Shown here one piece after another: positions 1 to 64,000 of a stretch of 64,000 nt of DNA. The DNA comes from a bacterium (GTDB lineage Bacteria > Elusimicrobiota > Elusimicrobia > UBA1565 > UBA9628). Every line of letters begins with the position of its first letter. Positions within the stretch are counted from its first letter, which is position 1. Made by a program: the position numbers and the translations under genes. Location: NCBI GenBank assembly GCA_021799485.1, contig JAJZAK010000009.1:2850-66849 (forward strand), in the 5' to 3' direction. The notes beneath the pieces were generated by a model. That model was not told where the DNA came from and made no database searches. It was given only the letters and a program-made list of their open reading frames with translations.

Positions 1-266
1 AGGGCGGGTTTGGCGCGGCTGTTCTGGCGATGATGGAGGGCCGTAATCAGCGCGGCGACGGCTACGGTCATGGCGAGAAAGAAGATAAGTTGAAAGCCCG
101 GCCCGTAGGATTCCTCCTGGCGTGCGGCGCCCTCGGGGCGCGCTTCCTTGAGCGCCGCATCGAACTCCTCGGCGGAGACGGCGTCTCCCAGCTCCTGGCG
201 CAGGGTCTCGGGCGCGGCTCCTTTGATGCGTCCTTGGAGATAGACCACCAGCTCCTCATGAGTCAT
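1..266 (-). CDS. Partial CDS (N-terminal part, runs off window start): small cytoplasmic domain followed by one TM helix; anti-sigma-factor-like or membrane protein
   Basis: Minus-strand frame from ATG (rc of 264-266) reads MTHEELVVYLQGRIKGAAPETLRQELGDAVSAEEFDAALKEARPEGAARQEESYGPGFQLIFFLAMTVAVAALITALHH... with high GC3 and no stop before position 1; absent from the ORF track because it has no in-window stop. Confidence 0.35.
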   Translation of the reverse strand, partial: MTHEELVVYLQGRIKGAAPETLRQELGDAVSAEEFDAALKEARPEGAARQEESYGPGFQLIFFLAMTVAVAALITALHHRQNSRAKPA

Positions 267-326
267 GGGTTATTATAAATAAGAATGATTGACCCGTCCG
301 GGCGGCGTAAGATATACTTCCTCTCG

Positions 327-1067
327 ATGAAAAACATCCTATTCGCCGCTGCCATGGCGTGCGCCGCGTCGGGGACCTCGTGGGCGGGCACGTTTAGCGG
401 CATTTTCGGCGGTTTCGTCAACAACGCGGCTCAAAACACGATCCGTCCGTTCGCGCTGGATTTGGGGGGCTTGCTCGGGGCCGACGACCAGTGGGACGGC
501 CGTACCTTGGGCTTTCCCGGTTTTGATGTGGGGGCGATCGAAAGCTTCCAGGACACGCCGAACTCGAACGACACCATCCTGCGCGCAGCCTTCGGCAACC
601 ATTCCTTCATGGGCATCCCCATGGTCCAGGCGGCGGTGGGCCTTCCTTTTAGGTTCGACGCCGTCGCGCATGGCGTGTCCTACGACGGGATGACGGTATT
701 GGGCGGCGGCCTGCGGTACGGAATCTTGCGTTCCGGGATGATCGCGAAGTTCATCCCGAACCTGGGCGTCTCGGTCTTCGGCGACCAGGCGAGCTACGGC
801 GCGTTCGACGCCACCCACTACGCCTTCAACGCCGACGCCTCCTTCGATCTTCCGATCATCGAGCCTTTCATCGGCGCTGGCCTCGACCGGACGAGCGTCA
901 CCGTGAATTCGGTGCCGGGAGTCAATGGAGATTACGGGCCCGTCGAAGGGACCCGCTATACGGCGGGGCTTGAGCTCACGCCCTTCCCGTTCACGAGAAT
1001 CGACGTGGCTTATCTCTCCCTCCACGGCATCCCCGGCGCCACCGCCAAGCTCGGGTTTAAGTTTTAG
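327..1067 (+). CDS. Outer-membrane beta-barrel protein (signal peptide MKNILFAAAMACAASGTSWA; C-terminal ...KLGFKF aromatic terminus)
   Basis: ORF 285..1067 trimmed to internal Met that begins a canonical signal peptide; Gly/aromatic-rich alternating pattern and terminal Phe typical of OM beta-barrels. Confidence 0.55.
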   Translation: MKNILFAAAMACAASGTSWAGTFSGIFGGFVNNAAQNTIRPFALDLGGLLGADDQWDGRTLGFPGFDVGAIESFQDTPNSNDTILRAAFGNHSFMGIPMVQAAVGLPFRFDAVAHGVSYDGMTVLGGGLRYGILRSGMIAKFIPNLGVSVFGDQASYGAFDATHYAFNADASFDLPIIEPFIGAGLDRTSVTVNSVPGVNGDYGPVEGTRYTAGLELTPFPFTRIDVAYLSLHGIPGATAKLGFKF

Positions 1068-2400
1068 ACCTGTCGAGCAGTCCCACGAGCTCGACGTGCG
1101 AGGTCTGGGGAAAAAGATCGACGGGCTGGACCTTTGAAAGCTTGAAGCCGAAGCGGCCGGTTTCCTTGGCGTCGCGGGCAAAGGTCGCCGGATCGCAGGA
1201 GACATAGACGAGCCGGCGGATCGCCTGGTGCCTGAGAAGGTTGCGGGCCGCCGGGGAGAGCCCCGATCGGGGAGGGTCGGCGACGGCGGCGACGCGCCCC
1301 TCCAGCCGCTTTGAGAGGCGCGAGACGGCCGCCTCGGTCTTCATCGCCAGAAAGTCGACGTTCGTGACGCCGTTGCGCCGCGCGTTTTTCCACGCATCCT
1401 CGACGGCCGCGTTGTTCTCCTCGACGCCGATGACGGTTCGCACGGCCCTGCTGATCCAAAAAGCCAGCGGGCCGACGCCGCAGTAGAGGTCGAGGGCCAG
1501 ATCGAAGCGCGCCCCGCCATCGCGAAGAAAATCGAGGGCCGTGTCGTAGAGAAGCTCCGCGGCGCCGGAATTCACTTGAAAAAACGAGGCGGGCGAGAGG
1601 AGAAAGGAGAAGGCGCCGAGCTTGGTCTCCAGGGCGTCCGCGCCCCAGAGCTTGCGCCAATGGGGGCCCAGAATAACCGAGCTCTCCTCGGGTTGGGCGT
1701 TGTGGTGGAGGCCGACGATCTCGGGGAAAGCCTTTCGAAGCTCGTCGGATAAAACCATCCCGGAGGGAGGAATCATCCGTGTTTTCGTGACGATCGCCGC
1801 GAGGGCGCGATTCCGGCCGTTGAGACGGATGAGGAGATGCCGGAGCCAGGGGTTGGCGTCTCGCCGGAGGATATCCTTGGCCTTGAGGATGATTCTCACG
1901 GAGAGTTCGGGTTGGACGGCGCACTCCGTCAGATCGACGATGCGGTGGGAGCCCGGAGCGTAGAAGCCGGCGACCGCTCCCGCGCCGAAGGGCACCTGGA
2001 CCTTATTGCGATAGCCCCATTGGCGCGGCGAGGCGATCGTCGGGAGGACGGGGACGTCGTTGAGGCCGGCGAGCCTCTTTAAGCAGTCGACGACGATGTC
2101 GCGCTTGAGACGGAGCTGGGCTTCGTAACCGAGCTGCTGCCAGTCGCAGCCGCCGCAGAAGGCCCGCGCGGATTTCCCGGGCGCGAAATGGAACGGGCAG
2201 CGCGGCTCGATCCTGTCCGGGCCGGGGGCGAGGACCTGGACGATCCGGCCTCGAGCGTAGCTCGATCGTTTTTCGTCGAGCGAAATTTCGAGCACGTCTC
2301 CAGGAACGGCATAGGGCACGAAAACAACGAGGTTCGAAGGCCCCAGCCGCGCGACCCCGGCTCCCTCGGGCGCGATGCGGTCGATCTTGACCTTCGTCAT
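1057..2400 (-). CDS. rlmD: 23S rRNA (uracil-5-)-methyltransferase RlmD/RumA (TRAM domain + Fe-S Cys cluster + SAM MTase)
   Basis: N-terminal TRAM-like segment, CPFHFAPG...CGGCDWQ cysteine cluster, class-I MTase motifs (DLYCGVGPLA, VYVSCDPATFARD). Confidence 0.85.
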   Translation of the reverse strand: MTKVKIDRIAPEGAGVARLGPSNLVVFVPYAVPGDVLEISLDEKRSSYARGRIVQVLAPGPDRIEPRCPFHFAPGKSARAFCGGCDWQQLGYEAQLRLKRDIVVDCLKRLAGLNDVPVLPTIASPRQWGYRNKVQVPFGAGAVAGFYAPGSHRIVDLTECAVQPELSVRIILKAKDILRRDANPWLRHLLIRLNGRNRALAAIVTKTRMIPPSGMVLSDELRKAFPEIVGLHHNAQPEESSVILGPHWRKLWGADALETKLGAFSFLLSPASFFQVNSGAAELLYDTALDFLRDGGARFDLALDLYCGVGPLAFWISRAVRTVIGVEENNAAVEDAWKNARRNGVTNVDFLAMKTEAAVSRLSKRLEGRVAAVADPPRSGLSPAARNLLRHQAIRRLVYVSCDPATFARDAKETGRFGFKLSKVQPVDLFPQTSHVELVGLLDRSKT

Positions 2401-2463
2401 GGCAAAAGAAGGCGACGGAAGGCTATGGAGGGCGATGGAACGAAAAAGCCTTCCGCGGCTTTG

Positions 2464-3609
2464 TCAATCCTCGTCCTTCGCCCCGCGGCGCGGCGGCGAG
2501 CCCGCGGCGACCCAGGAAAGATACTCCTCGATGAAGCCGTCGAGATCCCCGTCCATGACGGCGTCCACCTGCGAAGTCGAATGGCCCGTGCGCAGGTCCT
2601 TGATGAGCTGGTAGGGCATGAAGACGTAGGAGCGGATCTGGCTTCCCCAGCCGATCTCTCCCATGCTGTCGTAGCGGCGCTCCTGAGCGGCCCGCTTCTT
2701 GTCGAGCTCGATCTGATAGAGCTTGGCCTTGAGCATCCTCATGGCGTTGATGCGGTTCTGCATCTGCGAGCGTTCCGTCTGGCAGGCGACGACGAGTCCC
2801 GTCGGTATATGGATGAGCCGGACCGCGGTCTCGACCTTGTTGACGTTTTGTCCGCCGTGGCCGCCCGCGCGAAAGGTCTCGAGCTTGACGTCCGAGTCCG
2901 CGACCTTGATTTCGATATCGTCCTCGATGTCGGCTAGGACGTCGAGGGAGGCGAAGGAGGTGTGACGCCTTTTGTTGGAGTCGAAGGGAGAGATGCGCAC
3001 GAGCCGATGCACGCCGATTTCTCCCTTCAAAAGACCGTAGGCGTTCGGGCCGCGCACGAAGGCGGCGGCGCTTTTCACGCCCGCCTCCTCTCCCTTTAAA
3101 ATGTCGGTGAGGGCGAACTCGAAGCCGCGGCGCTGCGCCCAGCGCGAATACATGCGCAGCAACATCTCGTTCCAGTCGCAGGCCTCGGTGCCGCCGGCTC
3201 CCGCGTGGAAGCTCAGGATCGCATCCGAGCGATCCAGCTCCCCCGAGAGCTTGAGCGTCGTGTCCATGGAGCGCAGGATTCCTTGTGCTTGGGCGAGCTC
3301 CTTGTCGACGATTTTGAGCTCGGAGGCGTCGTCCGCTTCCCGCGCGAGTTCGAGATGAGTCTTTAAATCCTCAAGGCTTTTCCCAGCGCCCTCCCATTGG
3401 GAGAGCGTCTTTTTGAGCCGGTCGAGCTCGGTCGACTTCTTGCGGGCCGACTCGGGGTCGGCCCAGAAACCCGACGCGGCCGACGCAGCCTCCAAAGCCA
3501 GGATGTCGTCCTTGAGCTTTGAGATGTTAAGGAGCTTGCCCAGCCGCGAGTGAAGATCCAAGGCGGCCGCAAGCGCTTGGGCCGTATCCTGGGCTGTTTG
3601 AGGAAGCAT
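2464..3609 (-). CDS. prfB: Peptide chain release factor 2
   Basis: GGQ motif ([26 protein letters not shown]), SPF tripeptide ([20 protein letters not shown]); single uninterrupted ORF. Confidence 0.92.
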
Positions 3610-3610
3610 G

Positions 3611-5178
3611 TTAAGCGCGGCTCCTCAGAAAATTCCTGATGCCGAGCGCCGCCGCCGCGAGGAGGCAAAGCCGGGCGAGCCAATCGCCGTGGCGCGCGTA
3701 AAAGGAGCGCGCGGGAAAGGGATCGGTTTCGGGGATCGCGGCCGAGATGTCCCCGCGCCGACCGAGCCCCAATCGGGCGATGGGAAGGCCCCACGGGTCG
3801 ATCGCGGCGGAAATGCCGGTATTGGCCGAACGAAGGACATAGATCCGGTTCTCGACCGCGCGATAGACGTTCGTCCCGAAGTGCTGGTAGGGGCCCCAGG
3901 TATCCTTATACCAGCCGTCGTTGGTCAGGTTGGCGATGATCCGGGCGCCGCGGGCGGCGTCGAAGCGGGCCAGCTCGGGAAAGGCGGCCTCGTAGCAGAT
4001 GGTGACGGCGACGAGGCCGGCGGCCGTCTTGAGAAGGGGCTGGTCCCTGTCGCCCGGCGTCAGGTCGCCGAAGGTGTTGAGAATGCCGATGAAGCGCTTC
4101 AAGAACTTGAGCGGCACGAATTCCCCGAAGGGCACGAGCCTCCTCTTATGGTAGCGGCCGACGACGCTTCCCGTGGGGGAGACGAGAAGGGCGGCGTTGT
4201 AGAACTCGGCGCCGTCCTCGTCTTGCAGGTAGGAGACGGCGCCGACGAGCTGATCCGCCTTGGGGCGGTCGCCGCGCCCCGTGTGGGGGAGATCCAGGTG
4301 TCCGATGGTTTCATCCACGGCGAAGGGGATGGACGATTCCGGCCAAAGGACGAGGGAGGGCTTAAGAGCGAAGGCTTGGGAGACGAGAGAGGAGAGGATG
4401 CGGGCATTCTCCGTCCGGTAGGCGCCGTCCCATTTGTGGTACTGATCGATATCGGGCTGGAGAATGACGGCCGTCGCCGTCGGGGAGGGGGCGGGCTCCA
4501 GGAAACGGCTGCGATGCGCGAGCTGGGATTTTCCCCAGCAGGCTCCAAGCGCCAAGAAAATCGCCGCGGGGCCGAGTGCCGCGGCGATGGGCGTCCCCCA
4601 TCGCGACCCTCCCCGCCTCGGCCCCTGGTTCCACAGGATTCCAAGCCCCGCGTTGACGGCCAGGATGATCGCTCCCAGGCCGTAGGGCCCTAGGACGGAA
4701 TCCATTTGAAAGAGCGCCGGGTGGCGCCATTGACTGTAGGCGAGAAAATCCGCGGCGAGCCGCGGGGTCAGCCGGTTCCATAGGAAGCTTATCGCCGTCC
4801 AGGCGGCGGCCCAAGACCACGGCTTGATCCACAAGGGAAGTCCCCGGAGGGCCCAGGAGCCGAAGAGGCCGATCGTGGCCCAACTAAGCGCCAGGAAGGC
4901 CGCGAGGGCGAAGAGCGCGACGAGGCCGACGAAGCGGGAGAGATGGGCGAAACGGCAGGTCCAGTAAATCCAATTGAGCGCCGTCGCGTGGTAAGCGATT
5001 CCGGCTAGGAAGCCGAGAGCGGCTCCCCGTCGCGCGGAGGCTTCGTCAAGCGCCGAGAAAAGCGGCGCCAAGGCGAACCAGCCGAGAAAGTTGAGGCCCG
5101 GCTTGGGAAGGCAGAGGGCGAGCGCGGTCCCCGAAAGGAGCGCCGCGGCGGCTTGCCCGCCGGATGGGCGAACCGCGG

Positions 5179-5194
<16 letters not shown>
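3611..5194 (-). CDS. lnt: Apolipoprotein N-acyltransferase
   Basis: Multi-TM N-terminus followed by CN-hydrolase domain (LWPESSIPF..., [14 protein letters not shown]); length 527 aa typical of Lnt. Confidence 0.88.
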
Positions 5195-7911
<2,717 letters not shown>

Positions 7912-7929
7912 GAAAAGGCGGCGAGGCCG

Positions 7930-9141
7930 ATGTTCAAATTATATAAACTATGGACGTTGGCTATTCGCGAAGACGCATTCTTAGAGGGCGGCCGCGTGAC
8001 GGCCGCCGCCGTCCTGCCCCCGATCTTCATCACGACGCACGAGGAACTCAGGGAGGCCGTGGAGGATTTTCGTTCGTCCCCGCGGCTGGCGATCGACACC
8101 GAGTCGAACGGTTTCTACGCCTGGCGAGAGCGGGTCTGCCTGGTCCAAATTTCCACCACGGAGCGCGATTACATCGTGGATCCGCTCGCCGTGAAGGATC
8201 TGTCGCCTCTGCGAGGGGTCATGGCCGAGCCGTCGATCGAAAAGGTCTTCCACGCGGGCGAGTACGACGTCATGTGCCTGAAGCGCGACTACGGTTTCGA
8301 GTTCGTCAACCTTTTCGACACGATGATCGCGGGAAGGCTCCTGGGCTTCAAGGAGCTGGGCCTCGCCAAGCTCATCGAGGCGCACTTCTCGGTCAAGCTC
8401 TCGAAGAAATTCCAGAAGGCGGACTGGGGTCTCCGTCCCCTATCGGCCGAGCAGGTCCGATACGCCCAAATGGACACGCACTATCTTCTCCGGCTCTCCG
8501 AAAGCCTGGAGGCGAAGCTCGCGCGGGCGGGGCGCCTCGAGGAGGCCCGGGAGGCCTTCCGGGATCTGTCCGAGACGGGCCCCCAGTCGCGCGGCTTCGA
8601 CCCGGAGGGCTGGTGGGACATCCGCGGCCGTTCCGCGGCCCCCGACGCGGCCCTTCCCATCCTGCGGGCTCTCTATCTTTTTCGGGAGCGGGAGGCCGAG
8701 CGGCGCGACCGGGCGAGCTTCCGGATCATGCCGGATCATCTTCTGCTTAGAATCGCGGTCGCCGCGCCGCGCACGAAAGAGGATCTCGCGAAAGTTCCTG
8801 GCTTCTCGGAATACCTGCGGCAGCGTTATTCGGGAACTATCCTCGATATCGTCCATAACGCCAGGCATGCGCCGGCTCCTGCCAGGCCCCAACGAGAGCC
8901 CGCGGAGCGCATGAGCGGAAGGGAGCGCAAGCTTCTGGGAGACCTTAAGCTTTGGCGCAAAACCCGCGCCGAGGCGGAGGGCCTTGATCCGGCCGCCGTC
9001 CTTTCCGGGTCCGTCTTGCGGGAGATGGCCTCCCGCGCCGCGAGAGGGGAGTCCGACTGCCTTTCCGCCCTGAGCCCCGCCAAGCGCCGCCGCTACGGCG
9101 CCGAGCTGGAGCGCCTTCTCAAGAGCGCTTCGTCTCGTTAA
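7930..9141 (+). CDS. rnd: Ribonuclease D (DEDDy 3'-5' exonuclease + HRDC domains)
   Basis: LAIDTESNGFY, HAGEYDVMCL, YAQMDTHYLL exonuclease motifs; ORF 7813 trimmed to first Met not overlapping secA start. Confidence 0.8.
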   Translation: MFKLYKLWTLAIREDAFLEGGRVTAAAVLPPIFITTHEELREAVEDFRSSPRLAIDTESNGFYAWRERVCLVQISTTERDYIVDPLAVKDLSPLRGVMAEPSIEKVFHAGEYDVMCLKRDYGFEFVNLFDTMIAGRLLGFKELGLAKLIEAHFSVKLSKKFQKADWGLRPLSAEQVRYAQMDTHYLLRLSESLEAKLARAGRLEEAREAFRDLSETGPQSRGFDPEGWWDIRGRSAAPDAALPILRALYLFREREAERRDRASFRIMPDHLLLRIAVAAPRTKEDLAKVPGFSEYLRQRYSGTILDIVHNARHAPAPARPQREPAERMSGRERKLLGDLKLWRKTRAEAEGLDPAAVLSGSVLREMASRAARGESDCLSALSPAKRRRYGAELERLLKSASSR

Positions 9142-9284
9142 ACACGACTCTTTGGGCCTCCTCCAGGGTCGTCAGGCCCCGGGCGGCTTTTTCGAAAGCG
9201 TCCGGAAAGACCGGCACCCTGCCTGATGCTATGAAAATGCTGCGCCCATGGTAAGTCCAATTTGTTTGAAAGGCCGACCCCGGC

Positions 9285-10226
9285 CTAATCCGTCAGCTTG
9301 AAGACGAAGGGCTGGGCGATCTTGACCGGGACGGGGCCGGTTGCGTTTTCGGCGGGAGCGAAGCGCATGAGCCGCGCCACTTTTTCGGCCGCGGCGTCGA
9401 AATAGGGGCCCGCCGTCTTCGCGATGTCGATGTCGTGGATGAGCCCGTCGTCTCCGATGTGGAGGTAGAGGTTCACGGTCCCTTCCTTGCCTTCCCGGCG
9501 CTCGTTTTCCGGATAATAGCGCCGCAGGGCGGCTAGAATTTCATTGGCGTTGAGAAGGCGGGGCGGGATGATGATGGGGCCTCCGCCGCCGCCGGGAAGG
9601 CCGGAGCCTTTTCCGAAGGGCATTCCCAGTCCCGGGGCGTTGGAGCTCTTCGCCGATCCCGAGACGGGGCTCGCGACGCCCGCCGCCGGAGCGCCGGAAA
9701 TGAGGCTTTTCGCCGCGGCGGGCATGGCGGCTTGGTTGGCCGACGATTTCGGGGGCCGCGGCGTTGGCGTCGCAATGCGGGCCGGCGACGTTGGAGCCGG
9801 GAGCGTATGGACGGGAAGAGGCGCGGCAGGGACCGATGGCGCCGGAACGCGGGGGACGGATCGCGGCACGGGCGCCGCTGCTTTCGCCGGAGCCGCCTTG
9901 GGCGCGGGAACGGGCGCTTTGGCCGCCGGCGCCGCGGGAGCGGGCTTGGGCGCCTCGGGAACGCCCAGCGGGATGTTGGGTTTTTGGCCGAGTCCCTGCA
10001 TGCCGCCGATGCCGGGCCCGGGGATCGAGGGGATGGTCAGATCGACCTCCACCGGCGGAGGCGCCGCGGGCTGGGGCCACGGCATGAAAAGCAGCGCGGC
10101 ATGCAGGACGACGGAGCCCGCAAGACAGGAAAGAAAAAGCTGCTCGCGGCGGCTGACGCCGCGCCCGTCAAGAAAGCCCGATGCAGTCACCGTCCTGTCT
10201 TCTTCTTTAAGGAGACGAGACCTCAA
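9285..10226 (-). CDS. tonB: TonB family energy transducer (N-terminal TM anchor, Pro/Ala-rich spacer, C-terminal TonB domain)
   Basis: TM helix LFLSCLAGSVVLHAALLF, long PAPAAPAAKAPVPAPKAAP spacer, C-terminal TonB-like fold; downstream of exbB/exbD. Confidence 0.75.
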   Translation of the reverse strand: MRSRLLKEEDRTVTASGFLDGRGVSRREQLFLSCLAGSVVLHAALLFMPWPQPAAPPPVEVDLTIPSIPGPGIGGMQGLGQKPNIPLGVPEAPKPAPAAPAAKAPVPAPKAAPAKAAAPVPRSVPRVPAPSVPAAPLPVHTLPAPTSPARIATPTPRPPKSSANQAAMPAAAKSLISGAPAAGVASPVSGSAKSSNAPGLGMPFGKGSGLPGGGGGPIIIPPRLLNANEILAALRRYYPENERREGKEGTVNLYLHIGDDGLIHDIDIAKTAGPYFDAAAEKVARLMRFAPAENATGPVPVKIAQPFVFKLTD

Positions 10227-10608
10227 GCCCGACGCGGCTGAGCCCTGCTCCGCGGATCGCGTCGAGAACCCGGATCACGTCGCCGTAGCGCGCGCCCTTG
10301 TCCGCGGAAAGAGACACGCGCTGCCCCGGGGCGTTTTTGGCCTGAATCGAAAGAAAGCTTGAGAGCGCCGCCGGCCCGATTCTCCGGCCATGATAGAGGA
10401 CGTCTCCCGCGGCGTCCACGACGAGGTTGATCGCCTGGGGCGCCTCGCGGCTTGAGTGGGCCGCTTGGGGCAAAGCGACCTTGATCGCCCGGCGATGGAT
10501 GAGGGGAGCCGTGGTCATGAAGATGATGAGGACGACCAGCAGAATGTCGACCAATGGCGTGACGTTAATCCCCGTGATGGAGGCTTCGTTGCCGGGGACG
10601 GCGGCCAT
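10207..10608 (-). CDS. exbD: Biopolymer transport protein ExbD/TolR
   Basis: INVTPLVDILLVVLIIFM single TM + periplasmic ExbD fold; 133 aa. Confidence 0.85.
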   Translation of the reverse strand: MAAVPGNEASITGINVTPLVDILLVVLIIFMTTAPLIHRRAIKVALPQAAHSSREAPQAINLVVDAAGDVLYHGRRIGPAALSSFLSIQAKNAPGQRVSLSADKGARYGDVIRVLDAIRGAGLSRVGLEVSSP

Positions 10609-10614
10609 TGCAAT

Positions 10615-10692
10615 GGTGTCAGACTTTAACTTTTTGACTTTTCGAAATGATCATGACATCCGCAAAAAGTCAAAAAGTTAAAGTCTGACACC
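10615..10692. repeat. Perfect 28-bp inverted repeat (arms 10615-10642 and 10665-10692) with 22-nt loop; AT-rich; arm2 contains the exbB stop codon, arm1 ends 6 nt before exbD ATG
   Basis: ggtgtcagactttaactttttgactttt ... aaaagtcaaaaagttaaagtctgacacc read directly from sequence; exact reverse complement. Confidence 0.95.
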
Positions 10693-11283
10693 TCTTAGGG
10701 CCGAGCGGCAAAGGACGTCGGTTTCGGAGAGCAGGTCCCGCGTCTTTTTCTGGAAGAAGTTGAACGCGATGACGCAGGGAATGGCGACGAAGAGCCCCGT
10801 CGCGGTCGCGACCAGGGCTTGCGAGAGTCCCGACATGACCACCTCGGGCCCCGCCGAGGTGATCGCGAGGTCGTGGAAGGCCTTGATGACGCCCAGGACG
10901 GTGCCCAGGAGGCCGATGAAGGGGGCGTTGTTGCCGAGAGTCCCCAGAATCAGCAGGCGCTTTTCAAGGCCCGGCCGCTCGCGATTCGCGGCCTCGTTGA
11001 GGATCTCATCAATCTCTCCGCGGGCGCGTCCCGCCGAGAACGCGGCCCGAGCGACGCGCAGGGCCGCCCCGTCGCCGGCTTGGGCCGCCTTATCGATCGT
11101 TTTCAAGTCCGCGGAGCCCGATTCCAGCGCGGCGGCGAGCCTGTCGAGAATCTTATTTTCGCGATAGAGGACGATTCCTCGCTCGACGATGACCGCGACG
11201 GCCAGGATGGAGCACGCGAGCAATAAATAGATGACCCAATCGCCTCCGGAAAACGCCATGGCCGAGACCAGGGGGACATTCAT
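10678..11283 (-). CDS. exbB: MotA/TolQ/ExbB proton-channel protein
   Basis: Three TM segments, conserved LGTLGNNAPFIGLLGTVLGVIKAF and SQALVATATGLFVAIP motifs. Confidence 0.87.
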   Translation of the reverse strand: MNVPLVSAMAFSGGDWVIYLLLACSILAVAVIVERGIVLYRENKILDRLAAALESGSADLKTIDKAAQAGDGAALRVARAAFSAGRARGEIDEILNEAANRERPGLEKRLLILGTLGNNAPFIGLLGTVLGVIKAFHDLAITSAGPEVVMSGLSQALVATATGLFVAIPCVIAFNFFQKKTRDLLSETDVLCRSALRGVRL

Positions 11284-11295
11284 GGCGGGCTTCTT

Positions 11296-12204
11296 TTATT
11301 GGGTATTTCTTAGGCGTATCAGCGCCGAGCACAGCTCGGCGAGGACCACGGGATGGGTTTCCGTCTGAAGCTGGAGGAAAAGGAGTTGGTAGGTGTTTTG
11401 GTCCCCGATGAGCCCCAGGTAATGAGTCGCCATCGCTCGGACCAGCCAATCCGAGTTCTGATAATAGCTCAGAAGGATGGTCTTCCCGGTGGCGGCGTCT
11501 CCGAATTTCGCCAGGGCGTTCGCCGCGTAAATCTGGAGGATGGTCTCGGGATCCGATTGGGCGGCGGTGAAGACGGCTTGGTGAGCCGCGTCTCCGCCCA
11601 GCAGGGTCAGGGCTTCGATCGCCGCGAATCGCGCCGTCAAATTCGAGCTCGGGTTGAGCGCCTGCTGAAAAACCCCCAGGAATTGGGGGTCTTTCGTATA
11701 GGCCAGGGCGACGATGGCGGACGCTTGGATCTGCGGGTTCGTCGCCGATTGGGCGGTGTTTTGAAGGGCCGCCTGAAGGTCCAGGCGCTTGGCTCCGGCG
11801 AGGCCCTCCGTCAATAGGAAGCCCAGTTGGGTGTAGCGGGTCTGCAAGTTGTATCCATCGATCGTCGTCAGGGACGCAAGGTCCTGGAGAGAGGGATCGA
11901 GGGCATTGGCGCCGGTCGGGCGCTCGGAGGCGTGGTTCTGAAGCAGTTCGAGAAGGTCGGCGTCGATATTGGGGTTGAGGACGGCCTGGGGCGGTATCTT
12001 GAGGCGGGGAGCCGTGATGACGAGGGGGGCGAGCTCGTAGACGGGCTGAGGCGCGGCGGCGCCCTGCGCCGCCGCGCGCAGCGGAAGGCCGCAGAAGGCT
12101 ACGGAAAGCCATGGAAGGAGAAGGAAGGATGATGGCGACCAGCCCCTTGCGTCCTCCGTTGCCGTGCTTGGCCTTCTTTCGCCGTCCGTGACGTTCTTGA
12201 TCAT
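11296..12204 (-). CDS. Secreted HEAT-repeat (PBS-lyase-like) protein
   Basis: Signal peptide then repeated ~30-aa units (ASAIVALAYTKDP..., ARFAAIEALTLLGGD..., QIYAANALAKFGD..., VRAMATHYLGLIGD...) typical of HEAT/PBS-lyase repeats; paralog of the upstream gene. Confidence 0.6.
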   Translation of the reverse strand: MIKNVTDGERRPSTATEDARGWSPSSFLLLPWLSVAFCGLPLRAAAQGAAAPQPVYELAPLVITAPRLKIPPQAVLNPNIDADLLELLQNHASERPTGANALDPSLQDLASLTTIDGYNLQTRYTQLGFLLTEGLAGAKRLDLQAALQNTAQSATNPQIQASAIVALAYTKDPQFLGVFQQALNPSSNLTARFAAIEALTLLGGDAAHQAVFTAAQSDPETILQIYAANALAKFGDAATGKTILLSYYQNSDWLVRAMATHYLGLIGDQNTYQLLFLQLQTETHPVVLAELCSALIRLRNTQ

Positions 12205-13121
12205 AGAGGCTGCTGCGCCGTCGCGGTGGATTTCTTAGGAAAGAGCTTGAGCGCGGCCAAGCAGTATTCCGCCAGGAGAAAATCGTTCTGGCTCGCCTGG
12301 CTGATGAGGGAGACCATGGTGTCATAGTCCTGGGCCGAGCCGTAATTGCCGAGCGCCCGGGCCGCCATCGCCTGGACAACCCAGCTGCCGTTGTTTTGCA
12401 GGCTGTCGCGCAGGGCGGCGAGGCCGCGCTGGCTTCCAAGCCGCGCCATCATCGTCGCGGCGTAAATCTTGAGGATCGGGATATTCTCCTGGCGCATGTA
12501 GGAGTTGAGCATGTGGATCGCCGTCGCCGGGTGTCCCCACACGGCCAAGGCCTCCATGGCGCCAAAGCGCACGGAATGGTCGAAGAATTGAAGGGCCTGA
12601 TCGAACACGGGCTTGTCGTTGAGGTCTTGGCGCTGAGCGAGCAGGATCATCGCCGCCGAGCGCGTCTGGGAATTCTGATCATAATAGGCCGCGGTCTTGA
12701 GCTTCTTCTGGATCATCGGATCGGAGGTGTCGAAGGAGAAAGCCCTGGCCAGCGGGATCCCCAGGTGGAAGTAATAGTTTCTCAGGGCGAAGCCCTGGGG
12801 CGAGCCGACCGTGGCGAGGTCGCCTTCCGGCGTTCCGGCGGCGCCGCTCAGGCTGACCTGAAACGTGTCCTGGTTGTCGAAGAGCTGGAGAAGGGTTTGG
12901 AGGATTTGGGGGTCGACCGGCGTCTGGGCGGCGCCGGCCCCGGGGGCGCTCGCGCCGGGAGCTTGAGCGCCCGCGACCGTCGACGTCGATGCGGCCGCGG
13001 CCCCTACGGCGGAAGCCGATCCGGCGTTCGGGCCGCCCGCGGGCGGAAGCCCCACGCAAGCGCCGAGGCCTATGAGGATGGGGAACGCGAGGGCTTGGGC
13101 GGCTGCCTGGGGCTTGGGCAC
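12201..13121 (-). CDS. HEAT-repeat lipoprotein (lipobox LIGLGAC)
   Basis: Lipoprotein signal MPKPQAAAQALAFPILIGLGAC; repeats (RSAAMILLAQRQD, VRFGAMEALAVWGHP, KIYAATMMARLGS, VVQAMAARALGNYG); 4-nt ATGA overlap with downstream HEAT gene. Confidence 0.6.
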   Translation of the reverse strand: MPKPQAAAQALAFPILIGLGACVGLPPAGGPNAGSASAVGAAAASTSTVAGAQAPGASAPGAGAAQTPVDPQILQTLLQLFDNQDTFQVSLSGAAGTPEGDLATVGSPQGFALRNYYFHLGIPLARAFSFDTSDPMIQKKLKTAAYYDQNSQTRSAAMILLAQRQDLNDKPVFDQALQFFDHSVRFGAMEALAVWGHPATAIHMLNSYMRQENIPILKIYAATMMARLGSQRGLAALRDSLQNNGSWVVQAMAARALGNYGSAQDYDTMVSLISQASQNDFLLAEYCLAALKLFPKKSTATAQQPL

Positions 13122-13200
13122 CCTTCGATTGTAGTTAAACTGTTCGGATCAGACAAGTCAGGGGGCCGCGGAATTCTTTGTTGGCACTCGCCCAGGCCAG

Positions 13201-13232
13201 TTGACAGTTTTGGACGGAGTGTGATAAAATGA
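13201..13232 (+). promoter_or_regulatory. Sigma70-like promoter for groESL (TTGACA-N18-TGaTAAAAT extended -10)
   Basis: TTGACA at 13201-13206, TGATAAAAT at 13222-13230, ~88 nt upstream of groES ATG; no canonical CIRCE found. Confidence 0.35.
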
Positions 13233-13318
13233 GCGCTGTCGAGGCTGGAGTGCCAGAAATGAACGAGCGCGGCCAGCCTTCGAGAAGACGGAAATCGAAC
13301 GCTGGAGGAGGAGATAGA

Positions 13319-13630
13319 ATGGCTGAAGCGACTCTCACCAAGGTCAAGATACAGCCCCTGGGCGACCGGGTGCTGGTGAGGCCGATCGAGCAGAAGGAAG
13401 TCAAGCGCGGCGGGATCATCATTCCCGACACCGCCAAGGAGAAGCCCCAAGAGGGCGAGGTTGTGGCCGTGGGCCGAGGCAAGACCACCGACGAGGGCAA
13501 GACTCTCGCCATGGACGTCAAGCCCGGGGACAGGATCCTCTACGGGAAATATTCCGGCAACGAGATCAAGATCGACGACGTCGAGTACCTGATCATGCAT
13601 CAGGACGACATCCTTGGGATTTTGAAGTAA
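13319..13630 (+). CDS. groES: Co-chaperonin GroES
   Basis: MAEATLTKVKIQPLGDRVLVRPIEQKEVKRGGIIIPDTAKEKPQEGEVVAVG; strong SD GGAGGAGGAGA; ORF 13229 trimmed. Confidence 0.96.
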   Translation: MAEATLTKVKIQPLGDRVLVRPIEQKEVKRGGIIIPDTAKEKPQEGEVVAVGRGKTTDEGKTLAMDVKPGDRILYGKYSGNEIKIDDVEYLIMHQDDILGILK

Positions 13631-13641
13631 TCCCATTCTAA

Positions 13642-15291
<1,650 letters not shown>

Positions 15292-15332
15292 TCGCGCAGG
15301 CTTAGCGGCGGCTTGGCCGCCGACGACGGAAA

Positions 15333-15369
15333 GGGCCCCCGTCCGGAAGGGCGGGGGCCCTCGTTTTTA
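15333..15369 (+). terminator. Rho-independent terminator of groESL
   Basis: GGGCCCCCG-loop-CGGGGGCCC stem followed by TCGTTTTTAT. Confidence 0.75.
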
Positions 15370-15448
15370 TGCGGCATCCCGGCTTCCCTGGCCCATTTCC
15401 TCCACGACGAACATATCCCCCTCGTTGTATCGCTCAATCCCGGATAAT

Positions 15449-15516
15449 TGGTGACACCATACCTATTTCCAGCCCCCAAAACGGAGAAATCGGTATGGTG
15501 TCACTGGTTTTTTCCC
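15449..15516 (+). other. Second hairpin (13-14 bp stem, 28-nt C-rich loop) followed by T6 run; candidate small RNA 3' end or attenuator
   Basis: gtgacaccatacc ... ggtatggtgtcac then tggttttttccc; GATAAT -10-like hexamer at 15443-15448 just upstream. Confidence 0.3.
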
Positions 15517-15788
15517 GCAGGAAAGCCGCTTTTAATCGGGTTTTCTTGTTCGCATCGTTGTTCGCCCGGCGAACAGCTTTCCGGCCGATAAGCTTCTCTG
15601 TTCCGTCCATGGACTCCCGACGGAGCCTCGAACGCCGGCGCGGCGCTCACGCGCCGGCCTGACGACGAGAACGGCGCCTTCAACGGGTTTTGTTCCCCGT
15701 TGATACGCATGGTCCGTTGGGGGCGCAAGCCTCGAAAGGCCCTTCCAAGAATTGGCGGTTGAAGCGGAACATTTGTAATATCCATCGA

Positions 15789-17132
15789 ATGCGAGACAGA
15801 TTCCTCGCGCTCGGCGCCGCCGCGATCCTCGCGCCTCCACTCGCTTTCGCGGCGGCGGCGCCGTCCTCCCAGCTTCCCGCGGCCGCGAAGGCTCCGCCGC
15901 CCGCGTCGGCGCGGCTCTTGAGCTTGTCGGACTGCCTCCGGCTCGCGCTCCGGTTCTCGCCGCAAAGAATCATCGGCATCCTCCAGGCCGAAAAGGCCCA
16001 GAAGGCCCTGAAGGAATGGACGGCCAAGCGCTTGCCGCATCTCTGGGCGTACGCCGCGAACCAGCAGTCCAACGACGCGTCCATTCAGAACATGGCCTCC
16101 AACTACGATTTCATTCACTTGCAACAAGACATCAACCCCTTCGACGCGCTCTGGAAGACCGGAACCCAGCGCCGCCAGGAGCTCGATGCCGCCGTGGCGG
16201 GCCGGATCGCCAGCAAGCTCGACGTCGAGCTCCTGGTCAAGACGCTCTATTTCTCGGTTCTCCAGAGTTCGGATTCGATCGCGATGATGAACCGCGTGGA
16301 AAAGCAGCTCTATCGTCTCCAACTCAGCGTCCTTCCGCGATATACGGTCGGACGGGCGCCGCCGTTCGACCTTCTCAACGTCAGGACGCAACTTTCGGAT
16401 CTCAAGCTTAATCGCGACCTCACGCGAGCCGGCATGAGCGGGGGCCGGGAGCTTCTTGCCTTGATCGTCGGAAAGGCGGGAGGGGATGAGATCATCCTTG
16501 GGCCCATCAAGTCGCTTCCCGCCGTCCCTCCGGACGAGGACGTGCTTCGGAATCCGAGCCTCGAGTCCCTGCGGGCCCAGGTGCGGGCCGCGAAGTGGGC
16601 GCTGCGCGCCCAGCGCGCGGAGTGGCTTCCTCAGATGAGCGTCGGCCTCGACTACGGCTACGGCGGCATCGAGCCCTGGCGCTACAAGAATTTCATGCAG
16701 ACATTCGCTCCTTCCTGGGGGCGCGGGGGCCAGGTGGATCTCAACATCAACCAGCAGCTTTTTAACTGGGGCGAGATCAACGCGCGGATCGCCCAGAGGC
16801 AGAAGGACTTGGACATCGCCCAAATGAACTATAAGAGCCGGTATCAATCCCTGCGCCAGGCTTACGTCTCCGCCCGGATACGCGCCGCCGCGCATCGAAG
16901 CGACGACGAGCGGCGGCGCCATCTCTTCGCGGTCGCCAGGCTCGCGGCCGACACCTCGATCGACCGGTATCAAAGGGAGGCGACCACGATCCTGGAGGCG
17001 GCGGGAGCGGTCTCCTTTTGGATGCAGACCCTCATCACCGAGAGGACCGATTATTATTCCTACCTGACGGACGTGGCCACGATCGAGAGACTGATCGGAC
17101 AGGACGTGGTCGATTACGGGACCGCGCGGTGA
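15789..17132 (+). CDS. Outer membrane efflux protein (TolC family)
   Basis: Signal peptide MRDRFLALGAAAILAPPLAFAAA; two-repeat OMF architecture with coiled-coil-forming segments; first gene of TolC-MFP-RND operon. Confidence 0.78.
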   Translation: MRDRFLALGAAAILAPPLAFAAAAPSSQLPAAAKAPPPASARLLSLSDCLRLALRFSPQRIIGILQAEKAQKALKEWTAKRLPHLWAYAANQQSNDASIQNMASNYDFIHLQQDINPFDALWKTGTQRRQELDAAVAGRIASKLDVELLVKTLYFSVLQSSDSIAMMNRVEKQLYRLQLSVLPRYTVGRAPPFDLLNVRTQLSDLKLNRDLTRAGMSGGRELLALIVGKAGGDEIILGPIKSLPAVPPDEDVLRNPSLESLRAQVRAAKWALRAQRAEWLPQMSVGLDYGYGGIEPWRYKNFMQTFAPSWGRGGQVDLNINQQLFNWGEINARIAQRQKDLDIAQMNYKSRYQSLRQAYVSARIRAAAHRSDDERRRHLFAVARLAADTSIDRYQREATTILEAAGAVSFWMQTLITERTDYYSYLTDVATIERLIGQDVVDYGTAR

Positions 17133-17785
17133 TGAATAAAGCCGGATCTCCGCTCCTTCTTCTGGCGCTCGCGGCGTCCTTCGGATGCGCCGGCTCGGGC
17201 GAGGACACGGGGAAGGCTCCGGAGCTCTCGGACCCTCCCGTGTTGGCCGAGGCCAAGTACGCCAGGATGGACGAAACGGCTCCCGCCTACGGCGTGGCCG
17301 ACGTTGATGAGGCGGGAAATATCGAGATCTCGGTGAACGTCGGCAAAGTGGACGCGAGGGGTGTCCAGATCGGCCAGCGCGCCGTGGCGTGGCAGCTTCC
17401 CGGCGGCAAGCCCGTTCCCTGCGTCGTTCGACAGATTCTCCGCGACGTCAACAAGGCGACCGGGCAGTCGATCGTGCGGCTCAAGCCCGAGACCATCGAC
17501 GGCTTCGTGGCGTGGAGCTTCATCTACGCGGAGATCACGGTCAAATCCCGCCGCGTCCTGGCGGTTCCGAGCGGCGCCGTGCTTGTTCTTAACGGTTCCT
17601 CGGTGGTGGTGCGCGCCACCGGCAAGGACGGCGATCGACAATATAAGGCGGCGCCGGTCGTGGTCAGCGAATATTCTTGGGATCAGGCCGCGATTAAGAA
17701 GGGGCTCAAGCCCGGCGATCAGGTCGTCATCCGGGGAGCCTTGGGCTTTCTTTATCCCGGCTTTGCCGGCGCGGGGAGCGACTGA
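17132..17785 (+). CDS. Short periplasmic adaptor (membrane-fusion-protein-like) lipoprotein, 217 aa
   Basis: Lipobox LAASFGC; C-terminal beta-barrel/MP-proximal like segment (VVIRGALGFLYPGF); ATGA overlap with TolC stop and TGATG overlap with RND start. Confidence 0.55.
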   Translation: MNKAGSPLLLLALAASFGCAGSGEDTGKAPELSDPPVLAEAKYARMDETAPAYGVADVDEAGNIEISVNVGKVDARGVQIGQRAVAWQLPGGKPVPCVVRQILRDVNKATGQSIVRLKPETIDGFVAWSFIYAEITVKSRRVLAVPSGAVLVLNGSSVVVRATGKDGDRQYKAAPVVVSEYSWDQAAIKKGLKPGDQVVIRGALGFLYPGFAGAGSD

Positions 17786-20700
17786 TGTTTGAGAAGTATT
17801 TGAGGGCCTTGCTGCGCCAGCCGGTCGTCGTCGCCGTGACGCTCGCCTGCGTTGTCGCGGCCTGCCTCGCCGCGTCCAAAGCCTTTCAGGTCGACCTGTT
17901 TCCAACGCTTGAATTTCCGGTCTTGAGCGTCGTCGCCCAGGCCCCCGCCTTTCCTTCCCTGGAGATGGAGCGCCAAGTGGCTCTCCCCATTGAAAACGCT
18001 CTCAGCGGCGTCCTGGGGGTTTATCGGGTGCGCGCGGTCATCGCCACGGGCATCGCCAACATCTCGGCCTACTTCCAATGGGGCGCCGACATGCTGTCGG
18101 CAAGGCAGCTCCTGACGCAGGCTCTCTACCGGACGACCGGCCAGATTCCAAGGGACGTCGACGTTTCCGTCGAGAGTCTCTCGGCGACCTTGGGCCTCAT
18201 CGAAAGCTACGCGCTGCGGGGAGGAACGGATCCCGTGGCCCTGCGTGATTTGGCCGAATACGACCTCAAACCCCGTCTCCAGGGCGTGCTCGGGGTCTAT
18301 CGGGTCGTCGTATCGGGAGGGCAAGTCAGGGAATTCGCGGTCTATCCCAACCCCGTGCTCATGATCGAAAACGGCGTGTTCCTCGACGACATCAAGACCG
18401 CCTTGGCTGAAAACAACATCCTCGCCTCGCCCGGAATCGTCAACTCCGGCCCCCAGGAGTTCACCATCACCTCCAACGGGCAGTTCACGGACGCCGCGGA
18501 GCTGGAAAATCTCGTGGTCGCGGTCAAGCAGGGCTATCCCATCCGCGTCAAGGACATCGGGAAGGTCGCCGAAGCCTACCAAATTCCCAGGGACGATTCT
18601 TCGGAGAAAGGGAAGCCCGCCGTTCTCATCAACATTTATAAGCAGCCTCGCTACGACACCCTGTCGGTCGCCGCGGGCGTGAATAAGACCATCCGCGATT
18701 TCGTCAAGAGCCTGCCGCCGGGATACACCGTCCATAACTATTACGACCAGGCGCAGCTCGTCGGCGCTTCGATCGGGAGCGTCAAGGAGGCCGTTTACGT
18801 GGGCGGAATCCTGGTGGTCATCGTTCTGGCGCTTTTCCTGCGCGACTGGAAGACGACCCTGGCCGCGATCACGAGCATCCCGATTTCGATCATCGCGGCG
18901 TTGGGGCTCATGCGCCTCTTCAAGGTGGGGCTCAATATCATGTCGTTAGGGGGCCTCGCCGTCGGCACCGGCATCATCGTGGACGACGCCGTGGTCGTCC
19001 TCGAAAATATCTTCCGCTGGCTCTCGGCCCGGGAGGAGGGGTCGGGACTTTCCTCCCGGGACGCGATCGTCGGCGCCGCCCGCGAGGTGGTCCGGCCCGT
19101 CGTCGTTTCGACCTTGACCAATATCGGCATCTTTCTTCCCATGGTCTTCATCGCCGGCTTCGCGGGGCGGCTTTTCGCCCCGATCGGATTGACCGTCACT
19201 TTCGCGCTGTTGGCGTCGCTTGTGGTGGCTCTGAGCGTCATCCCTTTGCTGGCCGACCAATGGCTCACGCAAACTCATTTAAAAGAAAATGATGCGTGGG
19301 TCAACCGTGTCTATCAGAAGCCCTTGGGCTTCGCTTTGCGGCGGCCCTACGCCGTCATCGGCGGGGCCGTGGCCTGCGTCGTCCTGACGGTCTTCGCCTT
19401 CAGGCATCTGGATCTTGAATTCCTTCCCTCGCTCGACGAAGGCGCCGTTCTCCTCAACACCGCCATGCCGCCGGGCACCTCCCTGGCGGAGACGAAGCGC
19501 GTGGGCGTCCTTTTCGAGAAGTGGCTGGCGCAAATGCCGGGGGTCGTCACGGTCGCGAGGCACACCGGACACGCCGCGGGGACTCTTGATGTCGACGGAG
19601 TCAATCACAGCGATGTGACGGTCAAGCTTCTGCCCAAGAGCCAGCGGCCCATGCCGATCGAGTCCTTCCTCTCGCTCTTGCGGCGGAAGAGCCGCGATCT
19701 CACCGACGTCCAAGTCGAGTATCTGATGCCTTTGGAGGACAAGATCAATGACGCGATGGGCTCCACCCCCTTTGACATCGGGGTCGCGTTCTTCGGCGCC
19801 GATCTGGATGAGCTGCACCGCTTCTCGGCGGGCCTGCTGGCTCGGATGCACCATATCAAGGGACTCATCGACGTCCATCCGCCCGACGACAAGCCCCTCC
19901 CGGCCGTGACCGTGCATATCGACAAGGCGGCTGCCGGAAGGCTGGGGATTCCGGTCCGTTCCGTCTTCGACGCCCTCCGCGCCGCGTCGCAGGGGCTGAC
20001 GGCCACGGCGGTGCGGCTTGTTTTTAAGTCCGTCGGCGTCGTGCTTCATCTCGTTTCGCCCAACGGACAATTCAACGCCAGCGCCATGGGCGACCTGCCC
20101 TTGCGCTCGGTGGTCGGGGACGCCGTCCCGCTCGAGCAGGTCGCGGAGATCGGCTATGGCGAGGTTCCCAGCAAGATCTACCACGAGCACCTGCAGCGCG
20201 AGGTGATGGTTTCGGCCAACATTGAAAATCGGAACGTGAGGGACGTCGCCTCGGACCTCGCCAAGGCGGTGGCCGAGATGAAGCTTCCGGCCGGTTATAC
20301 GTGGACTTTTACCGGCAAATACAAGTCCGAGACGGACATGCTGGGAAACATGGGCGTCGTGCTTCTTTTGGCCGTGATCATCGTGGCCGTGATCCTGTGG
20401 TTTGAGTTCCGTTCCGTCATCCAGACCCTCTTGATCCTCTCGGCCGTCCCTCTGGCGGGAGTCGGAGCCTTCGCGAGCCTTTGGATCGGCGGGCAATCGA
20501 TCAACGTCTCCTCGATGATCGGCGCGATGATGCTGATCGGCATCGTCGTGCGCAACGGCATTCTGATGCTCGATTACATGAACGCCGGTTTGGCCGCGGG
20601 CCTGGACGTCAAGGAGGCGGCGGCCCAGGCGGCGCGTAAGCGCGTGCGCCCGATCCTGATGACGGCCAGCATGACGATCCTGGGGCTGGTGCCGATCGCC

Positions 20701-20853
20701 GCCGGGTGGGGCACGGGCTCCGAGCTTCTCCGGCCCCTCGCGATCGCCGTCATCGGCGGCATGCTCCTATCGACCTTGCTGACTTTGGTGGTCCTGCCCG
20801 CCTCCGCCGTCGCTTGCGCACGCTGGATCAGACCTGCCAAGTCGGCGGAATAG
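17785..20853 (+). CDS. RND superfamily efflux transporter (AcrB/CzcA/CusA family; possibly heavy-metal-efflux subgroup)
   Basis: 1022 aa, 12-TM architecture with two large periplasmic loops, conserved TM4 region ...GIIVDDAVVVLENI... Confidence 0.9.
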   Translation: MFEKYLRALLRQPVVVAVTLACVVAACLAASKAFQVDLFPTLEFPVLSVVAQAPAFPSLEMERQVALPIENALSGVLGVYRVRAVIATGIANISAYFQWGADMLSARQLLTQALYRTTGQIPRDVDVSVESLSATLGLIESYALRGGTDPVALRDLAEYDLKPRLQGVLGVYRVVVSGGQVREFAVYPNPVLMIENGVFLDDIKTALAENNILASPGIVNSGPQEFTITSNGQFTDAAELENLVVAVKQGYPIRVKDIGKVAEAYQIPRDDSSEKGKPAVLINIYKQPRYDTLSVAAGVNKTIRDFVKSLPPGYTVHNYYDQAQLVGASIGSVKEAVYVGGILVVIVLALFLRDWKTTLAAITSIPISIIAALGLMRLFKVGLNIMSLGGLAVGTGIIVDDAVVVLENIFRWLSAREEGSGLSSRDAIVGAAREVVRPVVVSTLTNIGIFLPMVFIAGFAGRLFAPIGLTVTFALLASLVVALSVIPLLADQWLTQTHLKENDAWVNRVYQKPLGFALRRPYAVIGGAVACVVLTVFAFRHLDLEFLPSLDEGAVLLNTAMPPGTSLAETKRVGVLFEKWLAQMPGVVTVARHTGHAAGTLDVDGVNHSDVTVKLLPKSQRPMPIESFLSLLRRKSRDLTDVQVEYLMPLEDKINDAMGSTPFDIGVAFFGADLDELHRFSAGLLARMHHIKGLIDVHPPDDKPLPAVTVHIDKAAAGRLGIPVRSVFDALRAASQGLTATAVRLVFKSVGVVLHLVSPNGQFNASAMGDLPLRSVVGDAVPLEQVAEIGYGEVPSKIYHEHLQREVMVSANIENRNVRDVASDLAKAVAEMKLPAGYTWTFTGKYKSETDMLGNMGVVLLLAVIIVAVILWFEFRSVIQTLLILSAVPLAGVGAFASLWIGGQSINVSSMIGAMMLIGIVVRNGILMLDYMNAGLAAGLDVKEAAAQAARKRVRPILMTASMTILGLVPIAAGWGTGSELLRPLAIAVIGGMLLSTLLTLVVLPASAVACARWIRPAKSAE

Positions 20854-20994
20854 GCCTTATCTTCGCGTTTAGACGCGTTTAAAACCCTTATTTTTATGAT
20901 AAAATGAATTGACGATGTTTGAATGTTCCTTCCAAGGCTCAAAAACCAGTTTTATTCGCCTTTCTAGCCTTGATTCTCAACATAGGGGGAGAGC

Positions 20995-21258
20995 ATGATC
21001 GTTAAAGTCCGTGTGATTCCGAATGCCTTTGAAAACGAGGTCATCAGCCGCATCGGGAGCGTGCTCCGGGTACGGGTGGCGGCCTCAAGCGTCAATCAAA
21101 AGGCCAACGATGTCCTGAAAGGCTATCTGGCCGAGTTTTTCCAGGTTCCGGCGCGGAAGGTGATGATCCTCCGGGGCGCCAACGGCCGGGAAAAGACGAT
21201 CGAGATCACCGGCAAGACCGAAGAGCAGCTCAAGCGCGTGATGGAGTCCATCCCTTAA
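20995..21258 (+). CDS. DUF167 (YggU family) small protein
   Basis: 87 aa; pattern ...RVRVAASSVNQKANDVLKGYLAEFFQVPARKVMILRGANGREKTIEI typical of YggU/DUF167. Confidence 0.65.
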   Translation: MIVKVRVIPNAFENEVISRIGSVLRVRVAASSVNQKANDVLKGYLAEFFQVPARKVMILRGANGREKTIEITGKTEEQLKRVMESIP

Positions 21259-21280
21259 TCAAGCGAATAAATAGGGAATC

Positions 21281-21322
21281 AAAACCCGCGGTCGAGCTTG
21301 AAACGGACTGCGGGTTTTTTGT
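21281..21322 (+). terminator. Rho-independent terminator
   Basis: AAAACCCGC - 20-nt loop - GCGGGTTTTTTGTT. Confidence 0.6.
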
Positions 21323-21339
21323 TCCCTTTTATAAGGCAC

Positions 21340-22824
21340 ATGGGTAAACTCCCCGAAGCGGCCTCCTCTTTTAAGCCGAGCTCGCAGTTCAGCCTGATCC
21401 TTCGGGTGAGGATCGTCGACCGGCCGGGCATGCTGGGCAAGCTCACCTCCGTGATCGGCAAGGCGGGGGGGTCCCTGGGAACGATCGCGCTCGTCAGCAC
21501 GAGCGACCAAACCCTGGTTCGCGATATCGTGGTCAACGCCTCAAGCGAGGCGCAGGCGGGAAAAGTGCTCAAAGCCATCCGCCGCCTTTCCTTCGTGGAA
21601 GTCGTTTCCGTCCTAGATCAGACCTTCCTCCTGCATCGCGGCGGCAAGATCGAGGTCCAGCCGACGAGGCCCATTCATACCTGCGAGGAACTCTCGATGA
21701 TCTACACCCCGGGCGTCGGCCGGGTATCCACGGCGATTCACGAGCGTCCGGAGGCCGTCTGGGACTACACCATCAAAGGCAATACGGTCGCGATCGTGAC
21801 GGACGGTTCGGCCGTTCTCGGCCTGGGCAACCTGGGGCCGGAGGCCGCTCTTCCCGTCATGGAGGGGAAAGCCGTCCTTTTCAAGGCCTTCGCGGGGATC
21901 AACGCCTTTCCGATTTGCCTCAAAACACAGGATGTGGGCGAGATCGTCGCGACGGTCGAGCGGATCGCCCCGGCCTTCGGCGGGGTCAACCTCGAGGACA
22001 TCTCGGCGCCTCGCTGCTTCGAGATCGAGCGCGAACTGGGAAAACGGCTCGACATCCCCGTGATGCACGACGACCAGCACGGGACGGCCGTCGTGGTCTT
22101 GGCGGGGCTTCTGAACGCTCTGCGGCTCGTCGGCAAGCGCTTGGCGGGCGTTCGCATCATCGTCTCCGGCGCCGGCGCCGCGGCCGTCGGGGTGAGCAGC
22201 CTGCTCATCGAGGCGGGCGCCCGGGACATGATCGTGTGCGACCGGGAAGGAGCCATCTACGAGGGACGCGCGGAGAACATGAATCCCATGAAGGCCTGGC
22301 TCGCCGGGAAAACCAACGCCAGGCGCTTCAAGGGGCCTATCGGAGGCGCCTTAAGAGGCGCGGACGTTTTTCTGGGCCTCTCGATGCCGGGCGCCGTGGC
22401 TCCGGCGGAGCTCAAGCGCATGGGCCGCGACGCCATCATTTTCGCCATGGCGAACCCGACGCCGGAGGTCATGCCCGAGGAAGTTCCTTTCGCCCGCGTG
22501 GTGGCGACCGGCCGCTCCGATTATCCCAACCAGATCAACAACGCCCTCGCCTTCCCGGGAGTCTTCAAGGGCGCCATGGAGGCGCGGGTGAGGACGATCA
22601 CGGACGCGATGCTCATCGCCGCGGCGAAGGCCATCGCGGAGGCCGTGCCGCACGCCTCCCTGGGGCCCCGTTCGATTATCCCCTCGATTTTTGACGAGGC
22701 GGTTTGCCCCGCGGTCGCTCGCGCCGTGGCCGAGGCGGCGGGGCGGCGTTTGAGCCGCGTCAACGGCCATCGCGCGCCCGCCGTTGCGGCGGGCAGGGCC
22801 TTGTCGGGGGCTCGGCTTTCTTGA
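21340..22824 (+). CDS. NAD(P)-dependent malic enzyme with N-terminal ACT domain
   Basis: ACT-like segment (LILRVRIVDRPGMLGKLTSVIGKAGGSL...) followed by malic enzyme motifs (YTPGVG, VVLAGLLNAL, VSGAGAAAVG, ANPTPE). Confidence 0.85.
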   Translation: MGKLPEAASSFKPSSQFSLILRVRIVDRPGMLGKLTSVIGKAGGSLGTIALVSTSDQTLVRDIVVNASSEAQAGKVLKAIRRLSFVEVVSVLDQTFLLHRGGKIEVQPTRPIHTCEELSMIYTPGVGRVSTAIHERPEAVWDYTIKGNTVAIVTDGSAVLGLGNLGPEAALPVMEGKAVLFKAFAGINAFPICLKTQDVGEIVATVERIAPAFGGVNLEDISAPRCFEIERELGKRLDIPVMHDDQHGTAVVVLAGLLNALRLVGKRLAGVRIIVSGAGAAAVGVSSLLIEAGARDMIVCDREGAIYEGRAENMNPMKAWLAGKTNARRFKGPIGGALRGADVFLGLSMPGAVAPAELKRMGRDAIIFAMANPTPEVMPEEVPFARVVATGRSDYPNQINNALAFPGVFKGAMEARVRTITDAMLIAAAKAIAEAVPHASLGPRSIIPSIFDEAVCPAVARAVAEAAGRRLSRVNGHRAPAVAAGRALSGARLS

Positions 22825-22898
22825 CGGACGCTCTGGCCGAGATCGCCAATCTTCCGGCGGCGGCCTCCGGCGCCGCCCCGGAACGCGCGCTTCCCAAG

Positions 22899-24323
22899 AT
22901 GGCGAAGATACTCGCCACGCTGGGGCCCTCAAGCTCGAGCCTCGATACCTTGGTGGCCCTCCTCAATGCCGGCGCGAACGCCTTCCGCCTCAACTGCTCG
23001 CATGCCTCCATGGCGGAGCTCGCCAAAACCGTCCAAACCATCCGCCGCGCCGCGGCCCAGTGCGACGCCGTCTGCGCGATCGTCATGGACCTCCAGGGGC
23101 CTCGTCTGCGCGTGGGACGGCTCTCCGGGGGCGGCGTCTCTCTCAAGAAGGGAGCCCCCGTGCGCGTGACCACCGAGGATGTCCTGGGTGGAGAGGGGCT
23201 TGTCCCAACCGACTTCAAACACCTCCCCCGCGTGGTAACCAAGGGTTCCCGTATCCTCTTGGATGACGGGACGATCGTCCTCTCGGTCATCGACGTCGCC
23301 GGCAAATACGTCGACTGCCAGGTCGCCGTTGGGGGGTTCCTTAAGGAACATAAAGGCATCAATTGTCCCGGAGCCGACATCGACCTTCCGGCCATCACGG
23401 AGAAGGACATGGCCGATTTCAAGATGGGAATCAAGCTCGGCATCGGCCATGTGGCGCTCTCCTTTGTGCGGACGCCGAACGATATCCGCTTGGCCAAGGA
23501 GGTTCTTCGCCGGGCCCGGTCCCCCATGAAGGTGATCGCGAAGATCGAGCATCCCCTCGCGATCAAGAACATCGACGCCATTCTCGATGAGGCGGACGGC
23601 ATTATGGTCGCCCGCGGCGACCTTGCGGTCGAACTCTCTCCGGCCGAGGTCCCGGCTCTGCAGAAGCTGCTCGTGCGCAAGGCCAACGAGGCGGGCAAGC
23701 TGTCGATCGTGGCGACTCAGATGCTTGAGTCGATGATTTCACATCCAACGCCGACGCGCGCCGAGGCCTCGGACGTCGCGAACGCGGTTTTCGACGGCGC
23801 GGACGTCGTGATGCTTTCGGGGGAGTCCGCCGTGGGCCAATACCCCGTCGAGGCCGTCTCCATGATGGCCGACATCATTCGCCGCGCCGAGTCCGCGCGG
23901 ATCGGCCTGTCCCACGTGCCCACGGGACTCAAGGACACGCAGAAGACGGGTTTTGCGAACGCTCTTGCCCGCGCGGCGACGGACGCTTGCGAGGTGACGG
24001 GGGCCTCCGCCGTCGCGGTTTACACGCTGACGGGCTGGTCGGCGAAGGTGATGTCCAAGTACCGCCCTCGCGCTCCCATCTACGCTTTGACGCCTCTGAA
24101 ATCCACTCTCCATCAATTGGCCCTCTATTGGGGCGTGCGCCCCATCCTCTGCCCCCTCGGGGAGTCAACCGACGACATGCTCCATATCGGGGAGCGGCTG
24201 ATGCTTAAGAAGGGCTATCTTCGCAAGGGGCAGACCGTCCTCATCTCGGCCGGAGGCACGGCCAAGCACCGCGCCTCCAACATGCTCAAGATCCACGTCT
24301 GCGGCTCGCTGACATATCGCTAA
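22899..24323 (+). CDS. pyk: Pyruvate kinase
   Basis: MAKILATLGPSS..., KIEHPLAIKNIDAIL, MVARGDLAVE, barrel + C-terminal allosteric domain; ORF 22704 trimmed to conserved start. Confidence 0.9.
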   Translation: MAKILATLGPSSSSLDTLVALLNAGANAFRLNCSHASMAELAKTVQTIRRAAAQCDAVCAIVMDLQGPRLRVGRLSGGGVSLKKGAPVRVTTEDVLGGEGLVPTDFKHLPRVVTKGSRILLDDGTIVLSVIDVAGKYVDCQVAVGGFLKEHKGINCPGADIDLPAITEKDMADFKMGIKLGIGHVALSFVRTPNDIRLAKEVLRRARSPMKVIAKIEHPLAIKNIDAILDEADGIMVARGDLAVELSPAEVPALQKLLVRKANEAGKLSIVATQMLESMISHPTPTRAEASDVANAVFDGADVVMLSGESAVGQYPVEAVSMMADIIRRAESARIGLSHVPTGLKDTQKTGFANALARAATDACEVTGASAVAVYTLTGWSAKVMSKYRPRAPIYALTPLKSTLHQLALYWGVRPILCPLGESTDDMLHIGERLMLKKGYLRKGQTVLISAGGTAKHRASNMLKIHVCGSLTYR

Positions 24324-24345
24324 GATAGGCGCTTATATCGTCCTG

Positions 24346-24639
24346 GTGACGGCTCCCGACATGCGGACGGCCGGAAAACTGGCCCGGCTTCTGGTGGCGC
24401 GGAAGCTCGCGGCTTGCGTCAATTGCGTTCCCGGCATCGTCTCCCATTATGCTTGGAAGGGGAAGGCTTGCCGCGATCGCGAGGCGCTTCTCCTGATCAA
24501 GACGCGCTCCGATCTGCTGGGACAGATGGCGGCCGCGGTCAAGAAGAATCATCCCTACGAGCTTCCGGAGATCATCGCGCTCCCCGTCGCCGGCGGCTAC
24601 GCGCCCTATCTCGCATGGATCGCCCAAAGCACCCGCTGA
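24346..24639 (+). CDS. cutA: Divalent-cation tolerance protein CutA (GTG start)
   Basis: ...KLAACVNCVPGIVSHYAWKGKA...KKNHPYELPEIIALPVAGGYAPYLAWI matches CutA1 fold; exact start uncertain (no ATG between pyk stop and conserved core). Confidence 0.7.
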   Translation: MTAPDMRTAGKLARLLVARKLAACVNCVPGIVSHYAWKGKACRDREALLLIKTRSDLLGQMAAAVKKNHPYELPEIIALPVAGGYAPYLAWIAQSTR

Positions 24640-25196
24640 TCCTCGCCTCGGCTTCTCCGCAGCGGAGAGTCCTTCTTCGAAAGCTCGGCATCCCGTTCCG
24701 GATCATCCCAAGCGGGGTGGCGGAAAACATGCGCGAGAGAAGCCCCCGGCGGCTTGTCGTCGCGCTGGCGCGCAAGAAGGCGGTCGCGATAGCCAGGAAA
24801 CGGCCGGGAGCCTTGGTGCTTGGCGCCGACACGATCGTTTGGCGGGCGGGGCGCATCATCGTCAAGCCGAAAAACGGGGCGGATTCCTTGCGGATCTTGA
24901 GATTTCTAAACGGCCGCAAGCACTGGGTCTACACCGGCGCGGCTCTCGCTTGGGATGGAGGCCGCCGCGTCTTGTCGGGCGCCGCGGCCTCGGCGGTCTA
25001 CGCGCGGCGGCTCTCGCGGGATGAATTGGCTCGCCTGGCCGGCAAGCATGGGGACAAGGCGGGCGGATACGCCGTTCAAGATCAAAAAGACCCCTTCATC
25101 TCGCGGGTCTCCGGGGACCGGGACAACGTGATCGGCCTCCCTTTGAAGCTCGTGCGGGCGTTGATGCGGCGTTACGCGACGGGCAGCAAAAAGTAG
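24615..25196 (+). CDS. maf: Maf-like nucleoside triphosphate pyrophosphatase
   Basis: LILASASPQRRVLL, GADTIV, GGYAVQD motifs; ORF 24414 trimmed. Confidence 0.85.
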   Translation: MDRPKHPLILASASPQRRVLLRKLGIPFRIIPSGVAENMRERSPRRLVVALARKKAVAIARKRPGALVLGADTIVWRAGRIIVKPKNGADSLRILRFLNGRKHWVYTGAALAWDGGRRVLSGAAASAVYARRLSRDELARLAGKHGDKAGGYAVQDQKDPFISRVSGDRDNVIGLPLKLVRALMRRYATGSKK

Positions 25197-26590
25197 AAGC
25201 AGGCGCCGCGAGGCTCGGCCTCCGTGACGCCGATCGTCCCGCCGTGCTTTTCGACCACCTTCTGGCAGAGCGCGAGGCCCAGCCCGACGTTTCCCACGTG
25301 GCGCTTGACCTCCTTCTGGTAGAATTTTCGGAAAACGTCGGCGCGAGCCTCCTCGGGGATTCCGGGGCCGGTGTCCGATATCGATGCCCGAAGGCTTCCG
25401 TTTTCGCGGCATAGCGCCAGGCGGATGGTCCCGCTTTCCGGGGTGTGCTCGACGGCGTTATGGAGGAGGTTGTCGAGGACCCGCCGCAAAAGCGTCGGAT
25501 CGCCGGAGACGCGATAGGCGCCGCCGTCGGAGATTTCCAGCTCAAGCTTCTGGCCTCGACGGCGGGTGACGAGGCCGAAGTCCTTCGCGCAGCTCCGCGC
25601 CATTTCGGCGAAGTCCACTTTCTCGCGCTGGGAGAGGTCCCCCAGCTCCGAAAGCTTCGCGAGTTGGAGGATATCCTCGACCATCCGCAAGAGCCTCGCG
25701 CTTGACTGCTCCATGAGCTCGAAGGTGCGGGGCCGGGGGCTCTGGCCGTCGCGGCGCCGCTCGATGCCCGCGGGGACGACGTGGTTGGCGTCCCATTGCT
25801 CCTTCAAAAGGTCCACTCCCGAGCGAAGGACGGTAAGCGGGGTCTTGAGGTCGTGAACCAGCATCGCCGAGAGCTCCTCTTTTTCGGCCTCGAGGCTCAT
25901 GATGCGGATTTTGTCCTCCTTGAGCTCGGACCCCATGCGGTTGACGGCGCGCTCGAGCCGGGAGAGCTCGTCGGCGCCGCCGCGCTCCAAGAAGGGCGTG
26001 AACGTCAGAGGGTCGTCGGCGATTCTCTCGATGTGCGGAATGACGAGCCGCAGCCGCAGGCCGAATTCCTCGCCTAAAAACCAGGCGAGGAGAACGATGG
26101 AGAGAACGGCCGCCGTCCCGAACTCGATGGCGTAATGGGAGCTTTCCACGAACGCGGATTCCAGACCCTGGGTGCGCAGGCTCACGAGCGCCGCGCCCTT
26201 GCCCAGGCTTCCCAGGGATATGGGGACTTGAATATCGTAGATGCCGTCGCGGACGGCCGAGAGGGGGACGCCGGGGTGCGGTTTCCGGCGCGCAAGAGCC
26301 TTCGAGTCGGCCCGGAACGCGATCGTCCGCCCCCGGCTGTTCTTGACCGCGATCGCCGCGACGCCCGCTTGACGGACGAGCCCCGCGAACTCCAAGGAAA
26401 GGTCCCGGGCGCGGCCGCGGCGCGCCTCGGCCTCGACGAAGGTCGCGACCGTTCTGGCCGTCAGGTCCGCGGAGCGCTGAGCCTGGAGGAGGGCTTGGCG
26501 CCGGAACGTTCCGAAAAGATGGCCGAGGAGGCCCGCGGCTACGATCAGGAGGATCGCGAACCAGAGGATGTAGCGCAAGGACAGCCGCAT
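25172..26590 (-). CDS. Sensor histidine kinase (2 TM, periplasmic sensor, HAMP-like linker, HisKA + HATPase_c)
   Basis: H-box MLVHDLKTPLTVL, N/G boxes (LLHNAVEHT, DTGPGIPEE, GNVGLGLALC); ORF 25172..27400 trimmed to MRLSLRYILWF TM start because upstream part is antisense to a real + strand gene. Confidence 0.8.
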   Translation of the reverse strand: MRLSLRYILWFAILLIVAAGLLGHLFGTFRRQALLQAQRSADLTARTVATFVEAEARRGRARDLSLEFAGLVRQAGVAAIAVKNSRGRTIAFRADSKALARRKPHPGVPLSAVRDGIYDIQVPISLGSLGKGAALVSLRTQGLESAFVESSHYAIEFGTAAVLSIVLLAWFLGEEFGLRLRLVIPHIERIADDPLTFTPFLERGGADELSRLERAVNRMGSELKEDKIRIMSLEAEKEELSAMLVHDLKTPLTVLRSGVDLLKEQWDANHVVPAGIERRRDGQSPRPRTFELMEQSSARLLRMVEDILQLAKLSELGDLSQREKVDFAEMARSCAKDFGLVTRRRGQKLELEISDGGAYRVSGDPTLLRRVLDNLLHNAVEHTPESGTIRLALCRENGSLRASISDTGPGIPEEARADVFRKFYQKEVKRHVGNVGLGLALCQKVVEKHGGTIGVTEAEPRGACFYFLLPVA

Positions 26591-26623
26591 GGCGTTTAGA
26601 CATAATAGTATACTCGAAAAACC

Positions 26624-27361
26624 ATGGCCGATCTCCGCGGGAAAACGGCCCTCGTCACTGGGGCGGCGAGGCGCGTCGGCCGCGCGATCGCCGAAGCCTT
26701 GGCGCGGCGGGGGATGAACCTGGCGCTCCATTTCAATCGCTCCCGCCGCGAGGCCGCGTCCTTGGCGGCGCAGCTGAGGCGATCCGGCGGAGTCCGGGTG
26801 GAGGCCTTCCAGGCGGACTTGCGAGATGTTCCCGAAACCAAGCGCATGGTCGCCCGCGCGGCGCGGGAGATGGGCGGGCTGTGGGCCCTCGTCAACAACG
26901 CCTCGCTGTATGTCAAAACCCCTTTCAAAACGGCGACCCTCAAGGATTGGGACGATCATATGGACACCAACGTGAGGGCTCCTTTTTTCCTGGCCCAGGC
27001 GGCCGCGCCTCATCTGCGCCGCGCCGGCGGCAAAATCGTCAACATCGTCGACTGGTCGGCTTTGAGGCCTTACGCGAGCTTCATGCCGTACTGCGTCTCG
27101 AAGGCGGCCCTGCTCTGCCTCAACGCGGCGCTCGCCAAGGAACTCGCGCCCCAGGTGGCGGTCAACGCCGTCTTGCCGGGTCCGGTGCTGCTTCCCGAGT
27201 CCATGACCGCCGGCCAGAGGCGGGCCGTCCAGGCGGCGACCCTGCTCAAGCGCGTGGGAGGCCCCGAGGAAGTCGCGAAGGCGGTCGTTTTTTTTCTCGA
27301 TTCGGCCGAGTTTTCGACGGGAGCCGCATTGACGGTCGACGGGGGGAGGCTCATTGCCTAA
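26624..27361 (+). CDS. Short-chain dehydrogenase/reductase, pteridine reductase (FolM/PTR1/sepiapterin-reductase-like)
   Basis: TGAARRVGRAIA Rossmann motif, YCVSKAAL catalytic Y-x3-K; 8-nt overlap with downstream PTPS/QueD gene. Confidence 0.65.
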   Translation: MADLRGKTALVTGAARRVGRAIAEALARRGMNLALHFNRSRREAASLAAQLRRSGGVRVEAFQADLRDVPETKRMVARAAREMGGLWALVNNASLYVKTPFKTATLKDWDDHMDTNVRAPFFLAQAAAPHLRRAGGKIVNIVDWSALRPYASFMPYCVSKAALLCLNAALAKELAPQVAVNAVLPGPVLLPESMTAGQRRAVQAATLLKRVGGPEEVAKAVVFFLDSAEFSTGAALTVDGGRLIA

Positions 27362-27776
27362 TCCAAAGCTTGGAGCGCCGTTTCGCGCGACGCGACGCAT
27401 CCATTTCTGCTACGGGCACAGGCTCCTCGGATACGCCGGCAAATGCCGTTTTCCGCACGGCCACAACGGCCTTGTCGAGGTCACTGTCGGCCGGGACCGC
27501 CTCGACCGGCTCGGGATGGTCATGGACTTCGAGGAGATTAAATCGAAGGTTCAGGGATGGGTGGACGAGGCCTTGGACCATAAAATGCTGCTCAACGAGA
27601 AGGACCCTCTGGTCGCGATCCTGAGGAAAATGGGAGAGCCGGTCGTCACGATGAAGGGCAACCCCACGGCGGAAAATATCGCTCGGCTCATCTTCGACCA
27701 AGCCCGTCTCCGCAAGCTTCCCGTGCTGTGCGTGCGTCTCTGGGAAACGCCTAACTCCTACGCCGAAGTCGTATAA
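27354..27776 (+). CDS. 6-pyruvoyl-tetrahydropterin synthase family protein (QueD/PTPS)
   Basis: C-x3-HGH motif (CRFPHGH), HGHNG..., 140 aa. Confidence 0.85.
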   Translation: MPNPKLGAPFRATRRIHFCYGHRLLGYAGKCRFPHGHNGLVEVTVGRDRLDRLGMVMDFEEIKSKVQGWVDEALDHKMLLNEKDPLVAILRKMGEPVVTMKGNPTAENIARLIFDQARLRKLPVLCVRLWETPNSYAEVV

Positions 27777-27786
27777 AGCCTGGCCC

Positions 27787-28803
27787 CTAACTCCGTTCTT
27801 TAAAGTAAGACTCAAAGAGCCTTAGAAGCTCGTCTTTTTGGGCGAGGGCGGCTTGAAGCTTCTCCTTTTCTTCGGCCCAGGGGGCGAAACTCGCGGCCGA
27901 CTCTTCTTTTTCCTGCTTGGCCTTGGCCGCCTCCGCCGAGGCTTTCTGGAGATCAACGGTGAGCGCGGCGATGGATCCCTCATCCTTGGCGAGCCTGGAG
28001 GCAGCCTCGTCCCGGGCTTTGCGGGCCTCCTCCAGTTCCCGCCGGGCCGCCTCCAAATCTGACCGCAGGCGTCCCAGGAGAGCTTTGTCCCGTTCCTCCC
28101 TTTCCCGGCTGATGTCCTCGCGATCGGCGAGCGCCTTTTCGGCGACGGCGGCTCGCTCCTCGAGGGTTTTGCGTCGGACGTCGAGTTCCGCGGCTGACAG
28201 GGAGGATGCGAGGCCCTTTTGCCTCTCGGCGTCGAGGCGGCGCTCGAGCTCGAAGAGGCGCTCGTTTAATGTCTTCTCGAAACCGCGGCGCTGGGACATG
28301 TAGCTTTGGAAGGCTTCCTCCTTCTCGGAAAGGGCCTTCGCGAGTTCCGCGCGCTCCGCATCGAGGGCGGCGATCGCCGCGTCCTTGGCCGAGGGGGGGC
28401 GCATGGCATCGAGCGCCTGCTCCCATTTCTCGCCCAGCTCCGCGAGCTTCGCCAGGATTCGCTCCGCGGGGGGCGACATGGCTTCGATTCTCTCCTCGAT
28501 CCGCTGGAATCGACGCGCGAGATCTTTTTCCTCGGCGAGGCGAGCCTTGGCGTACTCGGCTTGGAGCCGTCCACGTTCATCCTCAAGGGCGCGAAGCCAG
28601 GACGCGCGCTCCCTTTCCAGCGAGCGCAGGAGCGACTCGAGCTTCTCGTCCCATAAGGCCTCGCGCCGCTTGAGGTCGGCGATTCGGGCATGGGCTTCCT
28701 CGTAGAAGCGCTCAAAGCCTCCTTCGATGCGCTGGAAGGCCGCTCGCCAGCGGGCGACCTCATCGGGCGCGAGATGGGGCGACGCGTCTTCGGGCGGCAT
28801 CAT
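27787..28803 (-). CDS. Coiled-coil protein, unknown function (E/R/A/L-rich heptads)
   Basis: 338 aa, nearly entirely predicted coiled coil; ATGA start/stop overlap with upstream PorV-like gene. Confidence 0.55.
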   Translation of the reverse strand: MMPPEDASPHLAPDEVARWRAAFQRIEGGFERFYEEAHARIADLKRREALWDEKLESLLRSLERERASWLRALEDERGRLQAEYAKARLAEEKDLARRFQRIEERIEAMSPPAERILAKLAELGEKWEQALDAMRPPSAKDAAIAALDAERAELAKALSEKEEAFQSYMSQRRGFEKTLNERLFELERRLDAERQKGLASSLSAAELDVRRKTLEERAAVAEKALADREDISREREERDKALLGRLRSDLEAARRELEEARKARDEAASRLAKDEGSIAALTVDLQKASAEAAKAKQEKEESAASFAPWAEEKEKLQAALAQKDELLRLFESYFKERS

Positions 28804-29804
28804 GGCATGGAGAAGGTTTGAGACGGTTTCTTGGGAAGGTTAAAGGTCAAGCTCACGAAGCTTTCCGTACCCAGAACCCCCATCGGCACGAAGGCGTAAT
28901 CGATCGAGAAGCCCTTGAACTTGATCCCGAGGCCGGCGCTGACGGCCGACAGAACCCCCAAGCTCGATAGGGTCTCGGTGTTAAATCCCGCCCGGACCGC
29001 CCCCGAGATGTCGCGGTCGAAGTCGGCGGTGTATTCGGTCCCCACGGCGGCGAAGGCGGGGCTGTAGTTCGGCAAGGTCACGTCGCAAGAGACGAGAAGA
29101 GGCCTCCAGGGCCGCGCCGCGCCGCCCATCTTCGCTTGGAAGGGAAGGGGCTCTTGGGTTTGGACGAATTTGGGGCCGGAGCCGATGTTCTGCGCGGACA
29201 CGGCGAGGGTATAGGGGAACAGCCCGCGTTCGAAGCGCGCCATGGCCCCGATGTCGGCGCCGTAGCCGGTGGCCGTCATAAGATAATCCGAGTGGATGTA
29301 GCGGAGGGTGGCGCCTAGGTCGACGGACATGTCTCCGGAGGACATGTCGTAGATGTCCGATCCCCAGCCGAACTCGGCCACGAGGTTGTTGGGATTAAAG
29401 GTGCCGAGAGAGTTGTTGTTGACGTCCGTCTCCTGGACCGAGCCCAGGTTTTGATAGCGGAGGCCTCCGGCCAGGACGTCGAAGTCGCTGACCCGTTGGG
29501 CGTAGTTGGCCGCCTGGTAGTTGATGCCCGCGACCTGGCTTCCGTACATGAAGCTGCCGGAGGCGCGGGGAATGAGGGCCAATCCAGCGGGATTCCAAAA
29601 AATCGAATTCGAGTCGTCGGTGACCGCCGTCATGGCGCCGCCCATGGCGATGCCTCGCGCTCCGACGCCCATGAGAAGAAAATCGTCGGATGTCGTTCCG
29701 ACGCTTTGGGCATTGAAAAGGCCCGCTACGGCCGGGGGGCCCGGAGCGAGGAGGGCCAGAAGACAAAGCGAGAGAATCCGCGGGGATAAGGAGCCTAAAG
29801 TCAT
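28800..29804 (-). CDS. PorV/PorP(SprF)-like FadL-type outer-membrane beta-barrel
   Basis: Signal peptide, then ...LLMGVGARGIAMGGAMTAVTDDSNSIFWNPAGLA motif characteristic of PorV/PorP/FadL-like barrels; C-terminal ...LTFNL aromatic/hydrophobic barrel end; ATGA overlap with upstream giant CTD gene. Confidence 0.55.
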   Translation of the reverse strand: MTLGSLSPRILSLCLLALLAPGPPAVAGLFNAQSVGTTSDDFLLMGVGARGIAMGGAMTAVTDDSNSIFWNPAGLALIPRASGSFMYGSQVAGINYQAANYAQRVSDFDVLAGGLRYQNLGSVQETDVNNNSLGTFNPNNLVAEFGWGSDIYDMSSGDMSVDLGATLRYIHSDYLMTATGYGADIGAMARFERGLFPYTLAVSAQNIGSGPKFVQTQEPLPFQAKMGGAARPWRPLLVSCDVTLPNYSPAFAAVGTEYTADFDRDISGAVRAGFNTETLSSLGVLSAVSAGLGIKFKGFSIDYAFVPMGVLGTESFVSLTFNLPKKPSQTFSMP

Positions 29805-32800
29805 CGCAGGATCACGATCTTGTGGATTTGCGAGCCTCCGTTCGACTGGATGACGGCGAGGTAAAGCCCGCTCGCGACCGGTTGCCCGGAGGCGTTGCTG
29901 CCGTTCCAAAGGTAGGTGCCCGTCGCGCCTACGCTAACATCCAAGACCCGGAGGCCGCGCGTGGTGAAGATCCTCAGCCGCGACCCGGAGGGCAGGTTGG
30001 CGAAGGTCATGTCGAGGGAGCGCGAGGGATAAAAGGGGTTCGGGTAGATCTCGACCGGGCCCAGAGTCGAGGCGGGCTGGATTTGCGTCACTTCGTAGGT
30101 CGCGAGCTGGTCGATGGTGGCCGTGACGAGGTTCGTGGCGGAGTCGAAGGTGGTCGGAACGGGGTGGCATTGCTTCCCGACGGGGTCGTAGCGCATGACG
30201 GAGTATTCGCTGGTGGGTTGAGGAAGCTCCGCCGAGGTGTAGGACATGACGAGTTGGAGGGATCCCGTCGGTTGGATGTTCGCTCCGGGGTAGACGGTGC
30301 TGAGAGCGACGGCGATGCCGGTGCCCAGGCTGCCGCAGGGCAGGGGGGAGGGGGCCGCCGCGAGGACCTCGATCGAGGAATAAGAGGTGGCGAATGATCC
30401 CGCGGGTATCGTCAGTTGGACGAGTTCGCCGTCTCCAAGAGACCCCGTGACGTTGTTTATCGTCGTCGGATAGACGATGCCGCAAATCTCGCCCGGGGGC
30501 GCGGAGCAGGAGGCGGAGGCGGTCGCGGTGATCACGGCGGGGGATGCCGCCGACGGCCCGTCGCCCGAGAGATTGTACGCCGCGACGATGATGGCATTGG
30601 GGCTTCCGGGAACGGCGTTGGTCTGAACGTAGCTGGGCGCGCCGCTCACCGCGACCGTCGCGATCCAGAGGCCCGTCGAGGAGTCGTAAACGTCGTAGCC
30701 GTCGACGGGGTAGCCGGGCAGCTGCGACACGGGGTTCCATGTCCACTGGATCGCCGTCGCCGTCAAGGTCGAGCCCATGATATTGGTCGGGGCGGCCGCC
30801 GGCTTGAGAGGCCCTGCCTGCACGATGTAGCCGTTCGAGAACTGGGCGTTGGCTCCCACGCGCAATTGATACCAGCCCAAGGGCAGTGTGTCGGAGAGAG
30901 GAGGAGGATAGGCGGCGCCCATGACCGCCGTCAGGGAGCTGTTGATCAAATTCCAGGGCGTAATGGCGGCCGGTCCGTAATACAATTCGGTCGATAGGTC
31001 GACCGTGAAGCCTCCTCCTCCTTGCGGCCCCCCGCCGGATCCGGCCAGGGCCTGCAGGCTTAGTCGCGGGCCGTAAAAAAACGAGTTCGATCCGGCGCCG
31101 CCGCCGCTGGAGCCTTCGGTCATTCCTTGGAAATTCGATCCGGTCAGCGTGAATGAGTTTCCCGGGTAGAACGACGAGGCGTTCGAGCCCGTGACGGCGG
31201 GCTGGCGAATGCTTGGCGGGGCGCCGGCGGTGAGGGCGTCAGGGAAGGATGTGAAGTAACCGGACTCGATGGAATTGAGGTAGTTCGAGCCGCCGCCCGA
31301 TCCTCCGATGACGTAAAGGTAGCCGTTGGGAGCGAGGACGGTCGTATGTCCGATCCGTCCTTGTTTGATTTCGAAAGTGTAGGTGCTCCATGATTGAGTG
31401 TAGGGATCGAAGAATTCGTCGGCGTCGGGATTGGCGATAATGCCGGACCCCTGGGCTCCGCCGATGACCCAGACTTCGCCGTCGGGAAGGGCGACGGCGT
31501 TATGTCCAAAGCGCGGCGTCTGGAGCGGGCCTGTGGCGCTCCACTGCGATCCGGACGGCATATTAGGATTGAAAATGTAGGAGGAGCTCGTTTCGCCGCC
31601 GCCGTTGTCGCCTCCGGTGACGAGGACGCGTCCATCGGGCAGAAGGGTGGCCTGATGGTTGTAGAGCGCGGCCGGCATGGGGTCGACGCTCACCCATCCT
31701 GATCCGGGGGTGTAAATGGCGGCGTTTTTGACCGGGCCCCCGGCATTGATGCCTCCGCAGGCGAGAACGGCGCCGTCGCGCAGCAGCGTCATCGCGAGAT
31801 TGGACGCGCTATAGGGAAGGCTGGCGGTGGCGGACCATAGACCGGTCGTGGAAGCGTAAACCTCGGCCGAGCTGAGGTAGGAGCCGCCCAATTGGTTGCC
31901 TCCGGCGACCAAGACGGTTCCATCCGGCAAAAGAAGCATGCCGTGGTTTTGGCGCGCGTTTTGCATGCTGCCCGTCATGGCCCAGGCGCCCAGGGCCGAA
32001 AAATAGATTTCCGCCGTCGCCGTGGTCTGGGTCGATCCGCCGACGTCCGTCTGGCCGCCGGCCACCAGCACATTGCCGTTGACCAGGAGCGTCGCCGTAT
32101 GAAGGGCGCGCGGGTAGCTCATCGAGCCCGTCGCGGTGACGGAGTTGCCGTTCGGGTTGAGAATTTCAGCCGAATTCAGGAACCCGGACACATTTTCGCC
32201 GCCTGCCGTCAGAATGGTTCCGCTCGAAAGCAAGGTGCTCGTATGGTTCGCCCGGGCCGTCTGGAGGGAAGCGCTCCCCGTCGCGAAGCTGCGATAATAA
32301 AGGAGAGTCCGCAGGTTCTGATTGGCGGGACTGCAGGGAGCGATCGTGGGAACGGCGGCGGAGCAGGTCAGGCCTCCTGTCGCCAAGATCGAGTCGTTGG
32401 GGCGAAGCACGGCGGCGTGGCCGTAGGATTCGATGCTGCCGTAGTTTGGATGGTTGGCGAACGTCCAGGTGTTGGCCGCGGGGGAATATTGCTCCTCGTC
32501 TCCGAAGATCATGGAGTTGATGACGATCGTCGCGATGGCGACCGAGTAGTTCTTTCCGGTTAAATCAATATAGGCGGACACGGCCCCGCCCACATTATTC
32601 GGGTCTGTCCCGACCGGGGTCGTGGAGACATAGACGGTTCCACAACCGCTGGCGCCGCAAGCCATGGTGTCGCTCATCGCGCTGAGGGAGATGTTGTTGA
32701 GGGTGATCTGGCCGCAGTTCCCCGAGCTGCCGCACGTGACCCTCACGCCCGCGAGGCAGACGGCGGCGCCTTGAAGGTTGGAGCAGCTCGTCCCTTGCCC

Positions 32801-34078
32801 GCCGTCCGAGCCCGGAGGATTCGTTCCCTGGAAACCGAAAACGACGGTCCCGCTCGCGAAGGAGACGTTCGCGGAGGAGAAAAGAATATAGCCGTCCTTG
32901 ATCATGCCCGTCGCCTGCACGCCCAAGGACACGCTTAATTGGGAGAAGTTCAGGTTGTAGCTTTGTATTGGCGCCGAGGCGTTCGGGGCCAACGAGAAGT
33001 TGCTGCATGCGCTGGGCATGGCGCACGGGGAGTTGAAGGTCACGGTGGAGCCGGTCTGCAGGGAGCCGGAGGCCGCGACATAGGTGGTCGTGATCGTGCC
33101 GAGCCCGCCAAAAAGGTAGACGCCGCCGTCCGCCTGCAGCGTGGCCGTGTGAAGGGCCTTGTACTCCTCCATGGGTTGGCCCAGCGTGACGCTGCCGGAG
33201 GTCGGGTCATAGATTTCCGTTCCAGCGAGATAGCCGCCGGGGCCGGGGCCGGTGGTCGAGTCGCCCGGATTGGCGATGCCGCCGGCGATGAGGACCTGGT
33301 TGTCGCCCATCAAGGTCGCCGTGTGATAGGCCCGATGGACGGAGAGGGGGGTGGAGGCGCTGAAGGCGTTGGCCGACGGATCGTAAAGTTCGGTCGAGAG
33401 AAGAAATCCGTCGGTCGAGTTGTAGCCGCCCGCAATGAAGACGCGGCCGTCGGAGAGAAGCGTCGCGGTGTGGCCCGTGCGTTGGGTGGTCATTGTGATC
33501 AGAGAAGTATTGAACGCCCCGGGCGCTCCACTAAAGGAGCAATTGGGATCGTTGGCCGGAAGGGGAAGCGAGGCCGAGGGGGTAAACATCTCGCAGCTTT
33601 GATGAAAGGTCGGCGTGTTGTCCTGCCCGCCGCAGACGAGGACGGAGCCATTAGACAGAAGGGTCGCCGTGTGGTCGTAGCGGGCTTTCGTCAGGGGGAT
33701 CGTCGTTCCATACATGCAGTGATAGACGGGATTGTAGACCTCGGCGGTATTGCTGACTCCCGTAGGCGAACAACTGTTGCCGCTGCAATAGACGCCGCCC
33801 ACCAGCAAGACGTCGCCGTTCGGCAGCAACGTGGCCGTATGCGAAGCCCGCGCGACGGACATGGTCGCCGAAAGTGTCGTGGCGCTTCCGTTGTTGGCGT
33901 TGATCAACACGATTTGATTGGAGAGTCCGCTCGTCGTTGAATAACCGCCCGTCAGGAGGATGTTGTCGTCCGGAAGAAGCGTCGCGGTTTGGTCGGCGAG
34001 GGTTTGGGCCGCCGCCGAAATCGCAAAAAATGCGGAGGAGAAGGCGGCGCAGGCAAGGACGGCCTTTGTCACGCGCAT
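29801..34078 (-). CDS. Giant secreted protein: ~13 Kelch-like blades (two beta-propellers) + Ig/FN3-like region + C-terminal T9SS/FlgD-Ig-like sorting domain
   Basis: Signal peptide; recurring HTATLLxxGxVLVxGG blades; C-terminus IYPNPFYPSRSLDMTF...LWNGSNASGQPVASGLYLAVIQSNGGSQIHKIVILR matches Por-secretion/FlgD-Ig CTD consensus. Confidence 0.8.
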   Translation of the reverse strand: MRVTKAVLACAAFSSAFFAISAAAQTLADQTATLLPDDNILLTGGYSTTSGLSNQIVLINANNGSATTLSATMSVARASHTATLLPNGDVLLVGGVYCSGNSCSPTGVSNTAEVYNPVYHCMYGTTIPLTKARYDHTATLLSNGSVLVCGGQDNTPTFHQSCEMFTPSASLPLPANDPNCSFSGAPGAFNTSLITMTTQRTGHTATLLSDGRVFIAGGYNSTDGFLLSTELYDPSANAFSASTPLSVHRAYHTATLMGDNQVLIAGGIANPGDSTTGPGPGGYLAGTEIYDPTSGSVTLGQPMEEYKALHTATLQADGGVYLFGGLGTITTTYVAASGSLQTGSTVTFNSPCAMPSACSNFSLAPNASAPIQSYNLNFSQLSVSLGVQATGMIKDGYILFSSANVSFASGTVVFGFQGTNPPGSDGGQGTSCSNLQGAAVCLAGVRVTCGSSGNCGQITLNNISLSAMSDTMACGASGCGTVYVSTTPVGTDPNNVGGAVSAYIDLTGKNYSVAIATIVINSMIFGDEEQYSPAANTWTFANHPNYGSIESYGHAAVLRPNDSILATGGLTCSAAVPTIAPCSPANQNLRTLLYYRSFATGSASLQTARANHTSTLLSSGTILTAGGENVSGFLNSAEILNPNGNSVTATGSMSYPRALHTATLLVNGNVLVAGGQTDVGGSTQTTATAEIYFSALGAWAMTGSMQNARQNHGMLLLPDGTVLVAGGNQLGGSYLSSAEVYASTTGLWSATASLPYSASNLAMTLLRDGAVLACGGINAGGPVKNAAIYTPGSGWVSVDPMPAALYNHQATLLPDGRVLVTGGDNGGGETSSSYIFNPNMPSGSQWSATGPLQTPRFGHNAVALPDGEVWVIGGAQGSGIIANPDADEFFDPYTQSWSTYTFEIKQGRIGHTTVLAPNGYLYVIGGSGGGSNYLNSIESGYFTSFPDALTAGAPPSIRQPAVTGSNASSFYPGNSFTLTGSNFQGMTEGSSGGGAGSNSFFYGPRLSLQALAGSGGGPQGGGGFTVDLSTELYYGPAAITPWNLINSSLTAVMGAAYPPPLSDTLPLGWYQLRVGANAQFSNGYIVQAGPLKPAAAPTNIMGSTLTATAIQWTWNPVSQLPGYPVDGYDVYDSSTGLWIATVAVSGAPSYVQTNAVPGSPNAIIVAAYNLSGDGPSAASPAVITATASASCSAPPGEICGIVYPTTINNVTGSLGDGELVQLTIPAGSFATSYSSIEVLAAAPSPLPCGSLGTGIAVALSTVYPGANIQPTGSLQLVMSYTSAELPQPTSEYSVMRYDPVGKQCHPVPTTFDSATNLVTATIDQLATYEVTQIQPASTLGPVEIYPNPFYPSRSLDMTFANLPSGSRLRIFTTRGLRVLDVSVGATGTYLWNGSNASGQPVASGLYLAVIQSNGGSQIHKIVILR

Positions 34079-34189
34079 AGTAGTAGGATGGCGGCTAACG
34101 GCGCAGCAGCCGAAGCTTACCAGCCGGATTGTTACAAAAAGATAGCGATTTTAATAAGAAGCGTTAAGGGTGTTGAAAGACTGCCGGGG

Positions 34190-34555
34190 CTATTCGGCGC
34201 TTTCTTGGAGGTTCTTCGGAAGATCCTCGATCTTGGCGGCGAGGATGAAATCGTTTTCCGACAGGCCCCCGATGGCATGGGTCCAAAGCTCGACGGCAAG
34301 CCGGCGGTATTCCGTCAGGTGGATGTCCGGATGATGGCCCTCCGCCTCGGCGACGTCCTTGATCCGGACGATGAGGTCGACGGCGCTCGTAAAATCCTTC
34401 ATGAGCAGATTGCGGCGAATGCGCCTGCCGTCACCCGAGATCCGCCATGCCGGCAGGGCCGCGAGGTATTCCCGGGCGCGCGCGACGTTGAGAGGCGGCG
34501 CGCCTCCGGAGCAGGGCTTGCACCGGCCGAAGCGAAGAGCTTCAACGAGAGTCAT
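34190..34555 (-). CDS. Pterin-4a-carbinolamine dehydratase (PCD/PhhB)
   Basis: ...EGHHPDIHLTEYRRLAVELWTHAIGGLSENDFILAAKIE conserved PCD core; ORF 34190..34798 trimmed (N-terminal extension is low-complexity). Confidence 0.8.
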   Translation of the reverse strand: MTLVEALRFGRCKPCSGGAPPLNVARAREYLAALPAWRISGDGRRIRRNLLMKDFTSAVDLIVRIKDVAEAEGHHPDIHLTEYRRLAVELWTHAIGGLSENDFILAAKIEDLPKNLQESAE

Positions 34556-35705
34556 CGCGATGGGCTTTTCGCAACGTCTCGACCAGGGCCGCGACGGCCT
34601 TCGGAGCGTCCGCCCGGGCCACGGGGCGAAGATCCTTGCAGGCAAAGAGCGTCGGCCTGTCGCAGGGGAGCAGCTTGTGGGCCTGCAGGTAGTCCTGGTC
34701 GTCGGGATGGACGAAGGAGATGATTTTTCTGGGGAGATAGTGGCGGTTGAGGGCCGCGAGCAGCGGCGCCCGGTCCTCGGGCTTGGCCACAAGCTCAAAA
34801 TCCATGCGGCCGCGGCTCAAGAGCTCCCAGACGCGGGCAAGACGCGCCTCCCGCGGCGAGGCGAGCTTCGACCAGAGGCCCTTGATGCCCCAGGCGGCCC
34901 AATCCGAGTAATGCTTGTTTCCTTTGAGTTCGGAGAGCCGCCAGGCGCCCTCGAGGGCGACGGCGTTCTCGTGGAGGACGAGCCGGTCGCTCCCTGCCGC
35001 GGCGGATGGGTCCATGAAGCCGCCGCGTTCCCGGTCCCAAAGCTCTTGAAAAAGCTCCCGCAGAAGCTCCTCGGCGGCCTCGCGATGGGGCCTGTGGCCG
35101 GAGGTCAGGAAGGACTCCGTCAGAGCAAGGATGCTCCATGCGTGTTCCGCGAGGGCCGGGGAGCGGGCGGGGCCGCCGTTGAGGGGGGCGTCCGGCGCGC
35201 TCCCGTCCGTCAGGCGGGAAAGCATGCGGTCCGCCGCCGCCAAGTAGTCGGGCCGCGGGCAGCAGGCGTTGGCGCGCAGGAAGGCCAGGGCGAGGACGGC
35301 CTCCGTCCGCGGAGCGGCATCTCCCAGCCAGGCGTTCTCGTTGCGCAGAAGGTGCTCCATGAGTCCGATTCCGATTTCCTTTAACAACGGCTCCTGGGTC
35401 AGGGCGTGAACGTCCCAGACATGCTTGGCGGTCACGGCGGATTCGGCGAGGTTTTTCCATCCGGGCCCTTCCGACTGGCGGGCGCTGGCCGCCAGGTCGA
35501 GGACAAGACGGCCTCGGGCGGCCTCGGCATGCGGAGAGGCCCATTCCGCCGCGGCGAACAGCGCTAAGTCCACCGCCCCGGCGATTCTCGATATCGGGCC
35601 GGGCTTGCGCAGGATGTTCGAAAGCGCCTTTCGGCTCCATCCCGCCGACGGGCTATCGACGGGCAGATCGTTCCCGACGGCTCCGGTCCAGACTGAATTT
35701 TTCAT
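34542..35705 (-). CDS. Six-hairpin-glycosidase-like / DUF255 C-terminal-domain protein (thioredoxin-domain-protein family, lacking the Trx domain)
   Basis: Alpha-helical repeat composition; resembles C-terminal (alpha/alpha)6 half of DUF255 proteins; start chosen to abut GDPD stop rather than overlap 130 nt. Confidence 0.4.
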   Translation of the reverse strand: MKNSVWTGAVGNDLPVDSPSAGWSRKALSNILRKPGPISRIAGAVDLALFAAAEWASPHAEAARGRLVLDLAASARQSEGPGWKNLAESAVTAKHVWDVHALTQEPLLKEIGIGLMEHLLRNENAWLGDAAPRTEAVLALAFLRANACCPRPDYLAAADRMLSRLTDGSAPDAPLNGGPARSPALAEHAWSILALTESFLTSGHRPHREAAEELLRELFQELWDRERGGFMDPSAAAGSDRLVLHENAVALEGAWRLSELKGNKHYSDWAAWGIKGLWSKLASPREARLARVWELLSRGRMDFELVAKPEDRAPLLAALNRHYLPRKIISFVHPDDQDYLQAHKLLPCDRPTLFACKDLRPVARADAPKAVAALVETLRKAHRDDSR

Positions 35706-35706
35706 C

Positions 35707-36498
35707 TTAGAGGTGGGGATGGCGGCAGTCTCGGAGAAGGCTCGGATCATTCGCGAAGACGCCGTCGACGCCCAGGAAACGCAGGCGCCGGCCTTGCGCC
35801 GCCGAGAGGACGGTGTAAGCCAGGACGCGAAGGCCATGCTTGTGGGCGGAGCGCACGCTCGCGGCGGTCGTCTGCCGTAGGCTAAGATGGAGGCTTTCCG
35901 CTTTCAGCTCTTTCGTGTCTTTCAAGGCTCTGATCGTCGGCGTACGACCTAATAAATAGCCGATCCGCGCCGAAAAATCAACTCTTCGCACCTCGAAGAG
36001 GGCTTGATGGTCGAAGCTCGATATGACGCTGTCTCTCAGCCCGCCCATCTCCTTGAGGAGACGCACCGCGCGAGCCTCGATTCCGGGATAATAGCGCGAT
36101 CCCTGCTTGAGTTCGAGATGGACGGCCGCGCGGCCGAGGAGAAGTTCGAGCGTCTCGCGCAGCGTGGGAACCCGTTCTCCCGCGAACTGGGGGCCAAACC
36201 ATGATCCGGCATCCAGGCTCCTAATGCGCGAGGCGTCGAGGTCCTTGACGAGGGCGTCGAGGCCGCAGGTGCGCTTTAAGTTCTCGTCGTGAATGACGAG
36301 CAGTTCGCCATCGCGGCTTTGGTGCACGTCGAACTCAACCGCTTTGGCGCCCATCTCGATGGCCCGCCGGAAGCTGGAGAGGGTGTTTTCCGGGGCCAAG
36401 GCGCTCGCGCCCCGATGGGCGACGATCAAAAAACTAGCCACAGCGAGCCAGGCGATCGGAGAAACGATCGAAGACCGACTCCGGAATTTCGACGCCAA
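35707..36498 (-). CDS. Glycerophosphodiester phosphodiesterase family protein
   Basis: HRG motif (LIVAHRGAS), EFDVHQSRDGELLVIHD; alternative GTG/TTG starts at 36441/36429 would remove overlap with PHP gene. Confidence 0.8.
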   Translation of the reverse strand: MASKFRSRSSIVSPIAWLAVASFLIVAHRGASALAPENTLSSFRRAIEMGAKAVEFDVHQSRDGELLVIHDENLKRTCGLDALVKDLDASRIRSLDAGSWFGPQFAGERVPTLRETLELLLGRAAVHLELKQGSRYYPGIEARAVRLLKEMGGLRDSVISSFDHQALFEVRRVDFSARIGYLLGRTPTIRALKDTKELKAESLHLSLRQTTAASVRSAHKHGLRVLAYTVLSAAQGRRLRFLGVDGVFANDPSLLRDCRHPHL

Positions 36499-37312
36499 GC
36501 GGCCGGTCCCGGCCCGTCCCGGGGCCGTGGAAGTCGGAGCCGCCGGTCGAGAGGAGGTTGAACCCAGCCGCGACGCCAGCCCAGTGCTTCCGCTCCTCTT
36601 CCGAAAAGGCCGCGTAGTAGGATTCGATGCCTTCCAGACCTGCCCGGACCCATTCGGGAAGATGCTTGAGAGCCGTTTTGGCCGTCTTGGGATGAGCCAG
36701 GCTCGCGAATCCCCCGGCGTCGCGGATAAGAGCGATCGCTTCCTCGGGGGTCGGGCCCAAGGGCTCCGCGAATCCGGGACGGCCCCGAGACAGGTATTTC
36801 TCGAAGGCCTCCGAACGCGTGCGCACGATCCCCTTGCGCCGCATCAGGTCGGCCACGTGCGGCCTTCCGAGGGGGGAGTCGGGAGAGGAAGGAAGTTCCT
36901 CGGGAGAAAGCGGGAGGCCCAGCTCGCGCAGTCGGCGCATGATGGCGTCGACGCGGTCCCGGCGCCGGCTGCGGAAACGCGACAGGGCCGCGAGAAAGGA
37001 GGGATCCTGGGCGCGAATTCCGTAGCCAAGGAAGTGGACCTGGCCTTCGGGATAGTTGGAGTTGATCTCGATGCCGAGGGAAAAATGAATTTTCGCCGCC
37101 GTCGCCGCGGCCGCGGCCTCCTCAAGGCCCGCGACCGTATCGTGATCCGTGAGAATCAGGAGGTCGAGCTTCGAGGCTTCGGCGCGCTTGACGACTTTCT
37201 GGGGGGGGAGGGTCCCGTCCGAGTGACGGGAATGAGTGTGGCAGTCGAAGCGCTTCAATCGAGCTTTTCCTAGACCGTGACGACCTCCTTGATTTCCGGG
37301 ACGGCCTCGCAC
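36434..37312 (-). CDS. PHP-domain phosphoesterase (TrpH/YciV-like)
   Basis: FDCHTHSRHSDG, ILTDHDT motifs; alternative TTG start at 37258 (GGAAAAG upstream) would end 43-nt overlap with nfu. Confidence 0.75.
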   Translation of the reverse strand: MRGRPGNQGGRHGLGKARLKRFDCHTHSRHSDGTLPPQKVVKRAEASKLDLLILTDHDTVAGLEEAAAAATAAKIHFSLGIEINSNYPEGQVHFLGYGIRAQDPSFLAALSRFRSRRRDRVDAIMRRLRELGLPLSPEELPSSPDSPLGRPHVADLMRRKGIVRTRSEAFEKYLSRGRPGFAEPLGPTPEEAIALIRDAGGFASLAHPKTAKTALKHLPEWVRAGLEGIESYYAAFSEEERKHWAGVAAGFNLLSTGGSDFHGPGTGRDRPLGVEIPESVFDRFSDRLARCG

Positions 37313-37545
37313 ATGGCGCGCTCGACGCCGCCTTTGAGGGTCGCCATGGAGCTCGGGCAGGAGCCGCAGGCGCCGTGGAGCGCGACCTCGGCAGTCCCGG
37401 TTTCCTCGCGAATCGCGACAAGGGTGATGTCGCCGCCATCGGATTGGATATAGGGCCGGATCCGGGCGAGGACCGATTCCACGCGGTCCTTGAGAGAGGC
37501 GGGGGCGGACTGGCTGGGCTGGACGGGGTTCGTCGGGTCTTCCAT
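37270..37545 (-). CDS. NifU-like (Nfu) Fe-S cluster carrier domain protein
   Basis: ...VALHGACGSCPSS... CxxC of Nfu C-terminal domain; AAGGAG SD 7 nt upstream of chosen ATG. Confidence 0.8.
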   Translation of the reverse strand: MEDPTNPVQPSQSAPASLKDRVESVLARIRPYIQSDGGDITLVAIREETGTAEVALHGACGSCPSSMATLKGGVERAMCEAVPEIKEVVTV

Positions 37546-37555
37546 GGCGGGCTCC

Positions 37556-38026
37556 TTATCGCATCGGCAAGGGCCGGCCGGGCGGCATAAATTCAACGCG
37601 CGCGGTCGCGGGCTCCCCGCGGATCAAGTCTTCGAGCGTGGTGCTCGAGAAAAATTCGGTGAGGAGGGCGCCCAGGCGCCGCCAAAGGGGGGACAGCGAG
37701 CACCCGGACTGGTGGTGGCATTCGCGCGGGGCGTCGGCGTATTTCGAGCAGACGTCCTCGAAAATCGAGCCATCGAGGGCGATCACGATGCGGTTCAAAG
37801 TGATCTCATGGGGCGGCCTTGCGAGGACGTATCCCCCGCTGGAGCCGCGGCGGCTCGAGATCACGCCCGCGCTTTTAAGCTTCCAAAGGATCTGATTCGT
37901 GTAGTCGAGGGGGATGTTCTCCTCGCGCGCGAGCTTCTCGGCCGAGAGGGGGGCGTCCCCGTCCGCCTTCGCGATCGCGGCCATGAGCCGCATGCCATAT
38001 TCCAGCGAGCTCGTGATCCTCATCAA
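37556..38026 (-). CDS. Rrf2 family transcriptional regulator (IscR/SufR-like)
   Basis: N-terminal wHTH (YGMRLMAAIAK...PLSAEKLAREENIP), C-terminal Cys cluster (C...CHHQSGC) for Fe-S sensing. Confidence 0.8.
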   Translation of the reverse strand: MMRITSSLEYGMRLMAAIAKADGDAPLSAEKLAREENIPLDYTNQILWKLKSAGVISSRRGSSGGYVLARPPHEITLNRIVIALDGSIFEDVCSKYADAPRECHHQSGCSLSPLWRRLGALLTEFFSSTTLEDLIRGEPATARVEFMPPGRPLPMR

Positions 38027-38343
38027 TAGATTCCCAGCTGGTCCTTGGCCTCCTCCGAGGCCATTGTTTTTGGATCCCAGAGAGGGTCGAAGGTGAGGTC
38101 CACGTCCACGTCCTTGACGCCGGGGAGTTTCGCCACGGCTTGATGGATCGAGGCGAGCAGCATCGGGCCGTAGGGGCAGGCGGGCGAGGTAAGGCTCATC
38201 ACCACCTTGACGGCGTCGCCGCCTTCCGCCGCTCCCGATTTAACCTCCGCTCCGTAGACGAGCCCCAGGTCCACGACGCTGATGTGGATCTCCGGGTCCG
38301 CGACCGGCTTTAACGCTTCTCCGATTTCCTTAAAAGTCGGCAT
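38023..38343 (-). CDS. sufT: DUF59 / SufT-like Fe-S assembly protein
   Basis: ...ISVVDLGLVYG...VVMSLTSPACPYGPML... typical MIP18/DUF59; AAGGA SD. Confidence 0.75.
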   Translation of the reverse strand: MPTFKEIGEALKPVADPEIHISVVDLGLVYGAEVKSGAAEGGDAVKVVMSLTSPACPYGPMLLASIHQAVAKLPGVKDVDVDLTFDPLWDPKTMASEEAKDQLGIY

Positions 38344-38345
38344 GT

Positions 38346-38843
38346 CTATTTTTCCTTGAATTCCGTCGAGGCCGCGCCGTCGGAGGGCGCTTTGAGGCCC
38401 TCGAGGAGCGTATTCCAGGCGAGGGTCGCGCATTTGACCCGCATCGGGTACTTGCGCACCCCTTCGAAGGCCCGCGCCTCGCCCAGGCGCTCGGGAAGGG
38501 CTTCCGGCGGGGTTTCCCGCAGCATCATGGACTTGAAGGCTCTGGCAAGCTCGCGGGCCTCGGCGACGCTCAGGCCTTCCATGGCTTCGGCCATCATGGC
38601 CGAGGAGGCCTGGCTGATCACGCAGCCGTGGCCCGAGTAGCGGAGCCGGGCCAGGCGTCGGCCCTCCTGGACGCCGTCCTTCGTCAAGGACGCCGAGATC
38701 TCGATTTCGTCTCCGCACACGGGATTGACGCCGTGGGAGTGGATGTCCGCTTCCGCGATCGCTCCCTTGTGGGCCGCGCTCTTGAAATAGTCCAGGAGCA
38801 CGTCCCGGTAGAGGTCCTGGAGCTCCGAGTCGCCTTCGGCCAT
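38346..38843 (-). CDS. sufU: SufU-type Fe-S scaffold / sulfur acceptor (NifU N-terminal family)
   Basis: VCGDEIEIS, GHGCVISQASSAMMAE, KCATLAWNTL motifs. Confidence 0.8.
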   Translation of the reverse strand: MAEGDSELQDLYRDVLLDYFKSAAHKGAIAEADIHSHGVNPVCGDEIEISASLTKDGVQEGRRLARLRYSGHGCVISQASSAMMAEAMEGLSVAEARELARAFKSMMLRETPPEALPERLGEARAFEGVRKYPMRVKCATLAWNTLLEGLKAPSDGAASTEFKEK

Positions 38844-38851
38844 GGGAAGTC

Positions 38852-40093
38852 TTAGGCGATCGCCTCCTCCTTTTTGAAGAATCGCGCGGCCTTGGAGACG
38901 GCCGCGGCCAGGAGGTCGATCTCCTCCAGGGTGTTGTAGAGATAAAAGCTCGCGCGCACGGTGCCTGGGATCTTGAGCTTGGCCATCAGGGGCTGGCAGC
39001 AATGATGTCCGGCGCGCACGGCGATGCCCTCCAGGTCGATGGCCGTGCTCGCGTCGTGAGGGTGGAGCCCCGCGATGTTAAAGGAGACGAGGCAGGCCTG
39101 GCGGTCGAGGTCCTTCGGGCCGTACATCTCGACCTCGGGCATCGAACCCAGGACGGAAAGCGCCCGGCCGAGCAAGGCCCGCTCGTGACGCTCGATCTCA
39201 TCGAAGCCAACGCCCCGGAGGTAGTCGATCGCGGCGTCGAAGGCGGCGGCGTCGGCGATGTTCGGAGTGCCGGCTTCGAATTTATAGGGCAGGACGTTAT
39301 AGGTCGAATGATCGAGAAAGACCTGCCTGATCATGTCGCCGCCGCCGAGAAAAGGATCCATCGCCTCGAGGATATCCTCCTTGCCGTAGAGGACGCCGAT
39401 CCCCGTCGGCCCCAGCATCTTGTGGGCCGAGAAGGCGAGGAAGTCGCAGCTCCAGGCCCGGACGTCGATGGGGCGGTGCGGAGCCCACTGGGCGGCGTCG
39501 ATCAGGGTTTTCGCGCCGATCGAGCGCGCCATCGCGAGGATCTTATCGATGGGGCTGACCGATCCCAGGGCGTTCGAGAGGGCGGAAAAGGCGATGAGCT
39601 TGATCCTCGGGGAGAGCATCTGCCGCGCCGAGTCGACGTCCAGCGTGCCGTCGTGGGCGAGCGGGATGAAGCGCAGCTTCACGCCTTTCTCCCGGGCGAT
39701 CATCTGCCAGGGGACCAGATTGGAGTGGTGCTCGATCTCCGTCAGGAGGATCTCGTCGCCTTCCTTAAGGAATTTGCGGCCCCAAGCGTGGGCGACGAGG
39801 TTGATCGACTCGGTCGTGTTCCGCGTGAAGATGACGCAGTGGGCATGGCGCGCGCCGATGAGGGAGGCGACTTTGGCGCGAGTCGTCTCCACAAGGTTCG
39901 TCGCCTCCTCGGAGAGCTCGTGGACGCCGCGGTGAACGTTGGCGTTGTGGCGCTCATAGAAGGAGACCAGCGACTCGATCACGGCGCGGGGCTTCTGCGT
40001 CGTGGCGGCGTTGTCCAGGTAGACGAGGGGCTTGCCCCTCACGCGGCGCGAGAGGATGGGGAAATCCTTGCGAATTTTAGCGGGATCAATCAT
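38852..40093 (-). CDS. sufS: Cysteine desulfurase SufS (group II)
   Basis: PLP-lysine SAHKMLGPTGIG, RAGHHCCQPL active-site loop; ORF trimmed to MIDPAKIRKDFPIL. Confidence 0.9.
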   Translation of the reverse strand: MIDPAKIRKDFPILSRRVRGKPLVYLDNAATTQKPRAVIESLVSFYERHNANVHRGVHELSEEATNLVETTRAKVASLIGARHAHCVIFTRNTTESINLVAHAWGRKFLKEGDEILLTEIEHHSNLVPWQMIAREKGVKLRFIPLAHDGTLDVDSARQMLSPRIKLIAFSALSNALGSVSPIDKILAMARSIGAKTLIDAAQWAPHRPIDVRAWSCDFLAFSAHKMLGPTGIGVLYGKEDILEAMDPFLGGGDMIRQVFLDHSTYNVLPYKFEAGTPNIADAAAFDAAIDYLRGVGFDEIERHERALLGRALSVLGSMPEVEMYGPKDLDRQACLVSFNIAGLHPHDASTAIDLEGIAVRAGHHCCQPLMAKLKIPGTVRASFYLYNTLEEIDLLAAAVSKAARFFKKEEAIA

Positions 40094-40400
40094 GGCTTGT
40101 CTCGATGAGCACGTCGTCTCCCTCCACCTTGACGGGGAAGGTCCTGATGGGCGCGATGGCGGGCATGCGCGTGGCCTCGCCCGTGCGGATGTCGAAGCGG
40201 GCCCCGTGGCGGGGGCATTCAACCTCGAAATCCTCGAGGGGGCCGTTGTCGAGGGAGCCTTCGTCGTGGGAGCAGACGTCCTCGACGGCGTAGAGCTTGC
40301 CCGCGGCGTTGAAAAGGATCACCCGCGTCTCCCCAACTAGGACGATCGCGCGCCCGCCGGGCGGGATGCCGGAGAGCTTGGCGGCCTTGACGAGCGTCAT
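40086..40400 (-). CDS. Rieske [2Fe-2S] domain protein embedded in suf operon
   Basis: CSHDEGSL ... CPRHGARF Rieske boxes; 104 aa. Confidence 0.8.
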   Translation of the reverse strand: MTLVKAAKLSGIPPGGRAIVLVGETRVILFNAAGKLYAVEDVCSHDEGSLDNGPLEDFEVECPRHGARFDIRTGEATRMPAIAPIRTFPVKVEGDDVLIETSHD

Positions 40401-41653
40401 GAGAGGGCTTGCTCCCGCAACTTTTGCGCGATGCGATCCTCGAGCCGGCTCGCGAGTTCCGGAGAATGGATCTGGCCGAGGAGAGGCGAGAAAAAACCCA
40501 TGACCAGGGTTTCCTGCGCTTCCTCGGGCGAGAGGCCGCGGCTTTCGACATAGAAGAGGTCCTCGGGATCCGGAGCCCCCGCCGTCGCCCCATGCTTGCA
40601 GCGGACGGAGTCGGTGAGGATCTCGAGAAGAGGCGTCGTGTCCGCGCGCGCCGAGTCGGAAAGAAGGAGATTATGGTTTTCCTGGTAGGCGTCCGAATCG
40701 GAAGCCGTCTTCTCGATGCGGACGAGCCCCGTGTAGACGGCGCGGGCGCGGTCCTTGAGCGCGGCGTTAAAAAGGAGGCGGCTCTGCGTCTTGGGAGCGT
40801 CGTGGACCTGGCGCGAATGGAAGTCGAATTTCTGAGTCCCTGATCCCATGAGCGCTCCCCACAGAGAGGCTCCGGCGCCGGTTCCGCGCAGGCGGACCTC
40901 CAGGTCGCTTTTGTGGAGGGCGCCGCCAAGGATCAGCGAAGCGTGCGCCAGAGTGGCGGAAGACTCAATTTCGGCTGTCTGCCGCCAGAACGTCCGCGAG
41001 GCCATGGGCAGATCCTGGAGATAGAAATGCTTGACGCTCGCTCCGGCGCCCAGGAAAAGCCTTGAGAAGGAAAGGACGGCGGGCGCCTGGGACGCCGACG
41101 GCCCGTTGGAGGAAGCTCCGACATGCTCCTCAATGACAATCGCGCGGCTTTCCGGGGCCGCGAAGATCGAGAATCGCGGAAAGGCGAAGCCGTCTGAGGC
41201 CCGCGCCGTGACCCGCACCACCGTCTCGGAATCGGCGGCCGGAGGGATGAAGACCATTAGGTCCTTGGCCGCTAGCGCCCGGCTGAGGAATTCGATCTTC
41301 GCGTAGGAGCCGACCGGATCGGCTTCGAGGACGCGCCGCGCCTGCGCCGCGAATCGAGAATCGCGCAGGGCATCCTCCAGGGAAAGGACGACGGCCTCCG
41401 GCGGCGCGACGATGGAGAGTTCGCCTCCGTCCAGTTCCGGGCGGCCTCCTCGGTCCTTGAGCCGGTCGAGCCCGAGGGAGGCGTAGTCCGTTCGGCGCCA
41501 CTCCGGGGCGCTCGGGAGCGGCGGCTCCGCCGAAAGATAGGCGTTCCAGGCATCCTCTCTCGATGGAATCGCGGCGGACGGATGGCGCTTGGGGGACGGT
41601 TGGCCGTTGACCGTCGCGGGATCGCTCACGCCGCGGCTGGAGAGAAGGCTCAT
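40397..41653 (-). CDS. sufD: Fe-S cluster assembly protein SufD
   Basis: SufBD-fold C-terminal region; ATGA overlap with sufB stop; long ORF 40397..42358 trimmed because its upstream part is antisense to sufB. Confidence 0.85.
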   Translation of the reverse strand: MSLLSSRGVSDPATVNGQPSPKRHPSAAIPSREDAWNAYLSAEPPLPSAPEWRRTDYASLGLDRLKDRGGRPELDGGELSIVAPPEAVVLSLEDALRDSRFAAQARRVLEADPVGSYAKIEFLSRALAAKDLMVFIPPAADSETVVRVTARASDGFAFPRFSIFAAPESRAIVIEEHVGASSNGPSASQAPAVLSFSRLFLGAGASVKHFYLQDLPMASRTFWRQTAEIESSATLAHASLILGGALHKSDLEVRLRGTGAGASLWGALMGSGTQKFDFHSRQVHDAPKTQSRLLFNAALKDRARAVYTGLVRIEKTASDSDAYQENHNLLLSDSARADTTPLLEILTDSVRCKHGATAGAPDPEDLFYVESRGLSPEEAQETLVMGFFSPLLGQIHSPELASRLEDRIAQKLREQALS

Positions 41654-43065
41654 CCGACGGAGCCCTCCATCTCGAGCTGGATGAGCCGATTGAGCTCGAC
41701 TGAGTACTCGAGAGGGAGTTCCCGGGCGAACTGATCGAAGAAGCCGTTGACGATCATGGTCACGGCTTCCTGCTCCTTCAGGCCCCGGCTCATCAGGTAG
41801 AAAAGCTGTTCCTCGCCGATCTTGGAAACGGAGGCCTCGTGCTCGACGCGAACGCGCTTCGAATCGATCTCCATAGTGGGGTAGGTGTCCGATCGCGACT
41901 TCTCGTCGAGCAGCAGAGCGTCGCAGCGGACGTTGACCTTGACGTCGTGGGCCTGGGAATGGACCTTGACGAGGCCCCGGTAACTCGCCCGCCCGCCGTC
42001 CTTCGAGATGGACTTGGATATGATCGTTCCTGAGGTGTGGGGCGCGGCGAAGATGAGCTTGGCGCCGGCATCTTGATGCTGTCCTTCTCCCGCGAGAGCG
42101 CAGGAGAGGATGTCGCCGCGGGCGCCCTTGCCCACGAGGTAGACCGCGGGGTATTTCATGGTGAGCTTGGAGCCCAGATTGCCGTCGACCCATTCGACGA
42201 TCGCGTCCTCGCGGGCGATGGCGCGCTTCGTCACGAGGTTGTAGACGTTGTTCGACCAATTCTGGATCGTGGTGTAGCGGATGTGCGAGCCCGGCATGGC
42301 GATGAGCTCGACGACGGCTGAGTGGAGGGAGTCCGCCGCGTAGGTCGGGGCGGTGCACCCCTCGATGTAGTGCACCTTGGAGCCTTCCTCGGCGATGATG
42401 AGCGTGCGCTCGAACTGCCCAGCCTTTTGGGCGTTGATGCGGAAGTAGGCCTGGAGCGGCATCGCCACCTGGGCGCCCTTGGGGATGTAGACGAAGGAGC
42501 CGCCGGACCAGACGGCGGTGTTGAGGGCCGCGAACTTGTTGTCCGTCGAGGGGATGACGGTCCCGAAATAGCGCTTGACGACGTCCGGGTATTCCTTGAG
42601 CCCCGTGTCCATGTCGGTGAAGATGACGCCCTGCTTCTTGAGGTCCTCGTTGATGCGGTGGTACACCGCCTCGGAGTCGTACTGGGCCGTGACGCCCGCG
42701 AGGAATTTGCGCTCGGCCTCGGGGATGCCGATCTTCTCGAAAGTGTTCTTGATGGACTCCGGCACATCCTCCCAGCGGCCCTCGGTCTTTTCGGTGGGTT
42801 TCAGGTAATAGTAGATGTCGTCGAAGTCGATGGCGTTTAAGAACGCGGTGTCGCCCCAGGCGGGCATGGGCTTCGACTTGAAAATCCGGTAGGCTTCCAA
42901 GCGCTTATCCCGCATCCAGGAAGGCTCTCCCTTCATATGCGAGATTTGCTCGACGACCCGCTCGTCAAGGCCCTTTCGGCTCTTGAAGACGAGCATTTCC
43001 TCGTCGTGGAAGCCATATTGGTAGCCGGTCTTGATGCCGGCGGCGGCCTGGGTCGAGGGGTTCAT
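41650..43065 (-). CDS. sufB: Fe-S cluster assembly protein SufB
   Basis: 471 aa, highly conserved SufB sequence. Confidence 0.95.
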
Positions 43066-43826
43066 GAGGCCAGCTCCGAGGCCAGGGCTTTCCCCTCGAG
43101 CCAGGCGTAGCCTTTCTTCTCCAGTTCAAGCGCCATCTCGGGCCCACCGGATTCCACGATGCGGCCGTCCTTGAACACGTGGACGAAGTGGGGCTTCACA
43201 TAATCGAGGATGCGCTGGTAATGGGTGACGAGAAGGATGCCGTTTTCCGGTCCTGCGGTCTTCATGATGCCGGAGGCAACCACGCGCAGGGCGTCGATGT
43301 CCAGGCCCGAGTCCGTCTCGTCGAGGATCGCGAGCCTGGGGTTCAGGCAGGCCATTTGCAGGATCTCAAGCCGCTTTTTCTCGCCGCCCGAAAATCCGTC
43401 GTTGACGTAGCGGGTGGCGAACTTTTCGTCCATATCGAGGAGCGACATCTTCTCGCGCAGGGTCTTGCGGAAGTCTCGGATGCCGGCCTCGGCTCCCTTG
43501 ACGGACTTCATCGCCGTGCGGATGAAATTGGCGACGCTGACCCCGGGAAGCGCCATCGGATATTGGAACCCAAGGAAAATTCCGAGCCGAGCCCGCTCGA
43601 AGGGGGGAAGCCCCGTGACATCCTTGCCTTCGATAAGAATTTTACCGTCCATCAATTCGTAGCGTGGATGTCCCATGACGGCGTACGAGAGAGTGCTTTT
43701 TCCGGAACCATTGGGACCCATGAGGGCGTGGATTTCGCCCTTTTGAATCTTGAGGGAGACGCCCTTTAAGATAGGGCGCCCCTTGACGGCGACTTGTAAG
43801 TTATCGATCTCCAGTAGAGCTGGCAT
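43062..43826 (-). CDS. sufC: Fe-S cluster assembly ATPase SufC
   Basis: Walker [13 protein letters not shown] signature FSGGEKKR, Walker [13 protein letters not shown]; AGAGGAGA SD. Confidence 0.95.
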
Positions 43827-44288
43827 GGAGTCTCCTCTTTGAAGAGTATTAAAAGTATCGCTAATTAAAAATACGGGATAATCAGCCGACAACATGTAGT
43901 TTATGATACCTGAGTATTTTAGTCAAGTTTTCGCATCGACTTGCGCAAGATGCCGCCTAATGCAGCCGCCTTAGGGTCCAAAACGCCGTCACGCCTGCCG
44001 CCGCCTTCATTAAACGGGCGCGGCTATCCCGGCCGATGGGGCGAGCGCTTCTTTAGCGACGCCGTCCTCGGGCACGCCTCTTTTCGGCATCAATCGGGGA
44101 GAGGCGGTCGAGACGGTCTTTTTTCTCGAAGCCCCCTGGCGGGCGATCATGTCCACTTAGGGAGGCGTTCCCGTGCGACGGCCTCGTGGACTCGGGGTCC
44201 TTGCGCGGCGCTGAGGGCCGCGACAGTCTTCAGGTTCAAGGCAGACCAGCCTTCCGAGAAGCTCGCGGACGGTGGTTGTGCGAGCGCG

Positions 44289-45176
44289 TTAAAAGAAGTT
44301 GGCGAACGACGATTCGGCGGACGAGAAGAAATTTTCGATGAAACTAGCTTTTTTGCTGATGTCGCCGAAGAAACCGGTGAACGCGCTTTGCAGGGGATTC
44401 TGTTCGGGTCCCTCGAGAGGGGACGAAGCGCCCGCAACTTGGTTATTAACCGGGGGAAATTGAAAATAATGCGCGGACTCCCCCGTCGAGCAAACGCCCA
44501 TCAGCGTCTCGGGGACCGGCACGGCAAAACCGCCGATGATCCCGCCGACAAAGGCCCGGCACCATCGGAACGGTTGAGGGAAGGCTCCCGGGGTGTTGGG
44601 AGGCCCATTGAACGACGACGCTCCGCCGGCCCCCGCAACCGTCATGCCCGGCGTCATGATGGGTCCCGAGGCTAAAAACCCACGCGGCACCGGACAACGC
44701 CCCATCACAATGTTCGGCTGGATGGAACCGGATGGATTCACGAACCAAGGAGATGGCTGCGCCATGGGGTAGATTGGTCCGACAATATGCGGACACCAGT
44801 CTCCGATTCCGATCTGCGGACAAACCCAATGTCCAAGGGTTTCACCAGAATTCTCCAGGTCGGCCGACATGGCCGGGTCGGGCGTCGGCTGGCCGCCGCC
44901 CGGGCAAGCGCCCGGCGGTTGGGGAAACGGGATGCAGTGGAATTTTGCGTTAATCGAAGCGCCGCCAAAGAAATTCAGGAAGCTAGCCGGAGCCGGGCCG
45001 GGGACTGCGATTTGGCCGGAGGGGCATTGGAAGCCTGCGACGGCGCCCCCAGAAGGCGGAAACGCCCCCATGTCTCCATCTGCGGCCGCGAAGCCTGCCG
45101 AGCCGACGGCAAGCATCCAGGCGGCGATCCACGTCAATACCTCTTTCCCAAACTTTGAACTGGCCTTATTATTCAT
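44289..45176 (-). CDS. Secreted Cys-rich protein, novel family (paralog A)
   Basis: Signal peptide; conserved core HCIPFPQPPGACPGGGQ...HWVCPQIGIGDWCPHIVGPIYP shared with downstream paralog; strong SD GGGAGGGGAGGA 8 nt upstream. Confidence 0.6.
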   Translation of the reverse strand: MNNKASSKFGKEVLTWIAAWMLAVGSAGFAAADGDMGAFPPSGGAVAGFQCPSGQIAVPGPAPASFLNFFGGASINAKFHCIPFPQPPGACPGGGQPTPDPAMSADLENSGETLGHWVCPQIGIGDWCPHIVGPIYPMAQPSPWFVNPSGSIQPNIVMGRCPVPRGFLASGPIMTPGMTVAGAGGASSFNGPPNTPGAFPQPFRWCRAFVGGIIGGFAVPVPETLMGVCSTGESAHYFQFPPVNNQVAGASSPLEGPEQNPLQSAFTGFFGDISKKASFIENFFSSAESSFANFF

Positions 45177-45224
45177 CAATCTATCCTCCCCTCCCGGTTT
45201 GCCAGAGAAGCCATGTTCTGTTGA

Positions 45225-46835
45225 TTAGAGTCCGCCAAAAAACCCCGCGAGATTGTTCCACGTAGCGTTTGTCGCGCCAAGACTCCCGCCAATAAACGGG
45301 GAGGCGGGAAATGTCCACGTTCCGTAAGTGCATTGTGAGCCCTGAGCACCATTGTGAGCGACCAGCATGCCTGGGAACTCTTTGGGAGCGGTCCACAGGT
45401 CGACGGATTCACCATTGAGACAAGACATGGCGGGATTGTCCGTCTCGAAGTCGAGGATTTGGCCGACATGGCGCGCATCCGAAAGACCTTCGATGGTGAT
45501 GTTTTTGACCCGAGTCATAAAGACCGACTGCCAAGTCCCCTGGTTGTCCCAGAGGCCGACGGCTCCGTCAGACTCCGCCATGCGACCGGAAACCTGCGAA
45601 GGAAGCGCAAAAAAATGCGTTTGTTCCCCGGCTATCCCGGACTGGCAGACTTCTATCTGCCTCAATATGTAGGTCCCTAGGACCCCCCCTGGGTGGTCAG
45701 TGCAATACTTGTACGGTTGAGGGAAAAGAGACTGCATTATGCCGATGGCGCCTCCAGCGGCTGCGGGTGCAGCCGCTCCCCCGAGCGCCGTTCCTCCCCC
45801 CGTGCAAGCGAATCCCGGAGGCAAGTTGCGGCAGTTTTGGCCACCAGGGCCTATCCCCTGAGATTGTTGTGGGAGACAATCTCCCATCACGAGTTGAGGT
45901 GCTTTCGTCGCTTCGCTTATGGCTCCAGAAATGCTGTTGATTATGCCGTTAGTTGGAACCGCGGCGCCGGCCGCAGGAATCGGGTACACGGGACCCACGA
46001 TGTGCGGGCACCACCCGCCGACTCCAACGGAAGGACAAACCCAATGCTCAACGACAAAGCCGCTCTGGCTGAGCGCGGCATTCATGTTCGGGTCAGGGGA
46101 AGCCTGGCCGCCGCCAGGGCAAGCCATCGGCGGCTGGGGAAGCGGGATGCAGTGGCGGGCGATGGAGACGTTCGCGCCGGCCTGATTGGCCGATTGGCTG
46201 ACCGCTCCGGCGGCGGGACCGTGGCCGTTCGGCGCCGCCGCGAATAAGGTTGGCATAGTAACCGGAATGGAAATCTCACCGGCAGGGCATGCAGAGCTAT
46301 TGCTCGTGGAACTGCCGGCCCCCGACTCCGCTATGGTCCCCGTGGGAGCGCTGGTCCCCGAACCCAACACGGAGCCTGAACCACTCCCGCCGTCGCTCGC
46401 TGGGCCGCCCGGATTGCGGATGCAGCGATTTCCCGCCGAGATCGTATCCGGAGGGCAATGAGGGCCACCACTTGTATAGCCGCCACTGTCGCCTCCAACC
46501 GGGGGGGAGCCCGTTGCGGGTGTGGAAGAATTCCCGCCGCCTCTAACAGGAGGAGATTCCTTCCCCGGGAAGCCGCCGTTTGTGGAGCCACTAGAGGAGC
46601 CGTCACCGCCTTGGACTTGGCCAACCGGCGTCTTGAGCAACGAGCGAAGCTGTTGGAACGTGGCCTCCGCCTGGGATGGTGTCATATAATAAACTTCGCT
46701 CGAAATATTGACCGGAGAATCCCGGCCTTGCCCCTCAGCGGCGGAAGCGACCACCACCATGTTGGCCGCAAATAAAAAAGCGGCTCCGGGCGCCGCGAAA
46801 TCTTTGAACAGCCTACACAAAATGGCGTCTTTCAT
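45225..46835 (-). CDS. Secreted Cys-rich protein, novel family (paralog B, with Gly/Ser-rich N-terminal extension)
   Basis: Signal peptide; core HCIPLPQPPMACPGGGQ...HWVCPSVGVGGWCPHIVGPVYP and second block FPQPYKYC...VCQSG...HFF aligned to paralog A; SD GAGGAGG. Confidence 0.6.
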   Translation of the reverse strand: MKDAILCRLFKDFAAPGAAFLFAANMVVVASAAEGQGRDSPVNISSEVYYMTPSQAEATFQQLRSLLKTPVGQVQGGDGSSSGSTNGGFPGKESPPVRGGGNSSTPATGSPPVGGDSGGYTSGGPHCPPDTISAGNRCIRNPGGPASDGGSGSGSVLGSGTSAPTGTIAESGAGSSTSNSSACPAGEISIPVTMPTLFAAAPNGHGPAAGAVSQSANQAGANVSIARHCIPLPQPPMACPGGGQASPDPNMNAALSQSGFVVEHWVCPSVGVGGWCPHIVGPVYPIPAAGAAVPTNGIINSISGAISEATKAPQLVMGDCLPQQSQGIGPGGQNCRNLPPGFACTGGGTALGGAAAPAAAGGAIGIMQSLFPQPYKYCTDHPGGVLGTYILRQIEVCQSGIAGEQTHFFALPSQVSGRMAESDGAVGLWDNQGTWQSVFMTRVKNITIEGLSDARHVGQILDFETDNPAMSCLNGESVDLWTAPKEFPGMLVAHNGAQGSQCTYGTWTFPASPFIGGSLGATNATWNNLAGFFGGL

Positions 46836-46874
46836 CGATATTCCTCCTCGACCCGCTTGCGAAGCAACGGGGAG

Positions 46875-46904
46875 ACTTTAGCCCCTGATCGCACGCCAAG
46901 TCAA
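46875..46904 (-). promoter_or_regulatory. Sigma70-like promoter for Cys-rich paralog B (TTGACT-N17-CTAAAGT)
   Basis: Read on minus strand upstream of 46835 start. Confidence 0.3.
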
Positions 46905-47056
46905 GTTAAATATCTGTAATGTCAGGAAAAAAGTTCCGACAGATTTTGGTGCGCAGATGGACTTGCATCAACGGCCCGGGTCCTTGCGCGGCGTTGCGGG
47001 GGACTCCCGGAGGCGGCCGGTTGTGGGAGGACGCGGCGCCATGCTACGATGACGCC

Positions 47057-47740
47057 ATGGCCATCAACGATATATCGGCAAACGTCGTGATCGCCGCGGC
47101 CGCCTTGCTATGGGGCGGGCTCTCGCCGGCGCAAGCCGCCTCCTCCGGCAAGGCCGGAAAGGCGGCTCTCTTGCTTGACCCATCGAAGTCCGTCCTGCAG
47201 GCGCCCAAGGAGTTCAAGGTGGCCTTTAAGACGACGAACGGCACGTTCACGGTGGATTTCCGCCGCGACTGGGCGCCGCTGGGAGTCGACCGCGTCTACA
47301 ACCTGGTGAAAGACGGCTTCTTTGCCGGTGACGCGTTCTTCCGCGTGGTCCCCGGCTTCGTTGTCCAGTTTGGACTCAACGGGTCGCCCCAGGTCAACGC
47401 CGCCTGGCGGCAGGCGCGCATCCAGGACGACCCACCGACCGGCCATTCCAACAAGCGCGGCACGATCGTCTTCGCGACCGCGGGGCCCGGCACCCGCACG
47501 ACCCAGCTTTTCATTAATTTGGCCGATAACCCGATGCTCGACAGCATGGGTTTCGTCCCGCTGGGAGAAGTCGTCGGCAACGGCATGGACACGGTGCGAA
47601 GCCTCTTTAGCGGCTACGGCGACGGCCCTCCCCAGGGCGTGGGTCCCAACCAGGGACAGATCGTGGCGCAGGGCAACGCCTACTTGAAGAAGGATTTCCC
47701 CAAACTCGACTACATCAAGACCGCGCGAATCGTCAAGTAA
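47057..47740 (+). CDS. Peptidyl-prolyl cis-trans isomerase, cyclophilin type (periplasmic)
   Basis: Signal peptide then GFFAGDAFFRVVPGFVVQFG, FATAGPGTRTTQLFINL cyclophilin motifs. Confidence 0.85.
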   Translation: MAINDISANVVIAAAALLWGGLSPAQAASSGKAGKAALLLDPSKSVLQAPKEFKVAFKTTNGTFTVDFRRDWAPLGVDRVYNLVKDGFFAGDAFFRVVPGFVVQFGLNGSPQVNAAWRQARIQDDPPTGHSNKRGTIVFATAGPGTRTTQLFINLADNPMLDSMGFVPLGEVVGNGMDTVRSLFSGYGDGPPQGVGPNQGQIVAQGNAYLKKDFPKLDYIKTARIVK

Positions 47741-47741
47741 C

Positions 47742-48548
47742 GTGTCAAGCCGTTCGGCGCTGGTATGCGCAGCGGCGATTTCGCCGATGATATGGGGATT
47801 ATGTCCCTCTTCTGGGGCCGTGGATGCTCACCCCGAGGCGCGCGGGTTGCCTCCCGACGCGACGGCGGTCGCGTGGGATCGCGATTCCCTGGAATACGCG
47901 GCCGTTTGCTCCGAGATCTACGGGTCGGGGCTTCGCTATGTTCAAGAGTTCGCGAAAAACCATCCCGGGCTCAAGAACTGGTGCGTGGTGCTTGATATCG
48001 ATGATACCGTCCTCACGACGGCGCCTTTCCGCGTCGAGGAGAGGGGGCGCGCCTTCAACGGGTGCCGTTGGCTCAAGTGGAACCAAAGCCACTTCCTCGA
48101 CGCTGTCCCCGGAGCCAAGCGATTCCTGGACGGCGTCCGGAGGCTGCCGGGCGCCCATGTCGTCTTCATCACCGACCGAAGGCCCGTGATGCTGGAGCGG
48201 ACAAAGGTGAATCTGCGGCGAGCCGGCCTTTGGGGAAAGGGGGACCTTCTGATTGGCCAGGACAACCCGGATGACACGAAGCAGAAAAGACGGCGTGATT
48301 GCGTCGAGCGCGCGATAGACCCGCGTTGCAAGGCGGACGGTCCGATGATGATCGCGGCGCTCTTCGGCGACCAGGTGCTTGATTTTAAATCCCTATACGG
48401 CGACGCGGTGCGCTCGGCCAGGGCCCGCATCGTCCGCGACGGCGCCTGGGATCCCCGTTATTTCGTTCTTCCCAATCCCATGTACGGCGCCTGGAAGGTC
48501 GGCTACTCTCCCGAAAAATGGCACGCCAAGGACTGGAACTGCCGCTAG
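47742..48548 (+). CDS. HAD-superfamily class B acid phosphatase-like protein
   Basis: DxDxT motif VVLDIDDTVL, later GD...D; N-terminal signal-like segment. Confidence 0.65.
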   Translation: MSSRSALVCAAAISPMIWGLCPSSGAVDAHPEARGLPPDATAVAWDRDSLEYAAVCSEIYGSGLRYVQEFAKNHPGLKNWCVVLDIDDTVLTTAPFRVEERGRAFNGCRWLKWNQSHFLDAVPGAKRFLDGVRRLPGAHVVFITDRRPVMLERTKVNLRRAGLWGKGDLLIGQDNPDDTKQKRRRDCVERAIDPRCKADGPMMIAALFGDQVLDFKSLYGDAVRSARARIVRDGAWDPRYFVLPNPMYGAWKVGYSPEKWHAKDWNCR

Positions 48549-48569
48549 TATGCGAGGCCGCCATCCTTC

Positions 48570-49334
48570 ATGAAACGAGTCGCCATCCTCAACCATAAGG
48601 GAGGAAGCGGCAAGACCACGACAACGGTCAACCTCGGCGCCGCCTTGGCGGAAGCCGGGAAACGCGTTCTCGTCCTCGACTTCGACCCGGCCGCGGGAGC
48701 CTCCATGTGGCTGGGGGCCGTTTCGGATGACGGCCGACCGGGACTCGCGCAGGCCGTCGGAGGATCGGCGGATCTCTCGGAGCTCATCCGAGAAACCGCC
48801 GTCCCGGGCCTTGAGATCATACCATCCACGCTCGCCTTGTCGAAGGCGGAAAAATCGCTCGCGTCGGAGATCGGCGGGGAAACCGTCCTCAAAAGAAAAT
48901 CGTCGGGGCTGCCCTCGGGACGCTGGGATTATCTTCTGGTCGACTGTCCGCCGACCTTGGGGCTCCTGACCTTGAACGCCTTGAGCGCGGCCTCCCATGT
49001 CCTTATTCCCGTCGAGGCCCATGTCATGGCGCTTTCAGGGGTGGTGTCCTTGATGGAGACCATCTCGATTGTCCGAGAGAGGCTTAACCCGGGTCTTTCC
49101 GTTTGCGGGGTTCTCGCCTGCCGTGTTGACGGCCGGACGCTTCATGCGAGGGAGGTGCTCCGGCTGCTCCAGGATAAGTTCGGCTCGCTTTTCTACTCCA
49201 CCCGCATCCGCGAAAACGTCAAGCTCGCCGAGAGCCCCTCCTTCGCCAAGCCGGTCACTCTTTACGCGCCGTCAAGCCCCGGCGCCGAGGACTACCGGGC
49301 CCTGGCGCGGGAGTTCGCGGAAAAAATTTCGTGA
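48570..49334 (+). CDS. ParA/MinD-family P-loop ATPase (orphan)
   Basis: Deviant Walker A NHKGGSGKTTTTVNLG, LVLDFDP, DYLLVDCPP. Confidence 0.85.
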   Translation: MKRVAILNHKGGSGKTTTTVNLGAALAEAGKRVLVLDFDPAAGASMWLGAVSDDGRPGLAQAVGGSADLSELIRETAVPGLEIIPSTLALSKAEKSLASEIGGETVLKRKSSGLPSGRWDYLLVDCPPTLGLLTLNALSAASHVLIPVEAHVMALSGVVSLMETISIVRERLNPGLSVCGVLACRVDGRTLHAREVLRLLQDKFGSLFYSTRIRENVKLAESPSFAKPVTLYAPSSPGAEDYRALAREFAEKIS

Positions 49335-49549
49335 GCAAGCAGGGGCGCGGGAGAAAGTCGCGATTCAAGCCCAAGACGATCGGATTGAATCCGCTGGAGA
49401 GACTTCCGGACGCGGGCGCCGGAGCGAAGCCCAAGCCTCGTGGTCCCGAGACCGAGCTCCGCATTCAGGCCCGCGAGTTGCTGGCGCCGCCGCCTTCGGG
49501 GCTCGCGGCGGCCTTTCGGCGCTGGCTCGCGCGCATCTTCTCGGCTTAA
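49331..49549 (+). CDS. Small basic protein (72 aa) overlapping parA stop; possible ParA partner
   Basis: GTGA overlap with parA stop; K/R-rich N-terminus; no recognisable domain. Confidence 0.3.
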   Translation: MSKQGRGRKSRFKPKTIGLNPLERLPDAGAGAKPKPRGPETELRIQARELLAPPPSGLAAAFRRWLARIFSA

Positions 49550-49579
49550 AACACGCACCGAGCATGGCGGTGGGGGCGC

Positions 49580-50344
49580 CTAAACCGAGGCCATCGCCAC
49601 GGCGATTTCCGAGCGGAGCTCCGGGTACGCGGCCGGATTTTTAAGGAAGGCCCGCGCTTGGAGGGTGGACGCGCAGCCAAGAAGCTCTTTGGCGTCCGGG
49701 CCGTCGGCGGTCACGATCATGGGAACGCCGCGGGTTTTGCCTCCATCCCGAAGAAGCTGGGCAAGAATGAAGCCGTTGAAATCGGGAAGCCGCAGATTGA
49801 GGATGATCAGGGAGGGCCTGAATTCCGTGGCCATCCGCATTCCCTCGTCGCCGCCGCGTGCCACGCGGAGATCGCAGCATAGCTCCGTGGCGGCCCCGCG
49901 CGCCGCCTCCCGGAAAGCGGCGTCATCGTCGATGAGGAGAATGGTTCTTGGGAATCGCGACGTCGGTCCCGCCAGAAGGCATTTGAGATGCCTTAGGAGC
50001 GCATGGGGGTCGTTCGTGATCTCGGATTTAGTCAGGAAGATCTCCGCGCCGGAGCGCCGCGCCGCCTCGGCATCATCGGGACTCTCCTTGATTCCCGATA
50101 TCATGACGACCGGAATGCCGTGGGTGGTGTCGTCGAGCTTGAGCGTCTTTAAGACATCGCGGGAGGAAAAGCCGCTTTTGAGGATGCAATCGAGGAGGAT
50201 GATATGAGGATGGAAGGTCTTGGTGAGCTTGACGCCGGTCGGACCATTTCCCGCCCTCGCGGTCTGGAAACCAAAGATGACCAGGCATCGGCACAGGTAG
50301 TCGGAGAAGTCCTCGTCGTCGTCGATGATCAATATCCGTCGCAT
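49580..50344 (-). CDS. Tandem receiver-domain protein (REC-REC; second receiver has Asn at phospho-acceptor position)
   Basis: REC1: IIDDDEDF...IILLDCIL...VVMISG; REC2: LLIDDDAAF...LIILNLRLPDFNG...MIVTAD. Confidence 0.8.
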   Translation of the reverse strand: MRRILIIDDDEDFSDYLCRCLVIFGFQTARAGNGPTGVKLTKTFHPHIILLDCILKSGFSSRDVLKTLKLDDTTHGIPVVMISGIKESPDDAEAARRSGAEIFLTKSEITNDPHALLRHLKCLLAGPTSRFPRTILLIDDDAAFREAARGAATELCCDLRVARGGDEGMRMATEFRPSLIILNLRLPDFNGFILAQLLRDGGKTRGVPMIVTADGPDAKELLGCASTLQARAFLKNPAAYPELRSEIAVAMASV

Positions 50345-50362
50345 GATGTTTTCATGGCGCGA

Positions 50363-50395
50363 TATTTGACAACAAAGACTAGAACATGGTAAATT
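50363..50395 (+). promoter_or_regulatory. Sigma70-like promoter (TTGACA-N17-TGgTAAATT) for HTH-REC gene
   Basis: ttgacaacaaagactagaacatggtaaatt in the AT-rich divergent intergenic region. Confidence 0.3.
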
Positions 50396-50461
50396 ACCAA
50401 AACAAAGTAATAGAAGTATACGGGCAAATCAATCAGAAGACGGTAAAAATTCGGTAACTCA

Positions 50462-51058
50462 GTGGCTTTCAAAACCTATACGACCCACGAGATCGCGAAG
50501 TTTTGCGACGTCTATCCTTCAAGCGTCCTTCATTGGATCAAAGAGGGAAAGCTTAAGGCGCACGTGACGCCCGGCGGGCATCGTCGCGTCGCCCGAGAGG
50601 ATCTGATCCGCTTTTTAAAGCAGTTCCAAATGCCCATTCCGGCGGAATTACAAGCCGGGAGGCGCCGTATCCTCGTCGTCGATGACGAACCCGAGATGGC
50701 GCGGATGCTGGAAAAGATCTTCCGCATGCATGCCGACCTTTTCGACATCGAGGTCTGCGGCTCCGGGATCGACGCCCTCATCAAGATCGGCCAGTCCCCT
50801 CCCGATCTCGTCGTCCTCGACGTCGTGATGCCCAAGATGGACGGCTTCCAGGTCTGCCGGATTTTGAAGACGCGTCCGGAAACGAGCTCGGTGCGGATCA
50901 TCGCTTTGACGGGCAAGAAGGTTCCGATCAACGAGCACAAGCTCGACGAGCATCACATCGACGCGTTTTTCCGCAAGCCTTTCGATGTCGAGCAGTTGCT
51001 GGTCAAGGCCGCGCAGTTGCTGGGAGTGACGTTGGCGGCGGCTCCGGATACGCCGTAA
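50462..51058 (+). CDS. Response regulator with N-terminal excisionase/MerR-type HTH and C-terminal receiver domain (GTG start)
   Basis: YTTHEIAKFCDVYPSSVLHWIKEGKLKAHVTPGGHRRVAREDLIRFL HTH_17-like; REC ILVVDDEPEM...LVVLDVVMPKMDG...IIALTGK. Confidence 0.75.
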   Translation: MAFKTYTTHEIAKFCDVYPSSVLHWIKEGKLKAHVTPGGHRRVAREDLIRFLKQFQMPIPAELQAGRRRILVVDDEPEMARMLEKIFRMHADLFDIEVCGSGIDALIKIGQSPPDLVVLDVVMPKMDGFQVCRILKTRPETSSVRIIALTGKKVPINEHKLDEHHIDAFFRKPFDVEQLLVKAAQLLGVTLAAAPDTP

Positions 51059-51066
51059 AGCCTCCG

Positions 51067-52815
51067 ATGGAGAACGCGGCAGAGCGTAATCGCGGCGCCG
51101 TTCCCGCCGTCCATGGGCTTCTCGAGCATTTGGAACGGGAAGGTGTCCGGCATATCTTCGGAATTCCCGGAGGCCCCGTCATCGGCCTTTACGACGCCCT
51201 CTATGACCGCGGCGTCATCGCGCCGGTTCTCGCCAAGCACGAGGAAGGCGCGGCGTTCATGGCGGACGGCTACGCGAGAATCTCCGGCGGCATCGGCGTC
51301 TGCTGCACGACGGCCGGCCCGGGCGCGACGAACGCCCTGACGGGCGTCGCGGTGGCTTACGCCGACCACAGCCCCGTGCTTATCCTGACGGCGCAGGTGC
51401 CGATCCGGCATTTCGGCAAGGGCGCTTTCCAAGAATCAAGTCCCGAAGCCGTTGATGTCGTCGAGCTCTATCGCCCCGTCACGAAGTGGAGCACGATGAT
51501 CCATCATCCCGAGGCGACGGGCCCGGTGATCCGCAAAGCCCTGCGCCTGATGACGAGCGGACGGCCCGGGCCCGTTCATATCAACCTTCCTTGCGACGTC
51601 ATGACGCAGATGGTCGCGCGGGACTTGTTCCCCCCGGAAACGCGCGGCTCTCGCGCCCGAACCTTCGACCGTCTCTCGGTCAAGGAAGCCGCATCGTGGC
51701 TTTTGTCCGCGAACCGTCCGGCGCTGCTCGCGGGCCATGGCGTCAACCTCGCCCAGGCTTGGGGGCCCTTAAGAGGGCTCGCCGAGAGCTTCGGCATCCC
51801 CGTCGCGACGACCTTCAAGGCCAAGGGAGCTCTCGCCGAGGACCACCCTCTTTCCCTCGGCGTCTTCGGCTATTCGGGTTCGGCCTTGGCCCGGGACTAT
51901 CTCCTGGACGAGGCGGACGCCATTCTCGTCGCGGGAACGAGCCTCGGCGAGGCGTCCAGCTGCGGTTGGGACGTCCGGCTTGGCAAGAAAAAGGCGCTCC
52001 TTCAAATCGACGTTGATCCAGGCGCGATCGGAAGGAACTTTCCCGTCACGGTCGGGCTCGTCGGCGACGCGGGGGCCGTCTTGACGGAGATCCGATTCGA
52101 GATGGAACGGGTCTTGCGGAAAAACCCGCTGGAATTTAAGCCGCGGCACCATGAATTCATCCGCCCGGCGAAGCTCCCGACGGACGATTCAGAGGACAAG
52201 GCTGGGTTGGGGCCCTTGGGATCCCGGCGTATCCTCGGGGAGCTTCGCCGGGCTCTCCCGCGGGACGCGGCCCTCTTTGTCGACAATGGGACGATCCGGA
52301 CCTGGTCCGGGGCCCATTTCCCCGTTCTGCGGGAGAATTCCTTCTTCGTCAATATGGGATTGGCCGGGATGGGCTTCGCGGTCGCCGCGAGCATCGGCGG
52401 GAAGCTCTCGGCGCCGGGCCGCGTCGTCGCCGCGTTGGTGGGCGACGCCGCCTTCGCCATGAACGGCATGGAAATACACACGGCGGTCGAGCACCGCGTG
52501 CCTGTCGTCTGGATCGTCATCAACAACGGCGGCCACGGCATGATTTACCATGGAGAGCGAATGCTCTATGGAAAAAAGTTCAAAAGCTCCGTGTTTGCTG
52601 GAAGGCTTAAAATCGCCGATATCGCCCGCGCGATGGGAGCCTCCGCGTTTCGAGTCGATCATCCCGGCGAAATGGCGGGCGCCCTGCGGCGGGCCTTCCG
52701 CGTGGGAGGGCCCTGCGTCGTCGACGTCGCCGCCGATCTTCACGAGGTCCCGCCGATGGGAGCGCGGGTCGCGAACGTCGGGCGAGCCCTCGCGGGCGTC
52801 CCGGCCTCCGCATGA
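51067..52815 (+). CDS. Thiamine-pyrophosphate-dependent enzyme (acetolactate synthase large subunit / benzoylformate decarboxylase family)
   Basis: N-terminal Pyr domain (GIPGGPVIGLYDAL), central domain, C-terminal PP domain with GDAAFAMNGMEIHTA...NNGGHGMI TPP-binding motif. Confidence 0.85.
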   Translation: MENAAERNRGAVPAVHGLLEHLEREGVRHIFGIPGGPVIGLYDALYDRGVIAPVLAKHEEGAAFMADGYARISGGIGVCCTTAGPGATNALTGVAVAYADHSPVLILTAQVPIRHFGKGAFQESSPEAVDVVELYRPVTKWSTMIHHPEATGPVIRKALRLMTSGRPGPVHINLPCDVMTQMVARDLFPPETRGSRARTFDRLSVKEAASWLLSANRPALLAGHGVNLAQAWGPLRGLAESFGIPVATTFKAKGALAEDHPLSLGVFGYSGSALARDYLLDEADAILVAGTSLGEASSCGWDVRLGKKKALLQIDVDPGAIGRNFPVTVGLVGDAGAVLTEIRFEMERVLRKNPLEFKPRHHEFIRPAKLPTDDSEDKAGLGPLGSRRILGELRRALPRDAALFVDNGTIRTWSGAHFPVLRENSFFVNMGLAGMGFAVAASIGGKLSAPGRVVAALVGDAAFAMNGMEIHTAVEHRVPVVWIVINNGGHGMIYHGERMLYGKKFKSSVFAGRLKIADIARAMGASAFRVDHPGEMAGALRRAFRVGGPCVVDVAADLHEVPPMGARVANVGRALAGVPASA

Positions 52816-53828
52816 GCCGCGTCGCGCTTGTCGAGGAGCACAACAAGCTTCTCAACGCCGCTCTGGCCTACCGCGACTCCAAGCCGCTCCTTGTCGCCCT
52901 GGACTGCGACCTTTTCAGCTGGATCGATCGAGGGCGGACAAGCGCCCACGCCCTGGGCCGCGCCCTAAAGCTGGATCCGCGGGCCGTCGGGATCGTCCTG
53001 GACGCGGTGGCGGCGCTCGGCTTCCTCGACAAACGGGACGGCCAGTACGCCAACACCCCGCTTTCGAGGAGGCTGCTCGTTTCCACAAGCCCTCATTACC
53101 GGGGCGCCAACATGAGATACCAGAACAGGATGTGGGAGGCTTGGTCGGACTTGAAGGGCGTCCTTCGCCGGGGGCGGCCGCGGCGCGCCCTCGTCGATTG
53201 GATCGCGAAGAATGCCTTCACGCCGGACTACGTCAGGGCGATGGGCGACGTCGCCTGGACTCCAGCGCGGGACCTGGCCTCCCGGCTCGATCTGGAAGGC
53301 GTCGAGAGGATTCTTGACGTGGGTTGCGGTCCCGGCGTCTACAGCCGGGCCCTGGTGGAGCGCGAGCCGGCGATCGAAGCGACGCTGCTCGATTATCCCA
53401 AGACGCTCCGCGTGGCTCGGGGGCTCCTCAAGGCTCATCCGCATGCGCGCCGGTTTCGGTTCAAGCCCGCCGATTTCCTGCGAGACGATCTGGGCCGGGG
53501 GGCCTATGACTTGGCGCTTTTGTCGAACGTCACGCATATGGAGAGCCCGGCCAACAACGAACGGCTCGTTGAGAAGGCGGTGCGGGCGCTCAAGCCCGGC
53601 GGGCGACTCGTGATCCACGACTATATCCGCGACCCTGGCGGACGGGGCTCGAAATTCGTCGCTATGTTGGCGGTCCATCTCCTTGTTTTCACGGGACGCG
53701 GAAACGTCTATACTCTCCAGGACTATGTCCGCTGGATGCGGCGATCCGGGCTCCGGGAGATCGGCCACAAGCGCGTCGCGCTCGACACGATCTACCCCTC
53801 GACGGCCGTCATCGGCCGCAAGCCTTAG
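52812..53828 (+). CDS. Class I SAM-dependent O-methyltransferase (family 2, with N-terminal dimerisation/wHTH domain)
   Basis: ILDVGCGPGVYS SAM motif I, DLALLSNVTHM, LKPGGRLVIHDY; ATGA coupling to TPP enzyme. Confidence 0.8.
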   Translation: MSRVALVEEHNKLLNAALAYRDSKPLLVALDCDLFSWIDRGRTSAHALGRALKLDPRAVGIVLDAVAALGFLDKRDGQYANTPLSRRLLVSTSPHYRGANMRYQNRMWEAWSDLKGVLRRGRPRRALVDWIAKNAFTPDYVRAMGDVAWTPARDLASRLDLEGVERILDVGCGPGVYSRALVEREPAIEATLLDYPKTLRVARGLLKAHPHARRFRFKPADFLRDDLGRGAYDLALLSNVTHMESPANNERLVEKAVRALKPGGRLVIHDYIRDPGGRGSKFVAMLAVHLLVFTGRGNVYTLQDYVRWMRRSGLREIGHKRVALDTIYPSTAVIGRKP

Positions 53829-55296
53829 CCTCCTCGTCCTGTTTTCGGCCTCCGCGTCCGCGTCTTCCCCCGCGGCTCCACAACGCATTCTCAAGATCTC
53901 CGACGACGTCGTCGAACCGATCAGCCTCGACCCTCTCAGGGAATTCTCCGAGAAGTACTACACGATCATCCAGCAGATTTTCGACAGCCTCGTTCGATTT
54001 GATCCCGACGGCCGCCTGGAGCCAGATCTCGCGACGAGTTGGCGGTGGGTCGATGATAAGACGCTGGAATTCAAGCTGCGCCGCGGGGTGCGATTCCATG
54101 ACGGGGAGCCCTTTGACGCGGAGGCCGTCCGCGTCACGATCAAGAAGTTCATCGACCCCCAATCGGCCTTCCCCGGCGCGGGGATGCTTGACTCGATCGC
54201 GGGCGCCGAAGTCGTCGACCCACTGACGATCCGCATTAAGACGAAATACCCGGACGGCATCCTTCTCCACCGTTTGGCGGGACTCGTCCCGATCCTGCCT
54301 CCGCGTTATTTGGCCGGAAAGGGGAGGCGCTATTTCGGCCGGCATCCCGTCGGGACCGGCGCTTTCCGATTTGTCTCCTGGGAGCCGGGCAAAGCCATTC
54401 ATCTTGGGGCCAACAGGGACTATTGGCGTCAGGGCTTCCCCAAAGCTGACGGGCTCGCTTTTTTGTTCCTTCCGACAGCCGAGCAAATCGCCGGCCTTTT
54501 GGATGGGCGGGTGGATATCGTCACGGAGCTTCCCGGGACGGCAACCATGGCGGTGGTGAAAAGCGGCCGCGCGAAGATCGTGAAGAAGGGGGTTTTCTAC
54601 ACCGTCGCGGGAAGCGTCAACGTGAGTTCGAGCGTTCTTTCCGACGTTCGAGTGCGGCGCGCCATCAACTACGCGATCAATCGAGCCGATCTGATCCGCT
54701 ATGACCTTCTCGGCAACGGCGTGGCGTTGCCTTCCTTGACGATGAAGGGGGAGATCGGCCACGATCCGGCTTTGACGCCCTACCCCTATGATCCGGCCGA
54801 GGCGCGACGGCTTCTTCGAGAAGCCGGCTACCCTCGGGGGCTGACGCTCAAGGGAGTCGTCAAGGTTCAAGGCGAGAGGACCATGCGGATCATCGCGCGC
54901 CAATTGGAGCGGGTTGGCATTCGTCTTGTGACGACGAAAACGACGGATGCCACCGTCATCCGCGACATCCAGCGGGGCGGCTGGGATTTCACCTTCGGGG
55001 GTTGCCCGGATCCATTGGCGCACTCCTTCTTCATTCAGTTTATTTTTTTATCGTCTTACTCTCCCTACAGCATCCATAAAAGCGCCGTCTTTGACCGCCT
55101 GATGGCGGAGATGACGTCGACGCTCGATCCGTCGGGGCAGGATCGTGCCGGCCGGAAATTGGACCGCTACGTCCATGACCAAGCCTTGAGCCTGTTTACC
55201 TACCAGCGCATCAAGACATATGGCGTGGCAAAGGACATTCATTTCGTCGCCTACAAAACCGGCATGCCGTACTTTTATTTAAGTTCCATCGAATGA
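53725..55296 (+). CDS. ABC transporter substrate-binding protein, family 5 (peptide/nickel/opine type)
   Basis: SBP_bac_5 features (ATSWRWVDDKTLEFKLRRGVRFHDGEPFDA, PVGTGAFRFVSWEPG); only available ATG starts overlap the OMT gene by >100 nt; RR + hydrophobic + ASA suggests Tat/Sec signal. Confidence 0.7.
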   Translation: MSAGCGDPGSGRSATSASRSTRSTPRRPSSAASLSLLVLFSASASASSPAAPQRILKISDDVVEPISLDPLREFSEKYYTIIQQIFDSLVRFDPDGRLEPDLATSWRWVDDKTLEFKLRRGVRFHDGEPFDAEAVRVTIKKFIDPQSAFPGAGMLDSIAGAEVVDPLTIRIKTKYPDGILLHRLAGLVPILPPRYLAGKGRRYFGRHPVGTGAFRFVSWEPGKAIHLGANRDYWRQGFPKADGLAFLFLPTAEQIAGLLDGRVDIVTELPGTATMAVVKSGRAKIVKKGVFYTVAGSVNVSSSVLSDVRVRRAINYAINRADLIRYDLLGNGVALPSLTMKGEIGHDPALTPYPYDPAEARRLLREAGYPRGLTLKGVVKVQGERTMRIIARQLERVGIRLVTTKTTDATVIRDIQRGGWDFTFGGCPDPLAHSFFIQFIFLSSYSPYSIHKSAVFDRLMAEMTSTLDPSGQDRAGRKLDRYVHDQALSLFTYQRIKTYGVAKDIHFVAYKTGMPYFYLSSIE

Positions 55297-55664
55297 AGCC
55301 GAAACCGGCATCCGCGCGCTTCGGCCGATGGGGCGCGGGGGTCTCTCGGCCCATCGGAACGCTGCTGGTCGACAGCGTCGCCGCGGAGACCGGCCGCAGG
55401 AGCTTTTCAATTTTTAGGATCACGATGAAGCCGCGAGCGAGCCATCCGGCCATATGGCATGCCCGCACCTCGGAATTCTTTCTCGTGACGAGGGGGGCCT
55501 TGCTTGCCGTCATCAATGGGCGGCCCCGGCGGATGCGGAAGGGAGACGGCGCGCATCTTGCGCCTGGAGCCGTGCATGAATTCCGGGCGGGTCCGTCTGG
55601 TTGCGAGGTGATGTCCGTCTTCGTTCCCGCCCTCAATTTACGCAAGCCGGATATCAGGCGATAG
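55293..55664 (+). CDS. Cupin-domain protein
   Basis: HPAIWHARTSEFFLVTRGAL...GDGAHLAPGAVHEF two-His cupin motifs; ATGA coupling to SBP stop. Confidence 0.6.
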   Translation: MKPKPASARFGRWGAGVSRPIGTLLVDSVAAETGRRSFSIFRITMKPRASHPAIWHARTSEFFLVTRGALLAVINGRPRRMRKGDGAHLAPGAVHEFRAGPSGCEVMSVFVPALNLRKPDIRR

Positions 55665-55668
55665 TTTC

Positions 55669-57834
55669 GTGCCCAAGACCCTGCGCTGGCGGCTGATTCT
55701 CGCCATCGTCCCCGTGGTGATCGCGGGCATCGTCGTGGTCGTCGGAGCGCAGTACTATTTAAGCCGCAGCCAAATTTTGGCGGGCATCAACCAGGAAATC
55801 CAGAACCGCGCGGCGCGCACGGCGGCCGCCGTCGACAGCCTGCTCCGCCAGCGCCGCAATGATCTTCTGACCCTGTCGGACTCTCCGCTTATCTCCGATT
55901 ACCATCACAGCGAGGATTACGGCCTGAAGGCCGAGGCCGAGTCCTATCGCCGGGAGCTGGAGATGTATCTGCTGCAATTTGCAAGGCGTTCCGCCGTCTA
56001 CGACGCCATTTTGTTCGCGAATGCTCGCGGCCGCGCCGTCTGCCGCATCGAGCAGGAAAAAGCCTTGCCGCCCGGGGAGGCGCTGGGCTCGGCTGGTTTC
56101 TTCGTCGCGGCTCGCCGTCTGCCGTCCGGCGCCGCATGGGTTTCCGGGCCGGAGCGCCTGCCGGACGGGCACCCCGTCCTCTATTTCGCCGCGCCGCTTC
56201 GCGACGAGGCGAAAAATTTCGAGGGGGTGCTCGCGCTCGCCTACGACTTAGGCCCCGTCTCGGCGCTCTTGAAAGCGAGCTATCTGGGAAACGGGGGGCA
56301 GGCTTGGCTCCAGATGGGGCGCCAGGCGTTCCCAGGCCCGCCAAGCGGGCCTGGGCGGCCGGCGCTTGTGGCGTCCGTCCCGTTAAAAGCGATGCCATGG
56401 ACGGTCATGGCCATGGCGCCCCGAGCCGAGTTCCTGCGCCCGCTCAAGCGCGTTCGCGATTTCGGAATCGCCATCGGCGTCGCGGCCGCCGCAATCGTGG
56501 TCCTGGTGATTCTGCTGTTTTGTTGTTCCAATACCCGGCCCCTTGCCGCTCTCGCCGAGGCCGCGCGGGAGATCGGGAGGGGGCGGCTCGACCGCCGCGT
56601 CGTCTTGGCCGATGGAGGAGAGATGGGAGCTCTTGCCGGGGCCTTCAACGAGATGGCGCGGAACCTCGAGGATAACCGGAAGTCCGGCGCCCTCCTGCGG
56701 GCCCAGCTCATCCAATCGGAGAAACTCTCCGCGGTCGGGCAGTTGATATCGAGCGTCGCCCATGAACTCAACAACCCCCTCGCGGCCGTCTGCGGGTACG
56801 TCCAAATCATCTTTACACAGAATCCCCCGGAATCGTTGCGCGAGGACCTGCGCCGCGTCCATCACAGCGCCCTGCGCTGCCGCAAGGCCGTGGAAAACCT
56901 TCTCTTTTTCGTGCGCCGCAGCGGCGGCGAAAAGTCGCGCGTGGATGTGAACGCCGCCGTCCGAGCGGCCCTCGATCTCCTCGAATACCGTCTCAAAAAG
57001 ACCGAGGACGTCGCCGTGGACCTCGACCTGGCATCCTCCATGGGGGAGATTGGAGCGGATTTTCAGCAGATCGTGCAGGTTCTGGTCAATTTAATCAACA
57101 ATGCCTGCGACGCCATGGAAGGCGCGCCGCCCCGCCAGGAGGGCAAGCGCATCGCCGTTCGCACCCGTCAGGACGCGGAGAAGACGGAAATCTTGGTTGA
57201 GGACAATGGTCCCGGGGTCCCGGAGGCGGTTCGGGCGAGCGTGTTCGAGCCATTTTTCACGACGAAAGAGCCGGGGCGGGGGACGGGTCTCGGACTCTCG
57301 ATCTGCCGGCAGATCGCCGAGGAGCATGGAGGAACGATCAGCTTTTCGAATCTCGAGAAAGGAGGGGCCTCGTTCCGCCTTCTCCTGCCGCGGTCGTCGC
57401 CGGAAGACTTGGCCGCCTTGAAGCCCGTGGCTGACGCGCAGGAGAGCTTGCCGCCGGTCCCCGGCCGCCGGGTCCTCGTGGTTGAAGACGAGAAGGACAT
57501 CGCCCAGATCATCGCGAGATTCCTGCACGACGAGGGGGATATCGCGGACATCGTCGAGCCGCCCGAGGCCCTGCGGATCGCGACCTCGAGGCCTTACGAC
57601 CTGATCATCAGCGACTTCGAGATGGAAAAGACCAAGGGGCCGGACCTGTACGAAGCCTTGATCGAGCGCGATCCTGGATGGTCCTCGAAGTTCCTCTTTG
57701 TCACCGGGGATATTCTCAACCCGCGTGTTTTAGAGTTCCTGCGGAAAACAGAGGCGGCCTGCCTCGCCAAGCCTTTCGATTTGGAGGACCTTAGGCGAAC
57801 GGTGCGCCGGTTGCTTTCTCGCCGCCGGACGTAG
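55669..57834 (+). CDS. Hybrid sensor histidine kinase (2 TM, periplasmic sensor, HAMP, HisKA, HATPase_c, C-terminal REC); GTG start
   Basis: H-box VAHELNNPLAAV, N/G boxes (NLINNACDAM, DNGPGVP, GTGLGLSIC), REC VLVVEDEKD...LIISDFEM...FVTGD. Confidence 0.85.
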   Translation: MPKTLRWRLILAIVPVVIAGIVVVVGAQYYLSRSQILAGINQEIQNRAARTAAAVDSLLRQRRNDLLTLSDSPLISDYHHSEDYGLKAEAESYRRELEMYLLQFARRSAVYDAILFANARGRAVCRIEQEKALPPGEALGSAGFFVAARRLPSGAAWVSGPERLPDGHPVLYFAAPLRDEAKNFEGVLALAYDLGPVSALLKASYLGNGGQAWLQMGRQAFPGPPSGPGRPALVASVPLKAMPWTVMAMAPRAEFLRPLKRVRDFGIAIGVAAAAIVVLVILLFCCSNTRPLAALAEAAREIGRGRLDRRVVLADGGEMGALAGAFNEMARNLEDNRKSGALLRAQLIQSEKLSAVGQLISSVAHELNNPLAAVCGYVQIIFTQNPPESLREDLRRVHHSALRCRKAVENLLFFVRRSGGEKSRVDVNAAVRAALDLLEYRLKKTEDVAVDLDLASSMGEIGADFQQIVQVLVNLINNACDAMEGAPPRQEGKRIAVRTRQDAEKTEILVEDNGPGVPEAVRASVFEPFFTTKEPGRGTGLGLSICRQIAEEHGGTISFSNLEKGGASFRLLLPRSSPEDLAALKPVADAQESLPPVPGRRVLVVEDEKDIAQIIARFLHDEGDIADIVEPPEALRIATSRPYDLIISDFEMEKTKGPDLYEALIERDPGWSSKFLFVTGDILNPRVLEFLRKTEAACLAKPFDLEDLRRTVRRLLSRRRT

Positions 57835-58684
57835 GCGCTTTCACGCCCCTGCTCATCACGAATTCATAGGGGATATCGAATCCCGTCGGCGTCATATACG
57901 CGGCCGCCTTGGCCAGGACGTCCTCCTTGAGCGCCTGCCGCTTCGCCGGTTCGAGGCTTTGGATCAAGACGCCCGTGCGGCCCGCTCCGGAGGCCATCGT
58001 CTCCCAATAGGCTTCCGGGGACTCGAAGCGGAATTTTCCCGAGAGCCGCCGGGACTCGACGCGCGCGAGACCCGCCTGAGAAAGGGCGTTCTCCAGGATT
58101 CCCGGCGGGCCGAAGTCGTAGATCGTGGGGGCGCCTGGGATCTTGAGCTCGGGGACATGCTTGATCATGGTCTTGTTGAGAAGACTCGTGAACAGCATCT
58201 TGTCCGCTTCCCCTTGGACGAGGCAGGAGACTCGTCCTCCAGCCTTGGCGACCCGCGCCATTTCGCCTAGAGCGAGCTTCGGCAGGGCGAAAAGCATGAG
58301 GCCCAGCTGGCAGATGACGGCGTCAAAGGAACCGTCGGGGAATTCCAGCCTCTGGGCATCCATGCGCCGCCAAACGATCGGCGCCGAACCGGCCTGCCGC
58401 GTCCGGGCCGAGGCGATGGAGAGCATTTTCTCCGCGAAATCGACGGCGTCGACCGTCCCCTGGGGCCCAACGGCCGCGGCGGCGCGGAGGCTCGCGGCGC
58501 CGGGGCCGCAGGCGACGTCAAGGACCTTTTCTCCCGGCCGGATGCCGGAGAACTCGATGAATCCATCGGTGACGGCTCTAAAGAGGAGCCGGCTGAGGTG
58601 GTCGTAATGTTGCGCGGCTTCGTTCCAAATGTCTGCTGACATCTGGTCGAAAACCTTGGGATCGAAAAAGGACATTTTCTCCAT
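57791..58684 (-). CDS. Class I SAM-dependent methyltransferase (UbiE/COQ5-like)
   Basis: VLDVACGPG motif I, FDAVICQLGLM, AKAGGRVSCLV. Confidence 0.8.
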   Translation of the reverse strand: MEKMSFFDPKVFDQMSADIWNEAAQHYDHLSRLLFRAVTDGFIEFSGIRPGEKVLDVACGPGAASLRAAAAVGPQGTVDAVDFAEKMLSIASARTRQAGSAPIVWRRMDAQRLEFPDGSFDAVICQLGLMLFALPKLALGEMARVAKAGGRVSCLVQGEADKMLFTSLLNKTMIKHVPELKIPGAPTIYDFGPPGILENALSQAGLARVESRRLSGKFRFESPEAYWETMASGAGRTGVLIQSLEPAKRQALKEDVLAKAAAYMTPTGFDIPYEFVMSRGVKAPTSGGEKATGAPFA

Positions 58685-58762
58685 AGCACACTATACCACT
58701 ATCGTCGGCGAGGCGGGGAAGGCAGATGTTCGACTTGGGGCTCTGACTTCGGTATACTTGAG

Positions 58763-59290
58763 ATGAAGGTTTCCCCTCGACTTATGCCCGACGAAAAGCC
58801 AGAGAAGGCCGGTCACCCGGCATTTAAGCCGGTCAAGGAATTCGGCAGGATTCAAATCTCTCCCACCACGGAACTCGTCTTCTACGCGGACGTCTATCGT
58901 GGGCATTCCTACGTCTCGATACGGACTTTTCTTAAAAGCGGCGAATATACCGGGCCGACGAAGGCGGGCGTGACGCTGACCGCCGAGATCGTCGTCGGCA
59001 TGATCAAAGCCATCGAAGCCCTGCCGCCGGACGGAAACGCCGCCCCGGAGAAAGAGCTTGCGCGCTACACCCGCAGGGTCGGAGTCGATCTCGTGCTGCG
59101 CGTGGCGCGGTTCAGGGATTCCATCGGCATCGACCTGAGGGAGTGGATCGAAGACGCCAGCTACAAGGGTTGGTCCAAAAAGGGAGTCCGCATCCCCTAC
59201 GGCGAGGCGCCGAGGGCCGTCGAGTGCCTCAAGGCGATGAGGACGTTCCTGGCCGAATCGCCGAAATCCGAAGCGAAGCCCGAATCGTGA
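58763..59290 (+). CDS. Hypothetical protein with internal tandem duplication (possible tandem PC4/YdbC-like ssDNA-binding folds)
   Basis: Two ~55-aa segments with shared pattern (hydrophobic-R-x-IxIR ... Y.G.TK.GV.L); 175 aa. Confidence 0.4.
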   Translation: MKVSPRLMPDEKPEKAGHPAFKPVKEFGRIQISPTTELVFYADVYRGHSYVSIRTFLKSGEYTGPTKAGVTLTAEIVVGMIKAIEALPPDGNAAPEKELARYTRRVGVDLVLRVARFRDSIGIDLREWIEDASYKGWSKKGVRIPYGEAPRAVECLKAMRTFLAESPKSEAKPES

Positions 59291-59334
59291 AGCCCCCGTC
59301 CCAAGGGAGGCGCGGCCCTTCAAACGCGCCTATC

Positions 59335-61488
59335 ATGGCCTCACGAGGCCTTTCCCTCGCCGCCATCGCCTTTGTTCTCCTCATTCCGTGCGCCCCGCTC
59401 CTGGGAGCGGCGAGCGCCGCTCCCGCCTCGGCGATCTCGGCGCCGCTGGAGCCGCCCCGCTTCGGTCCCGTCATCGCCCAGGTGACGGCGAGGCTGCTCG
59501 AAACCAAGCATTACGACCGCCATCCGATCGATGCCGTCACGTCGGAGCGCATGCTGAAGAACTACCTCGATTCGCTGGATTACAACCATATGATCTTCAT
59601 CGAGCCCGACGTCCGGAGCTTCAAGGCGCGCTTCGGACGAACGCTCGGCGAGCGCCTCAAGGACGGCGATCTCTCCCCGGCCTACGAAATTTTCAAGGTT
59701 TTTCTCGGGCGGCTGCGGGATCTCGACGCATGGGTCCGCCGCTACGCGCATACTCAGACCGACTTCACGGTCCCCGAGTCGATCGTCCTTGACCGCCACG
59801 ACAGCCCCCGGCCCGCGAGCGTGGCCAAGGCGGAGGACTTGTGGCGCCGCCGGGTTAAATACGACCTTATTGCCGAGCGGCTTAATAAGACCAAGCCCGA
59901 AGCCGCCGCCTCCGACATCGAGAAACGATACGATCGGCTTCTGAAGGGCTATGAGGAGTTTGAGAGTTCGGACATTCTTGAGGAGTACCTCCTGGCTCTC
60001 ACCCACTCCTACGACCCTCATTCCGACTATATGGGGCCGCCCCGGCGCGACACCTTCAACATTGAGATGGGCCTATCCCTCTTCGGCATCGGCGCGGTTC
60101 TCTCCTCCGAAGACGGCTACGCGAAGATCGTGCGCTTGGTGCCCGGCGGGCCGGCCGAGAAATGTCATCGCCTCAAGCCCAACGACAAGATTGAAGCCGT
60201 GGCGCAGGGAGACGCGCCTTTCGTCAGCGTCGTCGGGATGCGCCTCGACCACGTCGTCGAGCTCATTCGAGGGCCCAAGGGCACCACGGTGCGGCTCAAA
60301 GTGATCCCGGCGCTCGCCGCCGATCCGACCCACAGACAGATCGTGACGCTGGTGCGCGATAAGATCAACTTGGTGGACCGCGAGGCCAAGGCGCGGATCG
60401 TGAGGGTCCATCTTGCGTCAGGGGAAAAAGCCTCGGTGGGCATCATCTCGCTGCCCTCCTTCTATCTCGATATGCAGGCCGCGTTCAGGCCCAAGAGCTC
60501 CGCGCGGGACGTCATGAAGCTCCTGCGATACCTCGAAGACAAGGGCGTGGACGGCGTGGTGCTCGACGTGCGCAGCAACGGCGGCGGCTCTCTTTCGGAA
60601 TCGATCTCCATGGCTGGGCTCTTCGTTCCCAAGGGTCCAGCCGTACAAGTCCGCGACGAGGAAGGGGATGTCCGCGTCCTGGGCACGCCCGAGACGACTC
60701 CTCTTTATCAAGGACCGCTGGTCGTCCTGACCAACCGCGCCTCGGCATCGGCGTCGGAAATCCTGGCGGCGGCCCTTCAGGATTACGACCGGGCGGTCAT
60801 CGTCGGGGACAAGGACACTTTCGGCAAGGGAACGGTCCAGGCCGTTCTTGAATTGAGCCGCTATTTGACGGGGGAGGCCGGTCGGAAGGCGGGGGCGCTC
60901 AAGCTGACGATCCAGAAGTTTTACCGCATCACGGGGCACTCGACCCAACTCAAAGGCGTGATTCCGGACATCCAGCTGCCCTCGGTCGAGGATTTGATGG
61001 ATTTCACGGAGGCCTCGCTTCCCTACGCCCTGCCCTTCGATCAGATCGCGCCGTTGCCCTTCCACCACGACGGCGACGTCGCCGCGGAGTTGACCGATCT
61101 GAGGCAGAAAAGCGCGAAGAGAGTCGCGACCTCGGACGGATTCGCCCTCGTACGCCAGGAGATGGCGCGCTACCGCAAGACGAAGGAAGAAAAACGGGTG
61201 TCTCTGGTCTGGGAGAAGCGTCTCCAGGAGAAAGAAGAGGAAGAGGCCTGGCAGAAGCACCGCGACGCGGTGCTGGCCCGCCATAAATCGCCGTTTTTGG
61301 AATCGAAAGAGGTGACGCTCGAGGAAATCTCGGACGCCGCGGCGCCAACGGCCGTGTCCTCAGCCGCGGCGTCGGTCGCGGTCAGCACCGGGGCCGCCGA
61401 AACGCCGGACCTTGATCTCGAGGAGGGCGTCGAAATCGTGGGAGACATGATCGTCTCGGGACGAGCCGTCGCCGGCGCCAAGCCCTAA
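59335..61488 (+). CDS. Carboxy-terminal processing protease (S41 family, tail-specific protease Prc-like) with PDZ domain
   Basis: Signal peptide; PDZ (GIGAVLSSEDGYAKIVRLVPGGPAEK), S41 catalytic region (VVLDVRSNGGGSLSE..., VVLTNRASASASEILAAAL, GKGTVQ); ORF 59143 trimmed to signal-peptide Met. Confidence 0.85.
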   Translation: MASRGLSLAAIAFVLLIPCAPLLGAASAAPASAISAPLEPPRFGPVIAQVTARLLETKHYDRHPIDAVTSERMLKNYLDSLDYNHMIFIEPDVRSFKARFGRTLGERLKDGDLSPAYEIFKVFLGRLRDLDAWVRRYAHTQTDFTVPESIVLDRHDSPRPASVAKAEDLWRRRVKYDLIAERLNKTKPEAAASDIEKRYDRLLKGYEEFESSDILEEYLLALTHSYDPHSDYMGPPRRDTFNIEMGLSLFGIGAVLSSEDGYAKIVRLVPGGPAEKCHRLKPNDKIEAVAQGDAPFVSVVGMRLDHVVELIRGPKGTTVRLKVIPALAADPTHRQIVTLVRDKINLVDREAKARIVRVHLASGEKASVGIISLPSFYLDMQAAFRPKSSARDVMKLLRYLEDKGVDGVVLDVRSNGGGSLSESISMAGLFVPKGPAVQVRDEEGDVRVLGTPETTPLYQGPLVVLTNRASASASEILAAALQDYDRAVIVGDKDTFGKGTVQAVLELSRYLTGEAGRKAGALKLTIQKFYRITGHSTQLKGVIPDIQLPSVEDLMDFTEASLPYALPFDQIAPLPFHHDGDVAAELTDLRQKSAKRVATSDGFALVRQEMARYRKTKEEKRVSLVWEKRLQEKEEEEAWQKHRDAVLARHKSPFLESKEVTLEEISDAAAPTAVSSAAASVAVSTGAAETPDLDLEEGVEIVGDMIVSGRAVAGAKP

Positions 61489-62594
61489 AGCCGGTTTTTG
61501 AGCCAGCGGATCGCTTCCACGCGGGAACGGACGCGGCCCCGCCATTGAGCCCTGGCGGCCTCGTCGAGGGCTTTCCCGAGGGCCTTGCCGGGGGGTATCC
61601 CAAGCGCGCGAAGATCCTCGCCGCCGACGAAAAGGGGGCGCAGGGCCGTCCGCGGCAGACGGGGGAAAGCCGCCCGCAGGATCGCGAGGCTGGGCGGGGG
61701 GAGATCTCTTCTGGGACTGCGCCTATGGGATGCGACGTCCAAGGTCTCGCGGAGATCAAGCGCCAATGCCTTGTCGATGGGAAGCGATGCCAGGAAATCC
61801 TTGCCGCGGGGACCCAATCTCAATGCCATGGCGCCCAGGCGCTCCCGGGGAGAGCGCAACACCGCGGGCGGGGGCTTCAGCCCTTGGTAGATCACGTCGA
61901 GGTATCCCAGCCGCGCCAGGATTTTTAAGGGCCGTCCCGGGTCATTTCCCTCGAGGATGCGCCAGAGCTCATGAAGAAGCCGGGCCCGGGAGAGGAGACG
62001 GGGCCATCCATGGCGCAGGCTTTCCCGGGCCATGGTCCACAGCCCCGGGGCGGGTTTGAGATGGAGCCTTGAAACGAAGCGCGCCGCCCGATAGACTCTC
62101 GTCGGATCGTCGCGGAAGCTCCCCTCGTGCAGGGCCCTCAGAACGCGTCCGCGCAAATCCGCCAAGCCCGCGGCCGGATCGAGAAGCGCGCCCTCGTTTT
62201 GGGGGCCCAGCGGGAGGGCCAGGGCGTTGATCGTAAAGTCCCGGCGCAAAAGGTCCTCCGAGATCGGCGCGGGGGCGACGAGCGGCAACGCGGCTGGACG
62301 GGGATAAACCTCGCGCCTCGCCCGGGCGAAATCAAGCCGCCAGCCCGCCTTGAGGAGCCGCCAAGTCCCGAACTGCCCGAAGGATTCGGCCCGCGCCCCG
62401 AAAGCTCCGGACGCCCATTCGGCCAGGGGCTGGGGGTCGCCTTCGACGACGAGGTCGACGTCGAGCGTCGGGCGCCCCAGAAGCCAGTCGCGCACGCAGC
62501 CGCCGACCGCGAAGAGGGGGAGTCCGAGCTCCCCGGCTTTCCCCGCGACGCGGCGGAGCAGGGGGCGGGCTTGAGAAGGGACGCGGAGGATCAT
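61485..62594 (-). CDS. tRNA nucleotidyltransferase / poly(A) polymerase family protein (head domain + probe-like region)
   Basis: LFAVGGCVRDWLLGRPTLDVDLVV, RRDFTINALA motifs; ORF 61485..63476 trimmed at ATGA overlap with upstream gene. Confidence 0.8.
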   Translation of the reverse strand: MILRVPSQARPLLRRVAGKAGELGLPLFAVGGCVRDWLLGRPTLDVDLVVEGDPQPLAEWASGAFGARAESFGQFGTWRLLKAGWRLDFARARREVYPRPAALPLVAPAPISEDLLRRDFTINALALPLGPQNEGALLDPAAGLADLRGRVLRALHEGSFRDDPTRVYRAARFVSRLHLKPAPGLWTMARESLRHGWPRLLSRARLLHELWRILEGNDPGRPLKILARLGYLDVIYQGLKPPPAVLRSPRERLGAMALRLGPRGKDFLASLPIDKALALDLRETLDVASHRRSPRRDLPPPSLAILRAAFPRLPRTALRPLFVGGEDLRALGIPPGKALGKALDEAARAQWRGRVRSRVEAIRWLKNRL

Positions 62595-63760
62595 TCGGAG
62601 ATGCGGCGGAAGTAGGATTTGATGAGGCTGTCGTAAAGGGCGGGGCGTTTTTCCTTCATGGAGTCCTCGAGCTCCTGACGCAGCTCCTTGGGAGGCTGGT
62701 ATTCGTTGACGGAAGGAAGACGCACGGGCCCTTCGTAGACGCCCGAGGCTCCTCCGAGCATGAAAACCCCGCCGGAGGCCCCCGGCATCGGCCCCGGCGC
62801 GACTCGCTTGAGAAATGAGAGCTCGCGTTCGGCCGCCTTGTCGAAGCCGCTTTTGGCGCGTTGAAGCTCGGCTAGGGAAGACTCCGCGTGATCGAGCGCC
62901 GAGCGGGAATCGGGCCTTGAGAGGGCCTTTAAGGATCTCTTCTCCTCGTCCCGTGCGCGCCGCGCTCCGTCGAGCGCCTGCCCGAAGGCGCCGCCGGAAG
63001 AGGCGTCGAGGACTTGAAGGCCGCTTAACAGTTCGCCCGTCTTGGCCCCCGCTTGGCCTCCTTGACGCTTGGCCTCCTCGATGCCCGTATTGGGCTTCTC
63101 GGGAGGGAGGGAAGGACCCCGGTCGAGGTCCTTGGCGATCGTCTGCTCTTCGTCCGCGTACCATCCGAAGTCCTTGCTCGAACCAATCCTCACGCTCCCA
63201 AGGTAGCGTAATTCCTGGATCGCTCCGGAGAGGAAGGCGGGGGCTCGGTCGATGCGCCCGCTTTGAAGTTCCGCGAGCGCCCCGCGCATCCTGAGCAGGG
63301 GCGGAGGAGGCATCCAGGGGACACGAGTTGCCGCCGAAGAGACGATCAAGCCTTGCTTGGCGGCGAGGTTCTCGATGAGTTCTCTCTCCGCTTTGACGAG
63401 TTGGGAAAGCCTGGACTGGGCCGGTCCCTGCGCCGCGGCGACCGCCTTCTCCTGGGCTCGTTCGGCCGCCGACCACGAGGCCTCAATGGCGTCCAGCCGG
63501 GCTTTTTCCTGCTCGGCCCAGCCGCTGGAGCCCGCGCTGGGCGAAGACTGAGCCAGCGTTTTGTCGATATCCGCAAGGGTTTGGGACAGCCGCCTTGCGA
63601 TTTCCTCGGCGCGCGAGAGATCGCCGGCGGCCAGAGCCTTTTCAAGCTCCGAGAAACCCCGCAGGGCCTCGCCGAGAGGAAGAGGCTGGGCGCTGCTTCC
63701 CGCCGACGAAGACTCGGAAGCTTGGGGCAGTCTTGAGATGGTTTTAGCGAGAGCCGCCAT
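62591..63760 (-). CDS. Coiled-coil hypothetical protein; reading frame stays open to window end, so true start may lie beyond 64000
   Basis: 389 aa from first in-window Met; minus-strand frame has no stop between 63761 and 64000. Confidence 0.45.
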   Translation of the reverse strand: MAALAKTISRLPQASESSSAGSSAQPLPLGEALRGFSELEKALAAGDLSRAEEIARRLSQTLADIDKTLAQSSPSAGSSGWAEQEKARLDAIEASWSAAERAQEKAVAAAQGPAQSRLSQLVKAERELIENLAAKQGLIVSSAATRVPWMPPPPLLRMRGALAELQSGRIDRAPAFLSGAIQELRYLGSVRIGSSKDFGWYADEEQTIAKDLDRGPSLPPEKPNTGIEEAKRQGGQAGAKTGELLSGLQVLDASSGGAFGQALDGARRARDEEKRSLKALSRPDSRSALDHAESSLAELQRAKSGFDKAAERELSFLKRVAPGPMPGASGGVFMLGGASGVYEGPVRLPSVNEYQPPKELRQELEDSMKEKRPALYDSLIKSYFRRISE

Positions 63761-64000
63761 TTCTCGGCGCAGCTGCCCGAGAATCTCGTCAAGCCGGGCT
63801 CGGAATGAGGACGTCCCGTGAGACGTTTTTCCGGCGGCGCGCAGGCGAGCGATCTCGTCCGCGAGCGCGCGGGATTTGTCTTCGATATTTTTTAGGCTTT
63901 GCCGCCATCGGTCGAAGCTTTCGGCGCTCTGCGCGGCCCGGAGCGTCGCCAGGGACTTGTTCGCGAGCCCTTGGACGGGATCCAGGGCGCTCCGCGCCGC

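Follow-up and report, generated by a model that had tools for sequence, protein, structure and literature searches.

A SufS/SufU-type suf operon with an embedded Rieske ferredoxin gene and a predicted operator for its internal Rrf2 regulator

Results

Gene content and organization of the operon

Profile searches with Pfam and NCBIfam models identify nine genes in the order sufC-sufB-sufD-Rieske-sufS-sufU-sufT-rrf2-nfu on the minus strand of the window (the whole 64-kb stretch of DNA that was analyzed, from an Elusimicrobia-like bacterium), running from 43826 to 37270. This is the order that an earlier, sequence-only reading had assigned. The features of the locus are listed below.

43906..43930, minus strand: predicted Rrf2 operator, a 25-bp palindrome AAACTTGACTAAAATACTCAGGTAT, IscR type-1-like (2 mismatches to ATASYYGACTRWWWYAGTCRRSTAT)
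43898..43926, minus strand: sigma-70-like promoter TTGACT-17 nt-TAAACT (−35 at 43926-43921, −10 at 43903-43898; consensus scan, 9/12 positions)
43062..43826, minus strand: sufC, ABC-type scaffold ATPase, 254 aa (TIGR01978, 330.2 bits; cut-off 212.8)
41650..43065, minus strand: sufB, scaffold subunit, 471 aa (TIGR01980, 696.9; cut-off 346.4; PF01458 match)
40397..41653, minus strand: sufD, scaffold subunit, 418 aa (TIGR01981, 224.7; cut-off 222; PF01458 match)
40086..40400, minus strand: Rieske-type [2Fe-2S] ferredoxin, 104 aa (PF00355, 62.6 bits)
38852..40093, minus strand: sufS, type II cysteine desulfurase, 413 aa (TIGR01979, 570.9; cut-off 475.1)
38346..38843, minus strand: sufU, sulfur-transfer partner of SufS, 165 aa (TIGR01994, 132.8; cut-off 92.5)
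38023..38343, minus strand: sufT, DUF59 (FeS_assembly_P) maturation factor, 106 aa (PF01883, 58.2; cut-off 23.5)
37556..38023, minus strand: rrf2, Rrf2-family regulator, 155 aa (PF02082, 109 bits; TIGR00738, 103.4; cut-off 73.3)
37270..37545, minus strand: nfu, NifU C-terminal-type Fe-S carrier, 91 aa (PF01106, 86.1; cut-off 27)
36434..37258 (approximate), minus strand: PHP-family phosphoesterase, possibly co-transcribed (PF02811 match; TTG start ~11 nt past the nfu stop)
35707..36498, minus strand: GDPD (glycerophosphodiester phosphodiesterase), possibly co-transcribed (PF03009, 149 bits)

The earlier description of a complete SUF operon is borne out, in a SufS/SufU-type form: the SufC, SufB, SufD, SufS and SufU models all score above their curated cut-offs, and on these matches the identity of the operon is virtually certain. 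SufT falls under the cut-off of TIGR02945 (79.5 against 143.4), and the nfu product has a CxxC motif, GACGSCPSS. The start of sufC was placed at the ATG behind a GAGGAG ribosome-binding site (43837-43832), in preference to the ATG at 43895 that would give the longest open reading frame.

The genes are tightly packed, as had been claimed, with neighbors at every junction overlapping or no more than 10 nt apart. Reading of the sequence recovers the reported ATGA overlaps at sufC/sufB and sufB/sufD and reveals a third at sufD/Rieske. The start of sufS overlaps the end of the Rieske gene by 8 nt (ATGATTGA), a single base is common to the sufT stop and the rrf2 start (TGATG), and the other three junctions are gaps of 8, 2 and 10 nt. 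The AGGAG ribosome-binding site of nfu overlaps the rrf2 stop. The promoter ahead of sufC is the only good one, and no minus-strand terminator was found within the operon, leaving nothing that would isolate rrf2-nfu as a separate unit. The region that contains this promoter (43827-43940) is indeed AT-rich, with 36% G+C compared with 64% across the window.

Two metagenome-assembled genomes labeled Elusimicrobia by NCBI (L001 and L089) have an identical gene order, sufCBD-Rieske-SUT-rrf2-nfu-PHP-GDPD, and the same TTGACT-17-TAnACT layout upstream of sufC. Two further relatives on shorter contigs, L007 and L090, keep this order across the parts of the operon that they cover. In all four, the PHP gene follows nfu, which it overlaps by 4 nt in L089, and the GDPD gene comes next. 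Because this co-directional, tightly spaced cluster runs beyond nfu into the PHP and GDPD genes, position 37270 is a provisional 3′ end of the operon.

The core of the operon, comprising SufBCD with the SufC ATPase, type II SufS and SufU, and having neither SufE nor SufA, is the same as that of the SufS/SufU-type operons of Firmicutes (sufCDSUB) and Thermotoga (sufC-sufB-sufD-sufS-sufU; PMC2946596). It differs from them by four extra genes, the Rieske gene between sufD and sufS, sufT, rrf2 and nfu, and maybe also by the PHP and GDPD genes.

The Rieske ferredoxin and its association with suf loci

The Rieske protein contains the ligand motifs C43-S-H45 and C62-P-R-H65, and with just these two cysteines it is without the disulfide typical of high-potential Rieske proteins. 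Its AlphaFold2 model (pLDDT 94.6) finds its best structural matches among the Rieske ferredoxins of dioxygenase systems (BphA3/BphF, NDO ferredoxin, TodB and CarAc), at TM 0.89-0.93, rmsd 1.0-1.3 Å and 28-37% identity; the BphA3 and NDO ferredoxins reach TM 0.93. With these it shares the CxH...CxxH ligands, a length of ~100 aa and the lack of a disulfide. By its modeled fold, the protein is therefore of the low-potential Rieske ferredoxin type. It is set apart from the dioxygenase ferredoxins by a distinct ECPRHGARFD signature, which forms a highly conserved surface around the cluster, and by its conserved suf context.

Had the Rieske gene been absent from the suf loci of relatives, a recent insertion would have been indicated. 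Instead, it is present in 4/4 examinable relatives, with 58-94% protein identity, and in several other phyla. In a set of 80 genomes with this Rieske subfamily, which spans Chloroflexota, Poribacteria, Eremiobacterota, Eisenbacteria, Nitrospinota and others, the Rieske gene has suf genes within 10 kb in 76 and as direct neighbors in 60. Its exact position varies among sufD-Rieske-sufS, sufU-Rieske-sufT and rrf2-Rieske-sufS, the commonest arrangement being sufU-Rieske-sufT (22/80 loci). In Dehalococcoidia the gene adjoins sufS and not sufT, as it does here. Furthermore, three proteins (P0136, P0169 and P0170) are Rieske-DUF59 (SufT) fusions, and three such cases have been published as the ‘S7 architecture’ of SufT (PMC4982691). 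The same two domains are unfused in the present operon, with sufS and sufU in between. Judged by this distribution, the Rieske gene is an integral and conserved suf member and not a recent insertion.

Some loci depart from this pattern and, taken by themselves, run against a role in SUF: in Eremiobacterota the gene is not part of a full suf operon, in some of them lying outside suf operons, and three Rieske-subfamily loci lack any suf gene inside the 10-kb limit.

The Eremiobacterota genes would also fit a ferredoxin subunit of a non-heme iron oxygenase, which would be either a passenger in the suf operon or a client that needs its cluster made. Homologs are named accordingly in PGAP and IMG annotation (‘non-heme iron oxygenase ferredoxin subunit’, ‘3-phenylpropionate dioxygenase ferredoxin subunit’), and the top NCBIfam match is HcaC-like (100.1 bits). 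However, all of the oxygenase-ferredoxin equivalog models in NCBIfam score under their cut-offs, and neither an oxygenase nor a reductase occurs among the ORFs scanned with Pfam in ~12 kb downstream and 5 kb upstream. The overlaps of the Rieske gene with sufD (4 nt) and sufS (8 nt), the suf context kept across phyla despite rearrangements, and the fusions to SufT likewise argue against this reading, which is very improbable.

The Rieske protein is thus very probably a functional SUF accessory, as far as gene context can indicate. A more specific role as electron donor, suggested by context, fold and fusions, is a possibility that we put forward tentatively. The ISC system has its own ferredoxin, Fdx, with a proposed role in supplying electrons for cluster assembly. 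The NIF system is described as having a built-in [2Fe-2S] redox module, the NifU domain, for which the same role is proposed, and for SUF the electron source has only been proposed, as FADH2 on SufBC2D (PMC13066941). By analogy, the Rieske protein, a small [2Fe-2S] redox protein whose gene lies among those of the assembly machinery, could take the place of Fdx or the permanent NifU domain, although its fold and ligands are unrelated (2His/2Cys, in contrast to the adrenodoxin-type 4Cys).

Dioxygenase-type Rieske ferredoxins have potentials of about −150 mV and are less reducing than the ISC ferredoxin. This potential and the lack of a reductase partner gene in the flanking ORFs scanned both speak against electron donation. 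The latter would instead fit a protein that serves SUF without donating electrons, whether as a redox or oxidant sensor tuning SufS or SufT, as a robust [2Fe-2S] holder or carrier, or as a SufT partner that matures particular clients. The Rieske-SufT fusions and the prevalence of the sufU-Rieske-sufT arrangement are in line with such a function, and the conserved ECPRHGARFD surface would suit a specific protein partner. On the other hand, the structurally closest proteins are all dedicated electron shuttles. To our knowledge, Rieske clusters are prosthetic groups fixed through their His ligands and are not transferred, which weighs against a cluster carrier, and the position beside sufS here and in Dehalococcoidia disfavors a role exclusive to SufT. 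We consider a non-donor role unlikely.

The Rrf2 regulator and a predicted operator upstream of sufC

The sequence-only reading had labeled the regulator IscR/SufR-like. By the profile scores it is not an IscR: the IscR model gives 77.7 bits against a cut-off of 207.55, and the SUF-regulator (suf_reg_Xantho), CymR, RirA and NsrR models of NCBIfam also remain below theirs. The candidate cluster ligands are Cys92, Cys102, Cys108 and Glu8, and a ligand alignment finds three cysteines and an acidic residue 8 conserved in all suf-embedded Rrf2 orthologs. The cysteine spacing is C-x9-C-x5-C, in contrast to C-x5-C-x5-C in IscR, and Glu8 replaces Arg8. Position 43 is Asn in place of Glu, the residue that governs site choice in IscR. 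Because of Asn43 and the absence of a His107 equivalent, the cluster dependence of DNA binding is not simply transferable from IscR. By sequence, the ligand set instead resembles that of NsrR, in which three cysteines and Asp8 of the partner subunit hold a [4Fe-4S] cluster (PMC5411485). The resemblance to the Streptomyces coelicolor NsrR repressor lies in the three conserved cysteines and the carboxylate at position 8; overall, the two are only distantly similar in sequence (25 bits, cut-off 182; PDB 5n07, E = 4e-7), the context here is Fe-S assembly and not NO detoxification, and the predicted operator is IscR type-1-like.

This operator lies at 43906-43930 and agrees with the type-1 consensus, given verbatim in PMC6599224, at 23/25 positions. 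A regulatory target in the AT-rich stretch ahead of sufC had been anticipated, and a candidate palindrome is found there; the expected type-2 motif is not what it carries. It is the sole match at ≤3 mismatches in 64 kb, and 0/100 shuffles matched. The one other PWM match in the window is inside the coding region of a histidine kinase, leaving no second credible operator.

The palindrome overlaps the promoter's −35 box and spacer, as site B of the Pseudomonas aeruginosa iscR promoter overlaps core promoter elements. Orthologous palindromes occur at the suf loci of L001, L089 and Dehalococcoidia, although, given the overlap with the −35 hexamer, some of what is conserved in the three Elusimicrobia-type promoters could belong to the promoter itself. 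A scan of related loci (1.4 Mb) gives only five matches at ≤4 mismatches, and each immediately precedes the first suf gene of an operon that contains rrf2. Where rrf2 is internal to a suf operon, a similar palindrome lies ahead of the operon, and where rrf2 is lacking there is none: the best upstream mismatch counts are 3-9 in 12 operons with rrf2 and 8-12 in 33 without (Mann-Whitney p = 5e-7, a value that overstates independence because the loci are phylogenetically related).

The containment of the −35 hexamer TTGACT in the palindrome could mean that 43906-43930 is mere promoter sequence and that Rrf2 controls other genes, in a CymR-like role in cysteine metabolism or an NsrR-like response to NO. 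Among solved structures, those nearest to Rrf2 in sequence are a CymR-like protein (3lwf) and CymR (2y75), and the failure at the IscR, SUF-regulator, CymR, RirA and NsrR cut-offs leaves room for such targets. Yet the conserved three-Cys motif is absent from CymR, and in Dehalococcoidia a separate promoter, TTGACC-17-TATAnT, lies upstream of the same palindrome, which is therefore more than a −35 box. Its restriction to the front of rrf2-encoding suf operons and the lack of another credible site in the window make these other targets quite improbable. Given a unique palindrome on the promoter and its co-occurrence with internal rrf2, autorepression from the operon head is well supported, and Rrf2 is likely to repress its own operon at 43906-43930.

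Discussion

Taken as a whole, the locus is best explained, with reasonable though not strong confidence, as a housekeeping suf operon with Rrf2 feedback and a Rieske accessory. A single promoter ahead of sufC would drive transcription of the entire SufS/SufU-type operon. SufS would draw sulfur from cysteine and pass it to SufU, clusters would be built on SufBC2D, and SufT and Nfu would serve as late maturation and carrier factors. The embedded Rieske ferredoxin would be a dedicated accessory of this machinery, working closely with SufS and SufT, most likely as a low-potential one-electron carrier that provides reducing equivalents for persulfide reduction or cluster coupling.

Feedback would come from the operon's own Rrf2, encoded near the 3′ end. 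We infer that an Rrf2 dimer with an Fe-S cluster, held by the NsrR-like set of three Cys and Glu8, binds the 25-bp palindrome and so blocks RNA polymerase; with clusters in short supply or damaged, Rrf2 would leave the DNA and the entire operon, including rrf2, would be derepressed. As with Escherichia coli IscR at the type-1 sites of the iscRSUA promoter, an Rrf2-family regulator is encoded in the Fe-S operon that it would control, although its gene is eighth and not first and the target is suf, not isc. Overall, the locus is an ordinary housekeeping SUF operon in an architectural variant that is widespread.

A complete SUF operon with an embedded Rieske gene

The nine genes sufC-sufB-sufD-Rieske-sufS-sufU-sufT-rrf2-nfu occupy the minus strand from 43826 to 37270 in this order, and the assignment made from the sequence alone was upheld by the ORF listing and by Pfam and NCBIfam profiles.

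Table. Profile matches of the operon genes, listed from 5' to 3' on the minus strand (gene, model, score in bits, cut-off)
sufC, TIGR01978, 330.2, curated cut-off 212.8
sufB, TIGR01980, 696.9, curated cut-off 346.4
sufD, TIGR01981, 224.7, curated cut-off 222 (a very small margin)
Rieske, PF00355, 62.6, curated cut-off 20.3
sufS, TIGR01979 (type II cysteine desulfurase), 570.9, curated cut-off 475.1
sufU, TIGR01994, 132.8, curated cut-off 92.5
sufT (DUF59/FeS_assembly_P), PF01883, 58.2, curated cut-off 23.5
rrf2, PF02082, 109, cut-off 30
nfu, PF01106, 86.1, cut-off 27

The sufT gene lies inside the suf operon, between sufU and rrf2; its product scores under the SufT equivalog cut-offs of NCBIfam (TIGR02945, 79.5 vs 143.4; TIGR03406, 91.5 vs 202.6). 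Neither Pfam nor NCBIfam models detected a SufE or SufA homologue in the operon. By its profile assignments, the system is of the SufS/SufU type, with a SufB, SufC and SufD scaffold, SufS and SufU, and without SufE.

Neighboring genes are closely packed. The ATGA overlaps described earlier at sufC/sufB and sufB/sufD are present, and sufD and the Rieske gene share an ATGA as well. The Rieske gene runs 8 nt into sufS, the sufT stop and rrf2 start have one base in common (TGATG), and the remaining gaps are short (sufS/sufU 8 nt, sufU/sufT 2 nt, rrf2/nfu 10 nt). Translation of sufC is assigned to the ATG at 43826, five bases 3' of a GAGGAG; the ATG at 43895, which opens the longest ORF, is placed upstream, in the leader. 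The locus is a complete SufS/SufU-type SUF gene set built as one tightly coupled unit. At its core this is a standard SUF-family operon, ordinary housekeeping machinery in an under-studied architectural variant.

A separate promoter or terminator isolating rrf2-nfu would have counted against the sequence-only reading. A consensus scan returned one good sigma-70-like promoter, TTGACT-17-TAAACT at 43926-43898. An internal promoter-like site at 40103-40074, matching at 9 of 12 positions, was not treated as real because it lies inside coding sequence and the scan gave three sites in total vs 1.2 expected. Terminator-like hairpins in the region were at chance level (12 found vs 9.1 expected), and the hairpin scan placed none on the minus strand from sufC to nfu. 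With one good promoter and no internal minus-strand terminator, the rrf2-nfu pair is not set apart from the genes upstream.

The arrangement is shared by Elusimicrobia-type relatives

Among named homologues of the Rieske protein, the closest are from MAGs labelled Elusimicrobia by NCBI. Four relatives were compared, with Rieske identities to the window protein of 94% (L007), 68% (L090), 58% (L089) and 58% (L001). The full order sufC-sufB-sufD-Rieske-sufS-sufU-sufT-rrf2-nfu-PHP-GDPD is found in L001 and L089, whose contigs span the locus, and the shorter contigs of L007 and L090 have the same order across the part they cover. From this shared order, the Rieske gene is ancestral to the lineage, as is the rrf2-nfu pair distal to it, and neither is a recent insertion. 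Recent insertion, which would have left the Rieske gene missing from the suf loci of relatives, is at odds with its retention in all four and in suf loci of other phyla.

In the window, a PHP phosphoesterase gene begins about 11 nt 3' of nfu and is followed by a GDPD phosphodiesterase gene, as in every Elusimicrobia-type relative examined (n=4).

Table. Regions 3' of nfu that hold the PHP and GDPD genes
Window, 35707-37258, minus strand
L001, 12940-15625
L089, 11235-13839
L007, 3358-4912
L090, 5236-6764

In L089 there are 4-nt overlaps throughout nfu, PHP, GDPD and nadA, the last of which encodes a [4Fe-4S] enzyme. The nadA gene lies 3' of GDPD in both L001 and L089, and it is absent from the 64-kb window. 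Given these overlaps and the constant position of PHP and GDPD, the suf transcription unit may extend beyond nfu.

Other genes near the operon are as follows.

34542-35837, minus strand: 431-aa ORF 3' of GDPD, without a Pfam match; counterpart 86% identical in L007 and 44% in L090, with nadA in its place in L001 and L089
29801-34078, minus strand: 1425-aa Kelch-repeat protein, syntenic with L007
28800-29909, minus strand: PorV-like (type IX secretion) protein, next after the Kelch-repeat protein
44289-45179, minus strand: Gly/Pro/Cys-rich ORF of 296 aa
45225-46835, minus strand: paralogous Gly/Pro/Cys-rich ORF of 536 aa

The two paralogous ORFs lie directly upstream of the suf promoter and have a long motif in common (HCIPxPQPPxACPGGGQ...PDPxM...HWVCP...GxGxWCPHIVGPxYP). 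Neither has a Pfam match, and both may belong to an undescribed family of secreted or surface proteins.

The Rieske protein resembles soluble dioxygenase-system ferredoxins

The [2Fe-2S] ligand motifs of the Rieske protein, C43-S-H45 and C62-P-R-H65 (CxH and CxxH), are invariant in an alignment of 24 homologues, as is the motif ECPRHGARFD. An AlphaFold2 model (pLDDT 94.6) matches 2e4q and 2qpz with a TM of 0.93 and superposes at TM 0.89-0.93 on the ferredoxins that serve biphenyl, naphthalene, carbazole and toluene dioxygenases; a sequence search of the PDB points to the same ferredoxins. The protein has only two Cys residues, both of them ligands, so the disulfide of high-potential bc1/b6f Rieske proteins is missing. 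By its ligand motifs and the missing disulfide it is predicted to be of the soluble, low-potential type.

Public databases name its homologues 'non-heme iron oxygenase ferredoxin subunit'. Its scores fall under every oxygenase-ferredoxin equivalog cut-off of NCBIfam (NF007422, 100.1 vs 113; NF042948, 84.3 vs 150; NF041683, 70.9 vs 150), and among the flanking ORFs scanned with Pfam, reaching some 12 kb downstream and 5 kb upstream, there was no oxygenase alpha subunit or ferredoxin reductase. We therefore consider a function as the ferredoxin subunit of a ring-hydroxylating oxygenase improbable and read the public names as family-level labels, not functional assignments. In related loci the neighbors of the Rieske gene are suf genes. 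PADLOC gave no match for the protein.

The Rieske gene accompanies suf genes in distant phyla

An alignment of the 24 homologues was used to scan one genome per GTDB species, and at least 598 relatives were confirmed among the 600 matching stretches listed. The best 80 loci belong to Chloroflexota (Dehalococcoidia, Anaerolineae, Caldilineaceae), Poribacteria, Eremiobacterota/Vulcanimicrobiota, Eisenbacteria, Nitrospinota and a few Proteobacteria. Calling the surrounding genes by tblastn with the window proteins located suf genes at 76 of these best 80 of at least 598 relatives, and in 60 of the 80 the Rieske gene has a suf gene at most 400 nt away. The immediate context varies among the best 80 loci: sufU-Rieske-sufT in 22, rrf2-Rieske-sufS in 12 (all Dehalococcoidia), and sufD (or a sufB-like paralogue)-Rieske-sufS in 10. 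Exceptions to the suf association are mostly Eremiobacterota, where the Rieske gene either follows a lone sufB at a distance of 1-6 kb or lacks suf genes within 10 kb; at three of the best 80 loci no suf gene was found within 10 kb. In two Eremiobacterota loci (L050, 8548-12434; L051, 9273-12289) the Rieske gene adjoins a penicillin-amidase-family gene. A Rieske gene is presumably also present in the suf clusters of actinobacteria (Streptomyces).

Dehalococcoidia loci have the order sufB-sufC-sufD-sufU-rrf2-Rieske-sufS-sufU, with two NifU_N/SufU-like genes and with rrf2 directly upstream of the Rieske gene (L003-L006, L009-L015, L023, L031, L033, L036, L044 and L056). In L003 and L004 (2469-5510, a Dehalococcoidia genome), a PaREP1-family gene and an AAA_15/AAA_21 ATPase with a DUF3226 protein are inserted between sufB, sufC and sufD, an arrangement suggestive of a small mobile or defence-like module within an otherwise housekeeping operon.

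Fusion proteins were sought with a Rieske profile against 1.8 billion cluster representatives, followed by Pfam annotation. Three representatives (P0136, P0169, P0170) join Rieske to DUF59 (SufT). Other architectures near the profile (P0125, P0126, P0129, P0132, P0144, P0151, P0231, P0267) comprise Rieske-DUF2231 (membrane)-Rieske proteins of about 430-480 aa, protoglobin-Rieske-Rieske and a Rieske-NAD_binding_1 fusion, the last of which could hint at a reductase partner. Three Rieske-SufT fusions are recorded as the 'S7 architecture' in a study of S. aureus SufT (PMC4982691), which was the sole relevant item in a full-text literature search that found no functional study of a suf-linked Rieske protein. 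Sequence databases hold many examples of the suf Rieske accessory, which has already been noticed as a SufT fusion. Its retention across rearrangements, the translational overlaps and the domain fusion make a functional link between the Rieske protein and SUF very likely.

A type-1-like palindrome lies on the suf promoter

The sequence-only reading had directed any autoregulation to the AT-rich region upstream of sufC, and 43827-43940 is indeed 36% G+C vs 64% in the window. A likely target for the regulator does lie there, a predicted operator in the form of a 25-bp palindrome at 43906-43930 on the promoter of rrf2's own operon. It matches the type-1 consensus ATASYYGACTRWWWYAGTCRRSTAT with 2 mismatches, and no other position in the 64-kb window comes within 3 mismatches (0 of 100 shuffles matched). 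Both the -35 hexamer and the larger part of the spacer fall within the predicted operator, as would suit a repressor. By its match to that consensus, the one used for the scan, it is IscR type-1-like, where a type-2 site had been expected.

At the equivalent place, L001 has a perfect TTGACTAAAATAGTCAA palindrome and L089, which carries rrf2, has a close variant. Across 1.4 Mb of fetched loci, a tolerance of 4 mismatches yielded only five matches, and each of them closely precedes the first suf gene of an rrf2-containing operon. In Dehalococcoidia the palindrome ATTsTTGACYnnnnnrATCAAsAAA is found just downstream of a separate TTGACC-17-TATAnT promoter, which argues that the palindrome is more than a -35 box. 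Of the 20 fetched loci with an internal rrf2 for which the upstream region is present, 15 carry a pattern derived from these sites, TTGACY-N5-RNTCAR, in the 130 nt upstream of their first suf gene; four more of the 20 have a one-base variant, and no rrf2-less fetched locus has the pattern there.

Mismatches to the independent E. coli consensus were also compared in 200-nt upstream regions of non-redundant operons. Best counts were 3-9 in the 12 operons with an internal rrf2 vs 8-12 in the 33 without (Mann-Whitney p = 5e-7), and at a threshold of 6 mismatches 7 of 12 vs 0 of 33 had a site (Fisher p = 2e-5); both p-values are optimistic, given the phylogenetic relatedness of the loci. With a PWM made from 16 sites, one further match appeared in the window, the second-best, at 57078-57102 (CTGGTCAATTTAATCAA). 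This candidate was rejected as a chance match because it falls inside a histidine-kinase gene (55669-57834), in the coding region of the N-box (VLVNLINNA).

The leader stretch at 43876-43891 on the minus strand (GTTGTCGGCTnATT / GTTGTCGGCTGATT), directly 3' of the -10 box, is nearly identical in L001 (GTTGTCGGCTTATT) and not in L089. As an operator it did not score. RNA structure in the 5' UTR was not significant (z = -0.92), and no Rfam family matched anywhere in the window.

The Rrf2 regulator is neither a typical IscR nor a typical NsrR

The regulator passes only the superfamily model (TIGR00738, 103.4 vs a cut-off of 73.3). It misses the equivalogs for IscR (TIGR02010, 77.7 vs 207.55; NF008110, 60.7 vs 275), the Xanthomonas-type SUF regulator (TIGR02944, 78.3 vs 110.65) and NsrR (NF008240, 25 vs 182), and it is under the NCBIfam cut-offs for both CymR and RirA. 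Position in the operon sets it apart as well. The Xanthomonas-type regulator is the first gene of its suf operon, whereas rrf2 here is the eighth, near the 3' end as had been read from the sequence.

Fourteen suf-linked orthologues were aligned together with an E. coli IscR sequence. Across the 14 orthologues, three Cys are conserved (C92, C102 and C108 in the window protein, spaced C-x9-C-x5-C) and position 8 is Glu or Asp (E8 here). Relative to the IscR sequence, the equivalent of His107 is missing, its position being Ser111, and the position of IscR Glu43 is Asn, Thr, Asp or Ala. The cluster ligands of IscR are Cys92, Cys98, Cys104 and His107 (PMC6599224), whereas [4Fe-4S] NsrR uses three Cys and a carboxylate at position 8 (PMC5411485). 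The present protein is like NsrR in having three Cys and a position-8 carboxylate and unlike it in equivalog score; it resembles IscR in its winged-helix fold and in having a predicted type-1-like site on its own operon, and departs from it in score and ligands. We infer from the alignment that it binds an Fe-S cluster. It is predicted to work like IscR at a type-1 site, yet it fails IscR membership on score and ligands. A metagenome scan with the Rrf2 protein returned best relatives of 28-46% identity, mostly on short contigs, which were of no use for promoter footprinting.

Discussion

The promoter of the operon that encodes Rrf2 carries a unique, conserved IscR type-1-like palindrome. In the mechanism we propose, cluster-loaded Rrf2 would repress the suf operon, and Fe-S shortage or oxidation would strip its cluster and derepress transcription. 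Co-translation of rrf2 at the distal end would tie the supply of regulator to operon output, closing a homeostatic loop.

The Rieske ferredoxin might, more speculatively, supply electrons to assembly, for persulfide reduction or reductive cluster coupling. The ISC system has its own ferredoxin, Fdx. A [2Fe-2S] redox module is built into the NIF system, whereas for SUF the electron source is only proposed to be FADH2 on SufBC2D (PMC13066941). This difference makes an electron-donor role for the Rieske protein attractive. Against such a role, no reductase was found among the scanned flanking genes, and the fusions suggest that its closest partner is SufT. Rieske ferredoxins of the dioxygenase type are also only moderately reducing.

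A further reading, which we consider possible though less likely than not, is that the suf-embedded Rieske protein is the long-sought dedicated electron donor of SufS/SufU-type SUF systems in Elusimicrobiota, Chloroflexota, Poribacteria and other phyla. Its site of action would be the SufS-SufU / SufBCD / SufT interface, and in function it would correspond to the Fdx of ISC and to NifU's permanent [2Fe-2S] domain. The operon would be under a new clade of Fe-S-sensing Rrf2 repressors with NsrR-like ligands and an IscR type-1-like operator.

As the electron source for SUF cluster assembly, the suf-embedded Rieske protein is a concrete, cheap candidate, given its place in suf operons of distant phyla, the translational overlaps and the occasional fusion to SufT. 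The Rrf2 protein, with its NsrR-like ligand set, and the type-1-like site form a clean candidate regulator-operator pair, which could help explain how the Rrf2 family combines DNA-site choice with cluster type.

Follow-up and report, generated by a model that had tools for sequence, protein, structure and literature searches.

ParA/MinD ATPases are general-purpose positioning machines in bacteria, and their partners have no common domains and are hard to recognise. Published work shows that these partners act via a basic, disordered N-terminus. In type Ib plasmid partition, represented by ParF/ParG of TP228 and ParA/ParB of pCXC100, a small ParA is paired with a small RHH centromere-binding protein. 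In the Min system, the deviant Walker A ATPase MinD is paired with the small activator MinE, which combines an ATPase-contact segment with an amphipathic, membrane-targeting helix. In the positioning of chemoreceptor arrays by PpfA/TlpT and ParC/ParP, an orphan ParA-like ATPase works with the N-terminus of a cargo-associated partner, and signalling genes lie around the pair. In carboxysome positioning by McdA/McdB, which has McdAB-like counterparts in further microcompartment operons, a ParA-type ATPase bound to the nucleoid works with McdB, a small basic protein that is mostly disordered. McdB binds the ATPase through roughly its first 20 residues and the cargo through an aromatic motif at its C-terminus (bioRxiv 10.1101/2025.05.22.655647).

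We analyzed a locus in a 64-kb stretch of DNA from an Elusimicrobia-like genome, referred to here as the window, in which a parA gene is followed by a small ORF encoding a basic protein that we call the mini-partner (Table 1). The sequence-only reading of this DNA had described four ORFs (a ParA, an overlapping 72-aa K/R-rich ORF, a convergent REC-pseudoREC gene, and a divergent excisionase-HTH-REC gene), and we found all four where it had placed them. We conclude that the locus is a stripped-down variant of a known ParA/partner system in which the putative docking peptide has been kept and a short amphipathic helix replaces the DNA-binding or cargo domain. The reading that we favor, with a probability of roughly 0.6, is that of a two-gene ParA/adaptor cassette whose adaptor joins a ParA-stimulating peptide to a membrane- or cargo-binding helix.

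Table 1. Features of the locus, in window coordinates.
Feature	Position	Strand	Evidence
ParA, Soj-type ATPase, 254 aa	48570..49334	+	Pfam AAA_31 and CbiA
Mini-partner gene, 72 aa, pI about 11.8	49331..49549	+	Codon composition, dN/dS, homologues
Mini-partner residues 1-15, Lys/Arg-rich tail (7/15 K/R)	49331..49375	+	Sequence; no secondary structure in AF2
Mini-partner residues 16-25, TIGLNPLERL, conserved motif	49376..49405	+	Family alignment, motif counts, hhalign
Mini-partner residues 40-51, short helix (ETELRIQARELL), R48 invariant	49448..49483	+	AF2 helix 39/40-51; family alignment
Mini-partner residues 58-71, C-terminal cationic amphipathic helix (LAAAFRRWLARIFS)	49502..49543	+	AF2, hydrophobic moment
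REC-pseudoREC protein, 254 aa; neighbour, membership in a module not supported	49580..50344	-	Two Pfam Response_reg stretches
Divergent intergenic region, 117 bp, 35% GC	50345..50461		Promoter-like hexamers on both strands
HTH_17 (excisionase/MerR-like) + REC regulator; neighbour, membership not supported	50462..51058	+	HTH_17 2.7e-10, Response_reg 8e-22

The ParA protein scores 157.8 bits with the Pfam model AAA_31 (3.5e-46; cutoff 27 bits) and matches CbiA at 1e-21, and it reaches no NCBIfam equivalog cutoff. It carries a deviant Walker A box, K10GGSGK15T, together with D39, D125, and R189. The hallmarks of the ParA/MinD superfamily, namely KGGxGK[ST], the signature Lys, and the Walker A' and Walker B Asp residues, are all present and are unchanged in 139 relatives; within the clade of ParAs that precede a mini-partner, K10, K15, D39, D125, and R189 are invariant, with R189 kept in 7/7 clade ParAs. 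The closest solved structures are 8RAY ParA and 1WCV T. thermophilus Soj (about 170 bits), and the comparison gives 171 bits against ParA/Soj versus 72 bits against McdA. By its sequence, then, this protein is Soj-like and does not belong to the McdA family. Alignment with B. subtilis Soj gives 43% identity, with K16, D40, and R189 kept; in the window ParA, R189 and K218 occupy the positions of Soj R189 and R218. We take R189 of the window ParA to be the equivalent of Soj R189, the Arg responsible for nonspecific DNA binding. A C-terminal membrane-targeting helix is absent, and the last 30 residues have a net charge of 0 and no amphipathic tail. ParAs that use the nucleoid as their matrix are distinguished from MinDs that use the membrane by a basic DNA-binding surface that includes the Soj R189 equivalent and by the lack of a C-terminal amphipathic sequence (PMC11407121), and on both counts the window ParA falls with the nucleoid-matrix ParAs. 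In a neighbour-joining tree, the ParAs that precede mini-partners are monophyletic, and their sister group consists of 50 ParAs, 45 of which have motif-bearing partners.

The GTG start codon of the 72-aa ORF overlaps the TGA stop codon of parA by 4 nt (GTGA; TTTCGTGAGC). The encoded protein contains 16 K/R versus 5 D/E residues for a net charge of +11 and has 0 matches in Pfam or NCBIfam. The ORF is nonetheless a real gene under constraint. Its GC content at codon positions 1/2/3 (0.66/0.59/0.80) resembles that of the adjacent genes, its substitutions relative to lineage L001 are distributed 6/3/18 over the three codon positions, and its dN/dS ratio is 0.16-0.31, as compared with 0.11-0.15 for ParA in the identical pairs. 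In public assemblies, gene callers annotate the small ORF. We assembled a family of 12 members of 64-77 aa, and in all 11 members for which the locus was recovered, the gene directly follows parA, starting -4 to +6 nt from its stop codon; the ParAs upstream of these genes are 61-83% identical to the window ParA. The L003 mini-partner is only 27% identical and yet retains the motifs across a shift in GC content from 64% to about 50%. These data bear out the likeness to ParA-adaptor pairs drawn in the sequence-only reading: ParA and the small basic ORF form a real pair of this type, which is conserved and coupled in translation. The family is rare: 5.8 billion proteins yielded about 10 clusters, and 1.84 billion representatives gave 2 true matches, so that the power of comparative analysis is limited. 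When metagenome contigs were scanned with a motif pattern derived from the small-ORF alignment, 81 pattern matches were obtained and 0 were confirmed by tblastn; the productive scan of metagenome contigs used ParA as the query.

The N-terminal motif region of the mini-partner spans residues 9-26 and comprises a basic run followed by TIGLNPLERL, in which T16, I17, N20, P21, and L22 are invariant in the family alignment. At 72 of 163 loci with a related ParA, the ORF that immediately follows the ParA gene carries the pattern T[ILV]x.[ND]P[LF]; elsewhere, in 2.47 M six-frame residues, the pattern matched 2 times (expected 0.05). Comparison of the mini-partners with RHH-type partners by hhalign aligned only the N-terminal segment of 18 columns, with a probability of 94% and an E-value of 1.3e-7; for the C-terminal parts, the probability was 0.1%. 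We also attempted to read the mini-partner as a truncated RHH protein with a helix-turn-helix remnant (...ELIERVKNAVYWTPGLTL...), and this candidate was rejected on the same alignment. The true ParBs found after related ParAs (L062/L069) start MAKKSGLGSNPLSW (...GLGSNPLSW), a sequence that bridges the mini-partner motif and the N-terminal ParA-binding peptide of ParB. Taken together with the placement of the motif, we infer that TIGLNPLERL is a ParA-docking and ATPase-stimulating peptide.

The modules that follow the motif vary from one related partner to another. RHH-like partners are found at 31 loci, including the plasmids Cardinium pCher and Salinibacter pSR16; a profile search of the PDB with these partners returned the CopG RHH structures 9KKD and 3NO7 at a sub-threshold E-value of about 0.35, which weakly supports their assignment as RHH proteins. 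At 9 loci the motif-bearing partner has a TM tail anchor, other relatives with the same motif end in W-containing amphipathic tails, and one motif-bearing partner with a BMC shell domain is located within a complete Pdu operon. The partner of a related ParA, L072, has a histone-H1-like tail of Lys, Ala, and Pro. Membrane-anchored proteins of Nitrospira are also found among the motif-bearing partners. A phasin-like identity considered for the longer partners L007, L049, and L095 was dropped because Pfam gave no support for it. Thus, the partners of this ParA subfamily have a common N-terminal motif and interchangeable C-terminal modules, and in the Elusimicrobia-associated clade the module is a helix only.

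AF2 models of the mini-partner contain two helices (residues 40-51 and 58-71) and zero strands. Residues 1-20 are modelled without regular structure (pLDDT about 55-62), and the C-terminal helix has a pLDDT of about 88-89. The hydrophobic face of this helix is formed by F62, W65, L66, I69, and F70, and the helix is the top hydrophobic-moment window in 4/4 lineages tested (muH 0.70-0.89); the amphipathic score of the window protein was matched by 100 of 2000 shuffles and is therefore only modestly unusual. Within the family, member P0004 lacks the Trp and the tail of P0012 is weaker. A second basic patch is present in the mini-partner (KPKPRG in the window, KRKGRK in relatives), and in the family alignment conservation peaks in the amphipathic C-terminal helix and not in the basic linker. 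The hydrophobic moment and the TM-anchored relatives suggest that the C-terminal helix is a membrane- or cargo-binding element; it could equally serve in dimerization or protein binding.

Comparison with the described systems shows where the cassette stands. As in type Ib partition, the ParA is about 254 aa long, lacks an N-terminal HTH, and is followed immediately by a small partner whose N-terminus is basic and flexible. Plasmid partition cassettes are among the closest relatives of this ParA that could be characterized. The Cardinium plasmid pCher (NC_018606) carries a cassette of ParA plus a hypothetical protein in which ParA is 47% identical to the window ParA and the partner starts MAKRQTIGENPLDSL, the motif that it has in common with the mini-partner. 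In contrast to type Ib, the window partner lacks an RHH or any other DNA-binding domain (it is strandless in AF2 and has the hhalign C-terminal probability of 0.1% given above), and the cassette lies in a chromosomal housekeeping context; no repeat family resembling the iterated repeats of a centromere stands out in positions 48300-51200. The likeness to chromosomal ParABS (Soj/Spo0J-parS) resides in a ParA that is Soj-like (43% identity to the B. subtilis protein) and keeps R189 and the signature Lys, and in a mini-partner N-terminus that resembles the ParA-binding peptide of ParB. The window differs in having no ParB domain, CTPase, HTH, or parS, and in a partner of 72 aa versus about 280 aa. 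The earlier view that this is not a canonical ParABS and that its ParA has no parB accordingly stands for the window: a tblastn search with a true ParB from L062 found none in the 64 kb, a search with the window ParA found no other copy, and a search with the parS consensus (TGTTNCACGTGAAACA) gave one match, with 3 mismatches, in line with chance (mean 0.39; at least 1 match in 30 of 100 shuffles).

The same reading had likened the cassette to McdA/McdB and PpfA/TlpT, and here the principle of an adaptor with a basic N-terminal peptide holds, but the family does not (171 bits to Soj versus 72 to McdA). As in the McdAB-like class, the partner adjoins the ATPase gene and its basic N-terminal region is modelled as unstructured, and it would be expected to bind the ATPase. 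A further link to McdAB-like positioning of microcompartments is that a ParA of the window subfamily is present in a Pdu operon; the 64-kb window itself contains no microcompartment (BMC) genes. The resemblance to PpfA/TlpT and ParC/ParP ends at the orphan ATPase, the partner's N-terminus, and the presence of signalling genes, since the window cassette has no chemotaxis genes nearby, its mini-partner is not receptor- or CheW-like, and its signalling neighbours are unconserved. With MinD/MinE, the cassette has in common a deviant Walker A ATPase and a small activator made up of an ATPase-contact peptide and an amphipathic helix. MinE and the mini-partner show no homology, however, the amphipathic helix of the window cassette is on the activator only, and the window ATPase carries the Arg for DNA binding but lacks a membrane-targeting sequence, so that the topology would be inverted, with the ATPase on the nucleoid and the activator on the membrane.

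Two receiver-domain genes lie downstream of the cassette. Relative to CheY, the first receiver of the REC-pseudoREC protein has the phospho-Asp (LLD) and the second has Asn at the position of CheY D57 (ILN), as does its L001 orthologue, with its Lys off by one position relative to K109-P110. The second receiver thus lacks the Asp at D57 and the Lys at K109 that mark a receiver domain, in agreement with the loss of the phospho-acceptor reported previously, and the first receiver and that of the HTH-REC protein retain the Asp. The divergent region between the two genes, called an AT-rich promoter region in the sequence-only reading, has 35% GC and promoter-like hexamers on both strands (Table 1). 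Neither protein reached a specific NCBIfam family. Among lineages with enough flanking sequence, these two neighbours are common only to the window and L001/L081 (83% ParA identity). L002 has an unrelated hybrid kinase beside the cassette, L086 has a C11 peptidase and a stand-alone CheY-like protein near it, and in L003 and L088 the surroundings of the cassette contain no receiver gene. We looked for orthology of the receiver-domain neighbours across the mini-partner lineages and found none. Beyond the cassette itself these lineages have no neighbouring gene in common, including any that might be the cargo.

These observations bear on the proposal, made in the sequence-only reading, that ParA, the small ORF, and the two receiver proteins form one positioning and signalling module. 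On this view, the receivers would be regulators of ParA or its cargo. The genes do lie close together, the arrangement is retained in L001/L081, some receiver-domain gene lies within about 2 kb in 3 of 5 lineages with enough flank, and a pseudo-receiver with Asn at its phospho-site is a plausible protein-interaction module. However, the receivers in question are non-orthologous (hybrid kinase, stand-alone CheY-like, REC-REC) and two lineages have none, their recurrence by chance is plausible because receiver domains are abundant, and the REC-REC gene is convergent with the parA operon and therefore not co-transcribed with it. Because the link to receivers is not conserved beyond the closest relatives, the signalling module is not supported; we give it little credence and consider the adjacent receiver proteins to be probably mere neighbours. 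Even less can be said for a decaying type Ib plasmid remnant in which the 72-aa ORF would be what is left of a ParB, shortened and without function. Plasmids do carry related cassettes whose partners are of RHH type, and the RHH region is missing from the mini-partner, but the purifying selection measured by dN/dS and the conservation of the family largely refute this idea: the members keep to 64-77 aa, and conservation of the C-terminal helix extends over a monophyletic set of ParAs that have only 61-83% identity to one another. Moreover, the catalytic residues of ParA are intact and the surroundings are chromosomal housekeeping genes (suf operon, TPP enzyme, methyltransferase), and we regard a remnant as very improbable.

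With its net charge of +11, the mini-partner might instead bind DNA nonspecifically, and in this alternative it and ParA would segregate or organize the nucleoid without ParB or parS. The second basic patch, the histone-H1-like tail of the L072 partner, and the lack of parB and parS in the window are in keeping with this idea, although the absence of parB covers the 64-kb window only. AF2 predicts no DNA-binding fold, conservation lies in the amphipathic helix rather than in the basic linker, and a partner distributed over the entire nucleoid would activate ParA at every point and convey no information on position, making this alternative unlikely. It is also conceivable that the small protein is a cargo-free regulator of ParA, a MinE-like activator or reset factor, and that the real targets of ParA lie elsewhere, such as DnaA or a distant ParB. 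The protein is indeed very small and lacks a recognizable cargo domain, MinE likewise pairs an ATPase contact with a membrane helix, and Soj-type ParAs are known to have regulatory roles, such as the control of DnaA. What makes a purely regulatory role improbable is that in sister clades the same motif sits on cargo-linking modules (RHH, BMC shell, TM anchor) and that the C-terminal helix is conserved, which implies a second binding surface on the mini-partner.

We therefore return to the two-gene ParA/adaptor cassette. Its ParA would be a Soj-type nucleoid-binding Walker ATPase that uses the nucleoid as its matrix, and the mini-partner would be its cognate partner. Residues 9-26 or thereabouts would dock on the ParA-ATP dimer and stimulate ATP hydrolysis, with the N-terminus playing the role of the N-termini of ParB, McdB, and other partners. 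The C-terminal helix (residues 58-71) would tether the mini-partner to the positioned object, most likely the cytoplasmic membrane, on its inner side, or a structure associated with the membrane, or alternatively a protein cargo. A bolder version, possible but doubtful at present, places the mini-partner at the membrane as the activator of a Soj-type ParA on the nucleoid, a two-protein patterning system with the MinDE topology inverted, and sees in TIGxNPLD a portable ParA tag. In a lineage that may lack ParB, such a system would set either where the nucleoid lies with respect to the envelope or where a membrane structure lies over the nucleoid.

At 64-77 aa, consisting of a putative docking peptide and one amphipathic helix, the mini-partner is among the smallest candidate ParA partners yet. 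It would offer a natural minimal setting in which to study the driving of a ParA cycle by a partner peptide, and a tag that could be used for synthetic positioning. The basic run plus TIGxNPLD is a short, strictly positioned marker of partners across a ParA subfamily that spans many phyla, whatever the cargo module, as in the examples from plasmids, membrane-anchored proteins of Nitrospira, and Pdu microcompartments with a tagged shell protein, and looking for it in the ORFs that follow parA genes could link many orphan ParAs to their cargos. If TIGxNPLD is indeed a portable tag, evolution would have attached it to domains that bind DNA, to membrane anchors, and to shell proteins of microcompartments, and its carriers would point to new ParA cargos. 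If the C-terminal helix binds the membrane, the cassette would constitute a link between nucleoid and envelope of a kind not yet described.

The small ORF that directly follows parA in the window is a genuine gene, under constraint and coupled to parA. By codon position (1/2/3), its GC content is 0.66/0.59/0.80, a pattern also found in the adjacent genes, and it differs from its orthologue in L001, one of the closest syntenic relatives, by 6/3/18 substitutions by codon position. The dN/dS ratio of the small ORF (Nei-Gojobori) is 0.16 relative to L001 and 0.31 relative to L002, a further lineage, and the ParA ratios for the same pairs are 0.15 and 0.11, respectively. Five independent assemblies have the ORF among their called genes. 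The encoded protein, the mini-partner, contains 16 Lys/Arg and 5 Asp/Glu residues (pI about 11.8) and has no match in Pfam or NCBIfam. A word-indexed and exhaustive HMMER search over billions of proteins yielded a family alignment of 12 sequences of 64-77 aa (P0001 and P0002 from the window clade, P0004, P0006 from L003, P0007 from L088, P0008-P0012, and L002), and the family is rare: 5.8 billion proteins contain about 10 clusters of it. Wherever the locus was recovered (about 11 of the 12 members, in a count of genomic positions that leaves out P0001 and P0009, the latter on a contig of only 521 nt), the mini-partner starts -4 to +6 nt from the ParA stop, and the ParAs preceding the located mini-partners are 61-83% identical to the window ParA. 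The L003 mini-partner, at about 50% GC, is 27% identical with the same motifs kept; the family has been maintained across a large change in base composition. The conservation of the small ORF and its coupling to parA, which the sequence-only reading had put forward as checks, are borne out by its gene-like codon positions, low dN/dS, 12 homologues and position.

Features of the window in and around the parA cassette
Feature	Position	Strand	Remarks
Kelch-repeat protein, 1425 aa	29801-34078	-	many Kelch/galactose-oxidase-type beta-propeller repeats (Pfam Kelch_4, 3.5e-54)
Two tandem paralogous ORFs, 296 and 536 aa	44289-46835	-	no Pfam match; between sufC and the PPIase gene
PPIase gene	46919-47740		head to tail with the HAD acid phosphatase gene, parA and the small ORF
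HAD acid phosphatase gene	47742-48548		between the PPIase gene and parA
ParA, 254 aa	48570-49334	+	Pfam AAA_31 (3.5e-46), CbiA (1e-21); deviant Walker A K10GGSGK15T
Small ORF (mini-partner), 72 aa	49331-49549	+	GTG start overlapping the ParA TGA stop, TTTCGTGAGC
Double-receiver (REC-REC) protein	49580-50344	-	aligned to CheY
HTH_17 + REC regulator	50462-51058	+	divergent from the REC-REC gene

The window has a GC content of about 64%, no tRNA or Rfam matches, and Elusimicrobia metagenome-assembled genomes (MAGs) as its nearest public relatives. The head-to-tail gaps are 1 nt (PPIase/HAD), 21 nt (HAD/parA) and -4 nt (parA/small ORF), no notable repeats flank the cassette, and the neighbouring genes are housekeeping genes (suf operon, TPP enzyme, methyltransferases, SBP, hybrid kinase). 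Besides the cassette, no neighbourhood gene is common to the lineages, and therefore the conserved unit is the two-gene cassette. The two tandem paralogues are Gly/Pro/Cys-rich and have the common motif CPGGGQ..PDP.M.A.L..SG....HWVCP..G[IV]G.WCPHIVGP[IV]YP; L001 and L081 are syntenic but have neither ORF, which suggests an insertion of about 2.9 kb.

The family alignment of the mini-partner resolves into (i) a Lys/Arg-rich N-terminus; (ii) the segment TI[G/A/S]xNPL[D/E]xL, in which T16, I17, N20, P21 and L22 are invariant; (iii) a second basic patch and then a short helix, E.R..[A/I]RE.[L/I]L, with an invariant R48; and (iv) a C-terminal helix, W[L/F]..[V/I/L][F/L/W]. AlphaFold2 gave the same picture on 3 or 11 sequences, with a mean pLDDT of 64 both times: residues 1-38 are without secondary structure except for one turn at 21-24, helices span residues 40-51 and 58-71 (pLDDT about 88 for the latter), and the models contain no beta-strand. 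The peak helical hydrophobic moment (11-residue window) lies at the C-terminal end in 4 of the 4 lineages tested, with a muH of 0.70-0.89, and MinD membrane-targeting tails computed identically fall below this (0.48-0.57). When the window protein is taken by itself, its value is reached by 100 of 2000 shuffles, and the hydrophobic-moment evidence for a C-terminal amphipathic helix is suggestive rather than decisive. One face of this helix carries F62, W65, L66, I69 and F70, and the opposite face R63, R64 and R68.

The best solved relatives of the window ParA are the ParA of 8RAY and T. thermophilus Soj (about 170 bits), compared with 72 bits for McdA and about 55-60 bits for MinD. It is 43% identical to B. 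subtilis Soj, whose residue 189 is Arg in the reference sequence used, as published. Soj residues G12, K16, D40 and R189 are kept as G11, K15, D39 and R189, position 218 is basic, and K10, K15, D39, D125 and R189 are invariant across the mini-partner clade. The window ParA carries no C-terminal amphipathic tail. By the criteria of PMC11407121, a ParA with the DNA-binding Arg kept and no such tail should use the nucleoid as its matrix.

We retrieved 167 loci with ParA relatives from genome and metagenome collections, and the ParA stop is present in 163 of these. At 72 of the 163 loci, the ORF immediately after ParA contains the pattern T[ILV]x.[ND]P[LF], against 0.05 occurrences expected by chance in the downstream windows; elsewhere, 2.47 million six-frame residues yield it twice. 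Judged by these sequences, the N-terminal motif is a signature of this ParA subfamily's partners. The Burkholderiaceae partners of 161-185 aa start MPSPKKTIKFNPLD, and their hairpin, GFITGGPLGFLFSFLMGE, is Gly-rich.

Classes of motif-bearing partners; the loci were retrieved via peptide patterns of the query, so class frequencies are not unbiased
Partner class	Loci	Remarks
RHH-like domain	31 loci	...LTVHLP..L..RVKNAVYWTPGLTL... or ...TVTVPSDLA...
C-terminal transmembrane tail anchor (predicted)	9 loci	137-aa Nitrospira proteins ending ...LKWALGLILAPLVLLAFLG; 68 aa in L106
Coiled coil and short W-containing amphipathic tail	L092, L094, L096
Histone-H1-like Lys/Ala/Pro-rich tail	L072 (6112-6486)	no Pfam match
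Hydrophobic hairpin, 161-185 aa	L052, L055, L131, L134, L142 (Burkholderiaceae MAGs)	no Pfam match
BMC shell domain	L017, L019	PF00936, 1.2e-23

When the mini-partners are compared with the RHH-type partners profile to profile, the alignment is confined to the N-terminal 18 columns (P 94%, E 1.3e-7); the C-terminal parts give a P of 0.1% and are, by this measure, unrelated. True ParBs behind more distant ParA relatives (L062/L069) begin MAKKSGLGSNPLSW, a start that connects the motif with the peptide by which the ParB N-terminus binds ParA. A simple neighbour-joining tree of 139 distinct ParAs places the seven mini-partner ParAs in one monophyletic group. In its sister clade, 45 of the 50 ParAs have other motif-bearing partners, and ParAs that lack such a partner, chlamydial ones in many cases, fall outside the motif-partner clade. 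ParAs at 50-55% identity to the window ParA occur in Chlamydiota (L006, L008, L010-L012, L014 and others) and in some other MAGs; the ORF downstream of these carries no motif, and their partners, if any, are encoded elsewhere.

The RHH-type cassette is found on real plasmids. The ParA of Cardinium plasmid pCher (NC_018606; L172:2231-3333) shares 47% identity with the window ParA and precedes the partner MAKRQTIGENPLDSL...RLKNAVYWTPGLTL..., adjoining a VapE-domain gene, and on Salinibacter ruber pSR16 (L173:2097-3204) a similar partner follows an annotated partition ParA, adjoining a CHC2 zinc-finger gene with a DNA-replication GO term. A PDB profile search with RHH-type partners returned sub-threshold matches (E about 0.35) to 9KKD, a CopG-family RHH protein, and 3NO7, which we take to be the RHH ParB of plasmid pCXC100; these are a lead toward an RHH fold. 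The plasmid partners (NAVYWTPGLTL motif) are annotated solely as 'hypothetical protein', no Pfam or NCBIfam model exists for the class, and they appear to be an uncurated candidate family of centromere-binding proteins. The complete Pdu microcompartment operon of a Thermodesulfobiota MAG (JBGOWQ010000002; L017:6001-7436) encodes the large, medium and small diol dehydratase subunits (PduCDE), a reactivase, ParA, a motif-BMC shell fusion, a second BMC protein, PduL and a PduO-type adenosyltransferase, and a Coprothermobacterota MAG (JAPLHW010000119; L019:6001-7424) also has a ParA with a BMC-shell partner in a complete Pdu operon. Both ParAs are 52-53% identical to the window ParA, and the product of the gene overlapping the ParA stop joins MTRKTIGENPLDAVIP to a BMC shell domain and a Lys-rich tail. 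Together, the plasmid cassettes and Pdu operons suggest that the subfamily positions DNA or protein organelles via one putative docking peptide. In Nitrospira and relatives (L016, L018, L021-L024, L026, L162), the partner ORF lies about 40-50 nt after parA and encodes a motif-bearing protein of 137 aa with a predicted transmembrane tail anchor, ...EEENLCLKWALGLILAPLVLLAFLG (68 aa at L106:797-1003), a sign that a Soj-type ParA may work there with a partner anchored in the membrane.

In the mechanism that we propose, ParA-ATP dimers would coat the nucleoid, mini-partner residues of about 9-26 would dock on the ParA dimer and lead to hydrolysis and release, and the C-terminal amphipathic helix would tether the mini-partner to the inner membrane or else to a cargo, membrane-associated or protein. 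A gradient of the Brownian-ratchet type would result, by which either the tethered structure is positioned over the nucleoid or the nucleoid is positioned with respect to the envelope. In McdB, the N-terminal 20 residues are both necessary and sufficient, and hydrophobic residues contribute beside lysines (bioRxiv 10.1101/2025.05.22.655647). The mini-partner is very probably the cognate partner of the window ParA, and its motif is likely to dock on and activate ParA. The membrane-or-cargo role of the helix is proposed tentatively; in its favour, sister partners that share the N-terminus finish in genuine membrane anchors or in amphipathic tails containing W. We assign a probability of about 0.6 to the combined reading of a cognate pair, a docking motif and a membrane/cargo helix.

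The charge of the mini-partner, and a related partner with an H1-like tail, would also suit a nonspecific DNA binder for ParB-less nucleoid segregation, but such binding would supply no positional cue and a DNA-binding fold is not predicted, which makes this unlikely. That the mini-partner is a pure regulator in the manner of MinE, with no cargo, is improbable, and a decaying plasmid remnant, contradicted by purifying selection on the ORF and by conservation across the clade, is very hard to credit.

The sequence-only reading had joined the ParA, the small ORF and the receiver proteins into one positioning and signalling module. All four ORFs lie where it placed them, and a 117-bp spacer of 35% GC with promoter-like hexamers on both strands separates the two receiver genes. 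Alignment to CheY shows that the first receiver of the REC-REC protein keeps the phospho-Asp and that the second, as had been noted, has Asn in the D57 column, with a Lys out of register with K109; the Asn recurs in the L001 orthologue. The single module itself is improbable, since receiver genes of different lineages are not orthologous and none are found in L003 and L088.

Compared with known systems, the cassette with its cognate mini-partner differs from ParABS in that the partner has no ParB domain and parS searches of the 64-kb window gave nothing beyond chance, and from type Ib partition in that the partner has no RHH domain and the cassette no centromere repeats. Searches by tblastn find no ParB in the 64-kb window, nor a second ParA; the window also contains no BMC-domain gene. 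The likeness once drawn to ParA-adaptor pairs holds for how the system would work and fails for the ATPase, which is Soj-like and not McdA-like. The cassette is best filed as a variation on the ParA-adaptor theme, a Soj-type ParA with its adaptor cut down to a putative docking peptide and one amphipathic helix.

A shell protein with its own presumptive ParA-docking peptide, as in the Pdu operons, would mean that microcompartments are positioned without a separate McdB-type adaptor. More generally, a short, strictly positioned motif marks the partners of this subfamily in the varied phyla sampled, regardless of the cargo module, and this may be a more useful point than the mini-partner itself.

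Follow-up and report, generated by a model that had tools for sequence, protein, structure and literature searches.

We identified an operon-like module of six plus-strand genes at positions 50462 to 57834 of the window (the whole stretch of DNA analyzed, 64,000 nucleotides), in which the gene for a ThDP-dependent enzyme is packed together with genes for an O-methyltransferase (OMT), an exported solute-binding protein (SBP), a cupin, a hybrid histidine kinase, and a response regulator. The module keeps its order in related genomes, with variable tailoring genes. We propose that its enzymes would make a tailored aryl alpha-hydroxy-beta-keto acid (AHKA) or acyloin, that the SBP-kinase pair would sense this product, and that the regulator would feed back on the operon. 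We put this reading forward tentatively and rate it somewhat short of an even chance.

Organization of the module

All six open reading frames (ORFs) were confirmed on the plus strand. The gene and domain calls of the original prediction were borne out by ORF coordinates and Pfam matches, and the region comprises the following features.

50345 to 50461, plus strand: promoter/leader, AT-rich (promoter scan)
50462 to 51058, plus strand: response regulator, HTH_17 and Response_reg, 198 aa (Pfam)
51067 to 52815, plus strand: ThDP enzyme, TPP_enzyme_N/M/C (Pfam)
52812 to 53828, plus strand: family-2 O-methyltransferase, Dimerisation and Methyltransf_2, 338 aa (Pfam)
53725 to 55296 (mechanical ORF from 53683), plus strand: exported SBP, SBP_bac_5, 523 aa (Pfam)
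55293 to 55664, plus strand: mono-cupin, Cupin_2, 123 aa (Pfam)
55669 to 57834, plus strand: hybrid histidine kinase, dCache_1-HAMP-HisKA-HATPase_c-Response_reg, 721 aa (Pfam)

The operon-like packing that had been proposed for these genes was also confirmed. Successive intergenic distances are 8, -4, -104, -4, and 4 nt, and both expected ATGA stop/start overlaps are present, one from the ThDP gene to the OMT gene (GCATGAGC at 52812) and the other from the SBP gene to the cupin gene (CGAATGAAG at 55293). Translation of the SBP was taken to start at ATG 53725, which is also the JGI call, while the mechanical ORF begins at TTG 53683. Because ATG 53725 is the sole usable start that retains the signal peptide, the SBP gene and the 3' end of the OMT gene share 104 nt, and the signal-peptide-like stretch of the SBP (LSLLVLFSASASA) runs across the OMT stop. 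Independent promoters or terminators, named beforehand as evidence that would speak against a shared unit, gained no support: internal promoters have no room, and terminator-like matches were close to background (15, versus 10.1 +/- 3.2 expected).

A promoter scan gave a sole sigma70-like match upstream of the genes, TTGACA-18-TAAATT at 50366 to 50395 (10/12 match). The leader holds two AACAAAG heptamers (50371 and 50401), which account for two of the four occurrences of this heptamer on both strands of the 64 kb. At the corresponding promoter position, and nowhere else, related loci carry 2 to 5 tandem 9-nt units (yTAACAnnn or TTACwAnnn). A two-unit pattern of this repeat was not matched in the window leader even with up to 2 mismatches, and the repeat is weak there; Tandem Repeats Finder likewise reported no repeat in the window promoter/leader. 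The 9-nt element is thus clear in the relatives only. A riboswitch or other known RNA in the leader was considered and rejected, as no Rfam family matched.

On the 5' side the module adjoins a REC-REC gene (49580 to 50344, minus strand), and on the 3' side a UbiE-like methyltransferase gene (57791 to 58684, minus strand), which is convergent with the hybrid kinase gene and overlaps its 3' end by 44 nt. Both neighbors were rejected as module members, since they are conserved with the module nowhere else. The genes around the module encode a cyclophilin, a HAD phosphatase, a ParA-like protein, a REC protein, the UbiE-like methyltransferase, and a Tsp protease.

Conservation of the module and variation of its tailoring genes

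The order of the module is HTH_17-REC regulator, ThDP enzyme, tailoring gene(s), exported SBP_bac_5 protein, usually a cupin, and dCache hybrid kinase. Twelve distinct Elusimicrobiota relatives were examined, and within contig limits each of them had the order HTH_17-REC, ThDP, SBP5, dCache-HK-REC (ThDP-enzyme identity, 46 to 68%). The same order was found in one MAG labeled Proteobacteria, for a total of 13 related loci, and the flanks were unrelated in every one. Because the order recurs in all relatives with differing flanks, the grouping of these genes is more than chance. Conservation of genomic context had been suggested as a check on the original prediction, and this co-conservation upholds its view that the response regulator and the hybrid kinase belong with the enzymes.

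Among the Elusimicrobiota relatives, the tailoring genes are the sole variable part of the module. One OMT gene is present in the window and in loci L004, L005, and L007, two are present in L011, and L009 has a B12-radical-SAM gene together with an OMT gene. L019 lacks an OMT gene. In the MAG labeled Proteobacteria, a halogenase gene takes the tailoring position; the halogenase locus, L014, carries genes for a Trp-halogenase-family enzyme and a Phenol_MetA_deg outer-membrane channel. Variation confined to the tailoring genes is the pattern expected for product diversification, and the presence of a halogenase and OMTs among them points to an aromatic product; the earlier suggestion of an aromatic or keto-acid compound was judged correct. 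As for the position between SBP and kinase, two ORFs were rejected as cupin genes: that of L009 gave a poor cupin alignment and is membrane-like, and that of L029 is not a cupin.

More distant ThDP homologues (40 to 46% identity) lie directly beside periplasmic sensors, without any other enzyme. In the Rokubacteria MAGs L025 (tblastn) and L029 (Pfam) and in the unclassified MAG L023, the ThDP gene is followed by SBP5 and dCache-GAF-HK-REC genes, with 1 or 2 short unannotated ORFs separating the ThDP and SBP genes. The arrangement in a Pseudomonadota MAG and in Desulfurivibrionaceae is ThDP enzyme, sCache_3-HK, PAS-HK-REC. Of the module, the Rokubacteria and Desulfobacterota MAGs keep the ThDP enzyme and sensors alone.

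Family of the ThDP enzyme

By sequence, the ThDP enzyme is a member of the BbmA/CybE-type carboligase family, which is biosynthetic, and belongs to neither a decarboxylase nor a catabolic family. BbmA and CsmA have been described as CybE homologues and AHKA synthases (PMC12395478, PMC13307353). CybE joins two alpha-keto acids, and its product spontaneously decarboxylates to an acyloin (PMC8777810); bioactive furanolides are fed by CybE-family products (PMC12395478, PMC8777810). The best solved relative of the window enzyme in the PDB is Brevibacillus BbmA (8x3x), at 532 bits, compared with 282 bits for CsmA, at most 263 bits for any acetolactate synthase (ALS), and 210 bits for catabolic ALS. 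BLASTP identity to BbmA is 46% across 574 aa, a level that does not fix the substrate or product of the window enzyme. The residue aligned to BbmA G484 is Gly. In a neighbor-joining tree, read without L012, which was misplaced through an ORF-extraction artifact, the enzyme falls in the BbmA clade with KASIII-linked homologues.

The NCBIfam cutoffs for ALS, AlsS, Gcl, and Xsc were all missed by the window enzyme. It scored 381 bits against a cutoff of 538 for TIGR00118 and 282 against 510 for AlsS NF006378, and PRK06276 gave 385 against 866. No ilvN/ilvH small subunit, ilvC, ilvD, or alsD gene was found among the neighboring genes. These results agree with the earlier view that the locus does not serve branched-chain amino acid biosynthesis, and the AlsS score, together with that of the catabolic ALS structures, shows none of the clustering with catabolic ALS that had been named as evidence against it. 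ALS, AlsS, glyoxylate carboligase, sulfoacetaldehyde acetyltransferase, and oxalyl-CoA decarboxylase were each rejected as identities for the enzyme, with scores under curated cutoffs or far under that of BbmA. A pairing of 2-ketoarginine methyltransferase with 5-guanidino-2-oxopentanoate decarboxylase was rejected as well (20.7 bits versus 425 and 301 versus 500, respectively).

Putative tailoring, sensing, and regulatory proteins

The response regulator gene starts with GTG. Its product combines an N-terminal HTH_17 domain (2.7e-10), which is of the MerR/excisionase-like DNA-binding type, with a C-terminal receiver (Response_reg, 8e-22), and in each of the related loci its gene comes first in the module (38 to 60% identity). 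The OMT carries the SAM motif DVGCGPG, its His242 is invariant, and its nearest solved structures are the small-molecule methyltransferases MfnG, DsyB, RedM, and SibL (77 to 98 bits). The cupin is cytoplasmic and has a conserved His56/Glu61/His95 set.

The SBP matches Pfam SBP_bac_5 at 5.6e-69 and is 47 to 69% identical to its module orthologues, which have clear Sec signal peptides. Its nearest solved relatives bind peptide, glutathione, nickel, and opine. The SBP gene lies just upstream of the dCache kinase gene, with the small cupin gene usually the sole gene between them. In the kinase, a TM helix at the N terminus is followed by another hydrophobic stretch ahead of HAMP, for a topology of TM, periplasmic dCache_1, TM, HAMP, HisKA, HATPase_c, and receiver. 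No ABC permease or ATPase gene directly adjoins the SBP gene in any locus examined. One nearby permease-domain gene was seen in L029, past the kinase gene and an opposite-strand ORF. The gene arrangement, in which an exported SBP has a periplasmic dCache kinase for a neighbor and no transporter beside it, is that of an SBP-dependent two-component sensor, and we predict that the window SBP and kinase form such a pair.

Neither the kinases of the window, L005, L007, and L014 nor the rest of the cluster yielded an Hpt domain. For transfer to the regulator, a hybrid kinase requires an Hpt protein; the phosphorelay is therefore incomplete within the cluster, and the Hpt protein may be encoded elsewhere. 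No exporter was found in the window.

Proposed circuit and alternative explanations

In the route that we infer, the cytoplasmic ThDP enzyme would couple two 2-oxo acids, probably including at least one arylpyruvate, to an alpha-hydroxy-beta-keto acid that would readily lose CO2 to give an alpha-hydroxyketone (acyloin). The OMT would decorate this product, the cupin would probably act on it too, and the tailored compound would exit the cell. In the periplasm, the orphan SBP_bac_5 protein and the kinase dCache domain would jointly recognize the compound. Phosphotransfer, either direct or via an Hpt protein encoded elsewhere, would then set the state of the HTH_17-REC regulator, which would act on the single strong promoter ahead of its own gene in an autoregulatory loop.

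A synthase-family gene, a sensor kinase gene, and a response regulator gene are present here in one operon-like unit, which is the gene content of a quorum-sensing operon. Indirect support for autoinduction by a released product comes from the variable tailoring, the minimal loci with enzyme and sensors, and the promoter elements. In the literature searched, we found no description of such a make-and-sense circuit and nothing relevant that links ThDP acyloin synthases to quorum sensing. We also advance a broader proposal, which is possible but rather unlikely: that BbmA/CybE-type carboligases are an unrecognized class of autoinducer synthases. Their aryl acyloins or AHKAs, with variable methylation or halogenation, would be read by an orphan SBP_bac_5 protein, a Cache hybrid kinase, and an HTH_17-REC regulator, providing lineage-specific cell-cell signaling in the largely uncultured Elusimicrobiota and in some Rokubacteria and Desulfobacterota, in chemical convergence with the alpha-hydroxyketones that Vibrio and Legionella use as signals.

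The strongest competitor, to which we give a minority chance, is a specialized-metabolite operon that responds to a cue from outside (for example, a peptide, a metal, or a plant or algal aromatic), while the tailored acyloin or AHKA is itself unsensed and has another role (antimicrobial, antifouling, redox, or metal binding). The enzyme-family and conservation evidence is identical for this explanation and for production coupled to sensing, and joint conservation would be no less expected if the sensors responded to an outside cue and did no more than turn the enzymes on. That CybE-family products lead to bioactive furanolides (PMC12395478, PMC8777810) fits with such a role, as does the range of ligands bound by the closest solved SBP relatives. 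However, the ThDP enzyme is the sole enzyme beside the sensors in the minimal loci, and the sensors differ by phylum (SBP5 with dCache; sCache_3 with PAS-HK) while the enzyme is constant, which is easier to explain if the enzyme product is the thing sensed. The original prediction had instead suggested uptake and modification of an aromatic or keto-acid compound. Under this explanation, the SBP would pass the compound to a transporter whose genes lie elsewhere, and what is imported would be processed or catabolized by the ThDP enzyme, OMT, and cupin. SBP_bac_5 proteins do usually work with ABC importers, permeases can be common to orphan SBPs, aromatic catabolism includes cupins and ThDP enzymes, and L014 has its Phenol_MetA_deg channel. 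Yet the SBP gene has a dCache kinase gene for company and no directly adjacent permease or ATPase gene at any locus examined (the L029 permease-domain gene being separated), the clade of the ThDP enzyme is one of carboligases and includes CybF-linked biosynthetic homologues, and methylation, halogenation, and radical-SAM tailoring are biosynthetic rather than catabolic signatures. The uptake claim was thus not sustained, and we consider this explanation improbable. Making and sensing fits better than importing and modifying because there is no adjacent permease or ATPase, the SBP is encoded beside a kinase, and the enzyme is of a carboligase family.

Two further explanations concern the enzyme itself. 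A furanolide or butenolide cluster of the CybE/CybF type would share its first enzyme family with the module, and close homologues with an adjoining KASIII/CybF-like gene do occur, both in a Brevibacillus-like contig and in genomes or MAGs of Thermosporothrix, Polyangiaceae, and Nitrospirota. Genes for ACP_syn_III (KASIII/CybF-like) and AMP-binding (CoA ligase) proteins are found next to these other, non-module ThDP homologues but not in the window module or in the gene tables of the related loci, which makes such a cluster very improbable here. An acetolactate synthase, whether biosynthetic AHAS or catabolic AlsS, that merely adjoins unrelated signaling genes is suggested by the source annotation ("acetolactate synthase large subunit") and by ALS models being the top NCBIfam matches. 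This explanation is effectively refuted, considering that every ALS model falls far under its cutoff, that the BbmA score is twice that of any ALS, that a small subunit, ilvC, ilvD, and alsD are not nearby, and that synteny with signaling genes is kept across phyla.

Significance

If production coupled to sensing is correct, a new enzyme class would join the short list of autoinducer synthases, and chemical communication would for the first time become approachable in the Elusimicrobiota, which are known almost solely via metagenomes. Because cassettes for biosynthesis plus receptor are portable to heterologous hosts, the hypothesis is testable without culture. Even as a cue-regulated acyloin pathway, the module would move hundreds of "acetolactate synthase large subunit" entries to CybE/BbmA-type carboligases. 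Under the same modest reading, the module still shows a second, non-furanolide genomic context for the CybE family and identifies a conserved pair of SBP_bac_5 protein and Cache kinase with no adjacent transporter.

Comparison with known systems

The ThDP enzyme shares a three-domain ThDP fold with BbmA, CsmA, and CybE and lies in the same clade as BbmA. BbmA- and CybE-type genes adjoin a CybF/KASIII-like furanolide synthase gene, whereas here OMT, SBP, cupin, and two-component genes take its place. With the IlvB, IlvI, and AlsS large subunits, the enzyme has in common the ThDP superfamily, the domain order, and ~30 to 35% identity, but it differs from them in lying under all curated ALS cutoffs and in having no small-subunit, ilv, or alsD context.

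As a putative signaling system, the module would resemble the CqsA/CqsS (Vibrio) and LqsA/LqsS/LqsR (Legionella) systems in function and chemistry only. In all three, a sensor kinase gene accompanies the known or predicted synthase gene in a cluster; CqsS is a hybrid kinase and Lqs includes a response regulator, and both features are present here. The Cqs and Lqs signals are alpha-hydroxyketones, the class that AHKA decarboxylation yields (PMC3376566, PMC8777810). In contrast, the Cqs and Lqs synthases are PLP dependent, while the window enzyme is ThDP dependent and has no homology to CqsA or LqsA. Their substituents are long-chain alkyl groups rather than the aromatic or tailored groups predicted here, and their sensor is a polytopic membrane protein instead of an SBP plus dCache.

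For the sensing side, CBP-ChiS provides a precedent for signaling by an SBP_bac_5 protein through a dCache-like hybrid kinase, and LuxP-LuxQ is an analogous case (PMC8050422). The likeness lies in an exported SBP whose gene adjoins that of a hybrid kinase, the periplasmic domain of which is dCache-like, and CBP is, like the window SBP, a member of SBP_bac_5 (PMC8050422). CBP additionally serves a transporter, whereas no transporter gene is adjacent to that of the window SBP, and ChiS itself binds DNA, whereas the module encodes a separate HTH_17-REC regulator.

Results

A discrete six-gene module

Six plus-strand ORFs at 50462-57834 carry exactly the Pfam domains listed in the original prediction, and both of the ATGA start/stop overlaps it described were found in the sequence. 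Successive genes lie 8, -4, -104, -4 and 4 nt apart. The window has a G+C content of 60-67% and contains no tRNA genes.

Genes of the module, with identity to the window protein across module loci
50462-51058, +, HTH_17 and Response_reg (response regulator), 198 aa; 38-60%
51067-52815, +, TPP_enzyme_N/M/C (ThDP enzyme), 582 aa; 46-68%
52812-53828, +, Dimerisation and Methyltransf_2 (O-methyltransferase, OMT), 338 aa; 32-63%
53683/53725-55296, +, SBP_bac_5 (solute-binding protein, SBP), 523 aa from ATG 53725; 47-69%
55293-55664, +, Cupin_2, 123 aa; 28-58%
55669-57834, +, dCache_1-HAMP-HisKA-HATPase_c-Response_reg (hybrid kinase), 721 aa; 37-51%

We assigned the SBP start to ATG 53725, also called by JGI, because it is the only start codon that retains the hydrophobic signal segment LSLLVLFSASASA, which spans the OMT stop codon. 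The resulting 104-nt overlap of the two genes (53725-53828, different frames) encodes a long Arg/Ser-rich N-region (..STPRRPSS..) before the signal-peptide core. In relatives, whose SBPs have signal peptides of the ordinary short kind, the OMT and SBP genes are apart or overlap by just 4-13 nt. At the other end, the kinase gene overlaps a convergent UbiE-like methyltransferase gene (57791-58684, -) by 44 nt (57791-57834), with no terminator-like site between them; terminator-like matches across the window are at background level.

Relatives of the ThDP enzyme at 49-69% identity number in the hundreds, and almost all of the named ones are labelled Elusimicrobia/Elusimicrobiota MAGs. Neighborhoods were gathered by exact-protein look-ups and a scan of species-representative genomes, and the six window proteins were run by tblastn against 96 loci (L numbers denote loci around relatives of the ThDP enzyme). 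The order HTH_17-REC, ThDP enzyme, SBP_bac_5, dCache hybrid kinase is kept, as far as contigs reach, in 12/12 distinct Elusimicrobiota relatives (L004, L005, L007, L009, L010, L011, L017-L021 and the short fragment L006; ThDP enzyme 46-68% identical to that of the window), and also in L014, from a MAG labelled Proteobacteria. The flanks are unrelated in every locus compared, and counterparts of the window's flanking genes (REC-REC upstream, UbiE-like methyltransferase downstream) were absent from the other loci. Since the order is kept and the flanks are unrelated, the six genes are a discrete, vertically conserved module.

Three other minus-strand ORFs of the window were also noted. The first (49580-50344), transcribed divergently from the module across the AT-rich intergenic region, encodes a 254-aa protein that lacks an output domain and has a receiver domain, matched in two stretches. 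In many relatives some receiver-domain gene is likewise divergent from the module, but it is not an orthologue of this one. A 536-aa ORF (45225-46835) has no Pfam match, and its gene calls differ between two public assemblies of that sequence (146 and 67 aa versus 536 aa). For a 210-aa ORF (58691-59323), also lacking a Pfam match, gene callers favor a plus-strand 168-aa gene with a faint PC4 match.

A BbmA-type carboligase with variable tailoring

None of the curated NCBIfam cut-offs was reached by the ThDP enzyme, including those for biosynthetic acetolactate synthase (ALS; TIGR00118, 381 versus 538), AlsS (282 versus 510) and glyoxylate carboligase (294 versus 791). Its top match among solved structures is Brevibacillus BbmA (8x3x; E 1.9e-158, 532 bits; 46% identity over 574 residues by BLASTP), followed by CsmA (282 bits); the best ALS structure scores 263. 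According to PMC12395478 and PMC13307353, which cite Liu et al., Nat Chem 2025, CsmA and its partner (spelt 'BpmA' in one paper) are homologues of CybE and synthesize alpha-hydroxy-beta-keto acids (AHKAs). CybE joins a pair of alpha-keto acids, such as one arylpyruvate and one aliphatic 2-oxo acid. The resulting AHKA either becomes a substrate of CybF, a KASIII-like furanolide synthase, or loses CO2 spontaneously, which yields an acyloin (PMC8777810, PMC13288894). In a neighbor-joining tree, read without L012, whose placement is an ORF-extraction artefact, every module-type enzyme, that of the window included, falls in one clade with BbmA and KASIII-neighbored homologues, distant from ALS-like sequences (30-35% identical). 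Clustering with catabolic ALS, which the original prediction had held would count against it, was thus not seen, given the BbmA clade and the missed AlsS cut-off. The most fitting name for it is CybE/BbmA-type carboligase, and it is a new member of a recently characterized family.

Between module loci, it is the tailoring genes alone that differ. A single OMT is present in the window, L004, L005 and L007, two tandem OMTs in L011, and a B12-binding radical-SAM enzyme plus OMT in L009 and L010; L019 has no OMT. L014, also without an OMT, encodes a flavoenzyme of the Trp-halogenase family (144 bits) together with a Phenol_MetA_deg outer-membrane channel (13863-16268), which hints at a halogenated aromatic product with a dedicated outer-membrane route. 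The cupin is usually kept, being absent or replaced in L009 and L019. The window OMT has the SAM-binding motif DVGCGPG and an invariant His242 in SNVTHxE. Family-2 OMTs have their catalytic base at this position, and His242 suggests hydroxyl methylation. The nearest solved relatives (MfnG, SibL, ASMT and DsyB) methylate amino-acid-like aromatics or a 2-hydroxy acid.

Periplasmic sensors as recurrent partners

In the SBP orthologues the Sec signal peptides are clear, and the kinase has an N-terminal TM helix, dCache_1, a second hydrophobic segment and HAMP; from these features, both proteins are oriented towards the periplasm. The SBP gene adjoins no ABC permease or ATPase gene in any locus examined, the sole nearby permease-domain gene lying past the kinase and an opposite-strand ORF in L029. 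SBPs also act in signaling: CBP, itself an SBP_bac_5 protein, acts on the dCache-like hybrid kinase ChiS, and further examples are LuxP-LuxQ and the SBP_bac_5 AI-2 binder AibA (PMC8050422). SBP-activated sensor kinases are typically encoded beside the sbp gene (PMC11113362). The nearest solved SBPs bind peptides, glutathione, opines or nickel (110-170 bits) and leave the ligand of the window SBP unfixed. Kinases of many relatives have additional GAF and PAS domains, and no Hpt domain was found in those examined (window, L005, L007 and L014). The response regulator combines a standard receiver domain with an N-terminal HTH_17, an uncommon position not known from any characterized member.

Across the family, the ThDP gene occurs in two contexts. 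It lies beside a KASIII/CybF-like gene, which is a furanolide-type context, in L012 (Brevibacillus-like contig), L013 (Thermosporothrix), L016 (Polyangiaceae) and L022 (Nitrospirota). Beside periplasmic sensors, it lies in the Elusimicrobiota module and in other loci.

Sensor contexts outside the Elusimicrobiota module
Rokubacteria L025 (arrangement from tblastn matches alone) and L029, unclassified MAG L023: ThDP enzyme followed by one or two short ORFs lacking annotation and, downstream of these, SBP_bac_5 and dCache-HAMP-GAF-HK-REC
Pseudomonadota MAG L031, Desulfurivibrionaceae L035: ThDP enzyme, sCache_3-HAMP-HK, PAS-HK-REC
Desulfobacteraceae L041: divergent OMT, ThDP enzyme, SBP_bac_5
Ozemobacteraceae L015: ThDP enzyme, cupin, convergent PAS kinase

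In several of these loci the ThDP enzyme is the sole enzyme. The sensor type switches between loci and the ThDP enzyme is constant. Outside furanolide clusters, its recurrent partner is thus a periplasmic sensing device.

Promoter and candidate operator

The AT-rich 117-nt gap upstream of the module contains one near-consensus sigma70-like promoter (TTGACA-18-TAAATT, 50366-50395); Rfam families gave no match. In relatives, two to five 9-nt units in tandem, which have a hexamer conserved among them, run from the -10 box into the regulator-gene leader and may serve as an operator for the HTH_17-REC protein.

Repeat regions
Window, 50366-50440
L019, about 8340-8400: CTAACATAT CGAACACAA CTAACATAG CTAACAATG TTAACACAA
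L011, about 9330-9380: AAACATAGT x3
L007, about 9360-9395
L009, about 7715-7750
L020, upstream of 8287, reverse-complement orientation: TATTGTATT TATTGTTAT

The window version is weak, with two copies of AACAAAG at a distance of 30 nt, and the 9-nt period does not equal the helical repeat. In L004, L005 and L014, ATTACTAnn-nTTAyAATA abuts the start codon. Each 20-kb locus has the paired motif a single time, at the module promoter. The cupin-kinase gaps of L004 (7897-7993) and L005 (14600-14704) span 97-105 nt, versus 4 nt in the window. Both contain, immediately before the kinase start, the common motif TACACTATGG, which may be an internal promoter.

Discussion

The module would be a case of two-component autoinduction or regulated biosynthesis. 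Starting from the observed gene content, enzyme family, topology and conservation, we infer the later steps of a make-and-sense circuit, a reading we favor tentatively, at somewhat short of even chances. From two 2-oxo acids the ThDP enzyme would form an AHKA or acyloin, with at least one substrate probably aromatic because the tailoring enzymes include OMTs and a halogenase. The OMT, and perhaps the cupin, would complete the molecule; once in the periplasm or exterior, it would be detected by the SBP and dCache kinase, and the HTH_17-REC regulator would act at its own operon promoter. The lack of an Hpt domain and of an exporter are weak points of this reading. In the main rival, which we consider possible though doubtful, the sensors detect an external cue instead, and the metabolite whose production they turn on has some other role.

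The original prediction inferred uptake and modification of an aromatic or keto-acid compound. An SBP gene would fit uptake; without an adjacent ABC permease or ATPase in the loci examined, uptake or catabolism is disfavored as the function, and we regard this explanation as unlikely. A furanolide cluster is highly improbable, as the window module has no KASIII/CybF-like gene. Least probable of all is an ALS; every curated cut-off was missed, and BbmA scores twice as high as the best ALS structure.

We found no prior description of the module in the literature searched, and nothing relevant linking ThDP or acyloin enzymes to quorum sensing. Under the make-and-sense reading, ThDP carboligases may be a new class of autoinducer synthases, present in Elusimicrobiota and further uncultured phyla, a proposal we hold with considerable doubt. 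The module has the layout of two-component quorum-sensing loci, with a synthase encoded together with a kinase and a regulator. Its product is predicted to belong to the alpha-hydroxyketones, the signal class of CqsA/CqsS and LqsA/LqsS/LqsR (PMC3376566), whereas its synthase is unrelated to CqsA and LqsA.
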